Shown here: in pieces, positions 1 through 32,000 of the stretch | Position numbering within the stretch: position 1 is the first letter of the stretch | Layout: every line of letters begins with the position of its first letter | NCBI GenBank assembly: GCA_041659405.1 | Contig: JBAZYK010000005.1 | Coordinates: forward strand, 74,283 to 106,282 | Length of the DNA: 32,000 nt | DNA from: Candidatus Altimarinota bacterium | GTDB taxonomy: Bacteria; Patescibacteriota; Gracilibacteria; UBA1369 | Direction: 5' to 3' | Notes under the pieces: generated by a model | Database searches by the model: none | The model's input: only the letters and a program-made list of their open reading frames with translations | What the model was told of the DNA's origin: nothing | Position numbers and translations under genes: made by a program

Positions 1-369
1 GTCCGTGAGGCCATGAAGAGCGACTGTGAAGTTTGGCTTTCCGGCGTGGCTTTGACCTTAAGTGAATTTGAAAATGTTGATGTTTTGCCTTCAAAGATTT
101 TCTTGTGTGGTGGCGGATCGTTGCTTCCGGAAATTAAAGAAGTGCTGGAAAGCCGTGACTGGACGCAAAAACTCCCCTTCCCTAAAAAACCACAGGTTAG
201 TTTTATGCAGCCAAAAATGATCAGCAATATGAGTGATGAGACCAAATTATTAAAGGATGTTCAGGACATTACACCGATGGCGCTGGCGAATATTGCGCTT
301 GAATATATGCAGGAGGAGCAGATTCTTTCGAAACTTCTTAAAAAAGTTGTACGATTAATGCAGATATAA
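1..369 (+). CDS. ftsA: C-terminal part of an FtsA-like actin-fold cell-division ATPase (5' end outside window)
   Basis: Frame 1 is open from base 1 (VREAMKSD...) to TAA at 367-369. The segment KIFLCGGGSLLPEI resembles the glycine-rich nucleotide-binding segment near the C-terminus of FtsA/actin-fold ATPases. The extreme C-terminus ILSKLLKKVVRLMQI is amphipathic, like the FtsA membrane-targeting helix. PilM-like is an alternative call. Confidence 0.55.
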   Translation, partial: VREAMKSDCEVWLSGVALTLSEFENVDVLPSKIFLCGGGSLLPEIKEVLESRDWTQKLPFPKKPQVSFMQPKMISNMSDETKLLKDVQDITPMALANIALEYMQEEQILSKLLKKVVRLMQI

Positions 370-374
370 AGGGG

Positions 375-459
375 GTTGGTCCTGCGAGGGAATTTCCTCC
401 TCGGACACAGGGCCCCTACCCCGGATGTCCGAGGAGGAAATTCCCTCGCAGGACCAACG
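375..459. repeat. Hairpin element copy 1: perfect 33-bp inverted repeat with a 19-nt GC-rich loop
   Basis: 375-407 GTTGGTCCTGCGAGGGAATTTCCTCCTCGGACA is the exact reverse complement of 427-459. The loop at 408-426 is CAGGGCCCCTACCCCGGAT. The 24-mer ACACAGGGCCCCTACCCCGGATGT (405-428) is identical to 2399-2422. Confidence 0.9.
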
Positions 460-481
460 AACATAATTAAAAAGTACATCA

Positions 482-2365
482 ATGGCACCTTTCAAGAAAA
501 ATTCGGCGAAAAGTTCTAAGGATTCTAAAAAAGAGGATCCAAAAATCATGGCTACTCGTCGGATTGGGAATACTGCCGATAAAGAAGAATCCGGGGTTGA
601 TGCCAGGGCTTTAAAGAGGCTGAATGCCAAAAAAGTCATTTATATAGAAATAGATGATGAAGTTACGCAGATTTACGACCGCCTGAAGCAGCTCAGAATG
701 AAAAATATATATATCGTGGCGCCAAAACGTGCGATTATTTTTCAGAGTATTATTAATTTGCGCATTCTTAAGCGAAAAGCGGAAGATCTTGGAAAAAATA
801 TTTATATAATTACCAATGATCTTAATGGAGTTCATTTGGCGACTCAAATTGGCTTAACCGTTTATGATAAGCTGGAAGGTCACGAACATCCAAGTCTGGT
901 TTCCGGTAAATTTCTTGAAGATCAACAGAATATTACGCCTTTAAAAGCCAGTATTAACGCGCTCGATGATGATGCTCCAACCCGACAGACCGAACGTAAA
1001 CTTTCGATTTCGGAAATGATCCGAACCGGAAAACGTAAAGGACTTGCCATTATCGCCAAAAATCTTAGTTTAAAAAAACAAAAAAAAGATGCTGCGAAAA
1101 AAGGTGATGATAAAGGAAAATTGGTTCTGGTCGCCCCAAACAGGCAGGCATTGATTGCTTTAATTGTGGTTAGTTTGATTATTTTGTTAACGATTACTTA
1201 CATTGCTCTGCCGGGTTCTACGCTTCACCTTACGCCAAAATCCAATGTATTAGAGACTTCCGTGAACATAATTTTGGCTGATGTGGATTTAAATCAGGGG
1301 GAACTGGACACGCATCCCGTTCATGAAATTCCAAGTTATACAATTACAACCACCATTAAAAAGGCCATGACTTATCAGGCAACCGGTAAAAACTTTCAGG
1401 GGCAGAACGCTACCGGAGTTATTACCGTAATTAATGCCAGCAACCAGCCTTGGCCGTTAATTGCCAATACGCGCTTCCAAACCAGTGAAAATCTGGTATT
1501 TAGGAGTCAAAAGTATGTAACGGTACCGGCCCAAAATGGCAATACCCCGGGGACAATTGATATTCCGGTTGTGGCTGACCCGCTGGATGCCATGAATCAG
1601 GTAATAGGAGAAAGAGGAAATGTTGGACCAACCAAATTCTTTTTACCGGGTCTTTCTGCGGACAACCAGAAGAAACTTTATGCGGAAAATAAGACGAATA
1701 TGACCGGTGGAAAAACCATTGTGAATAAACAAATAGCTAAAGAAGACTTGGCTGCGGCTCAAGCAAAAATGCAGGCTGATTTAAAGGCTTCCGCGCAGGT
1801 TGAGCTTCAATCCGTTATTAACAAACAAAACAATCAACAGAAGACAAATTTGGTGCTTTTAACTGATTCAAAAGCCATCCAGTCGGGTGATGCAAAGGTG
1901 ACGATTCCACCTAATCTGGAAGGGCAAAAACTGGATTCTTTTGATGTTCAGGGTGAAATTACGGTCAGTGGGGTGGCTTATGATCAGACGGAAATGATGA
2001 ATATGCTTAAATCAGAATTGAAATTAAAGAAGAATCCGGAAAAACGGTTGGTTCATATTGATGATAATTCCCTAACTTATCGTGTTGTGGATATAGACGC
2101 GGTTAATAAGAAGGTCAAAATAACCGCAACAATTAAAGGAATTGAAGAGTTCGAAATCAGTCCGGAAAAAGAAAATGGCGCCAGATTGATTAAGAAAATC
2201 AAGGAACATGTGGTTGGGAAGGATATTAAAGAGGCGCGCGATTATATTCAAAATCTGCCGGAAATTGATAAAGTTAAGGTTGATAGCTGGCCGGCTTGGG
2301 CGCCGACCATGCCAAGCGTGCCGGATAATATCCGTATTGATGTGGTTTCGGGGCAGGATAGTTAA
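482..2365 (+). CDS. Hypothetical single-pass membrane protein: charged N-terminal cytoplasmic domain, one TM helix, large beta-rich ectodomain
   Basis: 627-codon ORF from ATG to TAA. A hydrophobic segment ALIALIVVSLIILLTITYIAL lies around residue 225. The N-terminal module (IYIEIDDEVTQIYDRLK...IYIITND) and the ATGKNFQGQNATGVITVINAS stretch resemble widespread uncharacterised proteins of small-genome bacteria, as I recall them. Possible baseplate-J-like similarity is only a vague recollection. Confidence 0.8.
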   Translation: MAPFKKNSAKSSKDSKKEDPKIMATRRIGNTADKEESGVDARALKRLNAKKVIYIEIDDEVTQIYDRLKQLRMKNIYIVAPKRAIIFQSIINLRILKRKAEDLGKNIYIITNDLNGVHLATQIGLTVYDKLEGHEHPSLVSGKFLEDQQNITPLKASINALDDDAPTRQTERKLSISEMIRTGKRKGLAIIAKNLSLKKQKKDAAKKGDDKGKLVLVAPNRQALIALIVVSLIILLTITYIALPGSTLHLTPKSNVLETSVNIILADVDLNQGELDTHPVHEIPSYTITTTIKKAMTYQATGKNFQGQNATGVITVINASNQPWPLIANTRFQTSENLVFRSQKYVTVPAQNGNTPGTIDIPVVADPLDAMNQVIGERGNVGPTKFFLPGLSADNQKKLYAENKTNMTGGKTIVNKQIAKEDLAAAQAKMQADLKASAQVELQSVINKQNNQQKTNLVLLTDSKAIQSGDAKVTIPPNLEGQKLDSFDVQGEITVSGVAYDQTEMMNMLKSELKLKKNPEKRLVHIDDNSLTYRVVDIDAVNKKVKITATIKGIEEFEISPEKENGARLIKKIKEHVVGKDIKEARDYIQNLPEIDKVKVDSWPAWAPTMPSVPDNIRIDVVSGQDS

Positions 2366-2370
2366 GGGGC

Positions 2371-2450
2371 GTTCAGGGTTGTAGGAATATCCCTTCACAC
2401 ACAGGGCCCCTACCCCGGATGTGTTCAGGGATATTCCTACAACCCTGAAC
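2371..2450. repeat. Hairpin element copy 2: 24 bp + 2x2 mismatch + 4 bp stem carrying the same apex as copy 1
   Basis: 2371-2394 pairs with 2427-2450 (24 bp). 2395-2396 and 2425-2426 are mismatched. 2397-2400 pairs with 2421-2424. The apex at 2401-2420 is ACAGGGCCCCTACCCCGGAT. Confidence 0.9.
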
Positions 2451-2528
2451 ATAAGGATTTCCTTAATTTTTAATATCGGACCTAATTTAGCTATTTTATG
2501 GCTTGTTTTGCTTTTATGACCGCTACGC

Positions 2529-2556
2529 TTGACAAAATCGATCATTTGTGTAAAAT
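2529..2556 (+). promoter_or_regulatory. Sigma-70-like promoter candidate for the PKD-protein gene
   Basis: TTGACA at 2529-2534, a 16-nt spacer ending in TGTG, and TAAAAT at 2551-2556. It lies about 37 nt upstream of the ATG at 2593. AAGGA sits just before the ATG. Confidence 0.4.
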
Positions 2557-2592
2557 AGATCCTCAAGATACAATCTTTCATTAAAAGGATCA

Positions 2593-3690
2593 ATGAAACT
2601 AAGGAATCTAACAATTATCGGCTTACTTACACTACTGCTGCCGTCTGAAGCGACATTTGCCGCCTATAACAGCATGCTTGCGCCTACCAATTTTACGCCT
2701 GCGAATTACATTCAGCCGAGTTATGATCCTTTTTCTGCCAGCAATACCTATGCGCCAACTTTGCCGGAAGATCAACCGGATACTGCTCCCGTGGCCGCTT
2801 TTAATATTTACAATGGTGGGTTTTTCCAGAATAACAACGTGGGCACAACGGATACCGCCTTTACCTTTGATGGAAGCTCTTCTTATGATTCTGAAACCGA
2901 TTCTTCCCGCTTGGAAGTTCGTTGGGATTTTGAAAATGATGGCGTAATTGACGGTTATTTTTCGGTCATCAAAAGCATTAAACATACATTTAAAAAACCC
3001 GGAGTTTATCAGGTAAAAATGGAGGTTTTGGATCGTGCCGGAAATGTCTCCAAAGCCACCAAAACTGTAACCGTAGTGGCAAATACAGATCCGATTCCGG
3101 CATTTTCGTATACTCCTATAAGTGATACCAACAACACAATTTTTCAATTTGATACCCACGTTTCCAGAAGTGACCAGTTTGTGGCTTCAACTCTGCAATA
3201 TCGTTTTGACTGGAATGGCGACTCCAAATGGGACACAAAATATCAGGCAAAAACTATCTGGAATCATCTTTTTGACTCAGCAGGATCACACAATGTGATT
3301 ATGGAGGTAAAAGACCCGGGTGGTCATACTGCTAAGGTAAATAGGGCTATTTCTACTTTTGAAAATACCCCACCGGTTGCTTCTTTTGGAGTTTTTACCG
3401 GCACTTTTAGCAGCTATGAATTTAATGCGAAAGCTACGACAGACGCAGAAACTGCTCACTATCGTTTATTTTATCGCTGGGACTTTGAATATAGCGGCAC
3501 AAATGACATTATGTACAACACTTACGCCGGCAATACGGATCGTGTTTCTTACAATTATAAAACTCCCGGACATAAAATTGTGCGCCTGGAGGTAATGGAC
3601 GCATATGGCGCAAAATCCTATGCCTATGCCGAATTTGATGTTCCCTGGACTAAAGTGATGGCCCAAAATTTGATTGCGCCACTTAAGTAA
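2593..3690 (+). CDS. Secreted protein with three PKD-like domains
   Basis: The N-terminal signal-like peptide is MKLRNLTIIGLLTLLLPSEATFAAY. There are three roughly 90-aa repeats, each with a PKD-type signature: FTFDGSSSYD...RWDFENDG...PGVYQVKMEVLDRAGN, FQFD...RFDWNGD...GSHNVIMEVKDPGG, and EFNAKATTD...RWDFEYSG...PGHKIVRLEVMDAYG. Confidence 0.85.
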   Translation: MKLRNLTIIGLLTLLLPSEATFAAYNSMLAPTNFTPANYIQPSYDPFSASNTYAPTLPEDQPDTAPVAAFNIYNGGFFQNNNVGTTDTAFTFDGSSSYDSETDSSRLEVRWDFENDGVIDGYFSVIKSIKHTFKKPGVYQVKMEVLDRAGNVSKATKTVTVVANTDPIPAFSYTPISDTNNTIFQFDTHVSRSDQFVASTLQYRFDWNGDSKWDTKYQAKTIWNHLFDSAGSHNVIMEVKDPGGHTAKVNRAISTFENTPPVASFGVFTGTFSSYEFNAKATTDAETAHYRLFYRWDFEYSGTNDIMYNTYAGNTDRVSYNYKTPGHKIVRLEVMDAYGAKSYAYAEFDVPWTKVMAQNLIAPLK

Positions 3691-3737
3691 AAGTGGAAAG
3701 TAATTAGGGTTTCCTGGTCAAAATTCAGATTGAGTGT

Positions 3738-3766
3738 TTGCGCGTTCATGTTTTTTGTGGTATCAT
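3738..3766 (+). promoter_or_regulatory. Sigma-70-like promoter candidate with extended -10
   Basis: TTGCGC at 3738-3743, a 17-nt spacer, and TGgTATCAT with the -10 at 3761-3766. Its position argues against the TTG start at 3730 in the ORF track and for the ATG at 3802. Confidence 0.4.
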
Positions 3767-3801
3767 GTTATGAAAACTTAATTTTTCAAACAAAAACAAA
3801 C

Positions 3802-4776
3802 ATGAAAAACTTTAAACCATCAATGTCATTTATTGCTTCTTTAGCTCTTGCAGCTATTGTTGTTGTTCCGGTTTTTGCAGCAGGTCCATTCGCAGCACCT
3901 CCAGGAAATTTGGTTGATGCGGAGTTTAATAGTGTGACGGCTGTTGGAAGTTTGTCCGGGGCCAGTGTAACAGCAGTTGGAGATTTAAAAGGGGCTACGG
4001 TTCAAGCCGATACTGGATACTTTGCAAATGGGGTCAGTGCAGGTACTGAGGGGCAAACTGTTACCGGGGGGCATTTTCGTGGCACAAGTTATGGTGTAAC
4101 AGCTGATGCACTTGGAGCTTCAGGTATAGGCGGAGCTTTTACGGGTAATTTGGAAGGTGTACATGCTAACACTCAAGGCAACGGCATAGCTGGTGTATTT
4201 GTTAACTTTCTTAATTCTGATCCTAATAGTATAATTACCCGAGTTAGGTTGGCGGGGCCGACCAGCGCTGTTGAGGCTAGCGGTAACGTTAAGGTAACAG
4301 GAAATATTTTGGCTACTGCAGCAAATTGCCCAAGTTGTCTTGCAGGTATTTTCAGGAACGCCTCAATGGCAAATGCCGTCAATCTTGGTACGAATGTATA
4401 TTCAATCGATGCGAATGGACCTGTAAATATAACAGGAAATGCTACCGTTAGTGGAACCATTACTGCAACTGGAGCCACCATTAATGGCAATTTAATTGCT
4501 ACAAAGATAAAAGCCTCAAGTATTGGAAAACTTATCAATCAAATGGGCCCTGCTGTTATTCTTAATAACGTGGGAACTTTTATTGCACAAGCTTCTTGTC
4601 CTGCACCAAGTATCCCGATTTCATGTGGGCATTATGGTTCTTTCTCTGTCATTACGCTCGCGTCATATGTTGATTTGATTAATAAAAAATGCACACTTAC
4701 GTTTAAAAGTACTACCCCCGGGCCTAATGAAAATGCTGGGGCATATGCCATTTGCTGGGACACCAATTCTTTTTAG
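3802..4776 (+). CDS. Secreted Gly/Ala/Thr/Val-rich repeat protein (beta-helix-like) with Cys-containing C-terminal domain
   Basis: The start is chosen at the ATG at 3802 because MKNFKPSMSFIASLALAAIVVVPVFAAGP is a typical signal peptide. The ORF-track start at 3730 is a TTG. Repetitive short-strand motifs are present (GNVKVTGNILATA, GPVNITGNATVSGTITATGATINGNLIAT). Six Cys residues lie in the C-terminal third. Confidence 0.75.
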   Translation: MKNFKPSMSFIASLALAAIVVVPVFAAGPFAAPPGNLVDAEFNSVTAVGSLSGASVTAVGDLKGATVQADTGYFANGVSAGTEGQTVTGGHFRGTSYGVTADALGASGIGGAFTGNLEGVHANTQGNGIAGVFVNFLNSDPNSIITRVRLAGPTSAVEASGNVKVTGNILATAANCPSCLAGIFRNASMANAVNLGTNVYSIDANGPVNITGNATVSGTITATGATINGNLIATKIKASSIGKLINQMGPAVILNNVGTFIAQASCPAPSIPISCGHYGSFSVITLASYVDLINKKCTLTFKSTTPGPNENAGAYAICWDTNSF

Positions 4777-4788
4777 AGTGGCTAGAAA

Positions 4789-5394
4789 TTACTGACTGAT
4801 AGAGTCTTTTAAGCCGTTCTTACACCTAACTTGATCTTCTGGAAGTGATATCTTATCACACAAGCTTGAATCTTTGGTTTGGATAGCTTTGTTTTCTAAA
4901 ATATTTAATTCGCAAGTACTTATTAATATTTTATCAGTCAGTTGTTTAGCACAAGCCGTGTAATCTCCAGAACCTATAATTTGATTTTCTTTTTCAATCT
5001 CTTTATTTCGTAAAAGCGCATTTTCTTTATCTTTTAGTCCTACTTCAACACTTATTTTGCAGGCGTTTTGTTGATCTTTGGAGAAGATTTTTGCGCAAAT
5101 GCTTTCATCCAATTTATTCAAGGCTTCATCCATGGCAATCACATCAGCAACGGCTGTTTGGCAGGCTTTTTGATAAGTCGCATCAATAACTTTATCACAA
5201 AATTTTGCATCTTTTAGTTGAACTGCACCGTTAAAAGCAGCTGTATCGGCAGCACTTGTTTGTGAGCCTTGCTGAGAAGATGATTGTACTGAAGTAATGG
5301 GCTGATTGGCTTGATTTGACGCACTATTTTGGCATCCGGCTAAAATTAACAGACACAAAGATATGCCTGCAATAAAAGTTTTTTTAATATTCAT
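4789..5394 (-). CDS. Lipoprotein with four Cys-pair repeats
   Basis: The N-terminus MNIKKTFIAGISLCLLILAGCQN contains a lipobox (LAGC), followed by a Ser/Gln-rich linker. Four units of C-x12/13-C are present: FCDKVIDATYQKAC, ICAKIFSKDQQNAC, ACAKQLTDKILISTC and LCDKISLPEDQVRC. Confidence 0.8.
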   Translation of the reverse strand: MNIKKTFIAGISLCLLILAGCQNSASNQANQPITSVQSSSQQGSQTSAADTAAFNGAVQLKDAKFCDKVIDATYQKACQTAVADVIAMDEALNKLDESICAKIFSKDQQNACKISVEVGLKDKENALLRNKEIEKENQIIGSGDYTACAKQLTDKILISTCELNILENKAIQTKDSSLCDKISLPEDQVRCKNGLKDSISQ

Positions 5395-5485
5395 AGGTGT
5401 TTTGTTTATTAAATTTGTATTAATTTTTTTGTGATGGAGGGGGTGCCTATTTGTGGCGAAGGGCGCGCTTGTGATCTACAGGCTT

Positions 5486-6031
5486 TTATAATCCCAATTT
5501 TTTTCTGATTTCTTCGGCCTGGGCCTGATCGTTGCTCTGTTTTTCCTGGGCTTTTTGAGAAAGTTCAAGATCCATCCATTCGTCGTAATGCTGTTTTTCC
5601 AGTTTCTTCAGTTGTTCAACGTGCTTTGTTGAAAGTTCGGCGAATTTGCGTCGTTCCTCTTCAAAAATACGAATCAACTCATCAACTTGTGATTGTTTTA
5701 ATTTTGGAATTGACTCAATGATGCGCTTTTTTTCGTCTTTGGTAAGAGAAATCGATCCGGCCAAAAGATGAAGAAAATTTTGCTCATCAAACTTTAAAGT
5801 GTGATCAGGAACTTTGATGGCAATTATTTGTGGCAATTTAGAGCCAATTTGGAAATTAGCGGGAGTTGTGTCTTCTACCGGAGGTGGTGGCATCATTTGG
5901 CCGCCCATTCCCGGATTCATTCCCATTTGTTGAGAGGAAGCCTGGCCGAATTGTGGTTGAGCTGCCGGGTTTACTTGTTGCGAATTTTGTTGACCGTTAC
6001 CGCTATTTTGAGGAATTGGTTGATCTGCCAT
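5486..6031 (-). CDS. Hypothetical protein: Q/G/P/M-rich disordered N-terminus plus conserved helical C-terminal module (paralog of 30061-30669)
   Basis: 181-codon ORF. The C-terminal segment SLTKDEKKRIIESIPKLKQSQVDELIRIFEEERRKFAELSTKHVEQLKKLEKQHYDEW aligns by eye with SMNDEEREYWFQIMPIMTEDQILKFREILVNEKDQLSKLDKEYESELTKLNEKHMIEW from the 30061-30669 protein. Confidence 0.75.
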   Translation of the reverse strand: MADQPIPQNSGNGQQNSQQVNPAAQPQFGQASSQQMGMNPGMGGQMMPPPPVEDTTPANFQIGSKLPQIIAIKVPDHTLKFDEQNFLHLLAGSISLTKDEKKRIIESIPKLKQSQVDELIRIFEEERRKFAELSTKHVEQLKKLEKQHYDEWMDLELSQKAQEKQSNDQAQAEEIRKKLGL

Positions 6032-6056
6032 AATAAAACTTTAAAAACTGATTATG

Positions 6057-6085
6057 ATTTTAATGGAAAGGGGGCTTTAAGACAA
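6057..6085 (-). promoter_or_regulatory. Sigma-70-like promoter candidate (minus strand) for the 5486-6031 gene
   Basis: The minus strand reads TTGTCT (6085-6080), a 17-nt spacer, and TAAAAT (6062-6057). It lies between the tRNA-Val 3' end and the ATG at 6031. Confidence 0.35.
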
Positions 6086-6094
6086 GCTAACTTC

Positions 6095-6171
6095 TGGTGG
6101 AGATGAGAGGATTCGAACCTCTGGCCTCAACAATGTCAATGTTGCGCTCTAACCAACTGAGCTACACCTCC
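6095..6171 (-). tRNA. tRNA-Val(GAC): tRNA-Val, anticodon GAC, genomically encoded CCA
   Basis: The reverse complement is GGAGGTGTAGCTCAGTTGGTTAGAGCGCAACATTGACATTGTTGAGGCCAGAGGTTCGAATCCTCTCATCTCCACCA (77 nt). It has a 7-bp acceptor stem (one G-T pair) and a D arm GCTC/GAGC. The anticodon stem is CAACA/TGTTG with loop TTGACAT. The T arm is AGAGG-TTCGAAT-CCTCT, the discriminator is A, and the 3' end is CCA. Confidence 0.95.
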
Positions 6172-6267
6172 ATGGACCATTTAGTAAAGATTTTAGACTT
6201 TTTTTAGAAATCGTTAATCTGTCTAGGGCAAAGTTATTGTACCAGAATGTTTTTATGAGTAAAGATC

Positions 6268-7107
6268 ATGCTTATGATTGATTGGCCAAAACTTGCCAAA
6301 AAAATTTGGAACACGTTATTGGACTACATTTTTCCAAAATTTTGCCTTGGCTGTAACAAAGAAGGTTCATATTTCTGCACTGAATGTTTTAAAGGCGTAA
6401 CGCTGCTAAAAGAACAGGTATGTCCCATTTGTTACCGTAAAAATGGACTAAATGGCCGTGTCTGTAAATCATGCGAAAATGCTGATTTTTTTCTGGACGG
6501 CCTATGGTGCGCGAGTTCTTTTGAAAAAAATTCGTTACTCCGGCACTGCATCCATAGTTTTAAATATGAATTTATTGAAGAATTGGCTTTGCCTTTAGCC
6601 AAAATTTTGAGTCAAAGTTTTAATGAAACGAATGCTGAAAAACCGGATTTTGGAAACTGTCTGGAAAGTTTTTTTGAGCCAGCAGGTTTGATTTGTCCGG
6701 CGCCTTTGCATCCAAAAAGACAGCGATTTAGAGGCTTCAATCAAACAGAATTATTGGCTGATGAGTTTATAAAATTAAATCGGGGTGTCTTGCAAAAACA
6801 ACAATTTTTGGAGCGCATTTATTATCACAAACCGCAAATGGAATTAAAACGGGAAGATCGAATTAAAAATGTGGAAAATGCTTTTCGGCTGAGCCCACAG
6901 ATGAGTTTGCAGTGGGGCGCTGGAATGAGTTTTAAATGCAGCACTACAGGTGACACGTCTGAATTTTTGCCGGCCGAAATCCCCCAAAATGTGATTCTGC
7001 TTGATGATGTGGCTACAACTTTATCGACTTTGAATGCCTGCGCCAAAGCGCTTAAGAAGGCCGGTGTAAAGCAAGTTTGGGGGCTTGTTTTGGCACGAGT
7101 TTTTTAG
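6268..7107 (+). CDS. comF: ComF-family protein (phosphoribosyltransferase-fold, ComFC-like)
   Basis: The N-terminus has Cys pairs CLGC...CTEC and CPIC...CKSC. Also present are PLHPKRQRFRGFNQTELLA, RIKNVENAFRL, and the PRPP-type loop VILLDDVATTLSTLNACAKALKKAG. There is an apparent roughly 30-aa insert before the PRPP loop. Confidence 0.85.
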   Translation: MLMIDWPKLAKKIWNTLLDYIFPKFCLGCNKEGSYFCTECFKGVTLLKEQVCPICYRKNGLNGRVCKSCENADFFLDGLWCASSFEKNSLLRHCIHSFKYEFIEELALPLAKILSQSFNETNAEKPDFGNCLESFFEPAGLICPAPLHPKRQRFRGFNQTELLADEFIKLNRGVLQKQQFLERIYYHKPQMELKREDRIKNVENAFRLSPQMSLQWGAGMSFKCSTTGDTSEFLPAEIPQNVILLDDVATTLSTLNACAKALKKAGVKQVWGLVLARVF

Positions 7108-7110
7108 GAT

Positions 7111-7138
7111 TTTCCCAATTTTTCGGTGGGGAGTATAA
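7111..7138 (+). promoter_or_regulatory. Sigma-70-like promoter candidate for the glycosyltransferase gene
   Basis: TTCCCA at 7111-7116, a 16-nt spacer, and a consensus TATAAT at 7133-7138. The predicted transcription start lies downstream of the GTG at 7126, which favours the ATG at 7165 as the start codon. Confidence 0.4.
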
Positions 7139-7164
7139 TACAATCGATTTCTAATGTGCAGTTT

Positions 7165-8277
7165 ATGATTCTTGGGATTGACGCATCGCGTTTTAGTCAT
7201 CCGGAAGCCACGGGCGTGGAATGGTACAGCTATCATTTGTTGAATGCTTTGTTCCCTTTGCTGGGCCGCGATCACAATGTGGAGGTTCGTCTGTATGCGC
7301 CGAAAGATTTTAAACCGCTGGAAGACCTGCCTTTTAACGTGCACAAGCGCATTATCCCCTTTCCACGATTTTGGACCGTGATTCGTCTTTCACTGGAAAT
7401 GATTTTAAGACCGGTGGATATTTTGTTTGTACCTTCGCACACTTTGCCTTTAATTGGAGCCAAAAAATCGATCATCATGATTCATGATGTGGCTTTCAAA
7501 CATTTAAAAAATTCTTATCATTGGTTTCAACATTGGCTGCTGGATCACACCACAAAAAAGGCTGTGAAAAAGGCTTATCGCATCCTGGTGCCGAGTGAAG
7601 CCACCAAAAAAGATCTGATTGAGTTTTATAAATGTAAGCCGGAAAAAATTGTGGTTATTCCGCATGGTGCTCCCGAAATTTCACCTTTGCAAATTTGGAA
7701 AACGACCGAAAAACAGGAATATTTTAAACAGTTTCATTTGGAGGATAACGATCTTTACGTTTTGTATGTGGGCAGACTTGAAAGTAAAAAAAACCTGGAG
7801 CGTTTGATTGAAGCTTTTAATCGATTCTTAAGGGAATTCCCGGATTGGAAACTGGTTTTGGCCGGCAAAAGAGGTGTTGGTTTTGAGCAAATCTGGAAAG
7901 TTGTTCAACAATTTCAACTCGAAAAAAATGTGGTTATGCCGGGGTATATCACAGAAAAAGAGAAGGCGTTTTTGTTTGACCACTGCCGAATTTTTGCTTT
8001 CCCTTCTTTATATGAAGGATTTGGTTTGCCGGTTTTGGAAGCTTTTGCGCATCGTCGACCGGTGCTGACGTCTAAAACATCGTCGCTGCCGGAAGTGGCC
8101 GGTGACGCGGCTTATCTTGTTAATCCGGAAAAGGTTGAAGAAATCAGTGTTGGCTTAAAACGGCTTGTTGCCGATGGAATTCTGGCGAGTCGCCTGATTC
8201 AAAAAGGTGACGTGCAACTGAAAAAATTCGACTGGGAAAAGTCCGCAAAAAAAACTGCGGAGGTTTTGCTTGGATAA
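7165..8277 (+). CDS. Glycosyltransferase family 4 (GT-B fold)
   Basis: MILGIDASRF is a typical GT4 N-terminus. The E-x7-E motif EGFGLPVLEAF is followed by RRPVLTSKTSSLPEVAGDAAYLVNP. The ORF-track start at 7126 is a GTG and is probably too far upstream. Confidence 0.9.
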   Translation: MILGIDASRFSHPEATGVEWYSYHLLNALFPLLGRDHNVEVRLYAPKDFKPLEDLPFNVHKRIIPFPRFWTVIRLSLEMILRPVDILFVPSHTLPLIGAKKSIIMIHDVAFKHLKNSYHWFQHWLLDHTTKKAVKKAYRILVPSEATKKDLIEFYKCKPEKIVVIPHGAPEISPLQIWKTTEKQEYFKQFHLEDNDLYVLYVGRLESKKNLERLIEAFNRFLREFPDWKLVLAGKRGVGFEQIWKVVQQFQLEKNVVMPGYITEKEKAFLFDHCRIFAFPSLYEGFGLPVLEAFAHRRPVLTSKTSSLPEVAGDAAYLVNPEKVEEISVGLKRLVADGILASRLIQKGDVQLKKFDWEKSAKKTAEVLLG

Positions 8278-8341
8278 ATTTGGGAAAGATGATTCTGGAA
8301 GCTGGACTTGGGAATTAGGATTTCGGAAATATGTGCCCTCA

Positions 8342-9043
8342 TTAATAATGAAAGCGGTAGATTTTGCCGTTTGTTACAGCCGGCTCAGTTACCTTTAATC
8401 CGATGTGGTCGCCTTTTTGGGCGAAGGGAACCGGTTCGCGGTCGATTTGAATTTCTTCCACTTTTTGAAATGACAAAAAGTTTTCGCCGGTAATTGCAAT
8501 CGTGTCGCCTTGTTTAAGCGTTCCGGAAAGCATAATGATGGCAACATTTATTTTGGAAATATATTGCGTAACTGTGCCAACGCAAACCATTTTTGGAGGG
8601 AGATTTGTTGGCTGATGCTCGGGAAAATTTGCATTTTGAGAGTATGAAAAATTTTCCTGTTTTGCAGGCTGGATTGGCTCAATCATTGGCGCATGGACTT
8701 GCCCGTAGGACGGTGCGATATAAGGTTCTAAAAAATCCGGACGATCAAAGATGGAGCTGACCGGTTTTTGATAACTGCTGCCATAAGAATTCTGCTCAAG
8801 TGAGTTTTGATTGAGTGAATTTGAAGTCCGGACTTTGCGCGCTCTTCTAGTTCTAGCTAAGCCAGTTCTGTTAACTGTTTTAGTTTTGATTGGAGCAAGC
8901 GCCCTTTTTGAATTATGTTTTAGGCCGGCCTCTTTGCGATCGAGAGCGGTTAAAATAAGCCTTTGTTTAACTTGCGAAACAATCGCCTTATTGCGCATGA
9001 ATGCGGGAATTTTTAATCGGTCTGGATCGTTTTTATTTTGCAT
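8342..9043 (-). CDS. Hypothetical protein: N-terminal FtsZ-C-terminal-peptide-like motif, disordered middle, C-terminal EF-Tu-domain-2-like beta-barrel
   Basis: 233-codon ORF. Residues 7-19 (PDRLKIPAFMRNK) resemble the conserved FtsZ tail (D-IPxFLR-K/N). The C-terminus VGTVTQYISKINVAIIMLSGTLKQGDTIAITGE...QIDREPVPFAQKGDHIGLKV matches the pattern of translation-factor domain II barrels. Confidence 0.7.
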   Translation of the reverse strand: MQNKNDPDRLKIPAFMRNKAIVSQVKQRLILTALDRKEAGLKHNSKRALAPIKTKTVNRTGLARTRRARKVRTSNSLNQNSLEQNSYGSSYQKPVSSIFDRPDFLEPYIAPSYGQVHAPMIEPIQPAKQENFSYSQNANFPEHQPTNLPPKMVCVGTVTQYISKINVAIIMLSGTLKQGDTIAITGENFLSFQKVEEIQIDREPVPFAQKGDHIGLKVTEPAVTNGKIYRFHY

Positions 9044-9187
9044 AAAAAATTAACGAGGGATTTTTCAGCGAATTGTTCTGGTTTGATTATAGGCGCACTT
9101 GTTTTTATGATCAAGATCCTAAAAATGCACCATTTGTTCTGCGCGCCGGAACGTTGTATCCTGTAATCAGCATTTTATTTTGAGTCC

Positions 9188-11047
9188 ATGGACAATCAAA
9201 AAATCGCACAAATTTTTCAGGAGATTGGTGATATTCTTGATATTCAGGGCGAAAATCGATTCAGAGTTTTGGCTTACAATAAAGCTGCGCAGGAAATTGC
9301 CAACTGGCCAAGAGAAATGTCCGATGTTTTAAATGAAAATCCCAAAAAACTGGAAGAAATTCCGGGAATCGGCAAAGATCTGGCGCTAAAAATTGTGGAA
9401 ATGTTAAAAACCGGAAAGTGCCAATATCATGAAGATTTATTGAAAAAATTTGATAAAGGTCTGCTGCAGATTTTGCGTTTGCGGGGTGTCGGTCCCAAAA
9501 AAGTTAAACTTTTTTATTCGTCTCTCCAAATTAATAATATTGAAAAATTGCGCGCGGCGGCAACGGCGGGAATGCTGCGCGATCTTCCGGGAATGGGCGA
9601 AAAAAGCGAACAGGAAATTTTAAAAAGTCTGGAAGAATACGACAAGCACACGGACAGAATGTTGCTTTCTGATGCGATGCACCAGGTTGAGAAAATTATT
9701 GCCTATTTAAAAAAATGTCCGCTGGTGAAGCGAGTTGAGTATGCGGGAAGTTTGCGCAGACGGAAGGAAACAATTGGCGATCTGGATATTTTGGTGGCGA
9801 CAAAAAATCCCGCTAAAGATGCGGAAAAAATCATGGATTATTTTGTGAAATATCCGGAGATGGATAAAGTCATTGGCAAAGGCGAAACCAAGACTTCAAT
9901 TATTTTAAAATCAGGGGTGCAATCCGATTTGCGTGTGCTGGATGAGAAAATTTTTGGAGCGGCGTTGCATTATTTTACAGGATCAAAAGATCACAATATT
10001 GTAATTCGCGATAAGGCAAAAAAAATGGGGCTTAAAATCAGTGAATATGGCGTTTTTAGGTTAGAAAAAGCGCGCGGAGGAAAAGAGCCGCGTGAAATTT
10101 TGATTGGCGGAAAAACGGAAGAAGAAATTTTTAAAGCTGTTGGTCTTCCGTATATAGAGCCGGAAATGCGTGAAAATCGTGGAGAATTCCAGGCTGCGGA
10201 AAAAGGGAAACTCCCAAAATTAATTCGCTATGAAGATTTGCGCGGAGATCTGCACGTACACAGCAAATGGAGTGATGGGGCGTGTTCAATCGAGGAAATT
10301 GCGCGGGCTTATCGTGATGCCGGTTTTGAGTATATCGCGCTGACTGATCATTCCCCTGCCGTGACGGTTGCGCATGGACTGAGCGCGGATAGATTTGAAT
10401 TGCAGTGGGATGAAATTGATGCGATCAATAAAGATTTGGCTAAGGAGGCCGCGGAGTGGGCAAACAATGGAGGTAAAAAGAATACGCTACAGCAAAATAA
10501 CGATGGTAAAGCGTCGTCGGACAAGCCGCCGCTGCCGTTCACTATTTTAAAAGGCGTGGAATGTGACATTAAACCGGATGGAACGATGGATCTGCCGAAC
10601 AGCGTTTTGAAGCATTTTGATGTGGTGGTGGCCTCGATTCATTCGCGTTTTAATATGAGTCTAAAAGAGCAGACCGAACGCGTTTTAAAGGCTTTTAAAA
10701 ATCCTTATGTCACGATTTTTGGACATCCGAGTGGAAGATTAATAAATCAGCGCGAACCTTATGAAATCGATATGGAAGCGGTAATTAACGCGGCCGTGGA
10801 ACACGATATTTGTCTGGAAATTGACGGCCAGCCCGATCGCCTGGATCTGTTTGATTTTTACTGCAAAATGGCCAAAGAAAAAGGCGCAAAATTCACCGTG
10901 GATTCCGATTCGCACCATACCAATCAAATGACTTACTTAAATTTTGCCCTTGCTGTTGCCAAACGCGGCTGGCTGGAAAAAAGCGATGTGATGAACACAA
11001 TGGGCCTGAAAGATTTGAAAAAGTTTTTAATAAAGCGTAAGGGGTGA
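9188..11047 (+). CDS. polX: Family X DNA polymerase with C-terminal PHP domain (PolX)
   Basis: The N-terminus has an 8-kDa/HhH region (FQEIGDILDIQGENRFRVLAYNKAA, IPGIGKDLALKI, LRGVGPKKV). The pol-beta nucleotidyltransferase core is GSLRRRKETIGDLDILV. PHP motifs are DLHVHSKWSDG, LTDHS, ECDI and DSDSHH. The gene ends with TGA at 11045-11047. Confidence 0.92.
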   Translation: MDNQKIAQIFQEIGDILDIQGENRFRVLAYNKAAQEIANWPREMSDVLNENPKKLEEIPGIGKDLALKIVEMLKTGKCQYHEDLLKKFDKGLLQILRLRGVGPKKVKLFYSSLQINNIEKLRAAATAGMLRDLPGMGEKSEQEILKSLEEYDKHTDRMLLSDAMHQVEKIIAYLKKCPLVKRVEYAGSLRRRKETIGDLDILVATKNPAKDAEKIMDYFVKYPEMDKVIGKGETKTSIILKSGVQSDLRVLDEKIFGAALHYFTGSKDHNIVIRDKAKKMGLKISEYGVFRLEKARGGKEPREILIGGKTEEEIFKAVGLPYIEPEMRENRGEFQAAEKGKLPKLIRYEDLRGDLHVHSKWSDGACSIEEIARAYRDAGFEYIALTDHSPAVTVAHGLSADRFELQWDEIDAINKDLAKEAAEWANNGGKKNTLQQNNDGKASSDKPPLPFTILKGVECDIKPDGTMDLPNSVLKHFDVVVASIHSRFNMSLKEQTERVLKAFKNPYVTIFGHPSGRLINQREPYEIDMEAVINAAVEHDICLEIDGQPDRLDLFDFYCKMAKEKGAKFTVDSDSHHTNQMTYLNFALAVAKRGWLEKSDVMNTMGLKDLKKFLIKRKG

Positions 11048-11084
11048 GTGACACTCACCTATGAAAACCCCTGAAACATTCAAC

Positions 11085-11114
11085 TTGCATTATTAACTGT
11101 ATGCGCGTTAGAAT
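11085..11114 (+). promoter_or_regulatory. Sigma-70-like promoter candidate for the type I R-M operon
   Basis: TTGCAT at 11085-11090, an 18-nt spacer, and TAGAAT at 11109-11114. It lies about 27 nt upstream of the ATG at 11141. Confidence 0.35.
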
Positions 11115-11140
11115 GAGACAGTTTTTTAATTTTGAAAAAA

Positions 11141-12829
11141 ATGCGCCAAGAGATTCAAGAAAAACTCAAAAACATGCCTAATTTGCTTTCTATAGGCCAA
11201 GTTTCGGAGATTTTTGCAATCCATCCGGACACGCTTAGGAATTGGGAGAAAGAAGGCATTCTCGTGCCGTTGCGTTTCGGGCCACGCAAAGATCGCAAAT
11301 ACCGACCACAAGATATTGAAGCAATTGTGGATAAGGTCGGCAGCCAACTGACTCTTCCTCAACTCGAAAGATTTTTGTGGAAAAGTGCGGATATTCTTCG
11401 CGGAAAGATCGACAGTTCAGATTATAAAAAATATATTTTTGGGTTACTTTTTTACAAACGCATCAGTGATGTTTGGGATGAGGAACATGAAAAAGTAATG
11501 AGCGAGTTCAATGATGAAAATCTTGCTAAAGCCGATTACAATCACCGTTTTCAGGTTACGGAAGACTGTAAATGGTCGGTCATAACGCAGCAGGCTGAAA
11601 ATATTGGACCAAAACTTAATGAAATTTTTGATAAGCTTACAAATGCCAACAGCCCAAAGCTTGATAAGATTTTTGATGATCTGGATTTTGCCAATAAGGA
11701 CAAATTCCCGAATGAAACACTTCAAAAGCTGATCAACCATTTTTCGCAGTATAGCTTTGCCAGCAATTATATCAGTTCGGATTTGCTTGGTGATGCTTAT
11801 GAATATTTGATCAAACAATTTGCGGCCGATGCCGGCAAAAAAGGTGGTGAATTTTACACCCCGCGTGAAGTTGAACGCGTTATTATCGAGATCCTCAAGC
11901 CAAAAGAAAAAGATCATATTTATGACCCAACAGTTGGCTCCGGCGGTTTTTTGTTGGAGTCTTATCATTATCTTAAAGCAAAGGCTGGCGAAAAAATTGC
12001 TAATACACTTTATCTTTATGGGCAGGAAGCCAATCTTGGAACCTTTGCTATTTCCAAAATCAACATGTTCTTACACGGCCTTGATAGTGCCGATATTCGT
12101 CGAGGTGATACTTTAGCCAATCCTCAATTTTTAGATGACCTTGGGGCTTTGCAAAAGTTTGATATCGTAGTGGCAAACCCGCCGTATTCAATTAAAGAAT
12201 GGGCAACGGATTTTTTTAGAACTAATAAGTTTGGTCGGCTTCAGGGCTACGATATGCCACCTGAAAAGAATGCCGATTATGCATTTATTCTGCATATTTT
12301 GAAATCACTTAAATCAAATGGTCGTGCGGGCGTTGTGCTTCCTCATGGTGTACTTTTTCGTGGTGGCAGTGAAGGAAGAATCCGCGAACAGATCATCAAA
12401 AACGATTTACTGGAATGTGTTATTTCCATGCCTGCAAAACTTTTTTATGGTGTTGGAATTCCGGTTGCAATTTTAATTTTTAATCCCAGTAAACCGGACC
12501 ACAAAAAGAATAAGATTATGTTTATCGAAGCCGAAAAAGATTATCTGGAAGGCAAAAATCAGAATTCACTGCGCAAACAGGATATTGATAAAATCGTTGG
12601 TACTTATGATTCCTGGAAAGACGTTGAAAAAATCGCCCGAATTGTGGATCTGAAAGAAATTGAAGGAAATGAATTCAACCTCAACGTTCGCCGTTACATT
12701 GATACGAGCGTGGAAGAAGAAAAGATCGATGTGGCTGCCGTTTGGCAGGAATTGCAAACCCTTGAACAAGACCGCGAAAAAATTGACCAGCAGGTGGCGA
12801 GTTATCTTAAAGAACTTAAATATTTTTAA
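11141..12829 (+). CDS. hsdM: Type I restriction-modification methyltransferase subunit HsdM with an N-terminal MerR/excisionase-type HTH extension
   Basis: Methyltransferase motif I is YDPTVGSGGFLL and motif IV is VANPPYS. The HsdM N-terminal domain is LWKSADILRGKIDSSDYKKYIFGLLFYKRISD and the C-terminus is EFNLNVRRYID. The first roughly 65 aa (LSIGQVSEIFAIHPDTLRNWEKEGILVPLR...KYRPQDIEAI) match the MerR-type HTH pattern. The start is ambiguous: TTG at 11132, ATG at 11141, or ATG at 11174. Confidence 0.93.
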   Translation: MRQEIQEKLKNMPNLLSIGQVSEIFAIHPDTLRNWEKEGILVPLRFGPRKDRKYRPQDIEAIVDKVGSQLTLPQLERFLWKSADILRGKIDSSDYKKYIFGLLFYKRISDVWDEEHEKVMSEFNDENLAKADYNHRFQVTEDCKWSVITQQAENIGPKLNEIFDKLTNANSPKLDKIFDDLDFANKDKFPNETLQKLINHFSQYSFASNYISSDLLGDAYEYLIKQFAADAGKKGGEFYTPREVERVIIEILKPKEKDHIYDPTVGSGGFLLESYHYLKAKAGEKIANTLYLYGQEANLGTFAISKINMFLHGLDSADIRRGDTLANPQFLDDLGALQKFDIVVANPPYSIKEWATDFFRTNKFGRLQGYDMPPEKNADYAFILHILKSLKSNGRAGVVLPHGVLFRGGSEGRIREQIIKNDLLECVISMPAKLFYGVGIPVAILIFNPSKPDHKKNKIMFIEAEKDYLEGKNQNSLRKQDIDKIVGTYDSWKDVEKIARIVDLKEIEGNEFNLNVRRYIDTSVEEEKIDVAAVWQELQTLEQDREKIDQQVASYLKELKYF

Positions 12830-13456
12830 ATGGCTTATATATTTTTAGATGAAAGTGGAGATCTTGGATTTGGGAAAAAATCATCAAAGTTTTTTGTTAT
12901 AACATTTCTTTTTGTTGAAAATAAAAGAGTTATCGAGAAGGTTGTTTCAAAAACTCATGCAGAACTTAAAAAAATACATCGAACAAAAAGTGGGATACTG
13001 CATTGCTTCCACGAAAAACCGATTACTCGTCAAAGACTTTTAGCAAGAATAGCTCAAAAGAACTGTATGATTATGACTATTTACCTTGAAAAAGAGAAAG
13101 TTTATACAAAATTACCTGATGAAAAAATTGTTCTTTATAATTATGTAGCAAACATCCTCCTTGATCGTATTTTTAGCAAAAAGCTTCATGGTGATCATAA
13201 AGTCATTTTGATAGCTTCCAGAAAAGAAACTAACAAATTTTTAAATGAAAATTTCAAAAATTATCTTTCAAGTCAGATAAAAAATAATCATCAGATTGAT
13301 CTGCAAATAGAAATCAAGACGCCACATGATGAAAAAGCACTGCAAGCTGTCGATTTTATCAGCTGGTCAATTTATAGAAAATACGAATATAAAGATCACA
13401 ATTATTACGATCTTTTTAAAGAAAAAATCGTGGAAGAAAACCCACTGTATAAATAA
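12830..13456 (+). CDS. DUF3800-like protein
   Basis: The N-terminus YIFLDESGDLG and the C-terminal LQAVDFISWSIYRKY match my memory of the DUF3800 signature (DESG ... LQ-x-x-D). The ATG abuts the hsdM stop (TAAATG at 12827-12832), which suggests translational coupling. Confidence 0.7.
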   Translation: MAYIFLDESGDLGFGKKSSKFFVITFLFVENKRVIEKVVSKTHAELKKIHRTKSGILHCFHEKPITRQRLLARIAQKNCMIMTIYLEKEKVYTKLPDEKIVLYNYVANILLDRIFSKKLHGDHKVILIASRKETNKFLNENFKNYLSSQIKNNHQIDLQIEIKTPHDEKALQAVDFISWSIYRKYEYKDHNYYDLFKEKIVEENPLYK

Positions 13457-13592
13457 CAAAACCCCTTATGCTATTTACGAGCAACCATTCCGGAAGCCCA
13501 CATAAGAGGAATTACTTGTTCTGGTAATAGTATAGCGTGGACTATACCTTGCGGTCAATATCTATAACATTATGAAATTATATAAATAAATT

Positions 13593-13757
13593 ATGGATAC
13601 CAATTTAATGCTAATATCTCACAATAAAAAATTTGACGAAATAAAAGTTAAATCAGCCTTTACATTGGGTAGACAAGATGTTGTGGATCATCTTGCTGAT
13701 ATCAGCAAAGTGATCGTGGGGTGGGTACAATTTGTACCTATCCTTGACGCAAAATGA
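13593..13757 (+). CDS. Possible 54-codon small ORF in the intra-operon gap (doubtful)
   Basis: It runs from ATG at 13593 to TGA at 13755-13757 and encodes MDTNLMLISHNKKFDEIKVKSAFTLGRQDVVDHLADISKVIVGWVQFVPILDAK. It falls below the ORF-track length cut-off. No RBS or recognisable motif is present, so it may be noncoding or a gene remnant. Confidence 0.15.
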   Translation: MDTNLMLISHNKKFDEIKVKSAFTLGRQDVVDHLADISKVIVGWVQFVPILDAK

Positions 13758-13775
13758 GATGTAAATATGGGCTAG

Positions 13776-14228
13776 ATGGTATTATTTGAATCAATTATGG
13801 AATTTAAAAAATTTAAACCTATGAGTATCTACGATGCCGCCAAGGATGCCGCTAAAATCCTACAGGAAGCAGGAAAAATCAATGAATATCAAAAAATTCT
13901 TGATTTGATCGATGATTCATTAAACAAAAGGCATAAGATTGATGAGCTCGAAATGGAAAATCGTGAACTCAAAGAAAAGTTGAAGACCAAAGATGCTTAT
14001 AGCTTCAAAAATAACGCTTATTGGCATAAAGAAACTGGCGATGGCCCTTTTTGTTCAAGATGTTTTGATAAGCATAAGGATTTGATTAGGATTATTCCTG
14101 ATTCTAACAACAGCAGTTGGGCCAAATGCCCTGAATGTAAAAATAGCGTTAATTACACGGGAAAAGAGGTGAAGCCACGAAGTTACAATGTCTCTGGCGA
14201 ACATTTTGATCGATTTTCAGCTATTTAA
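13776..14228 (+). CDS. Hypothetical coiled-coil protein with C-terminal CxxC...CxxC zinc ribbon
   Basis: 150-codon ORF, with an alternative ATG at 13797. A heptad-like charged helix is present (KIDELEMENRELKEKLK), followed by CSRCFDKHKDLIRIIPDSNNSSWAKCPECK. It is the first gene after the 319-nt gap inside the R-M operon. Confidence 0.65.
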   Translation: MVLFESIMEFKKFKPMSIYDAAKDAAKILQEAGKINEYQKILDLIDDSLNKRHKIDELEMENRELKEKLKTKDAYSFKNNAYWHKETGDGPFCSRCFDKHKDLIRIIPDSNNSSWAKCPECKNSVNYTGKEVKPRSYNVSGEHFDRFSAI

Positions 14229-14236
14229 ATTTGTTT

Positions 14237-14911
14237 ATGACAAAAACACCCACACCAAGAAAAACAAGAGATGAATGGCTCAACTTCTGTCAAAGCTATC
14301 TATCATTGGCATTACTTGCCTGCGATGAAATGCTTGCGAAAAAGTATACAGTTAAATTGATGGATGTGGACATTCCAGCATACAGTGTTCCTTCTTTGTT
14401 TTTACCAACTATATATAACATCAAACATGGGCTGGAGGTCTTTCTTAAGACATTAAGAATTATCCTTAACGCCCAGTCTAACCCTAAAGAAGGCAAACAT
14501 AGTAATCTGGAAATTTTTACATTATTAAAAAAAGAAATTGATTCTAAACAAATTCAAAGAGTTATTGAATCAGAATGTAAAAAGAAACCGGATGATACAA
14601 ATCTTAAACTCTTACTGAAAGATCTCGCAAATCTAAGCACTTATGTTGATAAAATAGAAAGCTTAGTCATCAAATATGAACACTGTGAAATAATTAAAAA
14701 CAAAATCCAGACCGATTTTACGATTATTGATGAGGACAACACAGCTTTTCGCTATCCACAAAATAGCCTTCAAATAAAATTAGACTATCATAAAATTTTA
14801 ACAAAAATAACTCCTGAAGATATCCAGGAAATACGGACCGATGCCGAAGCACTTGTAATCAATCTTAACAGTTTAGGGTTCATATTGGATGTTTATAGTC
14901 AGTATAAATAA
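14237..14911 (+). CDS. Hypothetical all-helical protein, possibly HEPN-like
   Basis: The ATG at 14237 is preferred over the TTG at 14231. Three segments occur in the order expected for classical HEPN helices ending in an aRYP motif: IKHGLEVFLKTLRII, KHSNLEIFTLLKKEI and NTAFRYPQN. There is no canonical Rx4-6H. This is a weak call based on memory. Confidence 0.55.
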   Translation: MTKTPTPRKTRDEWLNFCQSYLSLALLACDEMLAKKYTVKLMDVDIPAYSVPSLFLPTIYNIKHGLEVFLKTLRIILNAQSNPKEGKHSNLEIFTLLKKEIDSKQIQRVIESECKKKPDDTNLKLLLKDLANLSTYVDKIESLVIKYEHCEIIKNKIQTDFTIIDEDNTAFRYPQNSLQIKLDYHKILTKITPEDIQEIRTDAEALVINLNSLGFILDVYSQYK

Positions 14912-14924
14912 TATCTTAAAAATC

Positions 14925-15335
14925 ATGCTTACACCGTTAAAAATCACACGAGATAAAGGCGTTGATCTGAAAAGGTTAAATAAGCTTAGAAGGCAAGGCT
15001 TAATTAAAATTTATGATGTAAAAATTGAAAATGAAACATCTAAGGTACCTGATAAGATCTTGCCTGTCGGAGTTTGGGGACATACAAAATGGGACGAGTG
15101 TATATGGGGGGATGAGAAGGATAATACCTTTGATAAGACTCTTGAAATTATTGGAAAAGAAAACATCAAGGATGCTATACATTTAGAAGCACATATCCGT
15201 AATAAATTTGACTATTTTGTTACGAATAATCCAAACGATTTTATTAAAAATGGAAAAAGAGAAAAACTAGAGTTGGAATTTCCTATTTTAAAGATTTTAA
15301 CAATAGAGGAATTGGAAAAAATATGTCAGAAATAA
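14925..15335 (+). CDS. Hypothetical protein with PIN-like C-terminal signature
   Basis: The ATG at 14925 is chosen because the ATG at 14889 would overlap the previous gene by 23 nt. DAIHLEAHIRNKFDYFVTNNPNDFI resembles the D-x-x-H/I-x-A...FvT-x-D-x-x-F end of PIN/VapC-type nucleases. The N-terminal acidic PIN residues are not evident. Confidence 0.55.
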   Translation: MLTPLKITRDKGVDLKRLNKLRRQGLIKIYDVKIENETSKVPDKILPVGVWGHTKWDECIWGDEKDNTFDKTLEIIGKENIKDAIHLEAHIRNKFDYFVTNNPNDFIKNGKREKLELEFPILKILTIEELEKICQK

Positions 15336-15348
15336 TTTTAAGAAACTT

Positions 15349-16500
15349 ATGAATACTTTGATTCAAAATAAAGATATGCAAAAAACTGTTAAATTTGATC
15401 AGCATATAGTTTTAAACTACGGCTCACCTTTGCCAGCAACAGATAGACTTAAAGGTAATTTCCCTGTTTATGGTTCAAATGGCGTTGTCGGTCATCATGA
15501 TCAATTTTTAATTCAAGGACCAGGGATTATTGTTGGGAGAAAGGGAACTATTGGCGCCGTTGTTTGGTCTGAGTCTAGCTTTTGGCCAATTGATACGACT
15601 TATTATATTACTGCTGATGAATCTGTTGATTTACGATGGCTTTATTACAAGTTACAAACTTTAGGATTACAAAAAATGAATATGGCTGGTGGAGTGCCTG
15701 GTTTAAATAGAAATGAAGTTTATAATTTGAAAATTTCTATTCCTTCAAGACAAGTTCAGCAGAAAATTGCAGAAATTTTGTCAAAAGTTGATGAAGAGAT
15801 CGAAAAGGTCGATCATGCCATAGAAAAAACGGAACAGCTCAAAAATGGCCTGATGCAGGATTTGCTGACGAAAGGCATAGGACACAGCAAATTCAAGAAA
15901 ACTGAGCTGGGGGAGATCCCGGAGGAATGGAAAGTTGTAAAATTAAGAGAAAAAACCGTAGGCATTCAATATGGCTTTACTGAGAGCTCTTCAAATCAAA
16001 ATATTGGACCAAAGTTTTTACGCATTACAGACATTGTTGATGGAAACGTTAATTGGGATTCGGTGCCTTATTGTGAGTGCCCAGAAGAACAAATTAATAA
16101 ATATTTATTAAAAAATGAAGATATTGTATTTGCAAGAACAGGCGCGACTACAGGCAAAAGTTTTTACGTCCAAAATCCACTATTTGCAGTTTTTGCGTCT
16201 TATCTTATTAGGGTTATCTTAGACCAAAAGACAGGTTTTGTTTCAAAATTTGTATATTATTTTTTCCAAAGCGACAAATATTGGAAACAAATTAAATCAT
16301 CCATATCTGGAAGCGCACAAGGAGGGTTTAATGCTTCAAAATTGGGTGATTTAAAACTGCCCTTTCCTCCACTTTCTGAACAGTTACAAATATCATCTAT
16401 TTTATCTTCTATCGATGATAGAATGGCTATAAGCAAAAAAGTTAAATCAAAACTTGGACAGCTTAAGGAAGGGTTAATGCAAAATCTTTTTAATAACTAA
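15349..16500 (+). CDS. hsdS: Type I restriction-modification specificity subunit HsdS (two target-recognition domains)
   Basis: TRD1 contains PVYGSNGVVGHHD. The central conserved helix is IPSRQVQQKIAEILSKVDEEIEKVDHAIEKTEQLKNGLMQDLLTKG. TRD2 contains FARTGATTGKSF. The distal conserved helix is LPFPPLSEQLQISSILSSIDDRMAISKKVKSKLGQLKEGLMQNLF. Confidence 0.92.
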   Translation: MNTLIQNKDMQKTVKFDQHIVLNYGSPLPATDRLKGNFPVYGSNGVVGHHDQFLIQGPGIIVGRKGTIGAVVWSESSFWPIDTTYYITADESVDLRWLYYKLQTLGLQKMNMAGGVPGLNRNEVYNLKISIPSRQVQQKIAEILSKVDEEIEKVDHAIEKTEQLKNGLMQDLLTKGIGHSKFKKTELGEIPEEWKVVKLREKTVGIQYGFTESSSNQNIGPKFLRITDIVDGNVNWDSVPYCECPEEQINKYLLKNEDIVFARTGATTGKSFYVQNPLFAVFASYLIRVILDQKTGFVSKFVYYFFQSDKYWKQIKSSISGSAQGGFNASKLGDLKLPFPPLSEQLQISSILSSIDDRMAISKKVKSKLGQLKEGLMQNLFNN

Positions 16501-16506
16501 TGTTAA

Positions 16507-17211
16507 ATGAATTTGATGACTAAAATTAAATTGCCTTATATAGCTGCCCTTTTCGCATTAATAAGCTTTTTATTTGCTTTGGGTATTTCATATAATAATA
16601 TTTTTCAAAATTCCAGTTGGTTTAACACACTCATAAATCCAATTTCTGCAGGAGATAAAAGCTCTATTACTCAAACCTCTTGGACTATTGCGGGATTTTT
16701 CCTTGCGGCTTTTGGATTAAGTGAATTGATAGAAAAGTTAAATCGAAAAATCGCTCCAGGATTCCTGATGGATAGATCTGAGAAAATACTTATAACGTTA
16801 AAATTGCCACCTGCCGTTTTTGATATCAGTTTTAGTGTTGTTAACCGGGGAAATAAATCGTTAAAGCCTGAGGATCATGTCTATTTCCAGTTGTTGATTC
16901 CTTCTGAAATATTTAAGGAGGTACTTTATATTAAATACAATGGTGAAGGTAATTTAATTGGACCACTAAAGAGAGAAAATTCCGTAAAAAATGGATATGT
17001 GACTATTGGTGGCATCATCAATGATGCCATTCACCCTAAAAGATGTATTGAGCAATTTAAGATTAAAATGTCTTTTTCTAAAATCGGGAAATATAAAATA
17101 TTATATTTTTTTAATACAGAGAATGGTTTTTATCCCAAAAAGTATAATGAAATAAATTTAACAGGTTTAGAGGAATTAGAAATAGATGTTGAAAATCAAC
17201 TTACTGATTAA
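16507..17211 (+). CDS. Hypothetical membrane protein (two predicted TM helices plus about 140-aa soluble domain)
   Basis: 234-codon ORF that starts 6 nt after hsdS and ends 8 nt before hsdR. The hydrophobic segments are LPYIAALFALISFLFALGISY and WTIAGFFLAAFGLSELI. I recognise no other motif. It is very AT-rich: 14 G+C in a hand-counted 60-nt sample at 16561-16620. Confidence 0.65.
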   Translation: MNLMTKIKLPYIAALFALISFLFALGISYNNIFQNSSWFNTLINPISAGDKSSITQTSWTIAGFFLAAFGLSELIEKLNRKIAPGFLMDRSEKILITLKLPPAVFDISFSVVNRGNKSLKPEDHVYFQLLIPSEIFKEVLYIKYNGEGNLIGPLKRENSVKNGYVTIGGIINDAIHPKRCIEQFKIKMSFSKIGKYKILYFFNTENGFYPKKYNEINLTGLEELEIDVENQLTD

Positions 17212-17219
17212 ATCTCCTT

Positions 17220-20138
17220 ATGCGCTTCAACGAACAATACACTGTCGAAAATTTTATTCTGGATTTCTTTCAGAAGCCTTTGGGTTATGAATATATTCCG
17301 CCGCAGAAGTTTGCCGCTTTTAGGCAGTTTGAAAATGAGTATGTTATTACTCCCCTTTTGCTTGATGCTGTTAAGAAAATCAATAAAATACATGATGATA
17401 CTGAAGCGCAAAATGTTGTCCGTGAGATTAAAAAGATTGATACAAATGAAGGTTTTTTGAATTTGATGCGGAATGGAATTAACCTGAAAGATCCCGCGCA
17501 GGCAGGTCGCATGCGCGATTATTTTGTGGTCGATTTTGAGAATCTAAAAAATAATCATTTTGTGGTTACAAATCAGTTTTATTTTGAGGGAAATGCGGAA
17601 AATATTCGTCCGGATATTTTGGTGTTTTTGAATGGCTTGCCGATTGCCGATATAGAGGCTAAAAGCCCTACTGCTGCCAATAATGTTAATTATGAAAAGG
17701 CCATTGATCAGCTGAAACGTTACGAGAAAAATGCCTGGAAACTTTTTTTGCCGAACTGTTTTAATGTTGCTACAGATGGCCTTAAAACTGTTTATGGTGC
17801 TACATATAGCCCTAAACAGCACTTTTTACAGTGGCGCGATGATGTATTAGCTCAGTTTTTTGGTGGTGAATTGGAAATGACTTTGGGGGCTCTATTCCAT
17901 AAAGAAAAACTGCTGGATATAATCAAGAATTTTATTCTGTTTGAAAAGGAAAAAGAGCGAACCACCAAAAAGATCTGTCGTTATCAACAATATCGGGCAA
18001 CCAACCTGATTGTGGATCGCGTAAAAGGCGCCGAAAAGAAGCGTGGGCTTATTTGGCACACCCAGGGCAGCGGCAAGAGCATTACGATGTTTTATACAGC
18101 CTGGAAGCTGCGTTTTGATCAACAACTAAAGAATCCAAAGATTTTTGTTTTGGTGGATCGCATTGATCTTGATGATCAGATTTATCAAACATTTACAAAC
18201 TGTGGAGGGGAAAACGTGGTGCGGGTGACTTCACGCAAGGATTTGGAAAGCAAAATTCGCTCACCGGAACGTGGTATTTTCATTTCAACAATTCAAAAAT
18301 TCAGCGAGCTTGAAGACGAAATTAAAAGTCTGGACCACAATACAATTGTCCTTTGCGATGAAGCCCATCGTGATAATGAAGGCGTTGCCGCAATTAACCT
18401 GCGTTCGGCGCTACAGAATGCTTTCTTTTTTGGGTTTACCGGAACTCCAATTGACAAAAAAACTCTCAATACTCATCGCAATTTTGGTGAAGAGGGCGAG
18501 CGTTATTTGGACTATTATTCCATTCAGCAAGCGATTGAAGATGGCACAACCCTGCCGGTAACTTTTGAAGCCCGTCTTTCCAAGTTTTTTATTGATGAAG
18601 AAAAAATTGATCAGCAGTTTGAAGAATTTGCCGCTGATTTAAGCGAAGAGCAAAAAACAAAACTTATTCAAAAATATGGCAAAAAAGCTTCATTGGTAAA
18701 GCTGGATAAGCGCATGGAAGCCATTGCGCAGGACATTGTTGAGCATTATAAGCTTTATGTGGAGCCAAATGGCTTTAAAGCGCAAATTGTTTGCGCAGAC
18801 CGTGAAGCCTGTGTGAAATATAAAAAACTTTTGGACAATTTGATTCCCGCAGATTGGTCGGCCATTATTTACTCTGCAGGCGATCCAAACAGTAGCAATG
18901 AAAGCGAAGAGGAGACAAAAAAATACAATACAACCAAGCCGGAAAGAGAAAGAATGATTGAAAATTTTAAAGATCGTGAAAATCCGTTACGATTTTTAAT
19001 TGTCTGCGACATGCTTTTGACTGGTTTTGATGCGCCAAATGAACAGGTAATGTATTTGGATAAGCCTTTGCGTGACCATAATTTGCTGCAGGCTATTGCG
19101 CGCACAAATCGGGTTTATCCTAATAAGGGTTGTGGGAAAATTATTGATTATTACGGAATCACCCGTAATTTGTATGCTGCGCTGGATTTTGATGAAAGCA
19201 TTGTCAGTTCAGCAATGTTGAATATTGATGAGTTTAAAAAGCGATTTACGGCTGTTTTAGACGAAGTTATGAAGCTATTTAATGGTTTCAACATTGAAGA
19301 TCCTTCTTTGGGGAATTTGCGCAGATGTTTGAAGGTTTTTGTTGATAATGCTGAACAGCAAAACTATTTCCGGACGTTATATACAGAATTAAAACAACTT
19401 TTTGAAATTTTATCTCCTGATCCTTTTTTGAAGGAGCATTTGCGTAAATTTGAATGGTTGACGAGTTTGTTTTTGGCTTTTACTAAAGAATTTGGAGAAC
19501 AAAATGGTGGCCATGAATTGGCGGAATATGGTGAGAAAATGAAGACTTTAATCCAGGAAAATGTTGATTATGAAGGCATTACCAAGAATTTCAGGGAAAT
19601 GCGCATTCATGACATGATGACTTTGCAAAAATTGGAAAAAATGGATGATGAGGAAAAATCTTTGTGCCTTGAAAAAATGTTAGCTCATGAAGTTAGAACA
19701 AATCTTGATTCAGCACCAATTTTTAAGACTTTCAGCGAGCGTCTGCGGACAATCAGGGAAGAATTTGAGAAAAATCAGATTGATTTAGCCGAACGAATCA
19801 AAAAATATTATGATTTGTTGAAGGATATTCAAAAAGCCGAAAAACGCGGGGAAGAGCTTGGCCTTGATCTGCGTGAATATGGTTTATTTGCGATTTCTGA
19901 GGAGTTTATTAAAATTGATCAATCCTTGCTTATCGCGTTTATAAAAGAAATGGCTAAGCGCTTATCTGAATTGTTAGACAAAAACTGGCAGGAATCTTCA
20001 AAAAAAGAAGAGTTTATTAAAGAAATTAAACGAATAATCCAGGAAATGGTTCTTAAAGAATATAAAGACCAGATTATTGTCCAGGATTTTCAAAAATATC
20101 TAAATCGTTTGATTGATGTGATCGTGAAAAAGTTCTAG
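17220..20138 (+). CDS. hsdR: Type I restriction enzyme R subunit HsdR (nuclease plus SF2 translocase)
   Basis: The PD-(D/E)xK-like nuclease motif is PDILVFLNGLPIADIEAKS. The helicase motifs are HTQGSGKSITM (I), LCDEAHR (II), FGFTGTP (III) and QAIARTNR (VI). A long helical C-terminal domain follows. Confidence 0.95.
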   Translation: MRFNEQYTVENFILDFFQKPLGYEYIPPQKFAAFRQFENEYVITPLLLDAVKKINKIHDDTEAQNVVREIKKIDTNEGFLNLMRNGINLKDPAQAGRMRDYFVVDFENLKNNHFVVTNQFYFEGNAENIRPDILVFLNGLPIADIEAKSPTAANNVNYEKAIDQLKRYEKNAWKLFLPNCFNVATDGLKTVYGATYSPKQHFLQWRDDVLAQFFGGELEMTLGALFHKEKLLDIIKNFILFEKEKERTTKKICRYQQYRATNLIVDRVKGAEKKRGLIWHTQGSGKSITMFYTAWKLRFDQQLKNPKIFVLVDRIDLDDQIYQTFTNCGGENVVRVTSRKDLESKIRSPERGIFISTIQKFSELEDEIKSLDHNTIVLCDEAHRDNEGVAAINLRSALQNAFFFGFTGTPIDKKTLNTHRNFGEEGERYLDYYSIQQAIEDGTTLPVTFEARLSKFFIDEEKIDQQFEEFAADLSEEQKTKLIQKYGKKASLVKLDKRMEAIAQDIVEHYKLYVEPNGFKAQIVCADREACVKYKKLLDNLIPADWSAIIYSAGDPNSSNESEEETKKYNTTKPERERMIENFKDRENPLRFLIVCDMLLTGFDAPNEQVMYLDKPLRDHNLLQAIARTNRVYPNKGCGKIIDYYGITRNLYAALDFDESIVSSAMLNIDEFKKRFTAVLDEVMKLFNGFNIEDPSLGNLRRCLKVFVDNAEQQNYFRTLYTELKQLFEILSPDPFLKEHLRKFEWLTSLFLAFTKEFGEQNGGHELAEYGEKMKTLIQENVDYEGITKNFREMRIHDMMTLQKLEKMDDEEKSLCLEKMLAHEVRTNLDSAPIFKTFSERLRTIREEFEKNQIDLAERIKKYYDLLKDIQKAEKRGEELGLDLREYGLFAISEEFIKIDQSLLIAFIKEMAKRLSELLDKNWQESSKKEEFIKEIKRIIQEMVLKEYKDQIIVQDFQKYLNRLIDVIVKKF

Positions 20139-20166
20139 ATTTTGAGTTTATTTGTTTCTTCGCAAA

Positions 20167-21075
20167 CTATTCAAGAATCTTTCTGACCGTCTTTAGATCA
20201 TCCAAATGCGTTTTGCCGTCTTTTTCCGGGGTTTCTAAAATGAGCGGGGTCTGATGTTTATGCGCATATTTGGCGATGGTTGCAAGGCCTTCCAGCCCCA
20301 TCATTCCATTGCCGATCATGCCGTCACCAATATTTTCGTGGCGATCCGTTTTGCTGCCACATTCTTTTTTGGCGTCGTTAAAATGAAAACACGAAACGGT
20401 TTTTAGGCCGATCGCCTCATCATAATCATGCAAAAACTTTTCGGCATTCGGTTGATCGCTAATATCATACCCTGCGCCCCAAACATGCGCTGTATCAATG
20501 CAGGAACGAATGCGCGGATTAAAGCCGTGCAAGCCTTTCCAGACCTGTGCAAGCTCTTCCAGTTTGTAGCCAATTTCACTTCCCTGTCCGGCGGTATTTT
20601 CTAAAATATATTCAAGACCGTTTGGTGCTGCGGAATTTTCAACTCCATCATAACCTGTGTGCGTTAATTTTTGAGTCTGATCAACAATATATTTGGCATT
20701 ATCGATCACGTTTTGAATGGCCTCAGGACGATCATTATCCAAAGATTTACCAATATGCACAATCACGCCTTTGCCGCCAAGCATGTGCAGCCTTTGGAAA
20801 TCAGTTAAAATATTTTGCTTCATCCAGGGTAAACTTTTTACGGATTTGGCAAAATTTAAAAGATATGCACTATGCGCGATCACATATTGAATTTTGTACT
20901 GCGCACACAACGCTTTAAAACTTTCGGCATCAGCAGGATCAATCGGCTTAACAATTCCTCCCCGGGGAGACTTGGTAAAAAGCTGCATGGCATTTGCCCC
21001 GAATTCTTGGCCGGTTTTGGCTGCAGCTTGGGCGAATCCGCCGGCGATGGACATGTGGGAACCTAAGATGAGCAT
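20167..21075 (-). CDS. nfo: Endonuclease IV (AP endonuclease family 2)
   Basis: Recognised segments are LGSHMSIAGGFAQAA, NAMQLFTKSPRG, IAHSAYLLN, VIVHIG, LENTAGQGSEIG, IDTAHVWGAGYD, FHFNDAK and ILETP. There is an apparent short insert (THTGYDGVENSAAPNG). Confidence 0.9.
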   Translation of the reverse strand: MLILGSHMSIAGGFAQAAAKTGQEFGANAMQLFTKSPRGGIVKPIDPADAESFKALCAQYKIQYVIAHSAYLLNFAKSVKSLPWMKQNILTDFQRLHMLGGKGVIVHIGKSLDNDRPEAIQNVIDNAKYIVDQTQKLTHTGYDGVENSAAPNGLEYILENTAGQGSEIGYKLEELAQVWKGLHGFNPRIRSCIDTAHVWGAGYDISDQPNAEKFLHDYDEAIGLKTVSCFHFNDAKKECGSKTDRHENIGDGMIGNGMMGLEGLATIAKYAHKHQTPLILETPEKDGKTHLDDLKTVRKILE

Positions 21076-21195
21076 GGTAAATTTTTAATTTGCAGGTGAG
21101 AAAATTGAGTGCGGGCCCTTAGTTTAGCGGCGAAGCTATTGACTCTTAACAAAAGATGTGTTTTAATTACACCCTTAATTTTAATCAAATATACC

Positions 21196-21420
21196 ATGGG
21201 AAAGTCACCTGAACAAAATGATGAATTAACAGCTGAAGTAGTCCAACCCGGCAATGGAAAACGCAAATTATCAGGAGCCGAATATAAAATTTTTCTTGGT
21301 GGAGCAGGCATTACGGATGCAGCTGCAGCAATTAGAGAGCTTGGTTTAAATGTTTGCTCTCCAATAAGTGAAGGTGATGAATGTGATGATGATGCTGACG
21401 CTTTTAGAGCCTGCGCTTAA
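21196..21420 (+). CDS. Small hypothetical protein (74 aa), acidic Cys-containing C-terminus
   Basis: The ATG at 21196 is preferred over the GTG at 21109 in the ORF track. The product is MGKSPEQNDELTAEVVQPGNGKRKLSGAEYKIFLGGAGITDAAAAIRELGLNVCSPISEGDECDDDADAFRACA. I recognise no homology, and it is only moderately likely to be coding. Confidence 0.4.
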   Translation: MGKSPEQNDELTAEVVQPGNGKRKLSGAEYKIFLGGAGITDAAAAIRELGLNVCSPISEGDECDDDADAFRACA

Positions 21421-21437
21421 TTTTATTTCGATTTTAA

Positions 21438-21875
21438 ATGGGAGCTGAAGAAGAATCGTACGATCGTACAATTTTAGATCATGTCCTAAAAGGAATGCTT
21501 AATTCACGTGGGGCTGATCTTCGCTTAAGAAAATCTGTTCAGAGCACAGCAACACTTTTTGCCGCAACGAATGCGCAGGAACTTTTCCGTAATCTTTTAC
21601 AATTAACAGAAGCTGAGGCGGGGCAAAACAAAGATACAATGCCACTTGTATGTGAAGGAAATCGATTGTGTGTTATGACATTAGAATCGGGAACTTGGAC
21701 TTGGAAGCTTGTTCCAGCAGGCATAGGAACATTGTTCAACATGCGGCAGAAAATTTTAGCAAAAGCGTCAACTGGAATCGCTTTGGAAGGAGCAAATCCC
21801 GATTTTTACAAAGCAATGGATGATGCTCTTAAGAGTGTGGCAAATTTAAGAATAAACGCTTTAAATTTAAAATAA
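21438..21875 (+). CDS. Hypothetical protein (145 aa)
   Basis: The ORF runs from ATG to TAA and begins 17 nt after the preceding small ORF. No recognisable motif is present. Confidence 0.55.
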   Translation: MGAEEESYDRTILDHVLKGMLNSRGADLRLRKSVQSTATLFAATNAQELFRNLLQLTEAEAGQNKDTMPLVCEGNRLCVMTLESGTWTWKLVPAGIGTLFNMRQKILAKASTGIALEGANPDFYKAMDDALKSVANLRINALNLK

Positions 21876-21991
21876 AGGCCCCTTGGAACCACTCCATGGA
21901 TAACAAAAAAATAGGAATTGCAAAAAAGATTCAATTTACGTTGATGAGTTTTTAAGTTACAATCAAGCCATCTTTTTTGTGTTTCTTTTTA

Positions 21992-23083
21992 ATGAAAGTT
22001 GCTTTAGTCCACGATTTTTTGGTGAAGATGGGCGGTGCGGAAAGAGTGCTGAAAGTTTTTGCTGATCTTTATCCGGACGCGCCGATTTTTACGCTTCTGT
22101 ATGATGAAAAAGTCTGTGGCAAAACTTTTCCGGCTGCACGTGTAAGGCCTTCTTTTTTGCAGAAAGCTCCGGAATTTTTGCGCAAACGGCAGAAGTTTCT
22201 TTTTCCTTTAATGCCGCGCGCGATTGAGTCTTTTGATTTGAGTGATTACGATCTAGTTTTGAGTTCCAGCAATGCTTATGCTCATGGAATTTTGACTTCT
22301 TCGCAGACAAAACATATCTGTTATTGCCATTCTCCAATGCGCTATGCTTGGGATTATTCCAATGAATATTTGCAGGAACAAAATCTGACCGGAGTGAAGA
22401 AGTTTTTGATTGAGCGATTGATGTTAAAGGTCCGAATGTGGGATCAGCTTGCTGCGGATCGGGCAGATAACTATATTGCAAATTCGCACCATGTTCGCAA
22501 GAGAATTAAAAAATATTATCGTCAGGAAGCTGATGTTTTGTATCCTCCGGTGGACACGCACAGGTTTAAGGCTACACCAAAACATAAGGATTTTTATTTG
22601 ATTGTTTCGGCGATTCAACCGTTTAAAAGAATTGATTTGGCGGTGCAACTTTTTAATAAAATTGGAAAATATTTGATCGTGATTGGAACCGGTTCGCATC
22701 TGGAATATTTGAAGAGTGTGTCCGAACACAACATCGTTTTTATGGGTTATCAGGATGATAAAACGGTGACGGAATACATGCAGAATTGCCGCGGTTTTAT
22801 TTTTCCGGGTGAGGAAGATTTTGGAATTGCGCCGGTGGAAGCCATGGCCTGCGGCAAGCCGGTTTTGGCTTATGGCAGAGGCGGAGCGCTGGAAACAGTT
22901 ATTCCCGGAGTAACCGGTGAACATTTTTATCAGCCAACAATTGAATCAATGGAAGACGGCCTGGGCCGCATGATTGTGAATGAACCTCTGTACAATGCCG
23001 ACAAAATCCGCAAACACGCCCTGCAATTTTCGCAACAGAAATTTGAAGAGCAATTGAAGGAACTGATCCTAAAGAAGGCTTAA
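21992..23083 (+). CDS. Glycosyltransferase family 4 (GT-B fold)
   Basis: MKVALVHDFLVKMGGAERVL is a typical N-terminus. The E-x7-E motif EEDFGIAPVEAMACGKPVLAYGRGGALETV is present. The ORF-track start at 21977 is a TTG. Confidence 0.9.
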   Translation: MKVALVHDFLVKMGGAERVLKVFADLYPDAPIFTLLYDEKVCGKTFPAARVRPSFLQKAPEFLRKRQKFLFPLMPRAIESFDLSDYDLVLSSSNAYAHGILTSSQTKHICYCHSPMRYAWDYSNEYLQEQNLTGVKKFLIERLMLKVRMWDQLAADRADNYIANSHHVRKRIKKYYRQEADVLYPPVDTHRFKATPKHKDFYLIVSAIQPFKRIDLAVQLFNKIGKYLIVIGTGSHLEYLKSVSEHNIVFMGYQDDKTVTEYMQNCRGFIFPGEEDFGIAPVEAMACGKPVLAYGRGGALETVIPGVTGEHFYQPTIESMEDGLGRMIVNEPLYNADKIRKHALQFSQQKFEEQLKELILKKA

Positions 23084-23092
23084 TAATGCGAT

Positions 23093-24235
23093 CTAAATAG
23101 GAATATTCCGGGCGATTTCTGCCCTTGCTTCTTCTTGAATAAGCTTCTGTTTTCCACGCCTTGAAATAGTTCTAAGTACCTCCATAGGGCCCAAACCTTC
23201 AGTTAATAATTCTTCTATAGTTTTTAAAAGAAGATCGTAATCAGACTTGAGTTGTGCAACTTCTGGACCTTGCTTGATTTTGTAAGAAACGCCCCAGATA
23301 TTATGTTTACAGAAAGCTTCAGCTCCTGGTTCTGGTAATGGGGTAAAATCTAAAACAGATTTTTTATCAAAACCCAATAACAAACCAACTGCGTTTGTAA
23401 TTTCTTTTTTGTGCTGATTTGTATTCAATGAATTATTCAAACCGAGAGTTAACTTTATAATTTCTTCTGCTTGCATGGAGCTATTGATCCCTATGGCTTC
23501 AAAAATGTCTGGATTATCCTTTACTACTTTTTCTACAGCATTAGAATTAAAAATTATTCTTTCCCTGTCGATATCAGGAAATTCATCATAATTATACGGA
23601 ACTGCCTTAAAATCCGGGATTTCACTTTGTAATTGATTAAGTAAATTTTGGATACCTTCATTTATTTCAATAACTGTAGCCGGCTTTAAACCATCCAAAA
23701 CAGGTACAATAAATTCGTAATCACCTGTTAATGCATTCGCTGCTTCGTGTTCAATTGGTCTTTCATTTTCTGGATCTCTGAAATAAGTTACCAAGGCTCC
23801 ACGGATTTTGGCACTTCTCTTCTGTATGCCAGTATTACGAATTACAGGATATTCCGCTTTTGGCATTATATGGATAATTGCTCCATCTGGTGTTGTAACT
23901 TCCATGCATTCTTCGATACCACTTTCGCTGGGCGAAATATTTTCAAATTTATAACCTTCCAGATATTTTCTACGCTCAATGAGATCCGGTCTACAATTAA
24001 TATAAAATGGATTTATAACTAAATCATAAAAATAGCGAAAACAATCGATATCAACTAAAATAATCGATTGGTCATTATCGGCTACTTCGATTGGGGAAAT
24101 AGTAGTACGACTACCTTCTTTCCCTAGCATTGTCCAATTGAATAAATTAACATCTTCGCCAAAATGTTCTTGTAAAATTCCAGCAAGCTTTTGAACGGCT
24201 TTTTGATTTTCAAGTAATTCCGGGGGTTGATTCAT
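23093..24235 (-). CDS. Hypothetical protein (380 aa), no recognised domain
   Basis: A long uninterrupted ORF convergent with the GT4 gene and divergent from dnaX. Its composition is typical of the window. I can identify no signal peptide, TM segment or catalytic motif. Confidence 0.75.
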   Translation of the reverse strand: MNQPPELLENQKAVQKLAGILQEHFGEDVNLFNWTMLGKEGSRTTISPIEVADNDQSIILVDIDCFRYFYDLVINPFYINCRPDLIERRKYLEGYKFENISPSESGIEECMEVTTPDGAIIHIMPKAEYPVIRNTGIQKRSAKIRGALVTYFRDPENERPIEHEAANALTGDYEFIVPVLDGLKPATVIEINEGIQNLLNQLQSEIPDFKAVPYNYDEFPDIDRERIIFNSNAVEKVVKDNPDIFEAIGINSSMQAEEIIKLTLGLNNSLNTNQHKKEITNAVGLLLGFDKKSVLDFTPLPEPGAEAFCKHNIWGVSYKIKQGPEVAQLKSDYDLLLKTIEELLTEGLGPMEVLRTISRRGKQKLIQEEARAEIARNIPI

Positions 24236-24371
24236 GATGATTTTATTAATTCTTTTTATTATATCATGAAATTCAAGTTTACGCTGGAGGATTGCTTTGC
24301 TACAATTGGGGCCCGAGCATTTTAAAAGTGCTTCCGGGCTTTCATTGGCTTATTATCAACAAATCTTTATC

Positions 24372-26072
24372 ATGTCACTCTATCGAAAATATCGTCCACA
24401 AAATTTTGCCAATTTGGTGGGGCAGGAACATGTCCGGACGACGATTATTAACGCTCTAACAAGCGGAAATGTGAATCATGCCTATCTTTTTACCGGTCCG
24501 CGTGGGACGGGGAAGACTTCAACGGCAAGACTGCTGGCTAAAGCGATCAACTGTGAAAATCTGCAAAAGACCAGGCAAGGTGACGCTGGAGATAGCGCAA
24601 ATAAGGGTTTGAGCAATTGGGTCGAACCGTGTGAAACTTGTGATATTTGTAAGGATATTACCGATGGCCGTCTGATCGATTTGATTGAAATTGATGCGGC
24701 AAGTAATCGTGGTATTGATGAAATTCGTGATCTGCGAGAGAAAATTCAGTTTTCGCCAACACGCGCGCGCAGCAAAGTGTACATTATAGATGAAGTCCAC
24801 ATGCTGACCAAAGAGGCGTTTAATGCCTTATTGAAGACCTTGGAAGAACCACCGTCTCATGTTTATTTTATTTTGGCGACGACGGAAGTTCACAAAATTC
24901 CGGAAACTATTTTAAGTCGCTGCCAGCGGTTTGATTTTAAGCGCATTGATGACAAAACTCTGCAGGATAGATTGGCTTTTATTGCTAAAGAAGAAAAGAT
25001 TGAAGCGGAAGAAGCGGCGCTGGAAATTATTGTGCGATCAGCTCAGGGAGGGCTTAGAGATGCGATTGGTTTATTGGAGCAACTCAATCAAAATGGAGTC
25101 CTTGCATTTAAACATGTGCAACAGGCTTTGGGCATTAGTGGAAAAATGAGTTTGGACAATCTTTATGAGAGTTTGAACAAGAAAAATGTTCAGGCTGGAT
25201 TGGCTGAGATCCATGCACTTTACACTGAAGGATACGATCTGAATCAGTTTAATAAAGATTTTCTGGAACTGCTTAGAAAGGAAATGTTGATAAGTGTTGA
25301 AGCCGGAAAAATTCAGGATACCGCCTGGATTTTAAAAATGATTGGCTATTTTCAGCAATCATATGAGCAAATGCGCTTTAGCACGATCCCGCAATTACCT
25401 TTGGAAGTTGCGATTATTCAGAGTTGTTTGGAGCTTGAAGCGGTCCAAGCTAAGTCTATAAATCTGTCAAAACCCGTTGCGGTTTCCGCTCCGCCAGCAG
25501 AGAAATCGGCGACTGTGGTAAAAGCTCAGGCCGTTGCGGCAAAAGTTGAACCAGCTGTGATAGCGATAGAGCGCAAACATCAGCCGATTGAGCCGATCGC
25601 AAAGCCGATTCAAACACCTGTACAAGCTCATGCTCAAGTGCCATCTGCGCAAGCGCAAGTACAAGCACCCGAGAAAGTAGCCACAACTCAGGCCCCAGTT
25701 TCACCTGTTGCAACTGCTGAAATCTCCACTCCTGCAAAAACGGTTTCATTATCTTTGGACGAAATCAAAAAACAGTGGAATCGTGTTGTTGATAAGCTTA
25801 AAAGCTCGATTGGAAAAAAGACGATTACTACCGGTCGAATTAAATCATTTGAAGGTAATGAATTAAGAATGAGTTTTCAAAGCCAATTTCATTTAAGCAA
25901 AATCAAAGAAAATACGGTAAGTATGGACATTGAAGAAGCGCTTTTAGCCGTGTTTCAGACACATTTGAAATTTGTGCCTGTTTTGGAAGATATGCCAAAA
26001 CTTTCCCAAGCGGAATCAGAAGAAGCTTCAAAATTGCTGGAAGTTTTTGGTGGCGAGTTGGTGCAAGACTAA
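24372..26072 (+). CDS. dnaX: DNA polymerase III subunit gamma/tau
   Basis: The start is set at MSLYRKYRPQNFANLVGQEH, the canonical DnaX N-terminus. Walker A is GPRGTGKTS, Walker B is IIDEVHML, and the sensor is LSRCQRF. A Cys cluster C...CETCDIC is present. An Ala/Pro/Val/Gln-rich linker precedes a C-terminal domain. Confidence 0.95.
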   Translation: MSLYRKYRPQNFANLVGQEHVRTTIINALTSGNVNHAYLFTGPRGTGKTSTARLLAKAINCENLQKTRQGDAGDSANKGLSNWVEPCETCDICKDITDGRLIDLIEIDAASNRGIDEIRDLREKIQFSPTRARSKVYIIDEVHMLTKEAFNALLKTLEEPPSHVYFILATTEVHKIPETILSRCQRFDFKRIDDKTLQDRLAFIAKEEKIEAEEAALEIIVRSAQGGLRDAIGLLEQLNQNGVLAFKHVQQALGISGKMSLDNLYESLNKKNVQAGLAEIHALYTEGYDLNQFNKDFLELLRKEMLISVEAGKIQDTAWILKMIGYFQQSYEQMRFSTIPQLPLEVAIIQSCLELEAVQAKSINLSKPVAVSAPPAEKSATVVKAQAVAAKVEPAVIAIERKHQPIEPIAKPIQTPVQAHAQVPSAQAQVQAPEKVATTQAPVSPVATAEISTPAKTVSLSLDEIKKQWNRVVDKLKSSIGKKTITTGRIKSFEGNELRMSFQSQFHLSKIKENTVSMDIEEALLAVFQTHLKFVPVLEDMPKLSQAESEEASKLLEVFGGELVQD

Positions 26073-26128
26073 AAAAACGCCGACTTGCGCGCGGAGTTGA
26101 TGTGGTTTATGCGCAGATTTAGCAATGG

Positions 26129-28162
<2,034 letters not shown>

Positions 28163-28251
28163 TTAGTGAAGTTTCAGGTCGTTTTAAGCTTTGCCGTTTG
28201 GGAAAAGCCTTACTGATCATATAAGCTTTCTTGGTTTTTGGCAATTAGCAG

Positions 28252-28280
28252 TGGTTTTTTGCCGGATTTTGTGCTAAAAT
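28252..28280 (+). promoter_or_regulatory. Promoter candidate with extended -10
   Basis: A weak -35 TGGTTT at 28252-28257, a 17-nt spacer, and TGcTAAAAT with the -10 at 28275-28280. It lies 25 nt upstream of the ATG at 28306. Confidence 0.3.
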
Positions 28281-28305
28281 GTTATGATATTTAAAGCAAA
28301 AACAG

Positions 28306-28719
28306 ATGGCTGACCAAAATGCGCAAAATCAGGACAATATTCCTAAACTTCCTTTTCAGGATGCCGTAATTAGCGATGAAGTGCAGCAAAGATTGAATCA
28401 ACCGCTTGCAAATCCTGAAAGTATGGATCCTAAAGACGAACAGTTTTTGGCTATGATCATGGAAAAAGTCGATAAAGGTGAAATCAATCTTTATCGTCCT
28501 TCCACCATGATAAATTATGTAGTTTATGACAAGCTGGATGCCAATCTTCAGGCAAAAGTGGAAACTGATGCGTTTAATTTGTTGGCTACAATCCGCGAAA
28601 TTCGTGGACTTTGGAGTATGGGAGATCGCAATACTTACCAGGTTGAAAATCTTACCCACAAAATCCGCGTGACCAAGGAACGCCTGGAGACCGCCCAAGG
28701 TGATGTTTATATAATTTAA
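28306..28719 (+). CDS. Conserved hypothetical protein (137 aa)
   Basis: The ORF runs from ATG to TAA. The segment INLYRPSTMINYVVYDKL...AFNLLATIREIRGLW...TYQVENLTHKIRVTKERLE resembles a family I recall as widespread in small-genome uncultivated bacteria. Its function is unknown. Confidence 0.75.
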   Translation: MADQNAQNQDNIPKLPFQDAVISDEVQQRLNQPLANPESMDPKDEQFLAMIMEKVDKGEINLYRPSTMINYVVYDKLDANLQAKVETDAFNLLATIREIRGLWSMGDRNTYQVENLTHKIRVTKERLETAQGDVYII

Positions 28720-28725
28720 TTTTAT

Positions 28726-29997
28726 ATGGCTGAGGGACTTGCAGAAAGCATAGGCAAAATGCCGAATAAAGATGATCGTGCGGCAATTGAAGCGGTGTTG
28801 CCAAAGGAACAGATGGAAGCGATTCAACGTGGGAAAATCGATGCCGGTTTGGCAAAGTTACAAGGTTCGATTGATGCCAGAATTCAGGGAAAAACTGAAT
28901 TGCATGAGGTTTTGAAAGAAGTCGAAAAAGCTAAGAATTTGGCGGATTTGTCCAAAAAATTAAATGTACTAAAAGAAAGGGTTGATAAATCTTCTCTTTC
29001 TTCCAAAGATGCTTTTATTGCTAGGCTTAAAATCTTGGAAGATAATCTTAAAAAAGTGGATGATCCAAGTTTAATTGAACCAAATCTGAACCAAATTGAA
29101 GCGGAAATAAATCAGCAAGTGGTGGCTCCGGTAAGTCCAAGTCCGGCGCCTGTTGCACCTAATTCCGCGCCAATCGTAGCGCCGGCTCCGGCTGCTGCGC
29201 CTGTTGTTGCGCCTATAGCTGCTACTGCGCCGATCGTGGCTCCGGCTGCTGCGCCTGCGGCACCTACTCCTGCGCCGACCGTGGCTCCTAATGCGGTGCC
29301 AGCGCCAGTGGTCACAGCGGCTCCGGCCACAGCTCCAGCGCCTGCTCCAACTCCAGCACCTGCTCCCGCGCCAACCGCTGCACCAACACCCGCTCCCGCG
29401 CCTACAGCCACTGCTCCTGAAACAACCGCCCCGGTAGCTCCAACGGCACCAGAAACGGCTGCTGAACCCGAAGAAGAAGCTGGTTTCCTTGATAGTCTTG
29501 CTGATGATCCAAAAGTGAAGGAAAGCATTGATAAATTGGGGAAAATCGCAATAATTGGACCGCTTATTCTGTCTATATTCTTTACGAAAACAGCACTGGA
29601 TAAATTAGGGATTAAAGCACCGGAAATGAGCATGAAGGGCCTGGAAGAACTGATGAAAAATTTAAAATTGGACTCTGGTAAGGCTAAAGAATTCAAGGAA
29701 CAAATTCAAAAAAAGATTTTCCCTGATGATTTTGGCGTTAAAGAAGACCTCAAACATTCACCGCCGGTTACTCGTGATATTGTAGCCAAAAGATTGGCGC
29801 TACTTGGTAGCGAAAAAGTGGGCGAGCTCATGAAAAAAGACGAGGTTCCGGGATATGAAAAAGCTGATTGGAAAAATATTAAGGCTTTGCTTACAAAGAA
29901 TGGCGCGAAGGAATCAACAGAAGGCACTGTTTTTGAATTTGTGCTCACACGTTTGTCGGATAAAACAAACCCATGGAAAGCTCCGGAAGCTACTTAA
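28726..29997 (+). CDS. Hypothetical protein with coiled-coil N-terminus, about 115-aa Ala/Pro-rich linker and a hydrophobic segment
   Basis: 423-codon ORF starting 6 nt after the previous gene. A central PAPA-type low-complexity region is present. The hydrophobic stretch IAIIGPLILSIFF follows it. Confidence 0.75.
   Translation: MAEGLAESIGKMPNKDDRAAIEAVLPKEQMEAIQRGKIDAGLAKLQGSIDARIQGKTELHEVLKEVEKAKNLADLSKKLNVLKERVDKSSLSSKDAFIARLKILEDNLKKVDDPSLIEPNLNQIEAEINQQVVAPVSPSPAPVAPNSAPIVAPAPAAAPVVAPIAATAPIVAPAAAPAAPTPAPTVAPNAVPAPVVTAAPATAPAPAPTPAPAPAPTAAPTPAPAPTATAPETTAPVAPTAPETAAEPEEEAGFLDSLADDPKVKESIDKLGKIAIIGPLILSIFFTKTALDKLGIKAPEMSMKGLEELMKNLKLDSGKAKEFKEQIQKKIFPDDFGVKEDLKHSPPVTRDIVAKRLALLGSEKVGELMKKDEVPGYEKADWKNIKALLTKNGAKESTEGTVFEFVLTRLSDKTNPWKAPEAT
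29119..29466 (+). repeat. GC-rich low-complexity coding tract (Ala/Pro/Thr/Val repeats)
   Basis: The codon series GCN/CCN/ACN/GTN encodes VVAPVSPSPAPVAPNSAPIVAPAPAAAPVVAP...APTPAPAPTATAPETTAPVAPTAPETAA. It also generates the spurious antisense ORF at 29112-29696. Confidence 0.85.
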
Positions 29998-30010
29998 AAT
30001 CTGCAACCCA

Positions 30011-30040
30011 TTGCGATAAACCGCAAATTCCTGATATAAT
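30011..30040 (+). promoter_or_regulatory. Sigma-70-like promoter candidate
   Basis: TTGCGA at 30011-30016, an 18-nt spacer, and a consensus TATAAT at 30035-30040. It lies 20 nt upstream of the ATG at 30061. Confidence 0.4.
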
Positions 30041-30060
30041 GTAATAAACTAAAAACAAAT

Positions 30061-30669
30061 ATGGCTGACGATCTTCAAATCAAACCACAGGCAAATTCCA
30101 ATCTGAGCGCGACAACGCAGGCAGCGGCGCCCCAGAGTCAGGCACAAAACCAGACAACTCCTCCACAGGTGATTGATTTGCGAAATATGGATCAAAAACC
30201 TGCCACGGCTGCAGCAACTACGGCTACATCTGCAAAACCAGCTGCGACTACTGCGGCGGCTCCTTCAACAAGCACTCAAGATAACTCCAGTTTTACAGCA
30301 GCAAGCGGAAAAACTTATGCCGTTCCGGAAATGGTTAAAACCAAATTCCCTGATCTGGTCCAGCTGATCAAAGAAACTGAGTCCATGAATGATGAGGAAC
30401 GTGAATACTGGTTTCAGATCATGCCGATTATGACCGAGGATCAAATCCTGAAATTCCGTGAAATTTTGGTAAATGAAAAAGATCAATTATCAAAATTGGA
30501 TAAAGAATATGAAAGTGAACTGACCAAGCTGAATGAAAAGCACATGATTGAATGGAAGGATTTTGAAACCAAGGAAAAGCGCAAGGCTTTGACCCAGGCG
30601 GAACAGAAATCCAAGGCCGATGAAAAATCAACGGAAGAAGATTTGCTCCAACGTTTGAGTCAGGTTTAA
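30061..30669 (+). CDS. Hypothetical protein: Q/A/T-rich disordered N-terminus plus conserved helical C-terminal module (paralog of 5486-6031)
   Basis: 202-codon ORF. See the by-eye alignment given for the 5486-6031 gene. Confidence 0.75.
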   Translation: MADDLQIKPQANSNLSATTQAAAPQSQAQNQTTPPQVIDLRNMDQKPATAAATTATSAKPAATTAAAPSTSTQDNSSFTAASGKTYAVPEMVKTKFPDLVQLIKETESMNDEEREYWFQIMPIMTEDQILKFREILVNEKDQLSKLDKEYESELTKLNEKHMIEWKDFETKEKRKALTQAEQKSKADEKSTEEDLLQRLSQV

Positions 30670-30700
30670 AATTTTTAGCTACGTAAAATTTTGGTCGCGT

Positions 30701-31780
30701 TTAATTAGTGACCGGCTTGGCGATTACGACCAGGCGTTTTAAGTTTGTGCCCACCGGCGTACATGTGATTAAAGTGAGTTTATCGCCGTTGCCCTGCGTT
30801 AAAACGTCTACTTTATCCGGTGTGACAACTTTAATGTCGTAAACTTCATAGACGAAGAGTTTTTGGTTGTGATAAACCAGAATTTTGTCGCCGATTACAA
30901 CCTGATGCAGAAGCGCAAAAACGTCCTTAAACCGGCCGGGATCCCAGGCAAAATATGAACTATGACCGGTAATTACAACGTTGCCTTTTTCGCCAGGCTC
31001 TGCTGTCCCCGGGTAATGCACAACACCATCACGCAGGGCCCCCTGAATATCTTTTTCCAAAGCGCTCCAATCACGTTTAACCAGATTTTGATCAGTAGTT
31101 TTTACAATCGGCACATTTTTATTGATGCGTGGAATAATAATGCGCTCATCCGGTGGCGCAATGTCCATCATTAAAGGTGGCACCTGTTTTTTGTCCTGAG
31201 CGGCAAGCGGCAAAGGTTGTTGGCTTTGGCTGGCGGCGCCGTGGTTATCTATGGCCTGTGGAAGGTATTGAACTTCTACCTGCCCGCGTAATTTGTTCAA
31301 TTTATCCAGAAGGATTGAACTGTATGCCTGAAAATTGATGACAAAAAAGAGAACTGCAAAAATCAGAGCGGACGTTGCGATCCATTCCAAAGTGTTCCAG
31401 ATTTTTATGGCCAGAGGTGAGGATTTTGAAGGCTTTGGGGAGCGATTAGCCGCTGGGTTTGGCGTTTTAGCCGCGGCTGCAGTGGCTTTTTGCGCCGACA
31501 TCCCTGTGCCAGAATTATGGCTTTCCCTATGAGCGGCGGCCGAAACTGGCAAAGAAACCGTTGATCTAGTCACTTTTACTTCATTTGGCGCTTGCGCAGC
31601 TTCAATATGGAGCTCATAGGATTTATGGGGCTCGGTGGCGGCTGCGGTAGCGGCATTTGCGACTGGGCTAGCGGCAGTATTTGTCAAATCTTCGGTATTA
31701 GCTGCGGTTTCGGCAGCATTAACCTCGCTTTGAATTTTGATGGTTTTGGTGCGAGTTTTTTTTGGTTTTTGTTCAGGCAT
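30701..31780 (-). CDS. Sortase-family transpeptidase with long disordered N-terminus and TM anchor
   Basis: The TM segment is IATSALIFAVLFFVINF. The catalytic His context is GNVVITGHSSYF, the Cys motif is LTLITCTP (TLxTC), and a downstream Arg lies in LKRLVVIAKP. Confidence 0.88.
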   Translation of the reverse strand: MPEQKPKKTRTKTIKIQSEVNAAETAANTEDLTNTAASPVANAATAAATEPHKSYELHIEAAQAPNEVKVTRSTVSLPVSAAAHRESHNSGTGMSAQKATAAAAKTPNPAANRSPKPSKSSPLAIKIWNTLEWIATSALIFAVLFFVINFQAYSSILLDKLNKLRGQVEVQYLPQAIDNHGAASQSQQPLPLAAQDKKQVPPLMMDIAPPDERIIIPRINKNVPIVKTTDQNLVKRDWSALEKDIQGALRDGVVHYPGTAEPGEKGNVVITGHSSYFAWDPGRFKDVFALLHQVVIGDKILVYHNQKLFVYEVYDIKVVTPDKVDVLTQGNGDKLTLITCTPVGTNLKRLVVIAKPVTN

Positions 31781-31803
31781 TTAAAATGCTTTAAATTCCC
31801 TCC

Positions 31804-31832
31804 ATTATAACGTTTTTTTGGGTTTTATACAA
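31804..31832 (-). promoter_or_regulatory. Sigma-70-like promoter candidate (minus strand) for the sortase gene
   Basis: The minus strand reads TTGTAT (31832-31827), a 17-nt spacer, and TATAAT (31809-31804). It lies 23 nt upstream of the ATG at 31780. Confidence 0.4.
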
Positions 31833-31952
31833 GGCTACAGCAAGCCATTTCCCTAAAAAAGCAAGACCTGATCCACCCCTTTCCAAGATTTCGAGAGTGC
31901 GAGACGGATTTGATATTGAGGGAAAGAGAAAAAACAGGTTTTAAGCCACAAC

Positions 31953-31997
31953 AAAAAGAGGGATGATGAAAGATGACTAAATCATCACCATTCCCTC
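31953..31997 (-). terminator. Intrinsic terminator candidate for a minus-strand gene lying beyond the window end
   Basis: The minus strand reads GAGGGA-atgg-TGATGA-(12-nt loop)-TCATCA-TCCCTC followed directly by TTTTTGTTG. On the plus strand the stem halves are 31958-31969 and 31982-31997, and the A5 run is 31953-31957. Confidence 0.45.
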
Positions 31998-32000
31998 CAT

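Follow-up and report, generated by a model that had tools for sequence, protein, structure and literature searches.

The window analysed here, a stretch of 32,000 nucleotides, opens with the 3' end of ftsA on the plus strand (positions 1–369, with a TAA stop at 367–369); the full-length protein taken from the genome matched Pfam FtsA (PF14450, 1.5e-19). The next gene on the same strand (482–2365), designated ORF627, encodes 627 amino acids of unassigned function and had no match in a Pfam search. It adjoins ftsA in four relatives too, with 57–84% identity. A sigma-70-like promoter of the following gene, TTGACA-16-TAAAAT (2529–2556, plus strand), matches the consensus at 11 of 12 positions. ORF627 lies between two hairpins: copy 1 is located inside the ftsA-ORF627 transcription unit, and copy 2 lies at the 3' end of that unit, with 75 nt separating it from the strong promoter downstream. 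As this promoter serves the following gene, the unit ends at copy 2. The genome holding the window (G000), that of an ultra-small CPR bacterium, was available as a 1.51-Mb assembly with a GC content of 40% and a completeness of 98.5%, in which the window is part of contig C5.

Copy 1 comprises a 33-nt left arm (375–407, plus strand) in which the blocks GGAAT(T)T and CCTCGGACA of the family are retained, an apical segment of 18 nt, CAGGGCCCCTACCCCGGA (408–425, plus strand), found exactly in 23 copies of G000, and a 33-nt right arm (426–458, plus strand) delimited by its pairing with 375–407 and by the fold. The perfect 33-bp stem of the original prediction stood, with arms 100% complementary; the right arm was moved to 426–458, and the loop is 18 nt long, not 19. 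Within the apex, positions 410–422 (plus strand) form a mini-hairpin, GGG/CCCCTA/CCC, with a 3-bp G-C helix and a 6-nt loop. Copy 2 has a 31-nt left arm (2371–2401, plus strand) with the family motif CCCTTCACACA, near the consensus GTTCAG..GGAATAT..CTTCACACA, an 18-nt apex (2402–2419, plus strand) that is the same as the copy 1 tip base for base, and a right arm containing TGTGTTCAGGG (2420–2450, plus strand), assigned from stem pairing and the fold. Its 31-nt arms are 94% paired, its stem differs from that of copy 1, and its 2×2 internal loop reads CU/UC on the plus strand and GA/GA on the complementary strand. The 24-mer ACACAGGGCCCCTACCCCGGATGT of copy 1 recurs exactly at 2399–2422 on this other stem, as had been noticed, and had 0 matches in 100 shuffles. 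The bounds were likewise as described: both copies begin 5 nt past a TAA stop and are followed on the 3' side by GAACATAA. The GAACA there is part of the 3' end of the family consensus (CTGAACA).

The plus strand of copy 1 folded as RNA with −75.3 kcal/mol against −34.2 ± 3.4 kcal/mol for shuffles (z = −12.2), and its minus strand with −79.5 kcal/mol. The corresponding values for copy 2 were −55.2 kcal/mol (plus) and −62.0 kcal/mol (minus). Directly 3' of the stems lie GAACATAATT (copy 1) and ATAAGGATTT (copy 2), neither of them a T-tract, and a terminator scan of window positions 1–3000 predicted zero terminators, which agrees with the earlier view that copy 1 is not a canonical terminator. 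An Rfam scan of the window hairpins returned only generic microRNA-hairpin matches far under threshold.

The two hairpins had been described as a two-member family, which is true inside the window only. A genome-wide search showed about 30 copies in G000. A total of 30 copies were found by nhmmer, all of them intergenic, and the covariance model added a few; the 18-mer tip occurs 23 times exactly and 28 times at up to 3 mismatches. The elements are 76–86 nt long, with a stem of about 30 bp, and usually lie 0–30 nt from the flanking ORFs. Ten copies are located within the rpoB/EF-G/EF-Tu/S10-spc-alpha ribosomal-protein region, and further ones follow atpA, atpD, groES, greA, ftsH, hsp20, ftsQ, recR, and lepB. 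Four copies in the genome carry minor tips, in which the central 8–9 nt are substituted, with no clean insertion. Orientation relative to the flanking genes is mixed: the strand read as plus in the window corresponds to the mRNA in 11 copies, the two of the window among them, and its complement (hereafter the G strand, with the tip GGGGTAGGGGCCC) is the sense strand in 13. A strict rule of orientation relative to replication was rejected; the G strand lies on the C>G strand in 22 of the 30 copies, yet neighbours less than 1 kb apart differ. Avoidance of restriction sites was also considered and discarded, GGGCCC and CCGG not being depleted.

The anatomy of the element was studied in an alignment of 24 copies from G000 with 30 consensus pairs. 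Double (compensatory) changes were observed in 26 of the 30 pairs. Paired cells amounted to 95.5%, compared with 71.7% in column shuffles and 31–44% when the structure was slid along the alignment, and the covariation score was 0.60 versus 0.16. Pairwise identity rose from 0.41 (outer arms) through 0.67 (inner arms) to 0.97 (18-nt tip). The element thus has three layers, namely an outer stem that needs pairing only, an inner stem with fixed non-Watson-Crick positions, and a GC mini-hairpin tip. Since the outer arms are near-random in sequence yet paired and the tip is 97% identical, pairing and the tip are evidently what selection sees.

Counted in pairs from the tip, the fixed non-Watson-Crick positions are 7, 8, 11/12, and 15. 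On the strand read as plus in the window they are C·U, U·C, U·C, and A·C; on the G strand they become a tandem G·A/A·G (5'-CUGAAC/5'-GUGAAG), a further G·A, and a G·U. Of the two strands, it is the G strand that gives the more stable structure in 24 of 24 G000 copies, in 14 of 17 of the relative G017, and in 5 of 5 of G006, and the CTTC.../...TCAG motif reappears in other genera. Sporadic transition mismatches were G·U on the G strand in 15 cases against 3, and in 10 against 0 where the other strand is transcribed; this excess is only suggestive, since it falls to 8:3 without the positions near the conserved A·C and the copies are mutually related. Copies with the weaker strand as mRNA sense have fewer conserved mismatches (mean 1.9 vs 3.5) and arms further from the consensus (Mann-Whitney p = 0.001, uncorrected for kinship). 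The conserved mismatches are benign on one DNA strand only, whichever strand is transcribed, and the simplest reading is that selection would act on the single-stranded form of that strand while the element propagates.

Comparison with relatives showed that the copies are insertions. The distance from the ftsA stop to the next start is 112 nt in G000, 13 nt in G006, 2 nt in G017, 1 nt in G014, and 24 nt, with no hairpin, in the sister species G001 of the same genus. The element was absent from G001 at all four junctions checked (after ftsA, after ORF627, S4|rpoA, and rpoA|L17), and the copies of G000 were therefore taken to be recent insertions. G001 carries one copy that G000 lacks, after a gene 94.6% identical to its G000 orthologue. 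The atpD|atpC spacer measures 0–27 nt in 15 genomes of the taxonomic family; in G000, G006, and G004, which represent three genera, this junction holds one family hairpin each, with differing orientations and tips, indicating independent gains. Hairpins also recur around hsp20 in three genera. The TAA...TAA bracketing had been proposed to be a 3-bp target-site duplication. This did not hold, because the direct repeats flanking 24 copies (mean 1.83) were no longer than those of permuted controls (2.38). At the junctions compared, no clean empty-site/filled-site alignment defining the element ends was found, the spacers having diverged too far. An origin of the arms from flanking host sequence was rejected, as the orthologous spacers of relatives have no similarity to the arms. 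A library or assembly artefact was rejected as well: the flanks are not the source of the arms, and copies recur across independent assemblies as well as cultured isolates, the stems covarying.

The distribution of the stem family was determined in 36 genomes of the GTDB family, representing 25 genera, the others besides G000 being MAGs of varying completeness. A search of these relatives with the covariance model built on G000, which had been suggested at the outset, detected the family in 14 of the 36 genomes and 13 of the 25 genera, mostly with 1–3 copies each. The copies share the inner motif and carry other tips (such as GGGGCCCCAACCCC, GGGGCCCCTTCCCC, TCGCTTYGCTGCGG, and CCTCGTTGCGACGAGG). 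G017 has multiple copies of the 13-mer GGGCCCCTACCCC, in about 18 hairpins, G006 has five, and G001 and G014 have one each; the stems that bear it are wholly different between genera. Beyond the taxonomic family, 400 genomes sampled from the class gave chance-level matches only, none of them a hairpin tip. A metagenome scan for the 18-mer was set aside, since it returned only chance matches in GC-rich DNA. The presence of one stem family across genera of the taxonomic family, with differing tips, is a new result.

On these data, we consider both window hairpins to represent a mobile repeat that is hairpin-shaped, non-autonomous, and about 80 nt long, similar in function to REPIN, Correia, and ERIC elements, inserted after the split from the sister species and co-transcribed as a stable stem-loop; the probability of this reading as a whole is put at roughly 55%. 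A mobile non-autonomous element is indicated by the lineage-specific presence of the copies, their dispersal, the lack of target duplication, and the mixed orientation, while pairing is kept through double changes and the tip and inner mismatches are constant. The first option of the original prediction, a small non-autonomous element, is thus supported by a dispersed family with lineage-specific insertions absent from G001. The element would have entered the intergenic spacers of the G000 lineage after the split from the sister species. It may propagate through a single-stranded hairpin of the G strand, as it is this strand that turns every conserved mismatch into G·A or G·U. Propagation would require the tip and the pairing, which could explain why only these two are conserved. 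Inserted copies would be co-transcribed with their neighbours without terminating transcription, and the RNA stem-loop (−75 and −55 kcal/mol in the window) may be a barrier to 3' exonucleases or a target of RNase III. An RNase III substrate calls for a duplex of about 20 bp or more. G000 has a gene for the enzyme, and the 33-bp duplex of copy 1 lies inside a transcription unit; to judge from the sequence, a structured 3'-UTR and candidate RNase III substrate is a plausible role of the inserted copies.

Candidates for the mobilising enzyme were sought in G000 by six-frame searches, in which Y1_Tnp/RAYT, TnpB, reverse transcriptase, IS110, DDE_Tnp_1 and rve (PF01609 and PF00665), and Viral_Rep (PF02407) were all absent. 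Most of these families were also absent from the other copy-rich genomes. The RAYT/IS200-like gene for which a search had been proposed was not found: Y1_Tnp (PF01797) had no six-frame match in G000, G017, or G006. Among the HUH searches, those for Y1/RAYT and Viral_Rep were informative, and the search for Y2_Tnp (PF04986) had a silent control. G001 has a RAYT-like gene beside uvrA; no remnant of it was detected in G000, where the best tblastn E-value was 0.36. Over the 36 genomes, the presence of RAYT and that of the hairpin overlapped no more than by chance (3 shared), and no half-elements flanking a gene were found in G000. Both tyrosine recombinases of G000 lie on other contigs; one of them adjoins an integron-like array, whose sites are different. 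Ten ParB/HTH-HNH nuclease paralogues were also considered and a link to them rejected, their internal 14-bp palindromes being unrelated to the tip or arms and none of the paralogues adjoining a copy. A recurrent neighbour gene was not found beside the single copies in other genera, whose flanks are ordinary metabolic genes. The mobilising enzyme may lie outside the known transposase families and is perhaps encoded beyond the assembled genome. A single-stranded DNA hairpin recognised by an HUH enzyme, also envisaged earlier, fits the lack of duplication, the strand-specific mismatches, and the conserved tip on a variable stem, but not the absence of Y1/RAYT and Viral_Rep from G000 and the other copy-rich genomes.

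Among known repeats, REP and REPIN elements are mobilised by RAYT (Y1 HUH) transposases (PMC3733652; PMC3116915), and REP units are 20–40 bp long, with stems of 5–13 bp and, at one end, an unpaired tag, GTAG or CGTC (PMC3733652). The G000 family resembles them as a set of small extragenic palindromes present in dozens of copies, without target duplication and probably transcribed as hairpins, located mostly downstream of ORFs, between co-directional or convergent genes. GTAG also occurs in its conserved part, here on the complementary strand (GGG-GTAG-GGGCCC). Unlike REP units, its members are about 80 nt long with a stem of about 30 bp, and GTAG lies only inside the apical loop; the stem sequence, conserved in REP families, is hypervariable here, and three copy-rich genomes are without RAYT. 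Correia elements (CREE/NEMIS) of Neisseria and ERIC/IRU elements of enterobacteria are intergenic hairpin repeats of about 100–150 nt with conserved terminal inverted repeats, situated in operons and transcribed along with them. In the case of Correia elements, RNase III cuts the transcripts, the element centre has a protein-binding site, and the TA target is duplicated. No transposase for the Correia and ERIC elements is known to us. In the G000 family, by contrast, conservation is limited to the tip and inner stem, the arms being variable, and no target is duplicated. A DDE-derived MITE, which has terminal inverted repeats of conserved sequence, a target-site duplication, and a parent IS with matching ends, differs as well, given the outer-arm identity of 0.41, the lack of target duplication, and the absence of a parent IS or transposase among those searched for in G000. 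Repetitive hairpin-forming elements (RHEs) and GC clusters of mitochondrial genomes, for example the RHEs of sponges (PMC2800124), are short GC-rich hairpin repeats that invade the spacers of compact AT-rich genomes and for which a transposase is not known; they are organellar, have no invariant tip across hosts, and are unrelated in sequence to the G000 family.

The same copies could instead be RNA elements selected by the host, an operon "punctuation" of 3'-exonuclease barriers or RNase III sites that sets the levels of neighbouring genes and is kept because it is useful. We regard this as rather unlikely, although several observations speak for it. The copies cluster after rpoB, tuf, L2, L22, secY, infA, S13, S4, and rpoA, as well as after atpA, atpD, groES, greA, ftsH, and hsp20, and the same atpD|atpC junction gained a hairpin in three genera. 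Enrichment beside highly expressed genes could equally reflect host selection, and this enrichment together with the repeated gain at one junction fits either insertion into exposed single-stranded DNA or retention of useful copies. The near-constant length of 76–86 nt, the very strong pairing, and the presence of an RNase III gene are consistent with host selection, as is the more frequent repair of mismatches where the weaker strand is the sense strand (1.9 vs 3.5). So is the case of Microbacterium, in which four cultured species have a hairpin of about 70 nt with the same tip between infB and rbfA, the stem covarying across species. However, the sister species has no hairpin at four junctions and most relatives have spacers of 0–27 nt, so no copy can be essential. 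Orientation to transcription is mixed, and one DNA strand is optimised whichever is transcribed. Moreover, a simple exonuclease block needs no invariant tip of 13–18 nt.

The tip itself is distributed far beyond the stem family. As GGG(G)CCCCTACCCC, it caps unrelated hairpins in Actinobacteria, Clostridia, Bacteroidota, tailed phages, and CRESS-DNA viruses; all counts from the scans of viral (IMG/VR) and GTDB genomes are lower bounds. Among the IMG/VR contigs, one tailed-phage fragment has a hairpin of about 165 nt with AGGGCCCCTACCCC as its cap, and GGGGCCCCTACCCC caps imperfect palindromes of 100–170 nt in unrelated phages with 39–62% GC, one per genome. The GGGGCCCCTACCCC mini-hairpin, often on a longer stem, was also found in at least 30 (approximately) small viral contigs, which were inspected around the motif and for domain content only; five were confirmed as CRESS-DNA viruses by Viral_Rep and/or RNA_helicase matches. 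Hairpin contexts were recorded for 7 of the 121 viral matches listed versus 0 of 80 for the control 14-mer GGGGCCCCATCCCC, and three or more directly adjacent flanking pairs for 16 of the 121 viral and 21 of the 132 genomic matches listed versus 1 of 80 for the control. At least two extra adjacent pairs were present in 60 of the 132 genomic matches listed, with about 6% expected. In GTDB species genomes, TGGGGCCCCTACCCCA occurs at no fewer than 120 loci. It is multi-copy in MAGs of Clostridia/Oscillospiraceae, in Acidimicrobiia (including 91-nt tandem arrays), Armatimonadota, Chloroflexi, and Verrucomicrobia, and also in isolates, namely Neolewinella lacunae and four Microbacterium. The Clostridiales-1 RNA (Rfam RF01699) contains the 16-nt unit UGGGGUAGGGGCCCCA as the tip of its hairpin 2 in two genomes; the tip alone is common to this RNA and the window hairpins, which match no Rfam family. 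A search of a literature library for the tip motif found no paper, and its occurrence on unrelated stems across bacteria and viruses is a new result.

The same stems with other tips and the same tip on unrelated stems support, and do not prove, a tiny self-moving unit. It is conceivable, if on balance doubtful, that the 14-nt GGGG-CCCCTA-CCCC (read on the opposite strand, GTAG and then the palindrome GGGGCCCC) is an independent unit that moves between replicons and settles in existing hairpin loops, having reached CPR bacteria, Actinobacteria, Clostridia, Bacteroidota, other phyla, tailed phages, CRESS-DNA viruses, and a known structured RNA. If true, this mini-hairpin would be among the smallest mobile or horizontally shared nucleic-acid modules known, and the CPR hairpin family would have served as its carrier and multiplied with its help. 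As a full alternative for the window hairpins, a two-level element, with the 14-nt GC mini-hairpin as the real mobile unit invading loops and the hairpin of about 80 nt as a carrier multiplied later, appears improbable. It would account for the stem family with other tips in 14 of the 36 genomes and for the four other-tip copies in G000, and equally for the tip on unrelated stems in tailed phages and CRESS-DNA viruses, on hairpin 2 of the Clostridiales-1 RNA, and in multiple copies in many bacterial phyla, cultured isolates included; the excess of adjacent pairs (16/121 viral and 21/132 genomic matches listed vs 1/80) also agrees with it. Against it, no matched pair of empty and filled loops was found, and the tip variants of G000 are substitutions of the central 8–9 nt instead of clean insertions. 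The tip distribution could reflect a common function rather than mobility, and we know of no mechanism for moving 14 nt, which counts against this explanation.

An attC-type folded single-stranded recombination site, or the origin or nick hairpin of a rolling-circle (HUH Rep) replicon, is close to refuted. The likeness to integron attC sites would consist in recognition of a folded single strand, a conserved structure with unpaired positions on free sequence, strand specificity, and the lack of target duplication, and an integron-like array does lie beside a tyrosine recombinase in G000. However, attC sites have conserved boxes at the base and a variable tip and lie at the 3' ends of cassettes, in arrays next to an integrase, none of which holds here: the tip is the conserved part, the stem ends GTTCAG...CTGAAC have a polarity opposite to that of the R''/R' boxes (RYYYAAC...GTTRRRY), the copies separate essential housekeeping genes and not cassettes, and the genome's own attC-like sites look different. 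The same tip is present in small viruses encoding Rep, but PF01797 and PF02407 were not found in G000, and in eight of the small contigs a canonical nonanucleotide stem-loop (CAGTATTAC or TAATATTAC) exists apart from the mini-hairpin, which is therefore not their nick site. The single-strand origins (sso) of rolling-circle plasmids and the minus-strand origins of ssDNA phages are long imperfect hairpins of one strand with a short conserved loop motif and a variable stem. The occurrence of the tip in CRESS ssDNA virus genomes, away from the nick hairpin, recalls them, but such origins are single-copy in ssDNA replicons, whereas G000 has 30 chromosomal copies in both orientations. An intrinsic (Rho-independent) terminator or attenuator, to which the position of both window copies 5 nt past a stop codon, the promoter 75 nt after copy 2, and the A-runs and T-runs flanking three G000 and some G017 stems between convergent genes might point, is very improbable in view of the absence of a U-tract and of predicted terminators at the window copies, the many copies between genes needing co-transcription (groES|groEL, S13|S11, L2|S19, and atpD|atpC), and a geometry of at least 30 bp of stem with an 18-nt tip that is far from that of a terminator.

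The mobile hairpin repeat remains the preferred reading. As a rule, small palindromic repeats have conserved arms and are attributed to a cognate transposase; the G000 family departs from this on both counts. What it conserves is the fold, the purine-purine mismatches of one strand, and the tip, at about 30 sites without a recognisable transposase, which makes it well suited for testing structure-specific mobilisation of single strands beyond RAYT and integrons. The tip is common to culturable Microbacterium and Neolewinella strains, which, unlike the uncultured host, offer an experimental handle. For CPR biology, the family places very stable hairpins between normally tightly coupled genes of the highest expression, for ribosomal proteins, ATP synthase, chaperonin, and cell division, where an effect on mRNA processing would be expected.

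In the ribosomal-protein cluster of the Candidatus Altimarinota genome (GCA_041659405.1), the hairpins stand immediately 5' of an AT-rich leader, and the distance from the hairpin to the next start codon is fairly constant (18-26 nt). An obvious Shine-Dalgarno sequence is replaced by such a leader at window positions 459-481, in the leaders of locus L053 on contig C3, and in the same-genus sister species G001 (locus L057, 130-160). AT-rich leaders built of TAATTA-type words precede genes in this genus, for example, GTAATTAATAATTAGTAATTGTGG-ATG. A strong sigma-70-like promoter (TTGACA-16-TAAAAT, 11/12 matches) was located at window positions 2529-2556, upstream of a gene encoding a PKD-domain surface protein (2593-3690).

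Two tandem doublets of the hairpin were found on contig C6 (58993-59145 and 77276-77428). Their second elements are almost the same in sequence, while the right arm of the first element is reduced to its inner half. The doublets arose either by insertion of one element into another with a deletion or by recombination of copies via their identical tips.

A RAYT-like Y1 transposase gene with the HFH motif, YIHENPV, and WPYSS was identified in the sister species (contig C8, locus L051, 1396-1866), where it is convergent with uvrA. The uvrA gene is also present in the Altimarinota genome (92% identical), and no trace of the RAYT-like gene was found in that genome. A search of the whole Altimarinota genome for RVT_1 reverse transcriptases gave no match. 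On contigs C1, C3, C4, C7, C8, C11, and C17 (e.g., C4:58639-59871), the same genome encodes ten paralogues of about 350-520 aa, which resemble ParB/HTH proteins in their N-terminal region and carry an HNH motif at the C-terminal end. Most of them contain a perfect 12-20-bp palindrome within their own gene (TGTGCACGTGCACA, CCGTCCCGGGACGG, AAAGTCCCCCGGGGGACTTT, and others); they have no relation to the hairpin family. An integron-like array with a tyrosine recombinase gene occupies C11:57494-63186, where repeated modules of about 300 nt adjoin the recombinase gene and end in CGAACGTT(R)... sites, which differ from the hairpins of the window family. Separately, the spacer at C11:53489-53923 holds an apparent tRNA gene (GCCGCAGTAGCTCAGCC...GGTTCGATTCCCGACTGTGGCTCCA) with an insert of about 200 nt splitting the anticodon region; the gene may encode an intron-bearing tRNA.

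The tip was also observed outside this genus. In an Acidimicrobiia MAG (locus L391, 5965-6253), a repeat occurs in four tandem copies at 91-nt spacing, with TGGGGCCCCTACCCCA inside CTCCTCCCACAGA...TCGTGGGCCGT. The repeat unit is many-copy in related Acidimicrobiia MAGs, sometimes with a second mini-hairpin, TGGGGCCCCAACCCCA, on its 5' side. Clostridiales-1 RNA (RF01699) was recognised in loci L507 (6-170) and L505 (7720-7885) with 128 and 119 bits, respectively, and in both its second hairpin is capped by the 16-nt unit UGGGGUAGGGGCCCCA.

At 18641-18720 (loci L183 and L184), the 22.4-kb IMG/VR record G431 contains a hairpin about 165 nt long whose tip is that of the Altimarinota family. This record is a tailed-phage fragment (38% GC) with small terminase and amidase matches, its large terminase, portal, and tail genes being assigned by eye only. 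Its single tip-bearing hairpin is located among small early genes; therefore, phages of this host group may ferry the hairpin element.

Follow-up and report, generated by a model that had tools for sequence, protein, structure and literature searches.

A hairpin repeat with an invariant tip, freely varying arms and fixed strand polarity in the operon spacers of a Candidatus Altimarinota bacterium

The second of two long hairpins in the window, the 32,000-nucleotide stretch of Candidatus Altimarinota DNA that was analysed, is on balance best explained as a non-autonomous mobile hairpin repeat, propagated via a single strand of fixed polarity, recognised by its tip and akin to REPINs and MITEs. 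The element is built of three parts: an invariant, GC-rich tip of 13-14 nt; a genome-specific junction with an inner stem of 5-7 bp, usually bounded by a 2x2 internal loop; and an outer stem of 24-28 bp in which the sequence is free and the pairing is kept. Every detectable copy retains the tip and the pairing, and the strand polarity of the element is fixed. Comparison of orthologous sites shows that whole hairpins have been inserted into the very short spacers of housekeeping operons, and that this happened independently in different lineages.

The hairpin under study (copy 2; Table 1) has arms of 31 nt that are 94% complementary and form 29 Watson-Crick pairs around 18 unpaired apex nucleotides, as established from the sequence and with a repeat finder. 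Its sole mismatch is a 2x2 TC/TC internal loop that separates 24 bp on the outside from 5 bp on the inside; an earlier, sequence-only reading of this DNA had the 24 bp and the 2x2 mismatch right and gave the inner stem as 4 bp. Calculated RNA folding energies for copy 2 are -55.2 kcal/mol on the plus strand and -62.0 kcal/mol on the minus strand, where the tip sequence is predicted to fold into a mini-helix of 5 bp, two of them G.U, capped by an AGGG tetraloop. In copy 1, located upstream, the usual TC/TC loop is now complementary and the stem is a perfect 33 bp. As had been reported, the two copies have in common an identical 24-nt stretch, ACACAGGGCCCCTACCCCGGATGT (405-428 in copy 1 and 2399-2422 in copy 2), and their arms are unlike each other at most positions. 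Also correct are the observations that both hairpins begin 5 nt past a TAA stop codon, after the G-rich spacers AGGGG (370-374) and GGGGC (2366-2370), and that exactly one gene lies between them. The 20-nt apex was absent from 100 shuffles of the window.

Table 1. Coordinates of the hairpins and neighbouring features in the window
Feature	Position	Strand	Details
Hairpin copy 2 (feature studied)	2371-2450	.	5' arm 2371-2401; apex 2402-2419; 3' arm 2420-2450
Conserved 2x2 internal loop of copy 2, 5' half (TC)	2395-2396		Partner TC at 2425-2426; tandem G.A/A.G pair on the complementary strand
Invariant 13-nt tip of copy 2, GGGCCCCTACCCC	2404-2416		Minus strand reads GGGGTAGGGGCCC
Hairpin copy 1	375-458	.	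Arms 375-407 / 426-458; apex 408-425; tip 410-422
ftsA, 3' end	1-369	+	Full gene G000:C5:73347-74651; Pfam PF14450 FtsA, E 1.5e-19 (full-length ORF); TAA 367-369
627-aa core gene between both hairpins	482-2365	+	Homologues in 25/25 relatives
Sigma-70-type near-consensus promoter, TTGACA-16-TAAAAT	2529-2556	+	11/12 consensus matches; serves next gene, outside the hairpin element
Downstream gene, PKD-domain protein	2593-3690	+	Pfam PF18911 and PF00801
tRNA gene	6098-6171	-	Rfam RF00005, 74 bits

The product of the gene that the two hairpins flank matches no Pfam family. In an Rfam scan of the window the tRNA alone reaches its gathering threshold, and the hairpins match no family; at permissive E-values they match microRNA-precursor models only, with 30-38 bits against thresholds of 57-144, matches that reflect generic long hairpins. 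With stems of 30-33 bp and no T-run or U-tract, the two do not have the form of intrinsic (Rho-independent) terminators, and a terminator scan of positions 250-2750 returned no terminator-like site. A promoter for independent transcription of the minus strand was likewise not found near the window copies. Downstream of the orthologue of the 627-aa gene, a relative of the same genus (G001) keeps a promoter-like motif of the form TTGACA-N-TAAAAT. The AT-rich spacer motif TAATTAGTAATT / AATTACTAATTA at 459-481 has 24 copies in the genome, upstream of many start codons. It occurs also in the hairpin-free ftsA spacer of G001 (locus ~130-155, minus strand) and is a native spacer or leader motif that lies outside the hairpin element.

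The genome-wide census that the sequence-only reading had proposed found the apex 28 times in this genome (G000; 1.51 Mb, 40% GC, 98.5% complete), whereas a reversed control was found 0 times. All of these copies, 26 full and two truncated, are intergenic, and each folds into a long hairpin. The 13-nt tip is identical in 27 of the 28, with one change in the remaining copy (C3:83915). When the census was repeated without the apex as query, by a scan for all long inverted repeats and a filter-free nhmmer profile search, the same copies were recovered, together with a few hairpins of the same scaffold that carry other tips (types B to E). From the profile search came the 28 copies and two tip-variant copies; nothing decayed, no solo arms and no larger element were detected in G000.

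Most of the copies lie within housekeeping operons. The hairpins nearly fill their spacers, leaving 1-26 nt on the side of the preceding gene and 13-30 nt on the side of the following one, and their gene neighbours include ftsA, ATP synthase gamma and beta, SSB, Hsp20, tuf, ribosomal proteins and rpoA. A single 32-kb tuf/ribosomal-protein/rpoA cluster holds 10 of the 28 (binomial p ~2e-10). At most loci other than the window the hairpins stand singly. With respect to the flanking genes, 11 copies are co-oriented and 16 opposite (the two truncated ones included), and one lies between divergent genes. The element as a whole is an inverted repeat, with terminal inverted repeats, and many copies start GTGTTCAG and end CTGAACAC. 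The flanks of 26 copies contain no direct repeat or target-site duplication and no conserved sequence, and are merely AT-rich. The 2x2 TC/TC loop is present in 21 of the 26 full copies, and also in copies from the genomes G006, G001, G091 and G126.

Hairpins that combine this scaffold (outer stem, TC/TC loop and inner stem of 5-6 bp) with a different tip were seen in G000 at C3:90942-91024, C18:4763-4843, C4:1080-1168, C4:2713-2803, C11:46852-46938, C5:48328-48416, C7:46392-46472 and C6:~96204-96237. The alternative tips are CAGGGCGCAACGGCGGA (type B), CAGTTCTCGGCTCACGCCTGCGAGG (type C), GGGCCCCCCAAGACCCC (type D) and GTCCTCGCTTTGCTGCGGGA (type E), and the difference between type B and the main type is confined to the central 8-9 bases. 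A truncated half-copy of the hairpin is found at C4:~2665-2690.

Beyond this genome, the 13-nt tip caps long hairpins in four other genera of the family, with arms and junctions that differ between genomes. A 13-mer search returned 13 such hairpins in G017; five are present in G006, three with the identical tip and two with one base changed, and one each in G001 and G014. Copy number across the family is accordingly patchy (28, 13, 5, 1, 1 and otherwise 0), and variant tips on the same scaffold occur in G091 and G126. The junction is constant among the copies of any one genome; comparisons across genomes show differences in the junction bases, in the inner stem, in the presence of the 2x2 loop and in the arms. 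The copies in G006, G017, G001 and G014 occupy gene junctions that are hairpin-free in G000, and this lack of orthology implies independent insertions. No hairpin capped by the tip turned up outside the family in a survey that covered 400 genomes of the class and 150 of the order. An exact 15-mer search of 40 relatives was blank because the last two bases of that query are specific to G000, and the 13- and 14-mer matches in other genomes rule out a species-specific family.

Viral sequences also contain the tip. Of 65 matches of the 14-mer AGGGCCCCTACCCC in viral contigs, just two are hairpin-capped, and each of these contigs, IMGVR_UViG_3300012973_000068 (~876-1045) and IMGVR_UViG_2061766007_000523 (~31-200), has one very long imperfect palindrome with this tip. 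Both are AT-rich, with an unpaired GAACCA on both arms; the arms of the two hairpins are related to each other and unrelated to those of G000, and the ORFs beside them have no PHROG match. The 15-mer gave 13 matches in public viral contigs, none of them at a hairpin tip. The 20-mer found one match in public genome contigs, outside any hairpin, in a Prevotella MAG (JAITVH010000139.1, locus ~1296-1315) in which 21 nt are identical to the G000 apex (CAGGGCCCCTACCCCGGATGT); about one such match is expected by chance in a collection of that size. Two related loci in another genome, G266:C7:~96302 and ~163324, with the sequence GGGGCCCCTACCCCA(C/G)AAAATCCGCT...ATTTT(G/C)TGGGGA, contain the 13-mer elsewhere than at the tip of a long hairpin. 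The two represent a separate small repeat, from a different family within the class, whose sequence coincidentally contains the 13-mer.

Five sites that are filled in G000, comprising both window sites and those on C2, C9 and C11, are empty at the orthologous positions of G001. There, the ftsA junction consists of TAG, a 24-nt AT-rich spacer and ATG, and no hairpin is found past the stop codon of the orthologue of the 627-aa gene. The ftsA junction is hairpin-free in nine further relatives as well. Searches across the order found homologues of the 627-aa gene in all 25 relatives covered (84% identity within the genus), and in those with an assembled junction the homologue lies 2-25 nt after ftsA with the hairpin absent. 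The empty orthologous sites imply that the entire hairpin, unusual outer arms included, was inserted. The C2, C9 and C11 sites of G001, which have no hairpin, rule out the possibility that the element landed in the loop of an existing terminator hairpin. The two window hairpins are independent insertions and the gene between them is no cassette. The sole match of the 20-mer apex in public metagenome contigs is a strain variant at 99.65% identity, in which both hairpins are unchanged. Look-ups by exact protein, aimed at strain polymorphism, yielded the same strain only, and its contigs break at the hairpins.

Across the 26 full copies, 21 of 22 stem pairs vary on both sides, with 144 compensated cells. 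Paired cells amount to 91.6%, as compared with 64.5% when partners are shuffled (none of 500 shuffles reaching 91.6%) and 34-46% when partners are slid. Complementarity is 0.92 between the arms of the same copy and 0.52 between arms of different copies. Between copies, pairwise identity falls from 0.97 in the apex to 0.55 in the arms, and the outermost positions are conserved least. These values bear out the earlier claims that the arms vary and stay self-complementary around a conserved apex, and that a conserved centre with variable arms is the reverse of the pattern in REP and attC sequences.

The individual changes suggest a mechanism for part of this covariation, as several of them are difficult to attribute to point mutations that arose independently. 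A TC-to-GA dinucleotide change, in either arm, has perfected the TC/TC loop in at least four copies, copy 1 of the window among them. In one G017 copy the junction AAAGTC has become TTAGGA, with five of six bases changed, and is now complementary to TCCGAA. Indels are mirrored on both arms. The closest pairs of copies differ by 144 two-arm and 46 one-arm changes, and several pairs have 4/4 to 6/6 of their changes compensated. Perfecting of several bases in one step, mirrored indels and the scarcity of one-arm intermediates together imply that part of the covariation is templated arm-to-arm correction of DNA, and the arm changes fit intra-hairpin templated correction, i.e. template switching on quasi-palindromes, a process established from mutagenesis work in E. 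coli. Copying of arms from elsewhere in the genome is ruled out, the only matches being two of 16 nt that are due to chance. Templated correction is not the sole force, because the 2x2 loop persists in most copies and stem mismatches at positions 6-7, 10 and 14 recur across many of them; nor is it the whole story, because the strand bias described below requires selection on one strand. Strong covariation in a palindromic DNA repeat is, alone, no proof of a functional RNA, since templated correction can produce it. The proposal of selection on a fold that displays the loop is supported by the census, the covariation and the strand asymmetry taken together, with the qualification that the covariation is not clean evidence of selection on RNA.

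Two tandem pairs were also observed in G000, at C6:58968-59137 and C6:77282-77425, with a near-identical full copy and ~25 nt of its flank at both. In each tandem this shared copy is joined to a different resident copy that is truncated 12-13 nt into its 3' arm, which indicates recombination, or joining, through the conserved core.

The polarity of the element is evident from folding of its two strands. In 44 of 46 copies the more stable fold belongs to the strand opposite the tip strand, with a mean advantage of 8.9 kcal/mol (Wilcoxon p ~1e-8). Of the full copies in G000 this is true of all 11 in sense orientation and all 14 in antisense orientation; elsewhere it is true of 18 of 20, both viral copies among them. 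The better fold arises because A:C mismatches of the tip strand become G.U/G.T on the other strand, because the TC/TC loop becomes tandem G.A/A.G there, and because the tip can form 5'-GGGGU AGGG GCCCU-3' with two G.U pairs; on the tip strand itself the tip makes 3 bp only. Counted from the pairing strings, isolated stem mismatches on the tip strand of the G000 copies are A:C at 16 distinct positions vs G:T at 3, and in G017 the corresponding numbers are 8 and 3. Four genera have G.U as the closing pair of the mini-helix and G006 has G:C; two G006 copies have U:A in place of the inner U.G. As the polarity is independent of the direction of neighbouring genes, it is a property of the element and not of a host transcript. 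The window copies are co-oriented with their genes, so the operon mRNA carries the weaker strand and the complement of the plus strand folds better; the weaker-strand hairpins in the mRNA are still very stable, at -55 kcal/mol (copy 2) and -74 kcal/mol (copy 1).

The main rival to the mobile-element reading is a role for the host at the level of RNA, which seems rather unlikely. Under this explanation the hairpins would punctuate the polycistronic mRNAs of highly expressed operons, serving as RNase III sites, barriers to 3'-exonucleases or weak terminators, and the tip would dock an RNA-binding protein. The tight placement between stop and start codons and the concentration in the ribosomal cluster, where nine of the ten copies have the better-folding strand in the mRNA, are consistent with such a role, as are an RNase III encoded in G000, the strand-favouring G.U pairs and tandem G.A that are typical of structured RNA, and the absence of decayed copies from the profile search. 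However, in 11 of the 25 orientable full copies, the two of the window among them, it is the weaker strand that enters the mRNA, yet all bottom-strand features are kept, the sites are non-orthologous between genera, and most relatives run the same operons hairpin-free. The absence of a U-tract, of a terminator-scan match, of a minus-strand promoter near the window copies and of an Rfam match also speaks against it. A strictly strand-specific fold is in addition what would be expected of a single-strand initiation signal (sso/ssi type), a phage-derived priming or primosome-loading site scattered in the chromosome. The ssoA-type single-strand origins of rolling-circle plasmids are strand-specific partial palindromes of diverse sequence that are active as single-stranded DNA and have a short conserved motif in the terminal loop (PMC8860593), a layout resembled by the present hairpins with their strand preference and conserved loop, and exactly one tip-capped hairpin is found in each of the two viral contigs. 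Yet ssoA is a single-copy plasmid signal with RSB and a CS-6 loop, whereas here the loop is GGGCCCCTACCCC / GGGGTAGGGGCCC, which differs from the CS-6 consensus, and the 28 chromosomal sites are clustered in operon spacers, unexpectedly for a replication signal. No Rep/HUH gene adjoins any copy examined, and by GC skew the better-folding strand is mostly the C-rich strand and not the presumed lagging-strand template, a weak test as the copies are clustered. An initiation signal is for these reasons improbable.

The remaining alternatives concern DNA rather than RNA or replication. The hairpins could be a functionless relic, with pairing maintained by template-switch correction alone, the core kept uniform by gene conversion alone, and no selection on the fold. 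The multi-base perfecting events, compensated indels, few one-arm intermediates and signs of recombination through the core all lend themselves to this explanation, which is nonetheless quite unlikely: strand-blind correction cannot yield the strand bias or the excess of A:C over G:T mismatches, and it should erase the 2x2 loop and the recurrent mismatches that most copies and several genera keep. Moreover, a tip that is identical in five genera and two viral contigs, all with differing surroundings, is beyond what gene conversion inside one genome could produce. A cassette boundary or attC-like recombination site, with the two hairpins delimiting a mobile gene cassette, is scarcely credible. 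Integron attC sites have conserved R boxes at their ends (RYYYAAC ... GTTRRRY) and a variable centre, mark the boundaries of cassettes in arrays, and need an integron integrase. The likeness consists in a dependence on fold over sequence, one active strand and the maintenance of unpaired bases in the stem, to which may be added the single gene between the two copies and the tyrosine recombinases and integron-like arrays elsewhere in G000. Against this, none of the conserved ends, cassette arrays and integron integrase applies to the hairpin element. Its ends, GTTCAG ... CTGAAC, are variable and in the order opposite to the R boxes while its centre is invariant; no recombinase lies close to the window hairpins, which form no attC array, and most other loci have single hairpins. 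A link to the integron-like attC sites of G000 was considered and rejected, as the array sites found near the C11 recombinase are unlike the hairpins in appearance, and that recombinase fails to co-vary with them. The cassette-like behaviour envisaged in the sequence-only reading is also contradicted by the relatives, in which the bracketed gene is core and sits beside ftsA without hairpins wherever the junction was assembled.

Relationships to known repeat families clarify in what respects the hairpin repeat is unusual. REPINs and REP sequences, mobilised by RAYT (Y1 HUH) proteins, are short extragenic repeats that form long single-strand hairpins in which compensatory changes are common, and REPINs are non-autonomous and persistent within a lineage, with copy number variable between relatives (Bertels & Rainey 2011, PMC3116915). 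The present family is similar in being an extragenic hairpin with compensatory changes. The layout, with free ends around an invariant centre, is the opposite of that of REPINs, which have conserved ends (REP) and a free interior; further differences are that G000 has no RAYT and that copy numbers are in the tens rather than hundreds. The Correia elements of Neisseria and the ERIC/IRU elements of enterobacteria are imperfect palindromes of ~100 nt that are found in either orientation in transcribed operon spacers. Their co-transcribed hairpins can be processed (by RNase III for Correia) or alter mRNA stability, and we know of no cognate transposase for either. They are conserved over their whole length or in terminal repeats, Correia having TA target duplications; by contrast, and comparing by description only, the hairpins discussed here have a conserved 13-nt tip only, no target duplication and one favoured strand. 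Like MITEs, they have terminal inverted repeats and filled versus empty orthologous sites. Unlike MITEs, they lack target-site duplications, and a search of G000 revealed no autonomous parent that shares their termini. The hairpin family is one of REPIN/MITE-type repeats in reverse architecture, not a new kind of system.

Candidates for the enzyme that moves the repeat were sought in the same genomes. Y1/RAYT (Pfam Y1_Tnp, PF01797) has no match in G000, at 98.5% completeness, and control genomes were positive. TnpB was found in none of 36 family genomes, IS110 in neither G000 nor G017, and reverse transcriptase in no hairpin-bearing genome. An array-type tyrosine recombinase was rejected as the mover, since many genomes without hairpins have it and G006 and G014 do not. 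The genes flanking copies in G006, G017 and the viral contigs include no nuclease or transposase. It is conceivable, if doubtful, that the hairpins belong to an undescribed class of strand-specific single-stranded element in which CPR chromosomes and phage-like contigs share a G-rich mini-helix and the mover is unrelated to Y1/RAYT, TnpB-associated systems, IS110 and integron integrases. The defining feature of such a class may be the invariant mini-helix predicted on the folding strand.

If the hairpin is a mobile repeat as preferred here, selection would act on a single strand that folds with a fixed polarity, the simplest candidate being an intermediate of copying or transposition made of single-stranded DNA, and a putative protein would recognise the element by the displayed tip. 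The arms would need pairing only, which selection and intra-hairpin templated correction presumably maintain between them, and ectopic recombination via the shared core would help to keep the core uniform within a genome. As a side effect, the window hairpins probably affect the processing or stability of the operon mRNA.

Small palindromic repeats of the REP, REPIN, ERIC and Correia types are common, but to our knowledge their spread is understood only where a RAYT is present, and the ultra-small genomes of the CPR hold almost no other mobile DNA. The reverse architecture, the lack of a known transposase, the strand-specific fold and a tip common to phage-like contigs make this family a clean system in which to look for a new hairpin-recognising activity. 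As the hairpins sit within ribosomal-protein, ATP-synthase and ftsA operons, they probably influence the expression of core genes. There is also a practical consequence, in that the hairpin repeats fragment assemblies of the organism: assemblies of the same strain that were made independently break inside or beside hairpins, and one contig, of Logan SRR6484324, stops at G000 C3:84465.

Other repeats were encountered in G000 in the course of this work. A second, unrelated family has four copies, at C2:145484(+), C3:77890(+), C5:54182(-) and C10:32609(-), each a three-hairpin module centred on CCGGCC(A/T)CTACGCCGG with a CATCGCGNAAGCGAT hairpin downstream. In addition, C4:1-700 contains 18 TAGACA/TGTCTA hexamers, densely placed around and inside an ORF at 360-1052; this cluster holds 8 of the 32 GTAGACA occurrences in G000 and several TGTCTATAGACA palindromes, and looks like iterons or the operator array of a regulator.

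What the first reader, a model, noticed from the sequence alone, without database searches (positions are those of the whole stretch)
11085..20138. Type I R-M operon interrupted by six extra co-oriented genes: candidate composite defence island
The gene order is hsdM(HTH-fused) - DUF3800-like - [319-nt gap] - zinc-ribbon protein - HEPN-like - PIN-like - hsdS - two-TM protein - hsdR, all on the plus strand. Junctions are very short: 0 nt (TAAATG), then 8, 13, 13, 6 and 8 nt. The only exception is the single gap at 13457-13775. A canonical type I operon needs only M, S and R. Type I R-M loci are established landing pads for additional immune genes. The classic case is the E. coli prr locus, where the anticodon nuclease PrrC is embedded among the hsd genes and is unleashed when phage inhibits the restriction enzyme. 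The embedded genes here look compositionally distinct. Hand counts of 60-nt samples give 18 G+C at 12830-12889, 19 at 14401-14460 and 14 at 16561-16620. The corresponding counts are 25 at 11801-11860 (hsdM) and 31 at 18001-18060 (hsdR). These are small samples and not statistics. None of the six products matches a named defence system that I recognise, so the set may be an undescribed R-M-linked fail-safe or accessory module.
Basis: partly seen in the sequence, partly recalled or inferred. Interest (0 to 1): 0.8.

Follow-up and report, generated by a model that had tools for sequence, protein, structure and literature searches.

The report
Type I restriction operon carrying accessory genes
An intact bacterial DNA-restriction operon has picked up several independent extra genes and probably a small RNA; this kind of nesting is already known, but two of the extra gene families are undescribed and sit next to the restriction system's specificity gene in many other genomes.

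Summary
On the plus strand of a 'Candidatus Gracilibacteria' MAG the order is HTH-hsdM, DUF3800, a 319-nt gap, a zinc-ribbon protein, p224, p136, hsdS, a two-TM protein and hsdR, with the stated junctions and lower G+C.

It is a mosaic, not one six-gene system.
- An orthologous operon (HsdM 71% identical) shares only p136.
- p136 is a 136-aa α/β protein with invariant acidic residues and no Pfam, PADLOC or Foldseek match. It lies in type I R-M operons in 11 of 14 loci and directly before hsdS in 8.
- p224 belongs to a family of 225 or more clusters with weak HEPN hits and no Rx4-6H motif. It lies directly before hsdS in 4 of 6 loci.
- p224 and p136 co-occur only here.
- DUF3800 recurs in one other such operon.
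- The zinc-ribbon protein could not be traced; the TM protein has no detectable homologue.

The gap starts with an element conserved beside the orthologous DUF3800 gene. It reads best as a minus-strand promoter, a roughly 70-nt RNA and a terminator. The Rfam DUF3800-V RNA has the same geometry on a plasmid.

Genes embedded in type I R-M operons are a known phenomenon (PrrC, TgvAB, 'guilt-by-embedding'). This is a new member of that kind, with three leads worth pursuing.

The parts
11132..12829 (+). hsdM, the type I methyltransferase subunit, with an N-terminal MerR-type HTH (aa 18-67)
   Evidence: Pfam N6_Mtase 1.6e-106, HsdM_N 8.7e-27, MerR_1 2.9e-9. TIGR00497 is above its cutoff. PADLOC MTase_I 8e-145. 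The NPPY motif ('VANPPYS') and the 'DPTVGSGGF' motif are read directly from the translation. A 71% identical ortholog with the same HTH is in L046.
12830..13456 (+). DUF3800 protein (208 aa), RNase H-like fold family. The DE motif (D7-E8) and the QxxD motif (Q172..D175) are present.
   Evidence: PF12686 6.1e-15, above the gathering score. phrog_9243 2.2e-13. A 49% identical ortholog lies inside another type I R-M operon, L007. The fold and the motifs follow PMC7736814 and PMC10910872.
13450..13558 (-). Candidate small RNA gene convergent with DUF3800. It comprises a promoter (-35 TTGACC at 13558-13553, -10 TATACT at 13534-13529), a ~70-nt transcript (about 13522 to 13450) and a hairpin plus U-run terminator ending at the DUF3800 stop codon.
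   Evidence: The element is ~72% identical over 76 nt to the region after the L007 DUF3800 ortholog. The genes themselves are 59% identical in DNA and 47% at third codon positions. The Smith-Waterman score has z=8.2 against 500 shuffles. Promoter hexamers are conserved while the spacer is not: 10/12 in the window, 11/12 in L007, alignment. Of 17 predicted pairs, 4 show compensatory changes. DUF3800-V RNA has the same convergent, stop-abutting geometry in L050. No Rfam family matches. Only two sequences are available.
13593..13757 (+). 54-aa ORF inside the gap; doubtful as a gene
   Evidence: Called by public gene callers. It has no family match and no homolog in any fetched locus. It overlaps strong predicted hairpins: the gap folds with z=-4.4.
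13776..14228 (+). ZnR150: a coiled-coil N-terminal half and a C-terminal four-cysteine zinc ribbon (CxxC...CxxC)
   Evidence: phrog_1244 4.6e-9. Weak DUF7837 hit at 2.9e-4, below the cutoff. The cysteine motifs are read directly. No relatives in phages or viral contigs.
14237..14911 (+). p224: all-alpha protein of an undescribed family with distant HEPN (PF05168)-like signals. Invariant residues are H64, E67, K71, H88, D165, N168 and P174.
   Evidence: 225 representative clusters at E<=1e-3. 14 of 72 members hit Pfam HEPN, best 3.8e-5, but the window protein itself does not. Homologs lie directly 5' of hsdS in L029, L044 and L045. The AF2 model is unusable, pLDDT 50.
14925..15335 (+). p136: small alpha/beta protein of an undescribed family. 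Invariant residues are T8, D10, D83, D96, Y97, F98 and T100; E35 and D105 are nearly invariant.
   Evidence: 31 homologs. AF2 pLDDT 88.9. No Foldseek hit at E<1e-3 in PDB or BFVD. No Pfam hit. Faint VapC/PIN NCBIfam hits in 3 of 31 members. It lies inside type I R-M operons in 11 of 14 loci and immediately 5' of hsdS in 8.
15349..16500 (+). hsdS, the specificity subunit with two target-recognition domains
   Evidence: Methylase_S 9.9e-39 with two stretches. PADLOC Specificity_I 1.9e-69.
16507..17211 (+). TM234: orphan protein with N-terminal hydrophobic helices and a ~150-aa C-terminal domain
   Evidence: The only hit among 5.8 billion proteins is itself. No family hit. A hydrophobic segment at 9-27 is scored. 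A second segment at about 58-77 is read by eye.
17220..20138 (+). hsdR, the restriction/translocase subunit, apparently intact
   Evidence: HSDR_N 7e-35, SWI2_SNF2 3.7e-71, T1R_D3-like and T1RH-like_C. TIGR00348 1.4e-166. PADLOC REase_I 5.9e-137, covering model positions 8-1004 of 1029. The Walker A ('GSGKS') and DEAH ('CDEAH') motifs are read directly.

Best explanation
This is a working-looking type I restriction-modification operon (HTH-HsdM, HsdS, HsdR) that has accumulated at least three independent accessory cassettes at its M|S and S|R junctions.

**Cassette 1.** A DUF3800 RNase H-like protein plus a convergent ~70-nt small RNA with its own promoter and terminator.

**Cassette 2.** ZnR150, p224 and p136. 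p224 and p136 each belong to a family that, on its own, habitually sits immediately upstream of hsdS in other type I operons.

**Cassette 3.** An orphan membrane protein between hsdS and hsdR.

**Inferred mechanism (not shown).**
- HsdM2S methylates host DNA and HsdR2M2S cuts unmodified DNA, as the first line of defence.
- The nested genes are co-transcribed second-line effectors of the abortive-infection or toxin type. They would be nucleases with conserved polar or acidic sites, plus a membrane protein.
- These would act when restriction fails.
- The DUF3800 protein would act with, or be held in check by, its neighbouring RNA.

The set is a mosaic assembled by cassette exchange, not one co-evolved six-gene machine.
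For: **The M, S and R genes look intact.** All expected domains are present and the catalytic motifs are readable.

**The inserts are a mosaic.**
- The orthologous operon L046 (HsdM 71% identical, same HTH) has only a 169-aa protein plus p136 between M and S, and different genes after S.
- L007 has DUF3800 and p136 but in a different order, alongside AbiTii and a second DUF3800.
- Profile searches find p224 and p136 together only in the window.

**The families recur in type I R-M operons.**
- p136 lies in type I R-M operons in 11 of 14 loci. In 7 of them its stop overlaps the hsdS start by 4-16 nt.
- p224 relatives lie directly 5' of hsdS in 4 of 6 loci.

**The company is defence-related.** Neighbours include AbiTii, Shedu SduA, an OLD-like or AAA_21 ATPase, NERD, M78+DUF4411 and RhuM.

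**The small RNA is supported** by conservation above the coding level, conserved promoter hexamers, compensatory pairs, and the DUF3800-V precedent with the same geometry.

**There is published precedent for nested genes.**
- PrrC: PMC12707154.
- TgvAB: PMC11411939.
- 'Guilt-by-embedding', which includes type I R-M: bioRxiv 10.1101/2024.01.29.577857.
- HEPN families in R-M operons: PMC3710099.
- PIN-like genes in R-M operons: PMC5499597.

**The inserts and hsdS have lower G+C** than the rest of the operon and the flanks.
Against: - No activity is shown for any component.
- None of the inserts matches a validated or candidate defence model in PADLOC.
- The nuclease assignments are weak.
  - p136 has no PIN hit in Pfam or Foldseek.
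  - p224 lacks the Rx4-6H motif and could not be modelled.
- ZnR150 and TM234 could not be placed in any comparative context.
- The small RNA rests on two sequences only.
- The very tight, repeated coupling of p136 to hsdS suggests more than passive co-location. It fits the guardian or accessory-subunit rival better than pure mosaicism.
Confidence: 0.65

Rival explanations
1. p136, and perhaps p224, is not a free-standing passenger. It is a dedicated partner of the restriction complex. It could be a PrrC-like guardian held inactive by HsdM/S/R and released when a phage blocks restriction, or a fourth accessory subunit made in step with HsdS.
For: - p136 homologs lie almost only in type I R-M operons: 11 of 14 loci.
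- In 8 of those they sit immediately 5' of hsdS, and in 7 the genes overlap by 4-16 nt, which suggests translational coupling.
- p136 is the only insert shared with the orthologous operon L046.
- Its neighbours on the other side are unrelated to one another, so hsdS is the constant partner.
- Payne et al. report that PrrC is likewise almost exclusive to type I R-M.
Against: - In L009 p136 lies after hsdR. In L007 and L015 another gene separates it from hsdS.
- L011, L014 and L016 show no hsd genes on their (short) contigs.
- p136 has no ATPase or other sensor domain.
- No interaction data exist.
- The position could simply reflect a recombination hot spot at the M|S junction.
Confidence: 0.25
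2. The six inserts form one integrated, co-evolved fail-safe system.
For: - The genes are co-oriented with 0-13-nt junctions.
- They share low G+C.
Against: - No other locus carries the set.
- The ortholog L046 shares one of the six inserts, and L007 shares two, in another order.
- p224 and p136 never co-occur elsewhere.
- TM234 is an orphan.
- A convergent promoter and terminator splits the array after DUF3800.
Confidence: 0.05
3. The inserts are selfish addiction modules (toxin-antitoxin pairs) or decaying mobile-element cargo. They stabilise the island and give no anti-phage benefit.
For: - The proteins are small with conserved polar sites.
- Gene pairs overlap in related loci.
- The antisense RNA convergent with DUF3800 resembles type I/III TA layouts. 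A chance-level cmscan hit to the SR6 antitoxin reflects only the terminator shape.
- The composition is low in G+C and looks foreign.
- A published view links PIN toxins to R-M loci.
Against: - The ORFs are intact and their invariant residues are conserved across 31 and 72 family members.
- No transposase or integrase lies in the block.
- The neighbours in related loci are validated defence genes.
Confidence: 0.15

Closest known systems
Defence genes nested in type I R-M, BREX and DISARM operons ('guilt-by-embedding', Payne et al. 2024, bioRxiv 10.1101/2024.01.29.577857; TgvAB in Vibrio cholerae VPI-2, PMC11411939)
   Same: - Extra co-oriented genes sit between hsdM, hsdS and hsdR.
- The content varies between related operons.
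- The inserts encode predicted nucleases or RNases and membrane proteins.
- They keep company with known defence genes.
   Different: - None of the inserts here matches a PADLOC HEC/PDC or other model.
- The p136 and p224 families are undescribed.
- p136 shows a fixed position next to hsdS, which is more specific than general embedding.
PrrC / RloC anticodon nucleases in the E. coli prr (EcoprrI) locus
   Same: - An effector gene is embedded in a type I R-M operon.
- Such families are almost exclusive to that context.
- The idea is a second line of defence released when restriction is blocked.
   Different: - PrrC is an ABC-ATPase fused to a HEPN nuclease with an Rx4-6H motif.
- No insert here has an ATPase.
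- p224 lacks the Rx4-6H motif.
- Nothing here shows interaction with the restriction complex.
DUF3800 genes with associated RNA motifs DUF3800-I to -XI (Weinberg et al. 2017, PMC5737381; Rfam)
   Same: - A DUF3800 gene is flanked by a conserved structured non-coding element ending in a terminator.
- The geometry is convergent and abuts the stop codon, identical to DUF3800-V in plasmid CP013100.1.
- There is a shared UAA-containing 5' segment.
   Different: - No Rfam DUF3800 model matches, even at E<=10 on a 131-nt query.
- The element is shorter (~70 nt).
- It lies inside a type I R-M operon.
- It is supported by only two sequences.
PIN-like toxins coupled to type I R-M subunits (Matelska et al. 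2017, PMC5499597) and HEC-03 (ABC ATPase + PIN)
   Same: - A small protein with four conserved acidic positions is transcriptionally coupled to hsdM/hsdS.
- In L017 a p136 homolog follows an AAA_21 ABC-type ATPase, as in HEC-03.
   Different: - p136 gives no Pfam PIN hit and no Foldseek match to any PIN structure.
- In the window there is no ATPase and no recognisable antitoxin.
Classical HEPN domain (Pfam PF05168) and HEPN families embedded in R-M operons (Anantharaman et al. 2013, PMC3710099)
   Same: - p224 is an all-alpha protein of ~220 aa.
- 14 of 72 relatives hit PF05168.
- Its conserved E..K, H-D and RYP-like segments resemble that family (the resemblance is from my own knowledge).
- It lies in an R-M operon.
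   Different: - The window protein itself has no Pfam hit.
- There is no Rx4-6H motif.
- There is no nucleotidyltransferase partner.
- The fold is not confirmed.

Membership tests
Type I restriction-modification system | HsdM with HsdM_N and an N6-adenine methylase domain carrying the AdoMet and NPPY motifs | tested here: met
   Pfam and NCBIfam hits are above their cutoffs. The motifs are read directly from the translation.
Type I restriction-modification system | HsdS with two target-recognition domains | tested here: met
   Methylase_S matches in two stretches at 9.9e-39. PADLOC Specificity_I 1.9e-69.
Type I restriction-modification system | HsdR with an N-terminal nuclease, SF2 helicase motifs and a C-terminal domain | tested here: met
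   HSDR_N, SWI2_SNF2, T1R_D3-like and T1RH-like_C. TIGR00348 1.4e-166.
Type I restriction-modification system | Methylation and ATP-dependent restriction activity | not testable with these tools
   Needs methylome sequencing or plasmid restriction assays.
DUF3800 (PF12686) | Profile match above the gathering score, with the N-terminal DE motif and the C-terminal QxxD motif | tested here: met
   56.6 bits against a cutoff of 21. 'FLDESGD' and 'QAVDF' are read. The motif definition comes from PMC7736814.
Rfam DUF3800-I to -XI RNA motifs | Covariance-model match at or near the gathering score | tested here: not met
   No DUF3800 motif was reported at E<=10 in the window or in L007. The positive control, DUF3800-V, was found in L050.
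DUF3800-associated RNA (general class) | A conserved structured non-coding element adjacent to a DUF3800 gene | tested here: inconclusive
   Conservation has z=8.2. Promoter and terminator are conserved, and 4 pairs show compensatory changes. Only two sequences are available.
HEPN superfamily (p224) | Profile similarity to a HEPN family | tested here: inconclusive
   14 of 72 relatives hit PF05168 (best 3.8e-5), but the window protein does not. There is no PDB sequence hit.
HEPN superfamily (p224) | Rx4-6H catalytic motif | tested here: not met
   Position 172 is R in 47 members and K in 25, followed by Y-P-x-N with no histidine. The invariant histidines are H64 and H88, elsewhere in the protein.
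HEPN superfamily (p224) | Four-helix up-down HEPN fold | tested here: inconclusive
   The AF2 model from two sequences has pLDDT 50 and is unusable.
PIN-like superfamily (p136) | Profile match to a PIN-clan family | tested here: not met
   No Pfam hit in 31 members at E<=1. Only faint NCBIfam hits: VapC at 0.0076 in 1 member, and the RSP_2648 PIN family at 0.1 in 2 members.
PIN-like superfamily (p136) | Structural similarity to PIN domains | tested here: not met
PIN-like superfamily (p136) | Three or four conserved acidic residues at strand ends or helix starts | tested here: met
   D10, D83 and D96 are invariant. E35 and D105 are conserved in at least 90% of members. They map after strand 1, after strand 2, at a helix start and around strand 3 of the model.
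PrrC / RloC | N-terminal ABC ATPase fused to a C-terminal HEPN anticodon nuclease | tested here: not met
   No ATPase domain was found in any insert, and no PADLOC PrrC or RloC hit.
Known or candidate defence systems in PADLOC-DB 2.0.0 | A model hit for any embedded protein | tested here: not met
   There were 0 families for DUF3800, ZnR150, p224, p136 and TM234 at E<=0.1.

The most novel reading that the evidence does not exclude
Two linked possibilities remain open.

1. p136 defines a previously unrecognised fourth component of a subclass of type I R-M systems. It would be made in step with HsdS and act as a built-in guardian or effector when restriction is blocked.
2. The DUF3800 protein and its convergent ~70-nt RNA form an RNA-dependent (guided or RNA-restrained) nuclease cassette used as nested immunity. 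That would give the long-unexplained DUF3800 RNA motifs a biological context.
Probability: 0.2. Interest if true: 0.7.

Novelty: new member of a known kind. Interest (0 to 1): 0.5.

Why it matters
Nested genes in restriction operons have proved a productive source of new anti-phage systems. This locus adds two uncharacterised protein families, p136 and p224, that are absent from Pfam and PADLOC. Both have an unusually strict position next to hsdS across many uncultivated lineages, which makes them good candidates for experimental testing.

The locus also offers a new example of the unexplained pairing of DUF3800 genes with small RNAs, possibly a twelfth RNA type. Here the pair sits inside an immune operon, which points to a defence role for that pairing.

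If p136 proves to interact with the restriction complex, it would be a second PrrC-like guardian principle, built on a different protein.

Tried and rejected
**Alternative genetic code.** The MAG is labelled Gracilibacteria, so I considered code 25 (UGA = Gly). I rejected it. All 27 long genes are intact under table 11, with full-length profile coverage. TGA ends 2 of them.

**Large-database searches.**
- The TM234 search found only the protein itself.
- The word-indexed search for p224 found just one relative. The exhaustive profile search was needed to reveal the family.

**Structure.**
- The p224 model failed, with pLDDT 50.
- Foldseek of the p136 model against PDB and BFVD gave nothing significant.

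**Profile comparisons.**
- Comparing p224 with the AbiTii, DUF5677 and RNxxxxH proteins that flank p136 elsewhere showed no relationship.
- An all-against-all BLAST of the p136 neighbours showed only one small TM family shared by L015, L047 and L048.

**Searches of other collections.**
- tblastn of p136 and p224 against plasmids, and of ZnR150 against phages, gave no match.
- Viral-contig scans for relatives of DUF3800, ZnR150 and p136 found none.
- The p224 alignment was too diverse to scan with.
- A DNA-pattern scan of viral contigs for the conserved gap element returned only chance matches of the terminator-plus-RBS type.

**Other checks.**
- Direct repeats flanking the inserts are only short AT-rich chance matches.
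- Small membrane proteins appear in 10 of 11 p136-bearing operons on a crude hydropathy scan. I do not treat this as enrichment, because the background expectation is high.
- The promoter and terminator scans are at or near shuffle expectation overall. Only the conserved minus-strand site is used as evidence.

Full report
**1. Observation**

All genes are on the plus strand:
- hsdM 11132-12829
- a DUF3800 gene 12830-13456
- a gap 13457-13775
- a 150-aa zinc-ribbon protein 13776-14228
- a 224-aa protein 14237-14911 (p224)
- a 136-aa protein 14925-15335 (p136)
- hsdS 15349-16500
- a 234-aa hydrophobic-N-terminus protein 16507-17211 (TM234)
- hsdR 17220-20138

The junctions are 0, 8, 13, 13, 6 and 8 nt.

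Profile searches confirm the three R-M subunits with full domain sets. They also confirm the MerR-type HTH on HsdM and the DUF3800 assignment. PADLOC recognises only M, S and R.

Per-gene G+C is 0.287-0.347 for the five named inserts and 0.352 for the 54-aa ORF in the gap. It is 0.345 for hsdS, 0.395 for hsdM and 0.376 for hsdR. The flanking PolX and endonuclease IV genes are 0.426 and 0.447, and the other window genes range from 0.35 to 0.47.

The window is identical to contigs of a MAG labelled 'Candidatus Gracilibacteria bacterium'. The standard genetic code fits: all long genes are unbroken under table 11.

There are three small corrections.
- The hsdM ORF cannot begin at 11085.
- Gene callers put a 54-aa ORF in the gap.
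- hsdS shares the low G+C of the inserts.

**2. The inserts are not one module**

*p136.* The protein has 31 relatives. I recovered 14 distinct genomic contexts for close homologs.

Eleven of these lie in type I R-M operons:
- the window
- L005: TPR protein, p136, hsdS
- L007: AbiTii, p136, 267-aa protein, hsdS, DUF3800, DUF3800, hsdR
- L009: M, S, R, 269-aa protein, DUF5677, p136
- L015: hsdM, p136
- L017: hsdM, AAA_21 ATPase, p136, hsdS
- L018: TM protein, p136, hsdS, Shedu, hsdR
- L046
- L047
- L048
- L049

In eight of these p136 is the gene immediately 5' of hsdS. In seven the two genes overlap by 4-16 nt.

Three short contigs (L011, L014, L016) show no hsd gene.

The genes on the other side of p136 are unrelated to each other.

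L046 is a true ortholog of the window operon. Its HsdM is 71% identical over 552 residues, including the HTH. Yet it has only a 169-aa protein and p136 between M and S, and different genes after S.

*p224.* The protein looked almost unique in the word-indexed search. An exhaustive profile search found 225 representative clusters.

In the six contexts I could read, four have the p224 homolog directly 5' of hsdS:
- the window
- L029: RVT_3, p224, hsdS
- L044: hsdM, 305-aa protein, p224, hsdS, M78 peptidase, DUF4411, AAA_14, hsdR
- L045: hsdM, RhuM, p224, hsdS

The other two are outside R-M but sit beside Fic, DUF559 and AlbA_2 genes.

*Co-occurrence and the rest.* Profile scans of all fetched loci show that p224 and p136 co-occur only in the window. 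DUF3800 recurs in one other type I operon, L007, at 49% identity. TM234 has no relative among 5.8 billion proteins. ZnR150 matches only an uncharacterised phage family, phrog_1244, and I could not trace it further.

The picture is a mosaic built from cassettes that each favour type I R-M operons.

**3. What the proteins are**

*DUF3800.* The window protein has the DE and QxxD motifs of the family. Published modelling assigns the family an RNase H-like fold. Retron type VII and a Cas12a2 sub-branch also use it.

*p136.* It gives a confident model (pLDDT 88.9) of a small three-layer alpha/beta domain.
- Invariant residues are T8, D10, D83, D96, Y97, F98 and T100. E35 and D105 are nearly invariant.
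- This acidic pattern, and the C-terminal 'DYFVTxDxDF' segment, resemble minimal PIN-like nucleases. That resemblance is from my own knowledge.
- However, Pfam finds no PIN family in any of the 31 members.
- NCBIfam gives only faint VapC/PIN hits in three members.
- Foldseek finds no PIN structure; the best hits are generic Rossmann-like domains.
- I therefore call it an acidic-site alpha/beta protein of unknown family. A nuclease role is inferred with low confidence.

*p224.* It is all-alpha.
- Fourteen of 72 relatives hit Pfam HEPN PF05168 (best 3.8e-5), but the window protein does not.
- Its invariant residues are H64, E67, K71, H88, D165, N168 and P174, with an [RK]-Y-P segment.
- The canonical Rx4-6H motif is absent.
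- The structure prediction failed.
- 'HEPN-like' is therefore a weak lead.

**4. The gap**

Weinberg et al. (PMC5737381) reported eleven unrelated RNA motifs next to DUF3800 genes. These occur in either orientation, and several carry terminators.

No Rfam model matches the window gap. Even so, the first ~100 nt after the DUF3800 stop align with the region after the L007 ortholog.
- Identity is about 72% over 76 nt.
- The coding DNA is only 59% identical, and 47% at third codon positions.
- The local alignment score has z=8.2 against 500 dinucleotide shuffles.

On the minus strand both loci show four features in the same order.
- A strong sigma-70-type promoter sits at the same place. The window has TTGACC-18-TATACT, a 10 of 12 match. 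L007 has TTGACA-17-TATTAT, an 11 of 12 match and the best in its region.
- The promoter hexamers are conserved but the spacer is not.
- A conserved 5' segment follows (…AAGUAA[U/A]UCCUC…).
- A branched hairpin with compensatory changes comes next, then GGGGUUUU and a U-run that ends at the DUF3800 stop codon.

As a positive control I examined a DUF3800 gene on plasmid CP013100.1. The Rfam DUF3800-V RNA lies there on the opposite strand, abutting the stop codon, which is the same geometry.

I conclude that the 'single exception' gap most likely holds a convergent ~70-nt small RNA gene of the DUF3800-associated class. It is not a member of any curated motif. I put this at about 0.6, because only two sequences support it.

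The rest of the gap (13560-13775) folds strongly, with z=-4.4. It contains the doubtful 54-aa ORF. I did not resolve it.

**5. Mechanism**

*Shown:* intact R-M subunits; recurrent embedding of three insert families in type I operons; a conserved non-coding element with promoter and terminator features.

*Inferred:*
- The R-M enzyme provides first-line restriction.
- The nested genes are co-expressed second-line effectors of the abortive-infection or toxin type.
- The DUF3800 protein works with, or is restrained by, its RNA.
- The M|S junction is a preferred slot for cassette exchange.

The main rival is that p136 is functionally tied to the restriction complex as a PrrC-like guardian or accessory subunit. 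Its near-exclusive and translationally coupled position before hsdS makes this credible, at about 0.25. It is not excluded by the mosaic reading.

**6. Comparison with what is known**

Embedding of defence genes in type I R-M operons is established:
- PrrC
- TgvAB
- the systematic 'guilt-by-embedding' survey, which includes type I R-M
- HEPN families in R-M operons
- PIN-like genes in R-M operons

The locus is therefore a new member of a known kind. Three things are new: the p136 and p224 families with their positional rule, a DUF3800-RNA pair inside an R-M operon, and an orphan membrane protein at the S|R junction.

Overall interest is moderate. The phenomenon itself is unsurprising to a specialist, but the locus gives concrete, testable candidates.

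Noticed in passing
window 13450-13558 (minus strand); L007 6626-6731 (minus strand): A conserved promoter, ~70-nt RNA and terminator unit lies convergent with DUF3800 and abuts its stop codon. It matches no Rfam family. Its geometry is the same as the DUF3800-V RNA on plasmid CP013100.1 (L050 7663-7761, minus strand).
   Followed up: partly
window 13560-13775: The remainder of the gap folds far better than shuffles (whole gap z=-4.4). It contains two strong hairpins inside a 54-aa ORF (13593-13757). That ORF ends in TGA six codons before a TAG that abuts the next gene's ATG. Its function is unresolved.
   Followed up: no
window 11132-11340 (HsdM aa 1-70); L046 4844-5050: HsdM carries an N-terminal MerR/HTH_17-type DNA-binding domain. 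The domain is conserved in the 71% identical ortholog, which suggests built-in transcriptional autoregulation of the R-M operon.
   Followed up: partly
L007 5761-5789 (minus strand): A second near-consensus minus-strand promoter (TTGACA-17-TAGAGT) lies just after the stop of the other DUF3800 gene (277 aa) in L007. This hints that convergent antisense transcription is a general feature of these DUF3800 genes.
   Followed up: no
L005, L007, L009, L015, L018, L046, L047, L048, L049 (genes flanking p136 or hsdS): Ten of eleven p136-bearing type I operons, counting the window, also encode a small predicted membrane protein next to p136 or hsdS. One such family is shared by L015, L047 and L048. This was a crude hydropathy scan, and enrichment was not tested.
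   Followed up: partly
L007 2989-3792: The 267-aa protein between p136 and hsdS in L007 has an 'RNIKSAH' (Rx5H) HEPN-type motif and a C-terminal hydrophobic helix. It has no Pfam or PADLOC hit.
   Followed up: no
L017 5009-6869: An AAA_21/OLD-like ABC ATPase is followed by an overlapping p136 homolog between hsdM and hsdS. This is the same layout as published ATPase-plus-nuclease pairs such as HEC-03, PARIS or Septu.
   Followed up: partly
window, all genes: The MAG is labelled Gracilibacteria, a lineage known for reading UGA as glycine. Here, however, all genes are intact under the standard code. TGA ends only 2 of 27 ORFs: PolX and the doubtful 54-aa ORF.
   Followed up: partly
window 29000-29500: The G+C spike (0.574) is an Ala/Pro/Thr-rich low-complexity linker, with a 24-nt tandem repeat at 29221-29288, inside a 423-aa protein (28726-29997).
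   Followed up: yes
window 12815-12851: An imperfect 19-nt tandem duplication (CTTAAATATTTTTAAATGG, 1.9 copies) straddles the hsdM stop and the DUF3800 start. It could be a recombination scar or chance in AT-rich sequence.
   Followed up: no

Follow-up and report, generated by a model that had tools for sequence, protein, structure and literature searches.

The 32,000-nt stretch of DNA analysed here (the window) comes from a Candidatus Gracilibacteria MAG and carries three small genes inside an intact type I restriction-modification (R-M) operon, in the gap between hsdM and hsdS (Table 1). The hsdM, hsdS and hsdR genes lie on one strand as intact ORFs of 565, 383 and 972 aa, and their identity is backed by Pfam and by phmmer matches in related operons. 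HsdM matches N6_Mtase (1.6e-106), HsdM_N (8.7e-27) and MerR_1 (2.9e-9), HsdS matches Methylase_S in two stretches (9.9e-39), and HsdR matches HSDR_N/ResIII/SWI2_SNF2-domain proteins of three of the loci fetched for comparison (L003, L005 and L007). All three small ORFs are on the plus strand at the positions given in the initial annotation, which had also described them as tightly packed and immediately upstream of hsdS. Both descriptions are accurate: the spacers are exactly 8 nt between genes 1 and 2 (ATTTGTTT) and 13 nt between genes 2 and 3 (TATCTTAAAAATC), and hsdS begins 13 nt past gene 3. Such packing is also compatible with functional coupling of the trio in this genome. The trio does sit between hsdM and hsdS as claimed, but it is not the only occupant of that gap. 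A DUF3800 gene (Pfam DUF3800, 6.1e-15; GC 0.287) abuts the hsdM stop as a further item of cargo and is followed by a 364-nt gap (13457-13820) containing a 54-aa ORF of doubtful reality, which had no family match and no homolog across the fetched loci; Rfam matched nothing in this gap. Between the operon genes, terminator-like sites were no more frequent than expected by chance, and scanning the three-gene cassette for Rfam families, tRNAs, repeats and enriched promoter or terminator signals turned up nothing.

Table 1. Genes and ORFs of the type I R-M operon, in window coordinates.
Feature	Coordinates	Strand	Description
hsdM	11132-12829	+	type I methylase, N-terminal MerR-type HTH
DUF3800 gene	12830-13456	+	abuts hsdM stop; further cargo gene in the hsdM-hsdS gap
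54-aa ORF	13593-13757	+	within the 364-nt gap; doubtful reality
gene 1	13821-14228 (initially 13776-14228)	+	135 aa (initially a 150-aa ORF); coiled-coil zinc ribbon
gene 2	14237-14911	+	224 aa; HEPN-T-like (PF05168-type) helical protein
gene 3	14925-15335	+	136 aa; alpha/beta, conserved acidic cluster
hsdS	15349-16500	+	specificity subunit, two target-recognition domains
234-aa ORF	16507-17211	+	between hsdS and hsdR; hydrophobic N-terminus
hsdR	17220-20138	+	restriction subunit, intact 972-aa ORF

The three ORFs are real genes and not chance ORFs, because each belongs to a family of homologs: gene 1 has 68 homologous proteins and gene 3 has 31, and the gene 2 family comprises 182 clusters at 50% identity. 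Standard code 11 suits the window, its Gracilibacteria source notwithstanding; the long ORFs contain no in-frame TGA and the PolX gene ends in TGA. Genetic code 25, considered in view of that source, was rejected, as reading TGA as glycine would join PolX to HsdM.

Gene 1 most likely starts at 13821, at M16 of the ORF first proposed, because the public annotation, of 135 aa, and all 68 homologs start with MSIYDAAKD; the start at 13776 lies 45 nt further upstream. The protein has a helix at its N terminus, followed by a coiled coil, and a zinc ribbon at its C terminus. The last two had been recognised in the initial annotation, although with a CxxC spacing of x22 where the actual arrangement is CxxC-x21-CxxC. 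A GPxCxRC...C core is invariant in the family alignment and the protein matches phrog_1244 at 4.6e-9; its other Pfam and PDB matches are to generic zinc ribbons or coiled coils only. Most of the 68 homologs come from unnamed sources, and those with names belong to Peregrinibacteria, Gracilibacteria, the Patescibacteria group and Minisyncoccia. The homologs occur alone, without genes 2 and 3, in assorted defence-island settings: after type II and type IIG R-M genes, after a DUF4145/HEPN gene and near ribonucleotide reductase. On a phage contig (L027) the homolog is immediately followed by terS, terL and portal genes. Comparison of the neighbours of gene 1 homologs revealed no family in common. 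Gene 1 belongs to a defence-island and phage family that has no specific tie to genes 2 and 3.

The second gene had been likened to HEPN domains on the strength of its helix order and an AFRYP motif. The motif is present, and profile and paralog evidence now places the protein with the classical HEPN-T type (PF05168). Gene 2 itself had no match in scans of Pfam, NCBIfam, PHROGs and PADLOC, and its profile returned nothing from PDB sequences. Pfam HEPN PF05168 is matched weakly by 22 of 67 family members (best 3.8e-5), and one of two paralogs at L001 exceeds the gathering score of that model, with 25.5 bits where 22 are required. The gene 2 profile finds this paralog at 1.6e-35 and BLASTP aligns it with gene 2 itself at 4e-19, and gene 2 is a HEPN family member because of this transitive homology. 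Its AF2 model (pLDDT 94.5) has the HEPN domain of sacsin (3o10) as the first-ranked Foldseek match in the PDB, with a probability of 0.99, and includes about 70 residues of additional helices inside the bundle (residues ~90-157). In the family alignment the conserved residues are H64, E67-x3-K71, H88, D165, N168 and R172-Y-P174. The Ex3[KR] motif is represented by E67 and K71, which are invariant in 67 sequences, as are H64 and H88 in the family. The Rx4-6H motif is missing: the 67-sequence alignment has no conserved histidine 4-6 residues after R172, which is itself a lysine in several members and is followed by Y-P-x-N. Without that motif, gene 2 could be a HEPN protein that binds nucleotides or RNA but has no catalytic activity.

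HEPN domains have been linked to R-M operons in at least 16 clades, HEPN-T PF05168 among them (Anantharaman et al. 2013, PMC3710099). As in the PrrC/EcoprrI paradigm discussed there, gene 2 is embedded among type I R-M subunit genes, and the RhuM or Doc neighbours described in HEPN-bearing R-M operons have counterparts in the RhuM-like and Fic/Doc neighbours at the gene 2-related loci L016 and L001. HEPN-T variants that lack the motif histidine keep alternative conserved histidines, and the Ex3K motif, basic motif residue and alternative histidines of gene 2 resemble those of AF0298-type HEPN-T and AbiV variants (PMC3710099). Unlike PrrC and RloC, gene 2 has no ABC-ATPase domain, and it differs from R-M-linked HEPN proteins in having no Rx4-6H, no direct Pfam match and no MNT partner and in carrying its ~70 residues of inserted helices. 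We asked separately whether gene 3 could be the MNT (minimal nucleotidyltransferase) partner of gene 2; this was rejected from sequence, there being no GS...DxD motif and the order of the genes being opposite to that in MNT-HEPN pairs.

Gene 3 had been described as ending in a string that resembles the active-site region at the C terminus of PIN nucleases, DAIHLEAHIRNKFDYFVTNNPNDFI. This DAIH...NDFI string is present, but 29 residues come after it, so it is not the C-terminal end. The family has a conserved acidic and polar set, D10, E35, D83, D96, T100 and D105. Among 30 sequences, D10 (found by an [IV]TxD motif search), D83 and T100 occur in all 30, E35 in 28 and D105 in 29, and position 102 is aspartate in 22 and asparagine in 8. 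Where these residues fall with respect to the predicted strands agrees with the PIN pattern (for a description, see PMC5499597). The acidic pattern makes the initial PIN call plausible, but Pfam, PDB-sequence and Foldseek searches all failed to return a PIN domain. Pfam gave no PIN-clan match at E<=1 among 30 family members, and NCBIfam, PHROGs and PADLOC gave nothing for gene 3. Profile and single-sequence searches of the PDB found no PIN domain, the profile yielding one spurious periplasmic-binding-protein match, and an archaeal relative matched nothing among PDB sequences. The AF2 model (pLDDT 89.2) had no PIN, Mut7-C or Toprim relative by Foldseek, the best matches being weak and generically Rossmann-like (E ~0.05, TM 0.3-0.45), and the three-layer alpha/beta/alpha fold of PIN domains was not recovered. 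Two family copies carry the JGI label 'predicted nucleic acid-binding protein'. Such JGI names are drawn from COG families, some of which have PIN domains. A PIN/Mut7-C-like identity for gene 3 is therefore best treated as a plausible, motif-level lead.

The closest likeness is to the 'reduced PIN' domains of the Mut7-C/COG4634 type (PMC5499597). Gene 3 shares with them a D after strand 1, an E after strand 2, a D in the helix that precedes strand 4 and the motif T-x-D/N-x-x-D-F, and, as in Mut7-C-like domains, a single helix separates the first two strands. In contrast to them, it carries an insert of 35 residues between strand 2 and the helix that follows, as well as an extra invariant D96, and the profile and fold searches did not connect it with any PIN, Mut7-C or Toprim family. 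PIN-like toxins have been found transcriptionally coupled to type I R-M genes, in arrangements that differ between related species (Matelska et al. 2017, PMC5499597). The position of gene 3 within hsdM-hsdS-hsdR operons, in arrangements that vary among relatives, is similar, although gene 3 has no recognisable VapB or DUF433 antitoxin and its upstream partners are large and highly varied.

We compared neighbourhoods by a profile search of all ORFs in 31 fetched loci, about 20 of them distinct after near-duplicate contigs were merged. Scans of the genome collection contributed three loci for gene 3 and, with a narrower alignment, three only for gene 2; the scan of the viral collection for gene 3 returned no loci, and tblastn against plasmids and phages yielded nothing informative. 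Homologs of gene 2 occur in the orders hsdM-RhuM-g2-hsdS-x-hsdR (L016), x-g2-hsdS with g2 overlapping hsdS (L017) and hsdM-BroN-g2 (L018), and as two paralogs in a Fic/HTH island (L001). Genes 1 and 3 are absent from all four. For gene 3, seven of the eight distinct close-homolog contexts, window included, are type I R-M operons. The homolog lies directly 5' of hsdS in five contexts, overlapping it by 4-16 nt in four and separated from it by the 13-nt spacer in the window. Both families thus have a preferred position just 5' of hsdS, often with translational coupling. The upstream partners of gene 3 homologs are of at least five unrelated kinds and include membrane-type proteins (111 and 169 aa), a TM-TPR protein (472 aa), AbiTii (303 aa) and DUF5677 (253 aa); in the window the partner is the HEPN-T protein. 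AbiTii and DUF5677 were also considered as disguised relatives of gene 2 and rejected (hhalign probability <1%).

Altogether, we favor a model in which the hsdM-hsdS stretch is a cargo slot filled by independently assorting accessory genes and not by a co-evolved three-gene system, and we would put the probability of this model at about 60%. The HsdM of the window is 80% identical to those of L016 and L018 and 71% identical to that of L002, and these related operons, at 71-80% HsdM identity, hold different cargo. Between the window and L016, HsdR is 71% identical and HsdS only about 33%. GC content is lowest in the cargo genes, at 0.29-0.37 where the window as a whole has 0.40, and that of hsdS (0.345) is below that of hsdM and hsdR (0.38-0.40).

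The initial annotation had proposed that the three genes make up a single module for abortive infection, the zinc-ribbon protein either detecting infection or counteracting the HEPN and PIN RNases. The organisation of the genes is what such a module would have, with one strand, spacers of 8 and 13 nt and no intervening terminator; gene 2 is of HEPN type, gene 3 has a PIN-like acidic pattern, and at L001 a gene 2 homolog likewise follows the gene for a zinc-ribbon protein, albeit one unrelated to gene 1. That protein was examined as a possible gene 1 relative and rejected, its similarity to gene 1 being insignificant (best local E 0.066). The module is largely refuted because the families do not co-occur, and we now regard it as very improbable. 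Besides the window, none of the 31 fetched loci (~20 distinct) has any two of the families together, in a context sample that is small (five for gene 2, eight for gene 3) and drawn from fragmentary metagenome contigs, so that a rare conserved pairing of genes 2 and 3 could have been missed. Co-occurrence of all three families in other genomes, on which the initial annotation had made its module depend, was likewise found nowhere in the fetched sample. The gene 2 homologs of the close operons L016 and L018 do without genes 1 and 3, and gene 1 homologs stand alone in varied contexts, once beside phage terminase genes. The proposed role of the zinc-ribbon protein as sensor or antitoxin of one three-gene module is accordingly not borne out.

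A smaller unit deserves more weight, if still a minority share. Genes 2 and 3 could form a two-gene unit in which gene 3 is a conserved effector or adaptor hub and HEPN-T its variable partner, with gene 1 as unrelated cargo; to the same limited degree we would entertain the idea that the hypervariable upstream partner of gene 3 acts as a sensor, toxin or membrane effector. A same-strand gene lies immediately upstream of gene 3 in seven of eight distinct contexts, window included, it overlaps or abuts the gene 3 homolog by 4-20 nt in the six other loci, and at least six unrelated families are represented among the partners. Gene 3 also has an alternative ATG at 14889, use of which would make it overlap gene 2 by 23 nt. 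Against this, gene 2 homologs persist without gene 3 in L016-L018 and L001, the gene 3 homolog of L013 has no upstream partner (a NERD protein comes next), and genes in compact operons often overlap the one upstream without necessarily being its partner. A role as non-toxic helpers or regulators of the R-M enzyme, for example in restriction alleviation, assembly or nucleotide sensing, is in our view less likely still, as is the alternative that the genes are selfish hitchhikers with no role in defence. Gene 2 does lack Rx4-6H, and motif-less HEPN domains have been proposed as non-catalytic substrate- or RNA-binding domains, for example in nucleotidyltransferase fusions and human sacsin (PMC3710099); the nuclease fold of gene 3 was not confirmed by fold searches, and PADLOC has no model that fits any of these genes. 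Yet the invariant polar and acidic residues of the gene 2 and gene 3 families look like active sites, and RhuM, Bro-N, Fic, AbiTii, NERD and OLD-like ATPase neighbours are typical of defence islands.

How a cargo slot of this kind might work can be envisioned by analogy with PrrC. Exchange of the operon's variable centre between conserved hsdM and hsdR flanks would carry the cargo along with hsdS, and the two putative nucleases encoded by genes 2 and 3 would be co-expressed with the R-M enzyme. They may then act as second-line, abortive-infection effectors in the style of PrrC, freed upon restriction failure. For the cargo we infer nuclease activity, latency, control by the R-M complex and any phenotype in defence, and the accessory genes are probably PrrC-style backup nucleases. 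Within this scheme, gene 2 may serve here as the variable upstream partner that almost every gene 3 family member has.

A bolder extension, which we consider rather unlikely, is that the gene 3 family constitutes an undescribed hub, a small acidic-site nuclease (reduced PIN or Toprim-like) or adaptor, that is dedicated to type I R-M systems and works with hypervariable upstream sensor or effector partners. Gene 3, often translationally coupled to hsdS, would then pair with HEPN-T, AbiTii, DUF5677, membrane or TPR proteins. The Panacea/NetFlax networks of type II toxin-antitoxin systems, whose partners are swapped promiscuously (PMC10440598), offer a parallel, with a small conserved component, many unrelated partners, a two-gene arrangement and residence in defence islands. 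The comparison is imperfect: the partnership of gene 3 is putative, membrane and TPR proteins are not typical toxins or antitoxins, and, unlike the networks, gene 3 is tied to a single type of host operon, type I R-M. If true, the hub would amount to a second line of defence, modular in design and connected directly with the restriction complex.

These findings show how, in candidate-phyla bacteria that have received little study, type I R-M operons act as platforms on which accessory genes can be exchanged, with related operons retaining hsdM and hsdR while hsdS is exchanged along with different putative nuclease cargo. They also define two unannotated families, neither of which has its own model in Pfam, NCBIfam or PADLOC: the 182 clusters of a HEPN-T variant without Rx4-6H, and a rare acidic-site alpha/beta family that is all but restricted to type I R-M operons. 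Each family is a concrete candidate for a backup defence like that of PrrC. The carriage of HEPN and PIN-like genes by R-M operons is a general principle already in the literature, and the value of our results is for that reason incremental unless the idea of gene 3 as a hub with variable partners holds.

Accessory genes are not confined to the region upstream of hsdS. The interval between hsdS and hsdR is a second cargo slot, occupied in the window by the 234-aa ORF, which had no significant family in the family scans and whose hydrophobic N-terminus is a probable membrane segment. Unrelated proteins occupy the same slot in L016, L029, L030 and L031, most of them hydrophobic or coiled-coil and with a Trypsin_2 protein among them, and in L005/L006 it holds a copy of the DUF3800 gene, 49% identical to the one that follows hsdM in the window.

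[quoted passage not shown] The proteins of all three are 100% identical to those recorded for a Candidatus Gracilibacteria metagenome-assembled genome, the source of the window. The operon is uninterrupted: searches for terminators, enriched promoters, Rfam families and meaningful repeats found none that breaks it. GC content reaches its minimum across the accessory genes carried between the subunit genes, here called cargo (0.29-0.37 versus 0.40 for the whole window), and that of hsdS (0.345) is also lower than that of hsdM and hsdR (0.38-0.40).

Features of the type I R-M operon in the window, and genes occupying the hsdS-hsdR gap in other loci
Locus	Feature	Position	Strand	Remark
Window	hsdM	11132-12829	+	MerR-type helix-turn-helix at N-terminus
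Window	DUF3800 gene	12830-13456	+	abuts hsdM
Window	gap	13457-13820		364 nt; doubtful 54-aa ORF at 13593-13757
Window	gene 1	13776 or 13821 to 14228	+	
Window	gene 2	14237-14911	+	
Window	gene 3	14925-15335	+	
Window	hsdS	15349-16500	+	
Window	ORF in hsdS-hsdR gap	16507-17211	+	hydrophobic N-terminus, probable membrane segment
Window	hsdR	17220-20138	+	
L016	gene in hsdS-hsdR gap	4921-6264		
L029	gene in hsdS-hsdR gap	3167-3994		
L030	gene in hsdS-hsdR gap	3633-4352		
L031	gene in hsdS-hsdR gap	2196-2993		

The proposal that the three genes constitute one abortive-infection module is not supported by their distribution. Every ORF of the loci then fetched from other genomes and contigs as carriers of homologs was searched with profiles of the three families and with the window Hsd proteins themselves. 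In the 31 fetched loci, which amount to about 20 distinct ones after merging near-duplicates, no two of the families were found together outside the window.

The gene 1 family (n = 68) consists of proteins of about 130 amino acids, most of them unnamed and the few named ones from candidate-phyla bacteria. Since all start at a MSIYDAAKD-like sequence, the true start of gene 1 is almost certainly 13821, in agreement with the public annotation, rather than 13776 as initially placed. From N- to C-terminus, the protein comprises a helix, a heptad coiled coil and the ribbon GPFCSRC-x21-CPEC, so that the coiled coil and CxxC ribbon first described are both present, with a spacing of x21 instead of x22. 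It matches phrog_1244 (function unknown) at 4.6e-9, and all remaining database matches are to generic zinc-ribbon or coiled-coil models. In L009 a homolog stands between a type IIG R-M enzyme and an HNH gene, and in L011 close to a SMODS gene. L019-21 have it downstream of an MvaI/BcnI R-M pair and a membrane protein, L022 has it flanked by DUF4145/HEPN and NERD genes, and L024 has it behind a ribonucleotide reductase. On a phage contig (L027) it immediately precedes the genes for small terminase, large terminase and portal. Because these neighbors have no family in common and include no relative of gene 2 or gene 3, gene 1 is a small mobile gene that occurs singly in islands and phages and not a dedicated partner. 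In the phage contig (L027, region 4917-8826) the relative is 37% identical and runs into the beginning of the small terminase gene, and the portal is of the SPP1 type. In phages, the slot before the small terminase often holds HNH or other packaging-associated small genes.

The assignment of gene 2 to the HEPN proteins is supported by several lines of evidence. An exhaustive HMMER search places 182 clusters at 50% identity in its family. Gene 2 itself has no Pfam match; 22 of 67 family members match HEPN (PF05168) weakly, and a 165-aa paralog in L001, detected by the gene 2 profile at 1.6e-35, scores over the Pfam HEPN gathering threshold (25.5 versus 22 bits) with a match that covers the helix bearing the H/E/K motif. 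The AF2 model is confident (pLDDT 94.5) and its best Foldseek match in the PDB is the HEPN domain of sacsin (probability 0.99, E 0.076, TM 0.56 on target). Among the 67 aligned members, H64, E67, K71, H88, D165, N168 and P174 are invariant, N61, K63 and Y173 are nearly so, and R172 is sometimes lysine. The canonical Rx4-6H motif is absent. With its Ex3K motif, the basic residue in RYP and its extra invariant histidines, gene 2 agrees with published HEPN-T variants, which lack the motif histidine and whose site a different conserved histidine has been suggested to complete (PMC3710099). Three loci carry a gene 2 homolog immediately 5' of hsdS: L016 (hsdM-RhuM-gene 2-hsdS-x-hsdR), L017 (x-gene 2-hsdS, overlapping) and L018 (hsdM-BroN-gene 2). 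Two further copies reside in a Fic/HTH island (L001 3404-7626) that encodes HTH_17, Fic, the short paralog, a 190-aa zinc-ribbon protein, the full-length homolog and an SLFN/AlbA_2 protein; this defence island thus holds two HEPN-T-like paralogs, with no R-M gene seen within the 8.8-kb locus.

Gene 3 homologs (n = 31) are rare, with 3 loci among 185,579 species genomes, and none was found in viral contigs. Conserved in all or nearly all members are [IV]TxD (D10), E35, D83, H90, D96-Y-F-V-T100, D/N102, D105-F and R112. The AF2 model (pLDDT 89.2) shows an alpha/beta domain in which one helix lies between strands 1 and 2 and 35 residues are inserted; the acidic residues, located where strands end and helices begin, follow the order that a PIN-like site would have. 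Database searches did not confirm PIN: Pfam gave no PIN-clan match on all 30 members, PDB sequence-profile searches found no PIN, and Foldseek against PDB and BFVD returned generic Rossmann-like folds only (E>=0.03). Since fold searches starting from PIN miss even the "reduced PIN" Mut7-C group (PMC11347159), this negative result is compatible with a distant relationship. PIN membership is unproven, and the most defensible statement is that gene 3 has a putative conserved metal-binding acidic site.

Type I R-M operons are almost the only setting of the gene 3 family. The gene upstream is a different, unrelated one from locus to locus, and in each of the loci listed here it overlaps or abuts the gene 3 homolog. 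It encodes a 169-aa protein with a hydrophobic N-terminus (L002), a 472-aa TM-TPR protein (L003), a 303-aa AbiTii protein (L005/6), a 253-aa DUF5677 protein (L007/8), a 111-aa protein with a hydrophobic N-terminus (L029/30) or a 188-aa protein with a hydrophobic C-terminus (L031). Gene 3 overlaps hsdS in L002 and L003, and by 4 nt in L029/30 and L031; a 267-aa gene separates the two in L005/6, and in L007/8 gene 3 is at the operon end, after hsdR. Of the close homologs found, only one is not in such an operon: it is 47% identical to the window protein, comes from a Nitrospiraceae MAG (L013, region 1916-6327) and lies beside a HincII-type type II R-M pair, with a NERD-domain protein beginning 1 nt after it. 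The distant relatives (L014, L015) have no defence context. In L029, an OLD-like ATPase/Toprim gene (7070-7876; AAA_15, AAA_21, OLD-like_TOPRIM) directly follows hsdR, showing further defence genes stacked on the same operon.

Links of HEPN and PIN proteins to R-M systems are, as such, already known: at least 16 HEPN clades, including HEPN-T, are R-M-linked, often with RhuM or Doc neighbors (PMC3710099), and the published PIN-type I R-M arrangements are not conserved between relatives and often miss the antitoxin (PMC5499597). The near-confinement of the gene 3 family to type I R-M, with unrelated upstream genes, goes beyond the literature as far as accessible. Gene 3 could be a fixed hub with variable partners, gene 2 being its partner here, a reading that we consider unlikely. 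The window, L016, L018 and L002 carry one R-M lineage (HsdM 71-80% identical and with the MerR helix-turn-helix in all; HsdR of L016 71% identical to that of the window), yet they carry different cargo, and HsdS identity falls to about 33%. Most probably, a variable center, composed of cargo, hsdS and the gene after hsdS, is exchanged between conserved hsdM and hsdR flanks, with cargo genes assorting independently of one another and several of them having accumulated in the window. By analogy with PrrC/EcoprrI, the paradigm of R-M-linked HEPN proteins, the cargo would most likely provide a latent second-line nuclease, activated once restriction has been overcome.

Between hsdS and hsdR lies a second variable slot. 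Its occupants are unrelated to one another and have hydrophobic or coiled-coil segments; one is a Trypsin_2 protease. The helix-turn-helix of HsdM spans residues 18-67 (11132-11340; Pfam MerR_1, 2.9e-9), and conservation of the fusion in L002, L016 and L018 points to a methylase subunit that may regulate its own operon or tether itself to DNA. The DUF3800 gene begins at the base right after the hsdM stop codon. L005/L006 have a 49%-identical DUF3800 gene and a second copy between hsdS and hsdR (L005 4919-5752, 6002-6628), so that DUF3800, too, seems to be a cargo family that recurs in type I R-M operons. RNA motifs associated with DUF3800 have been published; none was detected in the window at Rfam gathering thresholds. 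The gap before gene 1 is a loose stretch in an otherwise tightly packed operon and could contain a promoter that serves genes 1-3 and hsdS from within the operon, or be an insertion scar. No fetched locus has a homolog of its small ORF, and no RNA family matches there.

TGA encodes glycine in some Gracilibacteria. We rejected genetic code 25 and kept the standard table because in-frame TGA is absent from the long ORFs of the window and the PolX gene ends at a TGA. Although code 11 was concluded, it is notable that TGA stops are nearly absent: PolX (9188-11047) is the sole long gene with one, the other long ORFs ending in TAA or TAG. PolX is in the same reading frame as hsdM, and code 25 would join them in a single ORF of 1221 codons (9188-12829).
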